Part shown: piece after piece, positions 1-29,289 of the stretch
How the letters are laid out: each line of letters begins with the position of its first letter
Numbering within the stretch: the first letter of the stretch is position 1
Origin: PVC group bacterium
Lineage (GTDB): Bacteria; Auribacterota; Erginobacteria; Erginobacterales; Erginobacteraceae
DNA length: 29,289 nucleotides
Direction: 5' to 3'
Assembly (NCBI GenBank): GCA_043804695.1
Contig: JAZDIV010000085.1
Span: forward strand, 1 to 29,289
The notes under the pieces: generated by a model
What the model saw: the letters and a program-made list of their open reading frames with translations, nothing else
Databases searched by the model: none
Told to the model about the DNA's origin: nothing
Position numbers and translations under genes: made by a program

Positions 1-129
1 GTCCCCGAGACGGAAGAGGTCGGAGGTCTCCCGCACCATCCCGGCCGCCTCGATCCCTTCCTCTTTCGAAAACCGCCGAAGCAGGTGCGAGCCGATAAAC
101 CCGTTGGCCCCGGTTATCAGGATCTTCAT
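1..129 (-). CDS. NAD-dependent epimerase/dehydratase family protein (5' part; runs off the window edge)
   Basis: Manual minus-strand translation gives MKILITGANGFIGSHLLRRFSKEEGIEAAGMVRETSDLFRLGD, with the TGxxGxxG Rossmann motif. An alternative ATG lies at 132. Not in the ORF track because it is truncated. Confidence 0.9.
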   Translation of the reverse strand, partial: MKILITGANGFIGSHLLRRFSKEEGIEAAGMVRETSDLFRLGD

Positions 130-145
130 CATCCGGACCGATCAA

Positions 146-412
146 TCAGTGCTCCTGGGCCTCGACATAGGCGCGGAGCACGGCATTGATCCGGGTCTGA
201 TACCCTTTGCCTTCGTGCTTGAACCAATCGAGCACCTCCGGATCGAGACGAAGAGAAACCGACTTTTTCCGTTTGGGCATCCGGAGCTGGGCACTCTCGA
301 AAAAGGACTTATCGAGTTTCGGGATACCCGAAAAATCGATCCCCGAATCCGGCATGTCCTTCAGTCGATTCCAGTCAGTGCGTGACTCTCTTATGGTATT
401 CTTCGCTTTCAT
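146..412 (-). CDS. brnA: BrnA family antitoxin (ribbon-helix-helix)
   Basis: TDWNRLKDMPDSGIDFSGIP and C-terminal SVSLRLDPEVLDWFKHEGKGYQTRINAVLRAYV are typical of BrnA. Start moved to MKAKN (412), which overlaps the toxin 3' end. Confidence 0.9.
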   Translation of the reverse strand: MKAKNTIRESRTDWNRLKDMPDSGIDFSGIPKLDKSFFESAQLRMPKRKKSVSLRLDPEVLDWFKHEGKGYQTRINAVLRAYVEAQEH

Positions 413-656
413 GATGTGTTGCCTTTCGGGCCGAGATGATTCGGATTGCCTCATCATTTTCCCACTCAAGATAGACGGTTACAGCTACAATATCTTTTGA
501 CAGGCCGATGCCGATCCACCGGTCCTCACCGTAATAATAACGTGTATCAAGCTGGATGAGCATGGGATAATTGAACATCTCCACAACATCACTGAAATCA
601 ATCCCATGTCAACGGATGTTTTCTTCGTTCCTCTTATCATCCCATTTAAACTTCAT
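375..656 (-). pseudogene. brnT: BrnT family toxin interrupted by an in-frame TGA at 609-611
   Basis: The frame reads MKFKWDDKRNEENIR*HGIDFSDVVEMF...YGEDRWIGIG...IRIISARKAT. BrnT hallmark motifs lie on both sides of the stop, in the same frame. Confidence 0.88.
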
Positions 657-664
657 CATGATAA

Positions 665-690
665 TGTATATACAATATGTAAATACGTCA
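665..690 (-). promoter_or_regulatory. Putative brnTA operator/promoter
   Basis: Perfect palindrome TGTATATACA (665-674) plus a degenerate copy TGTAAATACG (678-687), directly upstream of the brnT ATG. TA operons are typically autorepressed at such sites. Confidence 0.55.
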
Positions 691-856
691 CGCTTGTTTT
701 TTGTTGTTCAAGGCCGCAACATGCGTTGAGAGAAATATTCATGAGGTTTTAACTATGAATGGAGTTGTTATGATCTCTCCATATATTTTATCTTTTTTCA
801 GGCAGACTTCCTTTGCTTAACAAACCTTATACTATCCCTATTCGCCAAGGGATTAT

Positions 857-1306
857 TTAGCGGATGTAAGCGAAGTCGGGTATATGTAGCTGGCGGTGGA
901 TATAATAAATCTTGCTGAAGATCCGAGAGATAGTCATCTCATCTATGGGGATATGGATCCCGTTGGAAAGAGCAAGAATATGGTCCTTCGAGACCGAACC
1001 GGAGACGTTCTCAATCACTTTCTCACCGACCTGTATCCGGTAGCCGATTGCATCACCCGGTTGAGCTGTTGATTGAAGTTCCACCGGCGTGGTCTCATCA
1101 GGGTCTAAGAACGATTTCCAGGGATATTCTTTACCTTTGTATAAAAATATCCAGTCTTCCACGATTGGTTGGTCGCGAATAGCTTCATTGGAAGTGTCAC
1201 CATTGAATGACCCCTCCTGGCCTTCAGCCGCTTTGATCTGTTGAAAAATCAGAGTGGCTAAGAGGATTAAGAAAATAAGGAACAATTTTTTCAACAGTAC
1301 GCTCAT
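857..1306 (-). CDS. Secreted hypothetical protein (possibly a truncated gene)
   Basis: 149-aa ORF with an N-terminal signal peptide homologous to that of 6847..7935. By that alignment the true start may be TTG at 1294. Confidence 0.65.
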   Translation of the reverse strand: MSVLLKKLFLIFLILLATLIFQQIKAAEGQEGSFNGDTSNEAIRDQPIVEDWIFLYKGKEYPWKSFLDPDETTPVELQSTAQPGDAIGYRIQVGEKVIENVSGSVSKDHILALSNGIHIPIDEMTISRIFSKIYYIHRQLHIPDFAYIR

Positions 1307-1389
1307 ATTTCATCCCCCTCCCATCCCAACGAGGGGAGCACCTGAATTATGTTATGACCAGGTGAATTAGTTTTTTTGGTTTTCTTTCA

Positions 1390-4300
1390 TTATTCCGGGA
1401 TATTAAAAATGGAGCGGGCAAAATCCAAAAACTTAGTTTTTCTTTCTACATATACGGGTATTGGTTCTTTAACGATATACTCCACGTCATACCAATGTAG
1501 AAATGATTCGATCTTATTAAGATCCTCAGGAGACAGTGAATTGGCGAGCTGGGTTAATTCGATTTTCATTCTATTAAGACGTTCCGGATTCCCACTTTCT
1601 TCCATGTAATAAGATTCATCAAATCCGAAGGCAAGCAACAACTTGGCCCTGGTGACCGTGTCCTCTTCATTCCAAAGGGAAACAACCTTCCGGGCCATAT
1701 GGTACCGCTCAGTTACTTGAGTAATATTGCTGCTGGAAGTATAAGCTTTTTTCCCCTCATAATCTTCCGGACTGGATGTGGCTATCCGTTCCAGTTCGGG
1801 TTTTAAGGATCGAAGGTCCGCGGCCCAGATATGCCAGATGATTTCGGTGAGGTTTTGATTTGTTTCTTTAAGGTGCGGTCTGAGTATGCTTTTAAGTTGT
1901 GATTTATATTTTGCCCCTCCGGACTGGGCTAAATAGGTTAAGGTGGAGAGAACGTCTTGGTATACGTCACCAGATTCACTCTTATTGAGGGCATTAGTAA
2001 TAATATAGAAGTATTTCGTTCCCCCTCTGAGAGCCAGCGCCCGGCAAGCTTTAGCCAAAGTGAAGTTTATTACATCGTCCCCCCCTTTAGGCCCTAAGAG
2101 TTGAAGCAAGGCGTTATCAATCTTTTGATCCGGATAACGGAGCGGATCATCAGCAGGAACAAGACAATCTATAGCCTTACCTCGTTCCTTCCAGCCGCTG
2201 CCAGGATCGAGAGCAACCTCAATCAATGCCTCCACCCGTTGATCTTCATCCGGGATGGCTTTAGCTTGTTCCAGGACTGAGAAGGCAGAGACAGTAAGAT
2301 CCCCCTTTTCAGCAGGCGGTATCTTTTCTGCTATTTCCCGAGCCTTCTTTTCATTTACTTCGGTAAGTGCCTCAAATGCCTGCCGGGCTATTTCCCCGTT
2401 TGAATTATTTAATAATTGTTCAAGAACAACGATATATTGTTTCGGGTAGTGAAATTCCAGTCGTTGTAATGCCCAGGTATACCCTTCTTTTCGGGAAAGG
2501 ACCCAGGCTGCAAGATCTCCCGGCTTATTCGCCAACTCCAGTTTTCGGATAGCCAGTATCAGGGCTCTGCGTAATTGATAGAGATAGATCGCTTTTTTAT
2601 CGTATCCCTTCCCATAGGAAAAAATTTGACGGGCCAATCGTTTCCCGTCGTTTCTTATCTTTTCTGATGCATGTTTGATAATTAATTCTTCCAGGCTGTT
2701 CTCATTTTCATCGGGTGGGGGAAGCTGTTGTTGTGCCTTGGGAATAAGAGAGGAGAGAGCAGATATAACGAAATCTCCGACTGCTTCTACAGAAACCTGC
2801 ACTATTTTTAAGGATATGTCCCTTTGATCAGGAGAGAATAGATCTAAAAACCGCCGGGACAATTCTGTAATAGTAGCCATGTCTTCATTACAGAGATTTT
2901 TTCTGAATGAAGTTTTTTCCGGGGATTCTTTCAGATCAAATAATGCCCAGCGATTACCAAGATATTCAGGGAGGGCGGCAGAGATCAGATACCGGGACAG
3001 GTTCAGAAATATCTTTTTATTATAATCAGCATCCCAGCGCTTTGAAATGGCTGTGGTCCCCCAGATGGTTCCATCATATTCAAGACCATTTTTTCCGGAA
3101 TCCGGAACTATTTCAATGGCCCCCAATCCATCGGCGGAACTCCAACCACCGGAAGTAAATCTATCGCCATTTTCCTTTCTTTCGCTCCGGACACGATCCA
3201 GCCACCAAACTGTTTCTATTATATGTTTGGCCTCGTTATAATTTAAATTGCACCAGCGAAAATCATAGCAGGTTTGAGCGTGGATAGGGTTATAACCGAC
3301 TATCCCCGGGCTTTGAGTACAAGCATACGCAAGATAGGATTCCCGGGGATCGCAACGCAGGAAGTAATGGGCGTCTATGGTAACGTAGCTTCGATCTGAG
3401 TAATATGAAAAGTGGAGAGAGCAGACAGCCGGTGGTCCTCGATCATCAAGATCGTTAAGGGCGAGGCGGAATTGTTCCCGGTGATCGGAGGTCCGATTGA
3501 CGCGAGCAAATTCTAACGCAGCCTTCTTGGGGGGTACGTTCCAGAAGTCTTTTGGAAGATGCGTTATTATAACCGCTTCCTTTTTAAGATCCCCAATTGA
3601 CTTTCCCTTATCCATATAATGAACAACTTCTTTATCAGATAGCTTTTTAAGAGAGATATACCTGTAGGATTGATATAATTTTTCGGGGGCGTGGGGAATA
3701 TGGATATGCTTTTTGGGGGTCGATGGTATGAGTGCGGGGATATATCCAAGTCCACCAACTTTTTTCAATGTCTCAAGCTCATTCCATACATCAGCCGGGG
3801 CAACCATTCTGAAGTGATCTCCCGGTTCTCCCTGGGGACCAACGTATTTTCGCTTCGCTTCATCCCAACGATAGACAATCTTGGGTTCGATCCCATCATT
3901 TATTTTTGGACCAAGTTCTATCTCATAAATTCCGTCACGATCGGCATTATTGATTCGGTAGCCCCATTCATTTCCCTCATTCAAACGTGATTCATGCCAG
4001 TTATAAACCACGGCCAATAATATTTCCGCGTCTTCTTTAACTGCCGTCACTTCCAGAACATCAACATCATAATCTTCCTGAATCCCGTAACTGGTGTAAT
4101 CAACCCTCTCGATGAGACCATCTCCATTAATGTCAAATAGATATCCATCGTTAAGCATGTTACCGCCGCCAAAGGGATATATAGGTTTGCCGGTTGATGT
4201 GAACCCGACAATTACCATTTCTTTTTTGCGTTCTTTTTCCTGGCCTTCTTTTTCTTCCTTTTTCTGAGGCGGAAATAATCGAGAGACATTATCATCGGGG

Positions 4301-4629
4301 TAGCTATCTTCATCCTGGGCCAGATAGTCTGTGGGGAGTTTAAAGAGAACGAGAAATATCGGAAGTCCTCCATTGCTTTGAGGGCACACAATAAGTTCCA
4401 GATCAGTGATGTGAGGCAATATCTCGAAAATATATTCCTCCTCCTTTGTGGCAGAGCGTCGATACAGTTCGGTAAAAGCAGCCAATTGGGACTCTTCCAA
4501 CTGTAATAGTTCTATCAACTTTTCCCCACTTAAATGATTGAATTCCTTTACTTCGCCGGCTGCTTGTTGTTCTATTGGTGAGGCTGAAACAACAAGTACG
4601 TAAAAGATAATAGCAGCAATTCTTTTCAT
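1390..4629 (-). CDS. Large secreted hypothetical protein with C-terminal HEAT/ARM-like helical repeats
   Basis: 1079-aa ORF with a signal peptide, DINGDG/DRDG acidic loops near the N-terminus and HEAT-like segments (IARQAFEAL, ERGKAIDCL, LAKACRALA). Confidence 0.8.
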   Translation of the reverse strand: MKRIAAIIFYVLVVSASPIEQQAAGEVKEFNHLSGEKLIELLQLEESQLAAFTELYRRSATKEEEYIFEILPHITDLELIVCPQSNGGLPIFLVLFKLPTDYLAQDEDSYPDDNVSRLFPPQKKEEKEGQEKERKKEMVIVGFTSTGKPIYPFGGGNMLNDGYLFDINGDGLIERVDYTSYGIQEDYDVDVLEVTAVKEDAEILLAVVYNWHESRLNEGNEWGYRINNADRDGIYEIELGPKINDGIEPKIVYRWDEAKRKYVGPQGEPGDHFRMVAPADVWNELETLKKVGGLGYIPALIPSTPKKHIHIPHAPEKLYQSYRYISLKKLSDKEVVHYMDKGKSIGDLKKEAVIITHLPKDFWNVPPKKAALEFARVNRTSDHREQFRLALNDLDDRGPPAVCSLHFSYYSDRSYVTIDAHYFLRCDPRESYLAYACTQSPGIVGYNPIHAQTCYDFRWCNLNYNEAKHIIETVWWLDRVRSERKENGDRFTSGGWSSADGLGAIEIVPDSGKNGLEYDGTIWGTTAISKRWDADYNKKIFLNLSRYLISAALPEYLGNRWALFDLKESPEKTSFRKNLCNEDMATITELSRRFLDLFSPDQRDISLKIVQVSVEAVGDFVISALSSLIPKAQQQLPPPDENENSLEELIIKHASEKIRNDGKRLARQIFSYGKGYDKKAIYLYQLRRALILAIRKLELANKPGDLAAWVLSRKEGYTWALQRLEFHYPKQYIVVLEQLLNNSNGEIARQAFEALTEVNEKKAREIAEKIPPAEKGDLTVSAFSVLEQAKAIPDEDQRVEALIEVALDPGSGWKERGKAIDCLVPADDPLRYPDQKIDNALLQLLGPKGGDDVINFTLAKACRALALRGGTKYFYIITNALNKSESGDVYQDVLSTLTYLAQSGGAKYKSQLKSILRPHLKETNQNLTEIIWHIWAADLRSLKPELERIATSSPEDYEGKKAYTSSSNITQVTERYHMARKVVSLWNEEDTVTRAKLLLAFGFDESYYMEESGNPERLNRMKIELTQLANSLSPEDLNKIESFLHWYDVEYIVKEPIPVYVERKTKFLDFARSIFNIPE

Positions 4630-4767
4630 TACTGATAATCCATATTCCCCATTTCCACTCTGGGGAACTTATATAAAGGATAACTCAATACGTCGGCTCC
4701 CAGACGTACTTGCCAACTGTCAAAGGAGATAGTTCTCACCCTGAGATGTTTTTCTTAAGGCTGGATA

Positions 4768-5004
4768 TTATAGTTCTTCTTTCTTCAAGCTTCCTTTCAA
4801 AGTTATAAACAATATCCCGCCTGCTACAACAATGATGAAGATCCTGAAAAAGTTTGGTCGATATGCCAGTACAACAGCATGCCCCCAGCTTTCATTTTGA
4901 TTAGAACTCCATTTTCTATCAAAATGGTAAATCCCAAACAGGATCTCAAACAAAATTATCAATACCGGGATTATTATCAGAATTGATTTTTGTTTAACAT
5001 TCAC
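4768..5004 (-). CDS. Small membrane protein (2 TM)
   Basis: 78-aa ORF with two hydrophobic segments, co-oriented with its neighbours; GTG start. Confidence 0.65.
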   Translation of the reverse strand: MNVKQKSILIIIPVLIILFEILFGIYHFDRKWSSNQNESWGHAVVLAYRPNFFRIFIIVVAGGILFITLKGSLKKEEL

Positions 5005-5086
5005 TTGATTTCTATTCCCACCTCTGATCCCGTCGGGGGGATTATCTACATTACGTAATGGTCGGGCGAATCAGGTTGTCAGCGTG

Positions 5087-6850
5087 TCAGTGAATCGGTT
5101 TGAGATCGCTGGGGAATTTGGTCCCGGTTTCCCCTTCCCATCGTTCAACCTCGTCATCTGTCCAGATCTGAACATTGCGTAATCTTCCTGTAGATCCAGG
5201 ATTGTTATTACTATCCTCTGGGGGTTGCTCAGCTCCAATCTCATCCAAGAAGCTAAAGGTTATCTCTTGCCCATCCCCTTTATTCGAGGCGATAGTGATT
5301 TCCCCGTTTTCCCTCTTATAAATCCAGGGCTTATCTGAAAAGGGATCCGGGGAAAGAGAGGCGACGTAATCAGGTACAAGTTGCTTAAGGGTTTCGGGAT
5401 AAGCTCCATTCTCGATCCAGTACAATCGCAGTCCCGCGAGAAGCAATGTTAATCTCCGCTCGGCAGTGCCCCATCGGTCTTGATCGGCAAGATCAATATA
5501 CTTGGGAATGGAATATCGTATAAACCAATTCTTTTCTCTGCGCTTAGAAGCCAGTGCATATTGTTTTTTCATCTCCTCGTATTCTGGGGAATACGGGGGG
5601 GTAAAACACAGTGCTTCCAAAGAATCCAACCAATGATTGGTCAATACCATGGTGGACGAAGACGGAAACCGAAGAGTGTTCCATCTCCAATTCAGGTTTG
5701 TTAATACTTTCTGCAGTGTCGTGAACTCCGGTAACCATTCCGCTTCCGGCGTCCTATAAAGGTCGTATAGCCATAGGTTATTGAATCTTAATTCGAAGAT
5801 CAGACTTCTTCTCAAAGAATTTTGAAGTAGCGCATCTAATCCTTCAAGTTCCTTCAATATTACTCGGCAGGTTTGTGCCTTTAACAAATCAGACATTAAT
5901 GATTCACGTAAAAGTGAGTGAAAAGGCGTTTCACTAACGAGGTTGATAATAGCTGTAATCAGCCATCCCGGATCGCTGAGTTGTTTGAAGATTTTTGTTG
6001 TTATAAGTATTTCCGGGAGACTGTCATCAATCCCCTTTTCTCCTAATGCCAGACCGGTATTGGCCAGGGCAATTTTAATTATTTTCCAAGTACCTTGCCC
6101 ATCATCGTTGATTGGATACCAATCCATGTAAGATGGTAATTCCGTTGTGGTTATCGGGCCGATAAACTTGGTCTGTTGGGCACCTTTTTTGATTAAGTCC
6201 AATAGTTCCTGATGATTACGGAGCCATTCCGCCAAAACCGGATATTCTTCCGCCTTCCAGGGTGATTGAGGAGGAAAATTTCCACCCATACACAACTCAT
6301 CAAGGTCAACTCCATCTAACATTTCTACTGCTTGTCTGTAGTATGTGGCAGCGTTTATCTCCGGAGAGATCGCATTTACTTTTTCTTGTTGGAATTTACT
6401 AAAGGCTCTTTGGACAGCATGAGGGTCACCACTCTCCAGCGCTTCAATCAGAGGAACGATGAAAACAACATAGACAAGGAAAAAGACGCCTATAATCACC
6501 AAGCTTATTATTCTGAACAGCCCTTTCCTCCAATATTTCCGGAATATGATAGTAGCGATGTAACCAAGGATTAGATTTTGCAGTGGGATTATCACGACAA
6601 GAAATGGCTCTATGACGCGCACCCATCTTTCGATTATCAATGAAGGCAGGATAACATTAGGAATCAATAACAGGATTATGCTGACAGGGAAACAAACGGG
6701 GATAAACAAAGCGGTGGCCAGGGTTACATTAAAGACTGTGACAACCAAAAGCCCCAGTAAGCACCAGATCACGCCTATCGCGATCGGCAAATAGGGGAGC
6801 GATCTGGTTTTCCCGGACTTGCTGGATTTAGGGTCATCTGTCCTCATCAT
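5087..6850 (-). CDS. Membrane-anchored hypothetical protein with a C-terminal pseudopilin (GspG)-like motif
   Basis: About 4 N-terminal TM helices; C-terminal LLLAGLRLYWIENGAYPETLKQLVPDY...PDPFSDKPWIY. Start overlaps the upstream stop (ATGA). Confidence 0.8.
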   Translation of the reverse strand: MMRTDDPKSSKSGKTRSLPYLPIAIGVIWCLLGLLVVTVFNVTLATALFIPVCFPVSIILLLIPNVILPSLIIERWVRVIEPFLVVIIPLQNLILGYIATIIFRKYWRKGLFRIISLVIIGVFFLVYVVFIVPLIEALESGDPHAVQRAFSKFQQEKVNAISPEINAATYYRQAVEMLDGVDLDELCMGGNFPPQSPWKAEEYPVLAEWLRNHQELLDLIKKGAQQTKFIGPITTTELPSYMDWYPINDDGQGTWKIIKIALANTGLALGEKGIDDSLPEILITTKIFKQLSDPGWLITAIINLVSETPFHSLLRESLMSDLLKAQTCRVILKELEGLDALLQNSLRRSLIFELRFNNLWLYDLYRTPEAEWLPEFTTLQKVLTNLNWRWNTLRFPSSSTMVLTNHWLDSLEALCFTPPYSPEYEEMKKQYALASKRREKNWFIRYSIPKYIDLADQDRWGTAERRLTLLLAGLRLYWIENGAYPETLKQLVPDYVASLSPDPFSDKPWIYKRENGEITIASNKGDGQEITFSFLDEIGAEQPPEDSNNNPGSTGRLRNVQIWTDDEVERWEGETGTKFPSDLKPIH

Positions 6851-7935
6851 TTCGTCGGCTCCCAGACGTACTTCCCGGTTTTGTCGATGTAGCCTATCTT
6901 GTCGTCAACTGTTACCTGAGCCAATCCGCCGATGAAGCGGCGTGCTTTATCAAATTGAGGCTTGATAATAAATTTTCCACTCTTGTCGATGTAGCCCCAC
7001 TTCCTTCCGACCTGAGCAAGTGCAATGCCTTCAACAAATTGGTCTACCAGGTCGAATTCGGGCTTAATAATCATTTCACCTTTCCCATCAATATATCCAG
7101 ATTTGATATCTCCCTCTTTCGTAGTTAACATTACCCCGGCGAGTCCTTCTGAGAATGGCAATCCTAAATCATATTGCGGCCCAATTACATACTCCCCTGA
7201 TCGGTCGATGTATCCAAACTTTTCTTCCTTGTTTCTAACAGCCGCAAACCCTTCAGAGAAACCATCGGCCACTATTTCAAGTTGAGGCGGTATTACCATC
7301 TTTCCGGTCTTATCTATAAATCCGACTTTGCCATCAACTTCAACAGCTGCCATTCCTTCGGAAAAATTTCTTCCACCATCATATTTTGGTTCAATGGTAA
7401 ATTCCCCTGATTCATCTAGATAACCCCACTTTCCATTTGCCCATCCTCCAGGAGAGGTACCGTCGAGGATATGCTCCTTCCATTCCCCACCAACCATTAC
7501 CAGGGCCAATCCCTCAGAGAAAGGATAGGCATAATGAAATTGGGGACCAACGACTAACTTCCCAGAGGTATCGATATAGCCATAAGCACCCGATTGAGAA
7601 AACCAATTGCCTTCAAAATTTATTAAAGCCATTCCCTCCTCAAAATACCATGCCTCATCAAACATCGGTTGAATTACCATCTTTCCGGTTTCATCGATAT
7701 AACCCCATTTCTGTTTTATAAAATCCCAGACAGGGGCGAGGCCTTCCGAAAAATATCTTGCAGTACCAAACCGGGGCTCGATCACCATCTCCCCTGATTT
7801 ATCGATATATCCCCATATCCCGTTAACTTGAACAGGGAACAAAACGACAGAATCCTCCTGGTTCTCTATCGCGTTTGCCTGTTGAGAGACCAGGATGGTT
7901 AAGAGGGCTAAAAAAACGATGAGCAATTTTTTCAT
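6847..7935 (-). CDS. Secreted WG-repeat (KWG/WG_beta_rep) protein
   Basis: Signal peptide followed by repeated FSEGLA...KWGYIDKSG.MVI.P.F units; ends GKYVWEPTK. Confidence 0.93.
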   Translation of the reverse strand: MKKLLIVFLALLTILVSQQANAIENQEDSVVLFPVQVNGIWGYIDKSGEMVIEPRFGTARYFSEGLAPVWDFIKQKWGYIDETGKMVIQPMFDEAWYFEEGMALINFEGNWFSQSGAYGYIDTSGKLVVGPQFHYAYPFSEGLALVMVGGEWKEHILDGTSPGGWANGKWGYLDESGEFTIEPKYDGGRNFSEGMAAVEVDGKVGFIDKTGKMVIPPQLEIVADGFSEGFAAVRNKEEKFGYIDRSGEYVIGPQYDLGLPFSEGLAGVMLTTKEGDIKSGYIDGKGEMIIKPEFDLVDQFVEGIALAQVGRKWGYIDKSGKFIIKPQFDKARRFIGGLAQVTVDDKIGYIDKTGKYVWEPTK

Positions 7936-8055
7936 TGGTTTACGCCTATTTTTCCACTCTCTTCCTATCGAGGGAGTGCGCTTAGATTCTCCCGGTAAAA
8001 CTTGAAGCCAAGCAGGAGGGATATTCTGAATTATATCGTTAGATTATTATTATTA

Positions 8056-9507
8056 TTATTCCTTTTCTTCGCGCCGAAAAAGATAAGATTCTTTGTTATG
8101 AGTTTCTTTATAAAAATCTTCTACGGATGCTGATGGGAGCAAGAAGACCTCCCCATTATGTCTAACAGCATATAGCTTTTGATAAACGATGGGGGCATAT
8201 TCGTAAACAGGTAGGTTAAGGGACAGAACTCCATCGGCAAATATTCCTTTCCTTTCCAAGGTAAATGCTCCAAGGCATCCACCAGAAGATAATTGGACAC
8301 GGTATTCACCTGGACCAGTTTTTAGAATCGTCAGGCTGCTTCCTTCCAGGAATCCATCTTTGGTCCATTCCCCCGAAATGTCTATGTGCTTACAGAGGTC
8401 ATCTTCTTTGGGTCTGGCATGATCTTTTAACTCTGGTTGCCAGGGGAATAGTCGTTGGGAATATACGTACTTACCGGTCTTGTTAATATATCCAGATTGC
8501 TCTCCAATCACGGCTTCAGCTAAGCCATTAGAAAATTTATAAGCCTGATCAAATTGGGGTTCGATAATTATCTTCCCCATTTTGTCAATATACCCGTATT
8601 TCCCCCCAATCCATACAGGCGCCAAACCTTCTGAAAACCAGTCAGCATTGTAATATTGAGGTTCGATAACCATCTCACCAGCTCTGTCAATATAACCAAA
8701 CCTGTCACCAACTTTAACTAATGCTCTTCCCTCAGAAAACATGGCGGCGTGATCAAACTTCGCTTCAATAATTACTCTCATTGACTTCTCTATGTATCCA
8801 TATTTATCGCCTTCTTGATATGTTGCCAAGCCATCAGAAAAAGTCCAAATCCATTCGAATTGGGGTTGGAGATTAATCTCCCCATTTTGGTTTATGTATC
8901 CATACTGATCACCGATCTTAATCAAAGCCAACCCTTCGGAGAATGGATTAGCAATATCCAACTGCCGGTTGGTGATCATGTCACCCTCTTTATTGATATA
9001 ACTATTCCTATTCCCAATCTCAACCGATGCCAAGTCTTCAGAGAACCACTGAGCATCATCAAACTGGGGTTTGATAACAACTTTTCCAGCCATATCGATG
9101 AAACCATGCTTATTTTTAATCGTTATTCTGGCCAGTCCTTCTGTAAATGTCCAAGCATTATCAAATTGTGGTTGGATCACAACTTTCCCGGATTTGTCAA
9201 TGTAGCCCCATTTCCCATCAATTTTGACCGGTGCTAATCCTTCGGAAAAACCATAGGTATCTTGAAAACTGGGTGGGATTATTATTTCTCCAGTCTGATC
9301 AATGAACCCCCATTTCCCATCAACCTGAACAGGGAATAAAGCAATGGGCTCCTTGTTTGCTATCGCTGTTCTGCTGATGATACTGGGTAGTAGCCACGCA
9401 CTAATGATGGCTATGATGCATAATAATAAGAACAGAGCACCGTCAATATTGACCGAGAGGATATCCCGCCGGCCGTTCTTATCTTTCCTGTAGATCCACA
9501 GAGACAT
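8056..9507 (-). CDS. Membrane-anchored WG-repeat protein with an additional C-terminal domain
   Basis: N-terminal TM segment, repeated FSEGLA.V...GKWGYID units ending at GKYVY, then about 130 aa of unrelated sequence containing two Cys. Confidence 0.92.
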   Translation of the reverse strand: MSLWIYRKDKNGRRDILSVNIDGALFLLLCIIAIISAWLLPSIISRTAIANKEPIALFPVQVDGKWGFIDQTGEIIIPPSFQDTYGFSEGLAPVKIDGKWGYIDKSGKVVIQPQFDNAWTFTEGLARITIKNKHGFIDMAGKVVIKPQFDDAQWFSEDLASVEIGNRNSYINKEGDMITNRQLDIANPFSEGLALIKIGDQYGYINQNGEINLQPQFEWIWTFSDGLATYQEGDKYGYIEKSMRVIIEAKFDHAAMFSEGRALVKVGDRFGYIDRAGEMVIEPQYYNADWFSEGLAPVWIGGKYGYIDKMGKIIIEPQFDQAYKFSNGLAEAVIGEQSGYINKTGKYVYSQRLFPWQPELKDHARPKEDDLCKHIDISGEWTKDGFLEGSSLTILKTGPGEYRVQLSSGGCLGAFTLERKGIFADGVLSLNLPVYEYAPIVYQKLYAVRHNGEVFLLPSASVEDFYKETHNKESYLFRREEKE

Positions 9508-9539
9508 AAGCCGTTTTATCTATATTTTAACGATGCCAG

Positions 9540-9857
9540 TTAAAACACTAACCCTGCCACAAAGGTAATCAGGATCAAATAACCTATATACAATACAGTA
9601 ATAATAACTGTTTGTAAGATGGTAGTGTAACAAGTCCCCCAGATTACAAATCCGGTAAAGAGGGCGATGGGAATCAATATTGCAGCGGCTAAGTCTTCCC
9701 CCCAGAAATAGCCTATAGCGAATATGCACAGGCTGATTAAGATCGAGATGAAAAAGGTCTTATAAAATCTGTATTCCGCATTTCGCCTGGCCACAAGATA
9801 CAGGATCAGACTCAACACAAAAGGTGAAAGATAGTAACTGATCAAGGAACTGAACAT
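9540..9857 (-). CDS. Small integral membrane protein (about 4 TM)
   Basis: 105-aa strongly hydrophobic ORF, co-oriented with the block. Confidence 0.7.
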   Translation of the reverse strand: MFSSLISYYLSPFVLSLILYLVARRNAEYRFYKTFFISILISLCIFAIGYFWGEDLAAAILIPIALFTGFVIWGTCYTTILQTVIITVLYIGYLILITFVAGLVF

Positions 9858-10140
9858 GTTGCTTAGGGGTTATTGTCTCCATCGTCTTGATAGCTGATAC
9901 AGAGCCATCAGGCCCAACGAAATCTTACTCCCCTTTTCTACTCTCTTCAAGGTAAATCCCCGGTCACATTGAGGTGGGGTGGATGGGCCTACTCCATTGA
10001 AAGACCTTGATACGGCTTACCTTATATGTTATACTTTTTTTCTCAAGCAGACCGGAACCGGATAGGTGGGCAAAGATACGGTGCTTGGCAGCTTCGTGGG
10101 ATTCTGAGGTCAGGGGGGGTCGTGTGTGAGGGCTCCGCTA

Positions 10141-10188
10141 TTAGCATATGAACTCATTCACCCGTCACATAAAGTGATGGGGGTTTTA
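10141..10188. repeat. IS200/IS605-end-like hairpin repeat, copy A
   Basis: TTAGCATATGAACTCATTCA-CCCGTCAC-ATAAA-GTGATGGG-GGTTTT, homologous to the copies at 17960 and 18031. Confidence 0.7.
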
Positions 10189-10242
10189 GAGCAGGGGCTG
10201 GTATGACAAACCTCTCATGCAGCTCACATGAGGGGAATTTTG

Positions 10243-10271
10243 TTGTCTATAATCGGGTGGGCTATTATATT
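10243..10271 (+). promoter_or_regulatory. Sigma70-type promoter for tRNA-Arg
   Basis: TTGTCT-17 bp-TATATT about 30 nt upstream of the tRNA. Confidence 0.6.
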
Positions 10272-10300
10272 GAATTCACATTTTCCGGAGGAAAATGTGA

Positions 10301-10374
10301 GCCCCTGTAGCTCAGGAGGATAGAGCACCGGTTTCCTAAACCGGGTGTCGGCCGTTCGAATCGGCCCAGGGGTA
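10301..10374 (+). tRNA. tRNA-Arg (anticodon CCT)
   Basis: Cloverleaf: acceptor GCCCCTG/CAGGGGT, D-arm GCTC/GAGC, anticodon arm CCGGT-TTCCTAA-ACCGG, T-arm GGCCG-TTCGAAT-CGGCC. CCA is not encoded. Confidence 0.96.
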
Positions 10375-10378
10375 TATT

Positions 10379-11050
10379 TTATTCCGGGCTCTTGAGAACC
10401 CGGAATAAAATAGTGCCCGAGATCAGCAGCCAGCAGAGAACGGCCGCTCCCAGGGCGGAGGCGGGGAGGAAGAGCCGGTCGGCCGGTGATATCTGAAAAC
10501 CCCGCAACACCCCGTACACCCCCAGCGACAGGAGCGCCCCCACCACGCTCGCTTCTCCCCAGGGTATTCTTCCGGCCGGGACGGACGTTTTCGGACGGCG
10601 GATGAAAATCAAGGCAAAGAGGGTCTGGACGATGATGACAGCGGCAGCCGCCAGAACCAGTATATACATCTCCTGGAAGAACGACGCCGGCGCGGGCGGC
10701 CGGACGGCCTTCCCGAGGAGAAGCAGCCGGGGATAGATCAGCTCGGCCAGCCGAAAGTACACGGGATAGAGGAGGAGCGGAAGGAGCAGGAAGATCAGCC
10801 CCGGGATTACTTTCAGAAGGCGCACGGGCGACGGGGGAAAGGGAAGCAGTGCGGACGGGTACACGCGGTACCGGATCATCCGCGCGTATCCATGGTATGA
10901 ATACCAGACCCGGTTGCTCCCCCAGAGGCGCACGGAAAACCGGTACCGGCCCAGCCGGGAAGAAAATGCCGGATTCTCCTGGCGACGGCCGGGGCTTCTT
11001 CCCGGTCCCCGGTGATAAGAGTACCCGGTTTTTCGATCAGGAAGCTTCAT
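10379..11050 (-). CDS. Hypothetical membrane protein
   Basis: 223-aa ORF with a basic N-terminus and about 4 TM helices; start uncertain. Confidence 0.65.
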   Translation of the reverse strand: MKLPDRKTGYSYHRGPGRSPGRRQENPAFSSRLGRYRFSVRLWGSNRVWYSYHGYARMIRYRVYPSALLPFPPSPVRLLKVIPGLIFLLLPLLLYPVYFRLAELIYPRLLLLGKAVRPPAPASFFQEMYILVLAAAAVIIVQTLFALIFIRRPKTSVPAGRIPWGEASVVGALLSLGVYGVLRGFQISPADRLFLPASALGAAVLCWLLISGTILFRVLKSPE

Positions 11051-11132
11051 TAGATCAGCCCTCTCATTTTCCCAGAACCGGCCATCAGTCTATTACAAGA
11101 GGATTTGATTTCCAACTAAAAAGTCACGGTCA

Positions 11133-11161
11133 ATTAAGTAGCGCCTTCGGCGCTACTTAAT
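11133..11161. repeat. Perfect hairpin ATTAAGTAGCGCC-TTC-GGCGCTACTTAAT
   Basis: 13-bp perfect stem; the core TAGCGCCTTCGGCGCT recurs at 19595-19610. Confidence 0.7.
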
Positions 11162-11291
11162 ATTCAGAAGCAGGAACAGGCATGAAATTTTAATTGACCA
11201 CCCCGGAGCAGGACGGTATGTTAAGAGCCGGTAGAATAGATTAAACGCAAACAATTCAAACCGTTTGAACGGTTTTACAAAGGAGGAAGGA

Positions 11292-11987
11292 ATGAGAAAA
11301 TGGATCTGGTTTTTTTCCCTGATCGCGGCCGTCGCCCTCGCCGGCTGCATCAAGATGGACCAGGACATTACCCTGAACAAGGATGGGTCAGGCAGCGTCA
11401 AGTTCATGTACGGCATGAGCGAACAGACCATCAACCAGATGCAGACCATGTCCGAGATGAACAAGCAGGAAGGGGACGATCAGCCTGAAGACGACAACCC
11501 CTTCGAGTTCAATGAAGAGAAGGTTAAAAAAGAGTTCGCGGCCCTGAAGGACAAGGGGATAACCCTGAAGAGCGTCAAGACCACGACCGAAAACGGCTGG
11601 AAGTACATGCACGTCGAGTTCGATTTCAAGGATATCTCCCAGCTCAACGATGCCGACGTCATGGGAGACAGCCCGATCACGATCGCCAAGGACGCCGCGG
11701 GTAATTACGTCATCACCTCCAAGATGACCGGAGAGGAGATGGGCGCCGGCGACGCCGATGCCGAGCAGATGAAAGCCATGCTCCCGATGCTGGCGGGGAT
11801 GCGGATGGCGTTGAAGGTCACCACCCCGGGCAAGATTATCTCCACCACCGCTCCGATCAAGACTGCCGACTCCGCCCAGTGGGTTTTCGACATCGATAAA
11901 GACCCGGACTCGGTCATGAACATGTCGAAGACCAAGATGGAGATCGTCTTCGACGGCACGGGGTGCACCATCCCGGAAGTCAAATAA
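11292..11987 (+). CDS. Lipoprotein (LppM/DUF3153-like)
   Basis: AGGAGG RBS; lipobox LAGC followed by IKMDQDITLNKDGSG; C-terminal TTPGKIISTTA...QWVFD. Confidence 0.85.
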   Translation: MRKWIWFFSLIAAVALAGCIKMDQDITLNKDGSGSVKFMYGMSEQTINQMQTMSEMNKQEGDDQPEDDNPFEFNEEKVKKEFAALKDKGITLKSVKTTTENGWKYMHVEFDFKDISQLNDADVMGDSPITIAKDAAGNYVITSKMTGEEMGAGDADAEQMKAMLPMLAGMRMALKVTTPGKIISTTAPIKTADSAQWVFDIDKDPDSVMNMSKTKMEIVFDGTGCTIPEVK

Positions 11988-12081
11988 TTATTTTATTTCT
12001 GCGAAATAAAATAAATGCAGTCTGGAATTCATAATTTCCAGGCTTGTCACAAACAAACGTTATTCGACGTCTCGATATACG

Positions 12082-12123
12082 AAAAAAGCAGCCCCCGCCG
12101 TCAGCGGCGAGGGCTGCTTTTTT
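12082..12123. terminator. Bidirectional rho-independent terminator
   Basis: AAAAAAGCAGCCC-CCGCCG-TCAG-CGGCGA-GGGCTGC-TTTTTT. Confidence 0.8.
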
Positions 12124-12159
12124 ATTGAATGAAACAGAGGTTTTTCGGTTAAACACAGT

Positions 12160-13122
12160 ATGAAGAACAACGGCGTCATTTTTCTTATTCTGGCCGGACT
12201 CATCCTCACCGGCTGCGCGTCGGGGCTCCATTTCACGGCCGAGGAACAGCCGGACGGGGGGATACTCTACACCGATAACCCACCCGGCAAAACCGGTACC
12301 GGCAGCCAGGTCGCCAACCTGGTCACGGGGGAAAAGCTCACCTACGACGTGAGCTGGATCGGCATCCCGGTCGGACAGCTCGTCCTGGAGAATCACGGCC
12401 TCGAGGTCATTAACGGCGAAGAAGCATATCATCTGACCTTTGCCACCATCTCCAACGAGTTCCTCTCCAACTTCTTCAAGATCGAGGACACCGTTCACAG
12501 CTGGGTTTCACGGGAGAGCGGCTCTCCCGTTCGTTTCGAAAAAGTGGTCAAGGAAGGGCACTACGGCAGACACGAAGTCATCGAGTACGACCGGGAGAAC
12601 CTGACCGCCACTTACCGGCGGGAGGACAAGAAGGACCGGGAACCGGAGACGATGAGCATTCCCCCCGACGCCCAGGATCTCCTCAGTACTCTCTTCTGGA
12701 TACGGCGCCAGCCGATGGGCCTGGGCAAGCAGCTGAAGCTGAACGTGAACGCCGACCGGAAGAACTGGGATGTCGAGGTGGAGATTATCGAGAAGGGTCT
12801 CTTCGAGACGGAACTGATCGGGAAGGTCAAAGCGTTCGCCATGGTGCCGAGCGCCACTCACAACGGCGCTCCGCTGAAAAAGGGAGACCTCCTGGCCTGG
12901 ATCACGGTGGACCGGCGGCGGATTCCCCTCGCCTTCGAGGTGGAGACCCCGATCTTCGGCAGCGCGGTGGCGCTCCTGAGCGATGCCGTCCTCCCGGAAC
13001 TCCCGGACGACGACACCGAGGCGCCCGAGGAGGAGGAGACACCCGAACACATTTATGGAGCGGGTGACTGGATCAGGGGGCTGACCTGGTCGGTGGAACA
13101 CTCCCCCTCGTTTCCGCGATAA
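12160..13122 (+). CDS. DUF3108 domain lipoprotein
   Basis: Lipobox LTGC; GEKLTYDVSWIGIPVG, FFKIEDTVHSW, QDLLSTLFWIR and WITVDRRRIPL motifs. Confidence 0.85.
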   Translation: MKNNGVIFLILAGLILTGCASGLHFTAEEQPDGGILYTDNPPGKTGTGSQVANLVTGEKLTYDVSWIGIPVGQLVLENHGLEVINGEEAYHLTFATISNEFLSNFFKIEDTVHSWVSRESGSPVRFEKVVKEGHYGRHEVIEYDRENLTATYRREDKKDREPETMSIPPDAQDLLSTLFWIRRQPMGLGKQLKLNVNADRKNWDVEVEIIEKGLFETELIGKVKAFAMVPSATHNGAPLKKGDLLAWITVDRRRIPLAFEVETPIFGSAVALLSDAVLPELPDDDTEAPEEEETPEHIYGAGDWIRGLTWSVEHSPSFPR

Positions 13123-13195
13123 CCCGGAGTATTCATGAAAATTTTCATTTTTCATGAATACTCTACTATAGATACTATCTCCGGCATTGTTCAAA

Positions 13196-13247
13196 ATTAA
13201 CCTGATTCACTCCTGTCTGCCGGCAGACAGGGATGAATCAGGTTAAT
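13196..13247. repeat. Long palindrome with a CCTGTCTGCCGGCAGACAGG core, between convergent genes
   Basis: ATTAACCTGATTCA-C-TCCTGTCTGC-CG-GCAGACAGGG-A-TGAATCAGGTTAAT; overlaps the dodecin stop codon. Confidence 0.75.
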
Positions 13248-13452
13248 CCGCGATCACTTTGAAAGCGACGTTCAGCTTCACCTGGAAGTTGATTACTTTC
13301 CCGTCCTTCACCTTGCCGCCCAGGTTCTTGACCTCGAACCAGGAGATTCCCCGAACCGTCCGGGCGGTTTCGGCGATAGCACCCTTGCTCGCCTCGGCGT
13401 AGCTCACCGGCGAATTCCCGATGATCTCGATGACCTTATACAGGCTCGACAT
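13243..13452 (-). CDS. Dodecin (flavin-binding protein)
   Basis: YKVIEIIGNSPVS...TVRGISWFEV...FQVKLNVAFK; 69 aa; GGAGG RBS. Confidence 0.93.
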   Translation of the reverse strand: MSSLYKVIEIIGNSPVSYAEASKGAIAETARTVRGISWFEVKNLGGKVKDGKVINFQVKLNVAFKVIAD

Positions 13453-13528
13453 CTCAGCCTCCTTTCCCCGACCCGGGGATGATTAATCCGATGTCTGCCT
13501 GTCTGTAAACAGCCAGGCAGACACCGGG

Positions 13529-16477
13529 TTATTCCATTGCCTTTTTCAAAAACTCTTCAAAATCCCAGTCGCCGATCGTGATCTCGACCTCCTCCTCTTT
13601 GCCGGTCTCCCCTCTCACCACCGTGATCTTCGCCGTGGTTCCCGGCTTGCCCAGCAGCCCATTCAGAAACCCTCCCGGATCCTCCAAGAAGGTCTTGCCA
13701 TTGACCTTCTTGATCGCATCACCGGCCCGAAGGCCGCCTTTTTCGGCCGCCGAGCCCGCCAGAACCTCCGCGATCGGCAGAGCGTCCGGGAATACTTCCC
13801 CTTCCACTTCTTTGATCCGTACGCCCAGTGAGGGGATGGTATGCTGCTCCCGGTCACGCTCTTCTTTCTCTTTCGGTGTCATCCGTTCCAGTTCGACACG
13901 AGGAATCTTCTTCTCCTCCCCGGCCGAGAGCAGTATCCCGGGGATTTCTTTCTGCTTATAGTCCTTGGAGTTTACGATCAGCGTATACTCCCCCGCGTCA
14001 AGTCCTTCCAATGTATAGCCGCCTGCTTCGCCGCGATGGCTGTAGGTAGAGGGACTTCGCAAACCCTCTCCTTTCACCCGCACCCAGAATCGCTCGAGCG
14101 GGACACCGGTCAGGCTGTCAACAACCGTACCGGTGATCGTTCCCTCCGGCCGGAGGACAACATCCCCCAGGTCGGTCTCCTCACCCGCTTCAACTTCAAC
14201 TCCTTCAATCTTCCCGGCAGCAAGTCCGGGAGACGTGACGGTCAGGTCGTAGGTGCCGGGTATAATGCCGTCGATCCGGAAAGAGCCTTCCCCCAGCTCG
14301 ACGGGCCGGGAACCGCTCCAGAAAATCGATTGAAAATCAAAGGGATCTGCCTTCCTCTTCCGGGGGATGATCCGTACCTCGGCGACCGGTTTCTTCCCGG
14401 TTGTCAGGAAACGACCTCTGATCGAGCCGGCGTCATTCAATATAACTTCAACCGTATCCTGATCGGCTTCGACCTGCTGACGCCGGGTTTCGGAATACCC
14501 CTCGGCATTCACCGAGACCAGGACGGCACGCGGCGGGAGGTCGCGAAGAACGGCGATTCCCCGCGAATCCGTCCGGATGTCCCCGTCCAGCGAAGAGGTG
14601 ACGATCGTAAACCCCCGGCTCGGTTCCCGGAAGGAGACCGCTGCTCCCTCCACCGCCCCACCCCGGGTGTTTTTGACCGTGACCTGGAGATTGCGTCCTT
14701 TCTGTATCGTAACCGTCACGTCGGCAGACGCTTCATCTTCCGGGAGCGTAAACTTTTCCGACCCCGGGCTGTACCCCTCCTTTGAGACCCTGATCCTGAA
14801 ATCAGCCGCGGGGAGATGATCGAAAAGACATCTTCCCCGGCTGTCGGAGAGCTTCTTTTGTTCCGGGAACCAGATCCGGGTCTCCTTTCGGGGCGACCAG
14901 TCGGTCTTGAGGGAGACCACGGCGCCGACAACCGAACTCCCCTCCTCATCCTTCACTTCCACTGCCAGAGAACCTCCCGTGTTTATCTGTAAGACGATCC
15001 CCTCCATGGTATCGCTCCCCGATGAGAGGGGAACAATCTCTGCTTTGCTTTGAGCATACCCTTCCTTCCGGGCCGCGAGCTTTATCTCGGCTTCTCCCGG
15101 GAGAAAGACATCGACACTGAAGGCGCCCGTTTCATCGGAATGGACGTCACTCCGGTCATTGGATTGAAACCTCTCTTCTCCCGGGGGACGGCAATATTCC
15201 CGGATCTCCGCTTCAGAGACCGATCTTCCCTCTTCATCCACGACCATACCGCTCAACGTCACCCGGCGGCCGGGGTTAAGCTCCAGCTGGATCCCGGTCA
15301 CCTTCTCCCCGGGTGCCAGGCTGATCTCTTTTTCAGCCCGTTTTTTATTATACGGATCGTGCCAGAGCCGGGCGGTCAGCCGGTAGTCACCCTCCGTCAG
15401 CGCCTTAAACTCGAAAGCCCCTTCCTTGCCGGTGCTATGACTTTCTCTGCTCGTTTTATTACGGGGAGAGAGGGTGATGTGAGCGTCTTCCAGGGGAAGC
15501 TTCGTCTTTTCATCTACAACCCGGCCCGATATACCCGCGCCCCGGTAGACGGTTAAAGCAATCGAAACGGCCCGGGCAGCCGGCGAAGCCGGAATGTTCA
15601 CGGCCCAATCGGAGATATAATCCCCGTGCCGGACCCGGAGATTGTAACTGTCTTCCTCCAGATCCGAGACGGAGAAATTACTTTCCGGATCGAGATCAAC
15701 CGATCGGCTGAAGAAGTTCCATTTCCCCTTCTTAAAATCCAGGCGGACGGGGGATCCCAGACCCTCCAGATCGCCCCGGAGCAGGCCCTTGATAACAAAC
15801 CCTTTTCTCAATACCATCAGCAGATTATCCATCCCGGTCACCACATCGTTCCTGGTATCCTTAACATACCCGGCGAGGGAAGCGGTGACTGTATACACTC
15901 CCTCTTGCAATCCTTTCAGATCGAACCAGCCGTCGCTATCGGTTATAAACTTTCGCTTTACTGAATAGAGAAACGGGCCGGTATCCATTCCCGACGACCA
16001 GTAGGTAATCTCAACCCCGGCCAAGGGGCCCCCGTCTCCATCCTCCACCCGGCCGGCAATCCTCTGCCCCGGCTGAAGCTTTATATCCAGTTCCCGAACC
16101 TCTCCTTCCTTCAGTTCGACCTGCCCTATCACCTGTCCTATCCATCCGTCCGCGTACGCCTCCACCCGGTACGGGCCGGGCGGAAGGTCCTTCTCAAAGA
16201 GCGTTTCGGAGTCCGCCTCCAGTTCGATCTCTTCATATCCGCCGCAGGGGGATAACTCTTCACCATCCGGACCTTTAAGTCCAAAGATGGAGACACGGGC
16301 TCCGGAGACCGGTTTCTCCAGGTTGGAGAGAACGCTGACCCGGATCGTCCCCGGAACCGGCGGGGATCCCGCCTTAGGCGATGGTGTGGGAGTGGGAACA
16401 GGGCCGGACAATACGGTTACGGGGATAAGTAACCAGCACAACAAGCAGGCAATACCATAGAAGTAATATTTATTCAT
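13529..16477 (-). CDS. Secreted protein with tandem carboxypeptidase-regulatory-like (CarboxypepD_reg) domains and a C-terminal PDZ domain
   Basis: Signal peptide and PTPTPSP linker; repeated I.GRV.D..G.P..GA.V...TD..G.F...L..G.Y units; PDZ motif LGVRI...GSAAEKGGLRAGDAIKKVNG. Confidence 0.9.
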   Translation of the reverse strand: MNKYYFYGIACLLCWLLIPVTVLSGPVPTPTPSPKAGSPPVPGTIRVSVLSNLEKPVSGARVSIFGLKGPDGEELSPCGGYEEIELEADSETLFEKDLPPGPYRVEAYADGWIGQVIGQVELKEGEVRELDIKLQPGQRIAGRVEDGDGGPLAGVEITYWSSGMDTGPFLYSVKRKFITDSDGWFDLKGLQEGVYTVTASLAGYVKDTRNDVVTGMDNLLMVLRKGFVIKGLLRGDLEGLGSPVRLDFKKGKWNFFSRSVDLDPESNFSVSDLEEDSYNLRVRHGDYISDWAVNIPASPAARAVSIALTVYRGAGISGRVVDEKTKLPLEDAHITLSPRNKTSRESHSTGKEGAFEFKALTEGDYRLTARLWHDPYNKKRAEKEISLAPGEKVTGIQLELNPGRRVTLSGMVVDEEGRSVSEAEIREYCRPPGEERFQSNDRSDVHSDETGAFSVDVFLPGEAEIKLAARKEGYAQSKAEIVPLSSGSDTMEGIVLQINTGGSLAVEVKDEEGSSVVGAVVSLKTDWSPRKETRIWFPEQKKLSDSRGRCLFDHLPAADFRIRVSKEGYSPGSEKFTLPEDEASADVTVTIQKGRNLQVTVKNTRGGAVEGAAVSFREPSRGFTIVTSSLDGDIRTDSRGIAVLRDLPPRAVLVSVNAEGYSETRRQQVEADQDTVEVILNDAGSIRGRFLTTGKKPVAEVRIIPRKRKADPFDFQSIFWSGSRPVELGEGSFRIDGIIPGTYDLTVTSPGLAAGKIEGVEVEAGEETDLGDVVLRPEGTITGTVVDSLTGVPLERFWVRVKGEGLRSPSTYSHRGEAGGYTLEGLDAGEYTLIVNSKDYKQKEIPGILLSAGEEKKIPRVELERMTPKEKEERDREQHTIPSLGVRIKEVEGEVFPDALPIAEVLAGSAAEKGGLRAGDAIKKVNGKTFLEDPGGFLNGLLGKPGTTAKITVVRGETGKEEEVEITIGDWDFEEFLKKAME

Positions 16478-16600
16478 AAGACACTCCCCTATGGTTAAGC
16501 TTTCCCCGATGAATAACCGGTCAATGACGCATTATATGCCATCAAATTAATTTGATCTATGTTATTATTTTTAAATTAGCGACCGAAGTGAGCTAATTTA

Positions 16601-17740
16601 ATGATTGTAACGATCGAACATTGTCCCGGATATTACGATAAAGCCCTGGAGCCGGCGCTGGAACGGGTCCTGGAACCCCTCGGGGGGATGGAGAAGTTCG
16701 TGCGGCCGGGCCAGACGGTACTGCTGAAGCCAAATCTCCTGAGAAGGGCGCGGCCGGAGGAGGCGGTAACCACCCATCCTGCCCTGGTCCGGGCGGTGGC
16801 GGTGCTGGTCAAGCGGGCCGGGGGAAAGGCCGTAATCGGAGACAGCCCGGGGGCGGCCGCCGCCCACACCCGCAACACCCTGGTCAAGCTCTACCGGGCC
16901 TGCGGGATGGACCGGGCGGCGGATGAGACCGGAGTGGAACTGGCCCTCGATACCGGGCACCGGGTCACGGCCCTCCCCCGCGGAAGGATCATAAAGAAAA
17001 GCGAGATCATCCAGCCCGCTCTCGACGCCGACGTCATCATCAACCTGCCCAAGTTCAAGACCCACAGCTTCACCCTCCTGACCGGGGCGGTCAAGAACCT
17101 CTTCGGGCTGGTGCCGGGGCTGCTCAAACCCGCCTACCATGCCCGGTTTCCCGACGTCAACGACTTCTCGTCGATGCTGGTCGATCTGGCGGAGTTTGCC
17201 GCGCCCGCCCTCACTATCACGGACGGGATCTGGGGGATGGAGGGTAACGGGCCGGGGGCAGGGGACCGGAGGGATATGGGCCTGATCGTGGCCGGCGAGG
17301 GCCCGGCGGCGGTGGACGTGGTCCTCTCCCGGATCATGGGGATCGATCCCCTCTCCATCCCCACCACCCGCCAGTGCGTGGAAAGGGGCCTTCTCAACGC
17401 CGACCTCTCCGGCATCGAGGTCCGGGGAGAGGATCTCGCCTCGGTGGTCCAGAAAGGGTTCCGGATCCCGCCCGGGCGGGCGGGGGCGTTCCCGGCCTGG
17501 ACCAAGCCCTTCATGCCGGTCGCCAAGTACCTCCTGAGCACCCGCCCCCGGATCGTCAGGAAGAACTGCGTCGGCTGCGGCGACTGCGTCCGAGTCTGCC
17601 CGGTCAAAACCATCAGCCTCACCGGCGGGAAGGCGGCCATCCATCTCGCGCGCTGCATCCGCTGCTACTGCTGCCACGAGACCTGCGTCCACCGCGCCAT
17701 CGATCTGGTCAAGCCCCTCTTCCAGCGGATCTTCGTTTAA
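16601..17740 (+). CDS. DUF362 domain protein with a C-terminal 2x[4Fe-4S] ferredoxin domain
   Basis: VLLKPN, TTHP, INLPKFKTH, GMEGNGP motifs; CVGCGDCVRVCP and CIRCYCCHETC. Confidence 0.92.
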   Translation: MIVTIEHCPGYYDKALEPALERVLEPLGGMEKFVRPGQTVLLKPNLLRRARPEEAVTTHPALVRAVAVLVKRAGGKAVIGDSPGAAAAHTRNTLVKLYRACGMDRAADETGVELALDTGHRVTALPRGRIIKKSEIIQPALDADVIINLPKFKTHSFTLLTGAVKNLFGLVPGLLKPAYHARFPDVNDFSSMLVDLAEFAAPALTITDGIWGMEGNGPGAGDRRDMGLIVAGEGPAAVDVVLSRIMGIDPLSIPTTRQCVERGLLNADLSGIEVRGEDLASVVQKGFRIPPGRAGAFPAWTKPFMPVAKYLLSTRPRIVRKNCVGCGDCVRVCPVKTISLTGGKAAIHLARCIRCYCCHETCVHRAIDLVKPLFQRIFV

Positions 17741-17959
17741 TTTTCCCTGCGGAAAAATTAATGGGTATTTCTTCTTCCTTTCCCGATTAAGTTAACCATT
17801 GAAAACAATCCATAATCTTATTAGACATTTTATTTCGATCGAAAAATTATGTCTAATGTATTCATGTTTACTTGTACCCAGGGGCCTCGATCCCCCGGCA
17901 ATAATAGTGAGGATAGAGTCACCCGCGCGGGTTGGGGGGGAAATAATGGTTTACTACCG

Positions 17960-18077
17960 TTAGCCGATGAACTCATTCACCCACGGCTCAAGGCCGTGGG
18001 GGTCTCAGGTGTACAGTAAGCGGAAGGCCGGTAGCCGGTGAACTGATTCACCCGTCACACAAGGTGACGGGGGTCTT
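17960..18077. repeat. Two tandem IS200/IS605-end-like hairpin repeats (copies B and C, 71-bp period)
   Basis: TAGCCGATGAACTCATTCA-CCCACGGC-TCAAG-GCCGTGGG-GGTCT and TAGCCGGTGAACTGATTCA-CCCGTCAC-ACAAG-GTGACGGG-GGTCT. Confidence 0.75.
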
Positions 18078-18079
18078 TC

Positions 18080-18181
18080 AACATCAAACATCGGACATCG
18101 AACGATCTGTAGGGGCGAACCCCCGTGTTCGCCCGGATGTTGCAAAAATGAACATCGAACGTTCAACGCTCAACGTCGAAC
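18080..18181 (+). repeat. Degenerate 7-bp tandem repeat (AACATCG-type) interrupted by a GTAG-type REP (18109-18134)
   Basis: AACATCA AACATCG GACATCG ... AACATCG AACGTTC AACGCTC AACGTCG; REP GTAG-GGGCGAAC-CCCCGT-GTTCGCCC. Confidence 0.75.
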
Positions 18182-18225
18182 AAATGGACTATACAAAGGG
18201 CAGGGTTGGGGGACAATCCTCTTCC

Positions 18226-18245
18226 ATCACATTCAATCGTCTGTT
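18226..18245 (-). repeat. 20-bp dispersed repeat AACAGACGATTGAATGTGAT, copy 1
   Basis: Exact match to 22940-22959 (+) and 23160-23179 (-). Confidence 0.9.
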
Positions 18246-18270
18246 CTTTTAAAGGGGCCGCGGTGTGGTG

Positions 18271-19590
18271 TTAGGCTTCGTCCCGGGAGAGGAGCTCGGC
18301 CATGGTCAGGGTGCCGCCGGTCTCTTCCAGCGAGCGCTTGAGGATCTCCTCGATCCGGAGGACCGTTGGCGACGTTTTGAGTGGGGGCGGGATGACGACC
18401 GGGCCGCCGGAACTGCGGAGGGCGTGGACGACAGACTTCAAGGTCATCGTGCTCAAATCGCGGGCGGGCTGGTAATAGCGTTCTTCCCCCGCAATCTCGT
18501 TGAGCAGCCCCCCGTCCGCCATCTGCTGAAGGGACTGGTTGACCAGCCGGACCGGAACGTTAAAATACCCGGCTAGTTCCTCCGCGGCGGCCGGCGGCAC
18601 GCCGGCCAGGAAACGGGAGCCGATCCTGACCAGAAGGTTGAGGGCAACCAGCTCCTGGTAATTCCAGCTCCGGGAGAGCGCGGCCTCTTCACCATAGAAC
18701 GTCCGGACATTCTGGACCGCGAATGAAATCTCCGCCCCCAGAAGAACAATATTCCAGCTGATGTATACCCAGACCAGGTTGATCGGGATCGAGGCCAAGG
18801 CGCCGTAGATGCTGGCGTACTTGACGAAGCCGAGCTGGAAGGTGATATATCCCCAGAGGGCGGCCTGCCAGGTCAGGCCGGCAATCAGACCGCCGACCAA
18901 GGCGGCTGTCAGCCTGACCCGGGTATTGGGCATGAAGACGTAGAGAAAAGAAAAACCCAGGCAGATGAGGAGACGGTTCATCACCTCCCAGAAGAGGGCC
19001 TGCAGGAGGTGGAAGTGGAGCACGGACTGTACCATCTCGTTGGATCGGAGCACACCCCCGATCGCGACACCGGCCGCGACGAAGATCGGCACGATCAGAA
19101 GCACGCTCAGGTAATCGGTGAACTTCCGCCAGATAGTACGGGACCTCCGCACGCCCCAGATGTGATTGAAGGAGAACTCGATGTTTCCCATCACGGAGAT
19201 AATGGTCACGATCAGGAGCGCCAGGGCGGGCGGCCCCAGAGTCCCGGCACGGATGTTGTCGACGAACATGAAGAGCCGGTCAGCGATCTCCTCGTTCCCC
19301 AGGGTGACGTTCTCGGCCAGAAAATCCTTGAGGGGACTGATATTGAGACCGAAGGAGCGCGCCAAAGCGAAGGCGAAAGCCAGGAGGGGCACCACCGAGA
19401 GAAGCGACGCGTAGGTGAGAGCGGAAGCGCGGAGAGGACAGCTGTCCTTCAGGAAGCCGCGGATCACCATATAAACAACCTTGAACAGGCGCACCATCAG
19501 GCGGCGGACGCCGGAGAGGGTGGAGATTTCCAGCGCCCAGATGTCCCGGGTAAAAAAGTTAATATATCGACTGAGAAGGGATGGTTTCAT
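18271..19590 (-). CDS. YihY/BrkB family inner membrane protein with a C-terminal Rrf2-like winged helix
   Basis: ASALTYASLLSVVPLLA, IEFSFNHIWGV, YASIYGALASIP, WNIVLLGAEISF; C-terminal ELAGYFNVPVRLVNQSL...YQPARD. Confidence 0.92.
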   Translation of the reverse strand: MKPSLLSRYINFFTRDIWALEISTLSGVRRLMVRLFKVVYMVIRGFLKDSCPLRASALTYASLLSVVPLLAFAFALARSFGLNISPLKDFLAENVTLGNEEIADRLFMFVDNIRAGTLGPPALALLIVTIISVMGNIEFSFNHIWGVRRSRTIWRKFTDYLSVLLIVPIFVAAGVAIGGVLRSNEMVQSVLHFHLLQALFWEVMNRLLICLGFSFLYVFMPNTRVRLTAALVGGLIAGLTWQAALWGYITFQLGFVKYASIYGALASIPINLVWVYISWNIVLLGAEISFAVQNVRTFYGEEAALSRSWNYQELVALNLLVRIGSRFLAGVPPAAAEELAGYFNVPVRLVNQSLQQMADGGLLNEIAGEERYYQPARDLSTMTLKSVVHALRSSGGPVVIPPPLKTSPTVLRIEEILKRSLEETGGTLTMAELLSRDEA

Positions 19591-19683
19591 AAATTAGCGC
19601 CTTCGGCGCTGATTTATACCATACCATTTCCTCCGGTCACGGGCAAGCAGAGAGAACGGATCACCATCCACCCAGATTAGGGA

Positions 19684-19712
19684 TTGACAAGCCAATCAGG
19701 GGTTGGTAGCCT
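19684..19712 (+). promoter_or_regulatory. Sigma70 promoter for the pck leader
   Basis: TTGACA-17 bp-TAGCCT with an extended -10 TG. Confidence 0.7.
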
Positions 19713-19719
19713 ATCTGGT

Positions 19720-19852
19720 TGGGAGGCGCAAGGTTAAAGTCCTACGGTGCGGTGGGTAATGCCGCCAGGCGTCTTTATTATGCGCCGGTCAGCCGGGGCC
19801 GGCGGCGCCGGGCGGCGGGGTCCGGAGGTTGGCCGTTCCCCGCCGCTTTTTT
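19720..19852 (+). ncRNA. Candidate riboswitch/attenuator upstream of pck (resembles the Na+-sensing DUF1646 motif)
   Basis: 5' stem (GGCGCA/TGCGCC, AAAG/CTTT, CCT/AGG, CGGT/GCCG), a competing 12/13-bp antiterminator (19761-19773 with 19804-19816) and an intrinsic terminator. The class assignment rests on a recalled consensus only. Confidence 0.65.
19812..19852 (+). terminator. Intrinsic terminator within the pck 5' leader
   Basis: GCGGCGGGG...CCCCGCCGC followed by TTTTTT, about 60 nt before the pck ATG. Confidence 0.8.
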
Positions 19853-19911
19853 ATCTCGAAACCTTTCGATCGACAGCCGCAGCAGATCACAGAGCAGAGG
19901 AGACCCGAAAC

Positions 19912-21789
19912 ATGACGGAAGTAACGAACATTCTGAAATCGAAAATGGACGCGGACAATTACCGGCGGCTGGCAGCGCTCGAGAACGAAAAGCTGAACGC
20001 TTTTATCGCCGATGCCGTCGCCCTCTGCGAGCCCGCCGATGTCTTCGTCGCCGATGACTCGCCCGAGGCGGTGCAGCAGACGCGGGATCAGGCCCTCGCG
20101 GCCGGCGAGGAAAAGCCGCTCGAAACGCGCGGCCACACGGTCCACTTCGACGGGATGGAGGACCAGGGCCGCGACCGGGAGGTCACCCGGTACCTGGTGC
20201 CCGAAGGAGAGACGCTTTCCCCGTCGCTGAACCAGGCGCCGCGAGGGGCCGGTCTTGAGGAAATCCGTGGGCTGCTCGCCGGGTCCATGCGCGGCCGGAC
20301 GATGATCGTGCGGCTCATGACACTGGGACCGAATAATTCCGTGTTCAGCATCCCCTGCGTGGAATGCACCGACTCCTGGTACGTCTCCCACAGCCTGAAC
20401 CTGCTCTACCGTCTCGGCTACGAAGATTTCAAGCGGATGCAGGATAAGAGCGGTTTCTTCGCGATCCTGCATTCGTGCGGGAAAATCGACGACCGCATGA
20501 TCAGCGTAGAGTCCGACAAGAAGCGGATCTATATCGACTACTCCCGGGAGACCGTCTACAGCGTGAACACCCAGTACGCCGGCAACACGGTCGGGCTGAA
20601 GAAGCTGGCGCTCCGGCTCGCCATCCAGAAGGCCGACCGCGAGGGCTGGCTGGCCGAACATATGTTCCTGATGGGCGTGAAGGGCAAGGGCGGACGCAAA
20701 TCCTATTTCGCCGGAGCATTCCCAAGCGCCTGCGGGAAGACTTCGACCGCGATGCTGCCCGGAGAACAGATCATGTGCGACGATATCGCTTACTTTCGCG
20801 CCATGGACGGGCGGTGCATGGCCGCCAACGCCGAGTCCGGAATCTTCGGCATCATCCAGAACGTCAGCGCCAAAAGCGACCCGGCGATCTGGGATGTGCT
20901 CACCAAGCCCGGCGAGGTCATCTTCTCCAATATCCTGGTCAAGGACAAAAAACCCTACTGGCTCGGCATGGGTTGCGACACGCCCGACAGCGGCGAGAAC
21001 TTCTCCGGTGCCTGGACCCGGGGGAAAAAGAACGCCCAGGGCCAGGAGATCCCGCTCGCCCACAAGAACGCCCGTTACGCGGTGCGGTTGGGTGACCTGG
21101 CCAATTGCGATCCGGAACTCGGAAATCCCGGGGGCGTCAAGCTGGACGTGATCATCTATGGCGGACGCGACCTGAAGGCCTATGTGCCGGTCCAGCAGAG
21201 CTACGACTGGGACCACGGCATCGTCGCCTACGGGGCGGCACTGGAGACGGAAACCACCTTCGCCACCGTCGGCCAGGAGGGTGTGCCGGAAATCAACATG
21301 ATGAGCATCCAGGACTTCGTGGCCATACCGTTCGGGGAATACATCCAGAACGATCTGGATTTCGGGAAGAAACTGACCGCGGCGCCCGTCATTTTCGGCG
21401 TCAACTACTTCCTGTGCGGGCCGGACGGCAAATTCTTGAATGGGGTCCGCGACAAGCACGTCTGGATCCGCTGGATGGAACTCCGGATCCACGGCGACGC
21501 GGGCGCCGTGCGCGCGCCGACCGGGCTCCTGCCGAAATATCAGGACCTGGCGCCGCTGTTCCGGAGCGTTCTGGACAAGGAGTACCCGGAGGCGGATTAC
21601 CTCACGCAGTTCACCATCCGCGTCCCGGAGAACCTGGCCAAAATGGAGCGCGCCGAGGCCTACTACCGCAAGGAATCGTGCGTGCATGACGTCGTATTCC
21701 AAATCCTGGCCGACCAGCGCGGCCGCCTGCTGGCCGCACAGAAGGAGTTCGGCGATTACATCACGCCGAACCGTCTGCCGGAGGGCTGA
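19912..21789 (+). CDS. pckG: Phosphoenolpyruvate carboxykinase (GTP), archaeal-like subtype
   Basis: YAGNTVGLKKLALR, WLAEHM, P-loop AFPSACGKTSTAM, DDIAY, HKNARY, IYGGRD, IFGVNYF. Start chosen at the ATG after the GAGGAG RBS. Confidence 0.95.
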   Translation: MTEVTNILKSKMDADNYRRLAALENEKLNAFIADAVALCEPADVFVADDSPEAVQQTRDQALAAGEEKPLETRGHTVHFDGMEDQGRDREVTRYLVPEGETLSPSLNQAPRGAGLEEIRGLLAGSMRGRTMIVRLMTLGPNNSVFSIPCVECTDSWYVSHSLNLLYRLGYEDFKRMQDKSGFFAILHSCGKIDDRMISVESDKKRIYIDYSRETVYSVNTQYAGNTVGLKKLALRLAIQKADREGWLAEHMFLMGVKGKGGRKSYFAGAFPSACGKTSTAMLPGEQIMCDDIAYFRAMDGRCMAANAESGIFGIIQNVSAKSDPAIWDVLTKPGEVIFSNILVKDKKPYWLGMGCDTPDSGENFSGAWTRGKKNAQGQEIPLAHKNARYAVRLGDLANCDPELGNPGGVKLDVIIYGGRDLKAYVPVQQSYDWDHGIVAYGAALETETTFATVGQEGVPEINMMSIQDFVAIPFGEYIQNDLDFGKKLTAAPVIFGVNYFLCGPDGKFLNGVRDKHVWIRWMELRIHGDAGAVRAPTGLLPKYQDLAPLFRSVLDKEYPEADYLTQFTIRVPENLAKMERAEAYYRKESCVHDVVFQILADQRGRLLAAQKEFGDYITPNRLPEG

Positions 21790-21944
21790 GCCACGGAAGG
21801 TAAATCAGGCCAGGCATCCCTGCCGGACCAGGGACGGACGGCCGCAGCAATTTTTATGATGACCCCAGAGGCCCCGGGGCCGGGTTTGCAGGATTGCTAT
21901 GGTAATATCTTTTTAAATAAGGCCAGACTCAGGGGAGATTAATC

Positions 21945-22904
21945 TTGAAGATGACCATTTTTGTCAGCCGGCCGATCCCGGAGCCGGCGATCGACGTTTT
22001 GAAGAAGGCCGGCTTTCAGGTCGAGGTCAACCCGGAAGACCGGATCCTGATGGCGGATGAACTGGCAGCACACTGCCGGGGAAAAGACGGGCTGCTCTGT
22101 CTTTTAACCGACACCATCGACCGCGCTTTTCTCGACCGGACCCCCGGCCTGAAGGGGATCGCCACCATGGCGGTCGGCTATGACAACATCGACATCGCGG
22201 CGGCCGCCGAGAAAGGAATCCGGGTCAGCAACACCCCGGGGATCCTCACCGACGCCACCGCCGACCTGGCCTGGGCGCTCCTGCTGGCAACCGTCCGGCG
22301 CCTCCCGGAGGCGACACGGTACCTCCGCGCGGGAGAGTTCACCGGATGGGGGCCGATGCTCTTTCTGGGCGGCGACCTGCAGGACAGGACCCTGGGCATC
22401 GTGGGGGCGGGGAGAATCGGGACCGCCGTCGCCCGGCGGGCGCGCGGCTTCGGCTTATCCATCATCTATGCCGATCCCGAAAAGAACCGGGCTCTGGAAA
22501 AGGAAACCGGGGCCAGAAAAGTCGATTTCGAGACCCTGCTGAAAGAGGCCGATTTCATCACTCTCCACGTCCCCCTGAGCGAGGAAACCAGAAACCTGAT
22601 CGGCCGGCGGGAGCTGCGCCTGATGAAGAAGACGGCCTACCTGATCAACACCTCCCGGGGTCCGGTGATCGATGAAGAGGCCCTGGCGGAAGCGCTCCAG
22701 GAGGGCGTGATCGCCGGGGCCGGCCTGGACGTTTACGAGAAAGAACCCCACCTCCATCCCAGTCTCCTCTCCCTGCAGAACGTGGTTCTGCTCCCTCACA
22801 TCGGGTCCGCCACGATCGGGACCCGGACCAGGATGGCGACCATGGCGGCTGAAAACCTGGTCGCGATGATGCGGGGGGAGACGGCTCCCAATCAGGTAAA
22901 CTAA
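21945..22904 (+). CDS. D-glycerate dehydrogenase/glyoxylate reductase (D-2-hydroxyacid dehydrogenase)
   Basis: AVGYDNID, NTPGILTDATAD, GIVGAGRIG, LINTSRGPVIDE, GLDVYEKEP, PHIGSAT. Start may be the ATG at 21951. Confidence 0.93.
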   Translation: MKMTIFVSRPIPEPAIDVLKKAGFQVEVNPEDRILMADELAAHCRGKDGLLCLLTDTIDRAFLDRTPGLKGIATMAVGYDNIDIAAAAEKGIRVSNTPGILTDATADLAWALLLATVRRLPEATRYLRAGEFTGWGPMLFLGGDLQDRTLGIVGAGRIGTAVARRARGFGLSIIYADPEKNRALEKETGARKVDFETLLKEADFITLHVPLSEETRNLIGRRELRLMKKTAYLINTSRGPVIDEEALAEALQEGVIAGAGLDVYEKEPHLHPSLLSLQNVVLLPHIGSATIGTRTRMATMAAENLVAMMRGETAPNQVN

Positions 22905-22938
22905 CTGCGGATTGTCCCCCCGCCGCCCCCCCTTTTTT

Positions 22939-23180
22939 AAACAGACGATTGAATGTGATTAAATAGGATCTACGATCCCGGCTTGGGTTTTTGCGTTCGA
23001 CGTCCAAAGGAGATGAATCGCACGTATTTCCCGCGCCGGTGGGAGGCTAATCGTGCAGCGGCAGAGTTCCCTTTGCCTGAAGTCAAGTAAACGTGACCAC
23101 CACGGACTTTTTTAACCTCTCACATATTGGCGGAACACCTGAGAAAACAATCCCATTCGATCACATTCAATCGTCTGTTT
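22939..23180. repeat. 21-bp perfect inverted repeat pair (copies 2 and 3 of the 20-mer) enclosing 200 bp; MITE-like geometry
   Basis: AAACAGACGATTGAATGTGAT (22939-22959) and ATCACATTCAATCGTCTGTTT (23160-23180), between convergent genes. Confidence 0.8.
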
Positions 23181-23204
23181 TCTTACGGGCGGGTGGGCCG
23201 GATG

Positions 23205-25073
23205 TCACCAGCGGAAGGCGAGGCGGAGGGTGAACTGGCGGCCGGGGCCGGGGACGCCGGGGATCTCTTCGAAATAGACCTTGAACGGGTTGTCGATGGA
23301 GGCGGTCAGCTCCATACCCGGGAGATAAGGGGGGAGGTAGGCGAAGCTGAGGTAGGCGAGCAGGGCGTCCTTTCGGCCGGAGCGGAGAGCGTTCGGTTCC
23401 TGGATACGGTACTCGTTGTCGGACCGGAATTCGAACTGTTCAAGAAAGCGCGCGACCAGCGCCGCCGTAAAACGGTGGCGGGGATAATTGAGCGCGTAGA
23501 AACTGGCGTCGATATCCGGGTCGGCGTAGTCAGACGATTTTTTCAGATAGGTGTACCCGCAGGCGATGCCGAGGTCCTTCCATTTTTTGCTGAGCGTCAG
23601 CTCGCCACCCCCGGTTTCGATGTCAACGGCGTCGGCGGTGCGGGCGTTGGGGGACTCCCGCTGATAGGTCCAGTCGACCAGGTCGGAGTCCTCCCGGTAA
23701 AAGACCGCGGCGTGCAGCCCCCACGACGGCCGGAGCAGGTCAACCCCCGCCTCGACCGCGCGGCTCCGCTCCAGCCCCAGATCCGGGTTCCCCCCGAAGA
23801 TGCCGGAGGGCGGCGAGCCGAGGGCCGTGTAGTCGGGGAGCTGGTCGGAAGCGGCGTAATCGCAGTACCAGCGGTTCTCTCCCCCATCGGGAAGTCGCTG
23901 GACAAGGACAACCCGCGCGAGAGGGGAGACCGCGGAGGCGGCACGGTTGGAGTCATCAATCGACGCGCCGCCGCCCAGGGAGAGATCCAGCCCCTGACTG
24001 ATCGGGATGGTCTTCTCGGGGAGGACGGAGAATTTGGCAATCGTCCGTGAATAGTAAGGGCTGCCGGTGAGCGCGGTCGAGGTGAGATCATCAACCGATA
24101 CGCGGCCGTCGTAATTCACATGTAAAAAATCACATTCTTGCCGACCGCCGATCCCCGCCGACCAGACCCGGGTCCGGTGAAATGCCTGGTACAGATCGGG
24201 ATCGTCCCGCTGCAGGACATAGTGGTCACGGTTCTGACGGTACGAGGCGCCGATCTCGAGAAAGCTTACCCGGCCGTAATCAACCCGGTGATTGACGCAG
24301 ACCAGCGTGGTGTGGAGGCTCTCCGTCTCATTTGTCGGCAGGAACTCCTCCGGGGTGTACATGTCGGGCCAGCCGAAGAACTTGGACTGGTATCCGCCGT
24401 AAAAGTCGCTCTGGGAACGGGCGCCGCGAAGCTGAAGGCGCGCCCCGATGCGCTCAAAATCATAGTCGCCGGCCGGGCGGGTGCCGTCGCCTTCCGACCG
24501 CGCCAGGTCGAGATCGAACCCGATTTCCTCCCCCAGCTCTTCCAGAGATTCCGGCATGCCTGCGACATACGCCGCGTAGGCATGCTCGAGGTTGAGGCGG
24601 TGATCTCCCAGGCCGGCCAGCGCCTCTCCCCCGGTTTCAATCGGTCTCCAGGCGTATCCGACCGTGCCGGCGGTGGAGTTAAAACCCGCCAAGGCGTTCT
24701 CCAGACCGGTCAGAACCGCGGGAAGCGTCAACATCAGGGGGGAGATCGGGATCTCCGCGCTGTAGTGGCCGGTCTGCGGATCGAGCAGGGTCACGGCGCC
24801 GGTTCGAAAACCGGTCTGGGTGAAGATGCCCCCGCGGATGGAACAGTCGGCCTGCGCCTCGGCGATGTTCCTGGTCTGCAGATCGACCGCCGGATCAAAG
24901 CGCAGGGCGCTGACGGGGGCGGCAAAGGTCCCGGCCGGCACCGGGTTGGCGATCTTCTCCGCCCGCACGATCACCGTGGGCAGTTCCAGCACCTCTTCCT
25001 CCCCCGCCGCCGATAACCCGGCAAGCGACAGCAGAACCGGCAATCCGATCAAACCCACGGATATTAATTTCAT
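23205..25073 (-). CDS. TonB-dependent outer membrane receptor
   Basis: Signal peptide, TonB box-like LPTVIVRAEK, plug QADCSIRGG, GNPDLGLERS, and C-terminal DNPF...PGPGRQFTLRLAFRW. Start at 25073 or TTG 25088. Confidence 0.9.
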   Translation of the reverse strand: MKLISVGLIGLPVLLSLAGLSAAGEEEVLELPTVIVRAEKIANPVPAGTFAAPVSALRFDPAVDLQTRNIAEAQADCSIRGGIFTQTGFRTGAVTLLDPQTGHYSAEIPISPLMLTLPAVLTGLENALAGFNSTAGTVGYAWRPIETGGEALAGLGDHRLNLEHAYAAYVAGMPESLEELGEEIGFDLDLARSEGDGTRPAGDYDFERIGARLQLRGARSQSDFYGGYQSKFFGWPDMYTPEEFLPTNETESLHTTLVCVNHRVDYGRVSFLEIGASYRQNRDHYVLQRDDPDLYQAFHRTRVWSAGIGGRQECDFLHVNYDGRVSVDDLTSTALTGSPYYSRTIAKFSVLPEKTIPISQGLDLSLGGGASIDDSNRAASAVSPLARVVLVQRLPDGGENRWYCDYAASDQLPDYTALGSPPSGIFGGNPDLGLERSRAVEAGVDLLRPSWGLHAAVFYREDSDLVDWTYQRESPNARTADAVDIETGGGELTLSKKWKDLGIACGYTYLKKSSDYADPDIDASFYALNYPRHRFTAALVARFLEQFEFRSDNEYRIQEPNALRSGRKDALLAYLSFAYLPPYLPGMELTASIDNPFKVYFEEIPGVPGPGRQFTLRLAFRW

Positions 25074-25093
25074 GCTAAGAAATTTCAACCAAC

Positions 25094-25340
25094 TTTAGCC
25101 ACCAAGACACAAAGACACCAAGAAGACAGGAGAATATACAAAGCTTTAATGATTTTTAAATAATGCCCTTCTATTTCATCTCCCCCGTGAGGGAATAAAA
25201 AACCCCTCACCCTGCCCTCTCCCCTTAAAAAGGGGAGAGGGGAAATAATTAAGTATGGCAAGTTTATTATATAGGTTACTTACCCAGACAAAATGAAAGA
25301 GAACCTTTTCCCTTAGTGTCTTGGTGTCTTAGTGGCAAAA
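25094..25340. mobile_element. MITE-like element with 29-bp imperfect inverted ends built from octamers, and an internal hairpin
   Basis: TTTAGCCACCAAGACACAAAGACACCAAG (25094-25122) versus the reverse complement of 25312-25340 (25/29 identical). Internal CCCCTCACCCTGCCCTCTCCCCTT..AAGGGGAGAGGGGA at 25203-25243. Confidence 0.6.
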
Positions 25341-25342
25341 AG

Positions 25343-25882
25343 TCATGAAATATTCAGTTCTTCCAGTATGGTCCCGTAAATACGATAATCGTGATCGGAG
25401 AAGAGGACGAAACGGACCAGTTCGATCTCCGGGTGATCGAGCAGGAACTCCATCACGGTTGAGAGGGCGGTATTGGCGGCCTCATCAATCGGATACCCGT
25501 AGGCCCCGGTGCTGATCGAGGGGAATGCCACCGTCCTGATCCCGGATGCCGAGGCCAGCTTCAGGCTTTCCCGGTAGGCGGAGGCGAGAAGCTCGGCCTC
25601 GCCCCGGACTCCGTCCCGGTAGATGGGCCCCACCGTGTGGATGACGAACTTCGCCGGCAAAAGGTAGCCTCCTGTCAGCCGGGCCTGTCCGGTCGGGCAG
25701 CCGTTCAGTTTCCGGCATTCCTCCAGCAGTTCCGGGCCCGCCTTCCGGTGAATCGCCCCGTCAACGCCGCCGCCGCCGAGGAGCGAGGTGTTGGCGGCGT
25801 TGACAATCGCGTCCACCTCCTGCTCCGTGATGTCTCCCCGAACCAGTTCGATAATTGATTCATTGACTTTTATCTTCATCAT
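25343..25882 (-). CDS. ymdB: O-acetyl-ADP-ribose deacetylase (macrodomain, YmdB-like)
   Basis: GDIT, AIVNAAN, GGGGVDGAIH, VIHTVGP, AFPSISTGAYGYP; GGAGG RBS before ATG 25882. Confidence 0.93.
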   Translation of the reverse strand: MMKIKVNESIIELVRGDITEQEVDAIVNAANTSLLGGGGVDGAIHRKAGPELLEECRKLNGCPTGQARLTGGYLLPAKFVIHTVGPIYRDGVRGEAELLASAYRESLKLASASGIRTVAFPSISTGAYGYPIDEAANTALSTVMEFLLDHPEIELVRFVLFSDHDYRIYGTILEELNIS

Positions 25883-26050
25883 TACGCGAAGCCTCCGGTG
25901 CAATACCTTAGTGCTGGGCTGAAATTCTCAACCGTGAATTCTTTGAAATCAAAAATAATAGCAATACCACCTGTCAAACATGATATGATCCAGGGTCAAT
26001 ACATTCCATCACTATTCCATCACTATAATTTTTACGGAGTAAAAATTATA

Positions 26051-27595
26051 ATGAAAAATCTTGTCATTGGACTGATAGCCGGCCTGATTCTGGGAGTTCT
26101 CGGCACTCTCCTGATCCACCGCCCGGAAGCGACGATCGGGCCGGAGGAGAAAGAGACTGGAACTATTTCAACGGCGGCCGGGAAGGTGCCGGCGGCAAGA
26201 GAAAGTACTACGGCACGGGAAAAATCGACCGCGGCCCGACCGCGGACGATCTCCGGACCGGCCGCCCCCGAAAAATCGGTTGCGAAAGAGAGGGGGAAGG
26301 AAGCGGAAGAGTTTGAATCCCTTCCCCCTGAAAGCGGGGAGGAAGAGACCGCCTCCCTCCCGCCCGCCGGGAGCGGGGAGATCGACACACTTCTGTCCCG
26401 CTGGCCCGACGTTTATCTGGCAGGGAATAATTCAGAGATCTACGCCCTTTTGAACGAGCTCAAGGAAGAAGGAAAGAAGGACATCAAACGGTTGCTCGCC
26501 GTTTTCCGGGAAAGCGAGTCTCTGACCAACCGCCTTACCGCGGCCCGGACCCTGGGGGCGATCAACCGGGACCTCCAGGACCCGGAACTGGAGGGGATTT
26601 TAAAAAAAGAGGTTTTCCCCTTTCTGGAAAAAACATACCGGGACGAAGCCTCCCGTGATATCCGCCTGGCCTGTCTTTACACCATGGGAGAAGTCAGGAC
26701 AAAAGAGTCTCTCTCCTTTCTGGAGGAGATGGCGGGGAATGAAGACAGCAGAGTGGCCCGGGCCGCGGTTTACTCGCTTGGCATCGACGGGGGCCAAAAG
26801 GCGGTGGAGAAGCTGGCCGGTTACTGGTCCGACCCCGGAGAGAGGCGGCTCGGCTGGGCGGGCGCCGCGGCCCTGGGGGACAGCGGAGATACCGGCACCA
26901 TGACCTTGCTCAGGAAACTGTACGACACCAGTTTCCAGGACGACGAACGGATCATGGCCGCCTATGCCCTGGGGAGGATGAACCAGCGGCTGAACAACCC
27001 CGACTGCAATAATCTTCTGGCGGACAGCGTCGTACCCTATCTCGACAGCGTCATCTCGGGAGACGGCGATCCCCGGACCAGGAGACAGGCGGTCTGGGCC
27101 CTCTCCGAGTCCGGACTGGCAACGGCTGATCAGGCCCTTTTCCGGGTGCTGACGAGCGCGGAGGCAAAGGATGCGGAGCTGAAAGGCACCGTGGTCACCG
27201 CTCTCGGCAGCTTCGGCGGAAGGGAGGCCGCCCTCGACTGCGTCAACCTGATGAACTACGGGGAAGACCCGGAAACCCGGGTCCGGGCCGGGCAGGCGCT
27301 GGCGATGATGAACAACCGCCGGCTGGAGAGCGCGCCGGACGAACTGATCCGCAACGAGGTACTCCCGTTTCTCAAGGAAACCTGGATGTCAAACCCTTCC
27401 GACGAGGTGAAACGGGAGATCATCAACGGGCTGGGCGCCGCCGGGGGAAGGGAAGAAATAGAGTTTCTGAACCGCATCGCCGCCGGAGACGGGGGCTTCA
27501 GCCGGAGTGTCCGGAGAGCGATCCGGCGGATCGAATACCGGGAAGAGAACGGCGAGGACATGGCCGTGAACCGGATGAGCCGTATGCGGCGGTAA
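26051..27595 (+). CDS. Membrane-anchored HEAT-repeat protein
   Basis: N-terminal TM helix, low-complexity linker and PBS-lyase HEAT-like repeats (VARAAVYSLG, TRRQAVWALS, TRVRAGQALA). Start at MKNLV with a GGAG RBS. Confidence 0.87.
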   Translation: MKNLVIGLIAGLILGVLGTLLIHRPEATIGPEEKETGTISTAAGKVPAARESTTAREKSTAARPRTISGPAAPEKSVAKERGKEAEEFESLPPESGEEETASLPPAGSGEIDTLLSRWPDVYLAGNNSEIYALLNELKEEGKKDIKRLLAVFRESESLTNRLTAARTLGAINRDLQDPELEGILKKEVFPFLEKTYRDEASRDIRLACLYTMGEVRTKESLSFLEEMAGNEDSRVARAAVYSLGIDGGQKAVEKLAGYWSDPGERRLGWAGAAALGDSGDTGTMTLLRKLYDTSFQDDERIMAAYALGRMNQRLNNPDCNNLLADSVVPYLDSVISGDGDPRTRRQAVWALSESGLATADQALFRVLTSAEAKDAELKGTVVTALGSFGGREAALDCVNLMNYGEDPETRVRAGQALAMMNNRRLESAPDELIRNEVLPFLKETWMSNPSDEVKREIINGLGAAGGREEIEFLNRIAAGDGGFSRSVRRAIRRIEYREENGEDMAVNRMSRMRR

Positions 27596-27639
27596 TGACC
27601 GTCTATCTTACAATTTTGAATTTTCCTGGATAATCCGGG

Positions 27640-29037
27640 CTAACCAAGAATAATTCGCCCGGCCAGGACCTTCCGGAGGCGGGGGACCACGACCGGGATG
27701 TCCTCCCGCTTCTTGACCGGGAAGAAACGGTCAGCCGTCCTGACCGCCAGGGGCTTCAAGAGGCGGGTGAGGTCCCCCTGCAGGCGCTCGAACTGGACCA
27801 CCGGCAGGTCGGCTTCTTTCCCGCCTTCCACCTGCTTCAGCTCCTTGATGGCAACATATACCGGCAGCCGGTCGGTCACCCGCCGGACCTTTTCGACCAG
27901 GTCTTTTTGGCCAAGGCTTGTGAGTTCTTCCCGGGTCAGGTCGAATAAACGGAGCAGCGTCTCTACCGATACCGTGTAGGCGGCGTTGTTGAACTCGGGG
28001 ATGCGGTCCTGATCGAAATCGAGGGGAAAGGCAAACTCCTCGATCAGCTGACACCATTCTCTCTCGCGAACCGGATCATAAACCCGGGCCAGCGCCCCCC
28101 CTTTCTGCCCGGGCGGCTTGGCGCTGACCTCGCAGAGAATCCGGATGCCCTCTTCCTCCCGCAGTGAGAGCAGGCCCGGGAGCACCGGGTCAACCAGGGC
28201 CCCCAGATTGTCGATATTGGAGATCATGAGATATTCCACCTCCATCTCCAGCATCCTGAGAAGGGGACGGCTCCGGTCCAAGATCAGCCAGAGGGTGGTG
28301 TCGAGATGGCCGGGGGGGTTATACCGCTGTTTCTCGTCTTCGGCCGCGATCTCCTCCCCGGCGCGGCCGGAGAGCTCCGCGACCCAGCCCGAGAGCCGCT
28401 CTTCCAGGAAACGCCTCTCCTTCTCCAGGGATTCCCGGGCGGGGCCGGACGGACAGCCCTTGATCTTTCTGGCGAGCTTCTCGATGGACTTCCCGTAATG
28501 GAGCTCCAGGTCCTCCCGGGAGGGGATGACCCGCTTCATGATCCCCTGGCAGTAGGTGAAGACATCCTTCTTGGAGAAGTTCCCGTTCTCGTCCAGGATT
28601 TCCACCGTCCGGTCCTCGGTGAAGTAGCTGTTCAATATCCAGACCGGCACCGGGGCGCCGTATTCCCGCTCGGCCTGCCGGGCGTTGGCGAGCTTCAGCT
28701 CCATGAAGCTGCGCATCCGGCCGCCGATCTCCATGATCGGGAAGGCGCCCTTGGGAAGGTTTTCTCCCGGCTTCTGGAAACGGGTCGCCGCGCCGCCGTT
28801 CATGAAGATGAGGCCGAGCCGGCCGGCGGCGATGATCTCCCTGCCCCGCCTGGCCTCCGGGCTCCGGGGAGAAGGGAAGGCCACGCTGTCGAAGGGAGCG
28901 GGAAGACGTACCTCCCAGGCGTTGTCATGGTTGATCAGGTTGCTCTGGAGGCTGAGCACGCCCGAGCGGTAATCGCCCTGCAAACGGACGAACTCAGCCT
29001 CGTTGAAACCGTATCGTGTCAGCAAATCGTGACTCAT
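27640..29037 (-). CDS. UTP--glucose-1-phosphate uridylyltransferase family protein (UDPGP, eukaryote-type fold)
   Basis: MNGGAATRF..PKG, ILNSYFT, YNPPGH, ISNIDNLGA, KGGALA, QFERL and FFPVK motifs; AAGGAG RBS before ATG 29037. Confidence 0.85.
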   Translation of the reverse strand: MSHDLLTRYGFNEAEFVRLQGDYRSGVLSLQSNLINHDNAWEVRLPAPFDSVAFPSPRSPEARRGREIIAAGRLGLIFMNGGAATRFQKPGENLPKGAFPIMEIGGRMRSFMELKLANARQAEREYGAPVPVWILNSYFTEDRTVEILDENGNFSKKDVFTYCQGIMKRVIPSREDLELHYGKSIEKLARKIKGCPSGPARESLEKERRFLEERLSGWVAELSGRAGEEIAAEDEKQRYNPPGHLDTTLWLILDRSRPLLRMLEMEVEYLMISNIDNLGALVDPVLPGLLSLREEEGIRILCEVSAKPPGQKGGALARVYDPVREREWCQLIEEFAFPLDFDQDRIPEFNNAAYTVSVETLLRLFDLTREELTSLGQKDLVEKVRRVTDRLPVYVAIKELKQVEGGKEADLPVVQFERLQGDLTRLLKPLAVRTADRFFPVKKREDIPVVVPRLRKVLAGRIILG

Positions 29038-29134
29038 CAAATCATTGCTCCTTTCCAATAGCGATGAAAGCGCTATTTTGCTGCTTCGGAATTTTGAGCC
29101 TGAGGCACATCCCGATCATCATCGGGACAATAAA

Positions 29135-29283
29135 TGTCGTAGCGGCAGCCTTTAGAGGCTGTCCGACAACCCCTAAAATGTCATCGCGAGCCCCGGAGGG
29201 GCGAAGCGATCTAAAAGCGTGATCAGAATAAGCTATATCCCAATTGGTTAAGATTGCTTCGTTGCTTCGCTCCTCGCAATGAC
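29135..29283. repeat. Cluster of palindromic repeats: a GTAG-type hairpin and a GTCA(T/C)GCGAG...CTCGCAATGAC element
   Basis: GTAGCGGCAGCCTTTAGAGGCTG from 29139; GTCATCGCGAG..CGAAGCGATCT (29180-29212) pairs with AGATTGCTTCG..CTCGCAATGAC (29251-29283). Confidence 0.75.
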
Positions 29284-29289
29284 CGCGAA

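Follow-up and report, generated by a model that had tools for sequence, protein, structure and literature searches.

The 29,289-nucleotide stretch of DNA analyzed here, referred to as the window, contains a gene for GTP-dependent PEP carboxykinase (pck), and the leader in front of this gene raises the question of whether transcription into pck is switched and, if so, by what. The gene occupies positions 19912–21789 of the forward strand and encodes a product of 625 amino acids, which scores 576 bits against NF003253 (cut-off 504) and matches PF00821 and PF17297. The sequence places a ribosome-binding site, AGGAG, at 19898–19902 of the same strand, 9 nt upstream of the ATG. The promoter reported in the first-pass annotation, TTGACA-17-TAGCCT, has the right coordinates, with the –35 hexamer at 19684–19689 and the –10 hexamer at 19707–19712 (forward strand), and the predicted transcription start at about 19718–19720 leaves ~193 nt to the ATG at 19912, in agreement with the leader of about 190 nt described there. 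The 9-bp terminator with six U residues is likewise found at 19812–19852 of the forward strand (–25.6 kcal/mol), where 19812–19820 pairs with 19838–19846 to form the base of the stem and six T follow at 19847–19852. Since the upstream neighbor of pck, a gene for a YihY/BrkB-family membrane protein (18271–19590), is divergent on the reverse strand, this terminator cannot be the end of an upstream gene. A consensus scan of the window missed both elements, the promoter because TAGCCT matches at three of six positions and the terminator because its loop is larger than 8, and so both calls stand on their conservation in eight relatives.

Orthologous pck leaders were found in six of the 13 other genomes of the order (G002 and G005–G009) and at two of 67 metagenome loci, which were left after 13 of the 80 fetched had been dropped for want of upstream DNA. 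The PEP carboxykinases of these eight loci are 74–78% identical to that of the window. Each of the eight leaders contains both promoter boxes, with the U run 84–88 nt downstream of the –10 box, and the spacer between the two boxes is 17 nt long in all nine leaders including that of the window. Identity to the window is 0.94 in the –35 box (45 of 48 aligned cells), 0.77 in the –10 box (37 of 48), 0.60 in the 5′ element or segment 1 at 19717–19735 of the forward strand (81 of 136), 0.83 in the 5′ arm of the terminator and 0.98 in the U run (47 of 48), compared with 35 of 136 cells in the promoter spacer and a neutral yardstick of 0.47. Among the relatives themselves, pairwise identity is 1.0 in the 5′ arm of the terminator, 0.86 in the 3′ arm, 0.76 in the 5′ element and 0.42 in the middle region, against a yardstick of 0.68 at four-fold degenerate pck sites. 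The genes upstream of the orthologous leaders vary between genomes while the leader is kept, suggesting that the promoter, the leader and pck travel as a unit. In agreement with the first-pass annotation, a pck leader with its own promoter and intrinsic terminator is seen in the eight relatives and also in a contig of a closer relative. Judged from sequence, the promoter, leader and terminator before pck are a real, conserved terminator-type leader that is absent from Rfam, and because pck has its own promoter followed by a conserved terminator, its expression would need read-through.

The identity of a possible ligand is a separate matter. The leader had been tentatively assigned to the Na+ (DUF1646) riboswitch on the basis of a core motif, and a search against Rfam does not bear this out. 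In a scan of the whole window at the gathering threshold, one tRNA is the only match, and RF03071 and RF03057 (cut-offs 40.5 and 37 bits, respectively) give no match at E ≤ 10 on either 351 nt or 85 nt of the leader. The best match on the 85-nt stretch, twister-P1, was rejected at 13.1 bits against 67.2, its conserved loop and linker being missing. The leaders of ten relatives give chance-level matches and no Na+ or Li+ model. According to PMC9337991, a Na+-I riboswitch is built from GGUUG, a distal stem, a UU bulge, CAAGA and a GGGUG loop, the 3′ strand of which doubles as the terminator arm. These riboswitches are ON switches in which P2 overlaps the terminator, so that the OFF switch predicted for the window leader clashes with a Na+-I identity. 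The window has in common with Na+-I a short 5′ leader and an intrinsic terminator, as well as GGUUG at 19717–19721 and CAA at 19729–19731 as a P1 base with a pair probability of 0.04 at most, but it lacks the distal P1 stem, the UU bulge and CAAGA. The words GGUUG and CAAG are not cited in the first-pass annotation. Seven unpaired nucleotides lie between UUG and CAA, with GG following, and all eight relatives have CU or CC in place of the GG of GGUUG. P2 of Na+-I is ~7 bp long with a gGGGUG loop, its 3′ strand being the terminator arm, whereas in the window the nearest hairpin carries GGGUAAU as a 7-nt loop and is separated from the terminator by 47 nt, and the target of Na+-I is ion transport and not pck.

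It is highly improbable that the leader is a diverged member of the Na+-I/Li+-I superfamily sensing an alkali ion, although the window has GGUUG, 7 nt, CAAG and then GGUG at Na+-I-like spacing, the terminator arms of the relatives (GGCGGGA and UCCCACC) differ little from those of the Na+-I constructs in the supplement of PMC9337991, and one genome of the phylum does contain true nhaA-I riboswitches. The partial GGUUG/CAAG word with the following GGUG occurs 18 times in the genome, the GGGUG loop is missing, and RF03071 exceeds its cut-off in none of 41 related genomes; in the window's own genome it is not among the matches listed, with 150 of 299 candidates scored. The core motif behind the Na+ assignment differs from the Na+-I consensus, and its AGGUU and, 26 nt on, GCCGCCA are nearer to the Li+-I (nhaA-I, RF03057) or Na+-II variant as given in PMC9646797, but this assignment fails as well. 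The GGGU-stem-AGGU P1 and the GGUCGGGCCGCC P2 are missing in the window, AGGUU and GCCGCCA are not conserved in the relatives, the full Li+-I word does not occur in the genome, and RF03057 exceeds its cut-off in one of 21 genomes, not at pck. Within the phylum, G018 carries three nhaA-I riboswitches of the Li+-I or Na+-II type over the Rfam cut-off (C75:4566–4618, C75:1543–1597 and C80:3059–3110); downstream of the first is an ORF of 103 aa, membrane-like, in the vicinity of a cation antiporter-like gene. Separately, a weak RF03071 match of 23.8 bits lies after a tRNA in G003 (C414; L032:1501–1581), has GGUUGG, UUCAAGA and a broken P2 loop, and appears to be one of two tandem repeats.

The fold drawn for the window leader, a nested stem serving as an aptamer, stands in its outer part only. 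Its two outer helices are predicted, but the two inner helices as drawn reach pair probabilities of at most 0.07 and 0.001, and the nested fold as drawn costs 4 kcal/mol relative to the free fold. The predicted OFF-state fold is a rod at 19725–19786 of the forward strand, in which 19725–19730 pairs with 19781–19786 and 19735–19739 with 19773–19777. The pair probability of these outer helices is 0.92–0.98 at three of four transcript lengths and about 0.48 at the fourth, and the rod duplex amounts to –13.7 kcal/mol; the stability of the 5′ fold is unremarkable next to that of shuffles (z –0.87 and z –1.26). For the full transcript, the predicted fold is rod plus terminator at –70.6 kcal/mol, compared with –62.1 kcal/mol when the antiterminator proposed in the first-pass annotation is enforced. 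This antiterminator, in which 19761–19773 pairs with 19804–19816 of the forward strand, does have complementarity at 12 of 13 positions and overlaps the terminator arm by 5 bases as described, but in a leader with 67% G+C such a match is no better than chance, being reached by 112 of 1000 dinucleotide shuffles. In predicted co-transcriptional folding, its probability is 0.87 at length 19818, 0.45 at 19822, 0.07 at 19826 and 0 at 19834, and at length 19820 rod and antiterminator are within about 1 kcal/mol of each other (P 0.48 vs 0.38). It thus leads only around 19818–19822. The terminator arm is sequestered at least as much in 35, 149 and 155 of 200 shuffles along this length series, and the antiterminator is best described as a possible, transient pairing that is not conserved. 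A leader peptide is not apparent in the window, where start codons in the pck frame occur at 19747, 19759 and 19780 and have no ribosome-binding site, and no conserved short ORFs were seen among the leaders of the relatives. Reiterative transcription on a U tract after +1 is a further known control mechanism; it was rejected here, the UUU tract being missing in three of the eight relatives and in the window.

Comparison with the orthologous leaders separates the conserved from the private parts of this architecture. The promoter, the 5′ element and the terminator are kept, but the inner fold has an identity of 0.05 to the window with 72% gap cells, and the antiterminator lies mostly in sequence that is absent from the relatives. 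Since the eight leaders are 46–50 nt shorter, neither the inner aptamer nor the 12/13 antiterminator is conserved. It might still be argued, leaving Na+ aside, that the long rod is an aptamer whose stabilization by a ligand blocks the 19761–19773/19804–19816 pairing, giving an OFF switch in this genome. The near balance of rod and antiterminator at length 19820, the lead of the antiterminator at 19818, the counterpart of the outer rod in the relatives and the recovery of an unchanged long form in an independent run speak for such a switch, but it is improbable given that its inner part is missing from all eight relatives and from the contig of the closer relative, that chance alone yields the antiterminator so readily, that the rod forms at ~0.9 without ligand at most lengths, and that pattern scans of genome contigs and of viral contigs and a search of 78 other genomes of the phylum gave no second example.

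The extra sequence itself lies in the middle region at 19734–19811 of the forward strand and is seen in this genome only, the distance from the –10 box to the U run being 134 nt in the window. The exact placement of the 46–50 additional nucleotides depends on the alignment; covariance model R1, built on the short leaders, places one 50-nt block, and there would be two blocks if 19773–19788 is the counterpart of segment 2 of the G002 leader, with which it agrees at 14 of 16 positions (a level reached by 2 of 300 shuffles). In keeping with this, modeling supports the outer rod (19725–19739 with 19773–19786) as the counterpart of the pairing between segments 1 and 2 of the short leaders, the predicted OFF-state fold. 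In a DNA contig of a closer relative, whose two flanks resemble those of the window at ~85%, 49 letters stand in place of the 100 present in the window, so that of the two forms the long one is more likely to be derived; the tree alone is silent on which form is older, because the PEP carboxykinase of the window is sister to the other eight. The extra sequence has no match in the 78 other genomes of the phylum and is single-copy in its own genome, and none of the leader 20-mers has more near copies in the genome than G+C-rich shuffles suggest. Pattern matches to the extra segment, 10 in genome contigs and nine in viral ones, were discarded, 18 of the 19 lying inside ORFs of at least 120 aa. 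Part of the extra sequence, at 19733–19779, is bounded by short inverted ends, TAAAG and CTTTA, flanked in turn by direct repeats of TTA, an arrangement resembling the footprint of a very small insertion. One RNA-run contig matches the window at 19721–19876 without a difference, and so the long form is seen in an independent run. Its alignment from 19721, with three further letters unaligned, is a weak hint of a transcript start, and it ends 24 nt past the U run and may derive from DNA; it fits a transcript from the predicted start, although such contigs show neither transcript starts, ends nor strand. The RNA-run contigs cover neither the pck frame nor the upstream gene, an absence that proves nothing in contig data.

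Conservation thus directs attention to the two ends of the short leader. At the 5′ end, a hairpin termed P1 with a GCAG(G) loop folds in seven of the eight short leaders at –4.5 to –11.7 kcal/mol; L055 has no P1, and the registers slip between leaders. In one register, 25 of 32 cells pair and two of four pairs change on both sides, and the percentage paired is reached by none of 500 shuffles, with the register picked by eye and the sequences related. An alternative 5′ helix of CUUUG with CAGGG pairs in all 39 cells with no both-sided change. A 17-mer of the G008 P1 is identical in the pck leader of G010 (L014:1453–1469), where it lies 32 nt before the pck start, after a promoter-like site and without a terminator; G010 belongs to another family and its PEP carboxykinase to the other deep clade. 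Exact pattern matches in five genomes number three, all at pck, while seven of eight one-mismatch matches lie inside long ORFs. A one-mismatch copy with the GCAAG loop of the window lies at a contig start, L269:12–28 (G012:C282). The occurrence of the hairpin without a terminator in G010 suggests that its role may be unrelated to termination, such as 5′ end protection or a DNA operator. In the latter case, the inverted repeat would bind a dimeric repressor just past +1, and the terminator would be independent or end a stand-alone small RNA. Its position at +3 to +20 and its retention in G010 are consistent with an operator, and the short RNA contig that covers just the leader with a small RNA, but changes in the stem keep G·U pairs and slip in register as RNA does, and no conserved second promoter lies between the U run and pck, which leaves this explanation very improbable.

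At the 3′ end, the terminator arm CGGCGGG (19813–19819 in the window) is invariant in all nine leaders. Opposite its second C, all eight short leaders have an A, and this C·A mismatch costs 5.4–6.0 kcal/mol, whereas the window has a C–G pair at position 19842. The pyrimidine-rich 13 nt before the arm, segment 2, complement both GCAGGG (segment 1) and GCGGGR (segment 3). These complementarities are matched by 22 and 40 of 2000 shuffles, respectively, or by 7 and 62 of 2000 when the 13-nt window alone is shuffled, counts that overstate the case because the segment windows and the P1 register were picked after viewing the sequences and the leaders are related. Pairing of segment 2 with segment 3 appears in truncated transcripts of five of the eight short leaders. 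In whole-transcript ensembles, upstream pairing of the arm is less probable than in shuffles (summed probability 4.02 vs 5.08; 195 of 200 shuffled sums are higher), and so an antiterminator is not supported by this measure. In these models, the low upstream pairing of the arm fits either a default-OFF leader or no switch.

These features lead to a tentative preferred reading, held at somewhat less than an even chance, that the leader is a default-OFF, pck-specific attenuator of one clade of uncultured bacteria that is turned on when a trans factor holds P1. RNA polymerase would start about 7 nt past the –10 box and meet the intrinsic terminator 40–60 nt before the start codon, and pck would be made only on read-through. 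In the short form, four segments would compete. Segment 1 lies within P1, and segment 2 could pair either with segment 1, forming the rod, or with segment 3, the look-alike terminator arm. If segment 1, or a purine-rich stretch 3′ of it, holds segment 2, the terminator would form, which would be the default OFF state; when a trans factor holds P1, segment 2 would be free for the terminator arm, giving the ON state. The conserved C·A mismatch would weaken the terminator by 5–6 kcal/mol and thereby help segment 2. Since P1 is only 15–19 nt long, too small for the usual metabolite aptamer, and since this small hairpin persists without the terminator in G010, the likeliest factor would be an RNA-binding protein, perhaps one reporting carbon status. 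The window copy would be a derived version in which P1 is almost lost, the rod is stronger, the mismatch is closed and 46–50 nt have been added. Consistently, the hairpin of its 5′ element is degenerate (–0.2 kcal/mol) and this element is used as the 5′ strand of the rod. The window copy probably terminates more strongly and leans OFF, and any read-through would use the transient 19761–19773/19804–19816 pairing.

A simpler arrangement is that a strong promoter and a leaky terminator set a fixed read-through fraction with no effector, in which case the 5′ hairpin would provide 5′ end protection or be a promoter-proximal feature only, and the extra sequence of the window would be a functionless local duplication. 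This constitutive dampening is somewhat unlikely, yet several observations agree with it: the terminator arm is freer than in shuffles, the middle region is poorly conserved, no antiterminator protein of the CAT_RBD, CsrA or PyrR type was found, and the window has lost P1 and yet retains promoter and terminator. Nor is an invariant mismatch in eight related leaders very unlikely, because stems change slowly and neutral sites are 0.68 identical. However, the exact 17-mer common to a different family and a different PEP carboxykinase clade and the fixed leader length ask for more than a dampener, and segment 2 retains its double complementarity.

Another alternative is an ON riboswitch in which CGGCGGG and the 5′ element would form a pocket during the U-run pause, in the manner of the HMP-PP riboswitch, for a ligand of the PEP/oxaloacetate/GTP node. 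The most conserved bases do lie in the terminator arm (seven of seven invariant in nine leaders), which the terminator alone does not explain given the unpaired C, and a compact leader of about 90 nt has a precedent in the HMP-PP (thiS) riboswitch, which is described in PMC6478431 as a compact leader with its most conserved bases inside the terminator stem. The pck leader resembles that riboswitch in both respects, but it has no Rfam sequence match and no identified pseudoknot, and the gene is different. A metabolite-sensing ON riboswitch is quite unlikely, as the invariant arm has no identified partner for a pseudoknot, the sequence between the two conserved blocks varies freely, G010 retains the 5′ block without the arm, and the short leader has one target gene per genome. 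An extended proposal is unlikely too, namely that a terminator-embedded pocket of CGGCGGG and the 5′ GCAG hairpin represents a new riboswitch class that senses a metabolite of this node and turns pck ON, that it possibly descends from the same ancestor as the Na+-I scaffold, and that the long form of the window is a recent rewiring with a new antiterminator.

Among the nearest known systems, leaders controlled by proteins are the ones relevant to the preferred reading. BglG/LicT with RAT, HutP and GlpP act in protein-dependent antitermination, and PyrR acts with the opposite sign. The pck leaders are like these leaders in having a small hairpin before the terminator and competing pairings and, on the proposed mechanism, in trans-factor control of termination, but they contain no RAT or PyrR-site match, and genes for CAT_RBD and PyrR proteins were not found. 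A BglG-type CAT_RBD gene was detected in none of five genomes (the positive control matched in 4 of 14), CsrA in none of five, and PyrR, presumably the protein represented by NF003549/PRK05205, in none of 14 genomes over the protein cut-off. Likewise, the PyrR-binding attenuator RF00515 gives no model match at any pck leader in five genomes. No ANTAR gene was found in five genomes, but the control matched nowhere.

The leader is narrowly distributed, with nine leaders, one partial contig and one hairpin-only case. Model R1, run over 79 genomes, recovers its six training leaders and five weak matches, which were set aside as a repeat-like terminator, an end-of-gene terminator and three coding stretches; it scores the window leader at 20.5 bits, mostly in the terminator half, with an E-value of 0.2 genome-wide. 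The nine PEP carboxykinases form one clade with a support of 100/100. The enzyme of the window groups with those of genus g2 and of G009, which belongs to another family, and not with that of G001 of its own genus (55% identity), a grouping that suggests transfer or differential loss of two PEP carboxykinase clades.

A leader RNA linked to MpsC/DUF2294 invites comparison, since it too consists of a promoter, a rod-like fold and a terminator. Its hallmarks are a CCRACAU terminator arm and a GGUAGA start, neither of which occurs in any of the nine pck leaders. MpsC-linked leaders were gathered from G003 and, in another phylum, from 10 of 11 loci, and model R2 was built from 10 of these 11 leaders. 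R2 scores two held-out Bacillota mpsC leaders at 24.3 and 19.6 bits and one short pck leader at 9.2 bits, while the window leader is unscored at E ≤ 5 and nothing is found in the genome of the window. The absence of the hallmark word and the failure of R2 to score the window leader indicate that the pck leader and the MpsC-linked leader are different families. The mpsC gene occurs in two of 79 genomes of the phylum, that of the window (G000) and G003; it was not found in the six short-leader genomes G002 and G005–G009 (75–97% complete), beside pck or in viral contigs, and it occurs in 0 of 301 genomes around G079 and 10 of 401 around G082.

In the literature searched, mostly outside subscription journals and exclusive of the motif lists of PMC5737381 and PMC11109978, no riboswitch or attenuator at pck was found, nor was a report of attenuation of PEP carboxykinase or a description of a DUF2294 leader RNA, and the main text of a 2026 preprint on non-coding families makes no mention of such an element. 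Auribacterota are described in the accessible part of PMC9324843 as anaerobes with glycolysis and gluconeogenesis, and carboxykinase is unmentioned there. On the evidence of the aligned leaders, the pck leader is an uncatalogued terminator-type leader, matched by no Rfam family, and the proposed aptamer is a genome-specific elaboration of it. If the leader is regulated, it would represent a compact 90-nt element with which members of an uncultured phylum sense carbon status at the PEP/oxaloacetate node, as well as a leader family at PEP carboxykinase unrelated to the MpsC-linked leader; its narrow range limits its significance.

Several further observations concern the surrounding genomes. The only mpsC of G000 (C150:1–96) has the same N-terminus as that of G003 and is cut by the contig end, so that its leader is missing from the assembly. 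In G003 (C95; L179:1274–1393), mpsC is followed by a leader of the MpsC-linked kind that has a promoter, a rod and a terminator (z –6.4); beyond it come two small ORFs, another mpsC copy and a gene for an amino-acid permease. In the other phylum, the MpsC-linked leaders are found in 10 of the 11 loci L186–L196, and the genes 3′ of them presumably include, as read from their N-termini, isocitrate dehydrogenase-like, bicarbonate-transporter-like and HtpX-like genes. In the window, pck is followed on the same strand, in the region 21790–22904, by a gene for a D-2-hydroxyacid dehydrogenase (glyoxylate reductase-like, below the cut-off), and the 155 bp between the two genes contain hairpins and possibly a promoter of their own. 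A tRNA gene at 10301–10374 adjoins mostly unannotated ORFs and WG-repeat genes on the reverse strand at 857–13194 and may mark an integration site.
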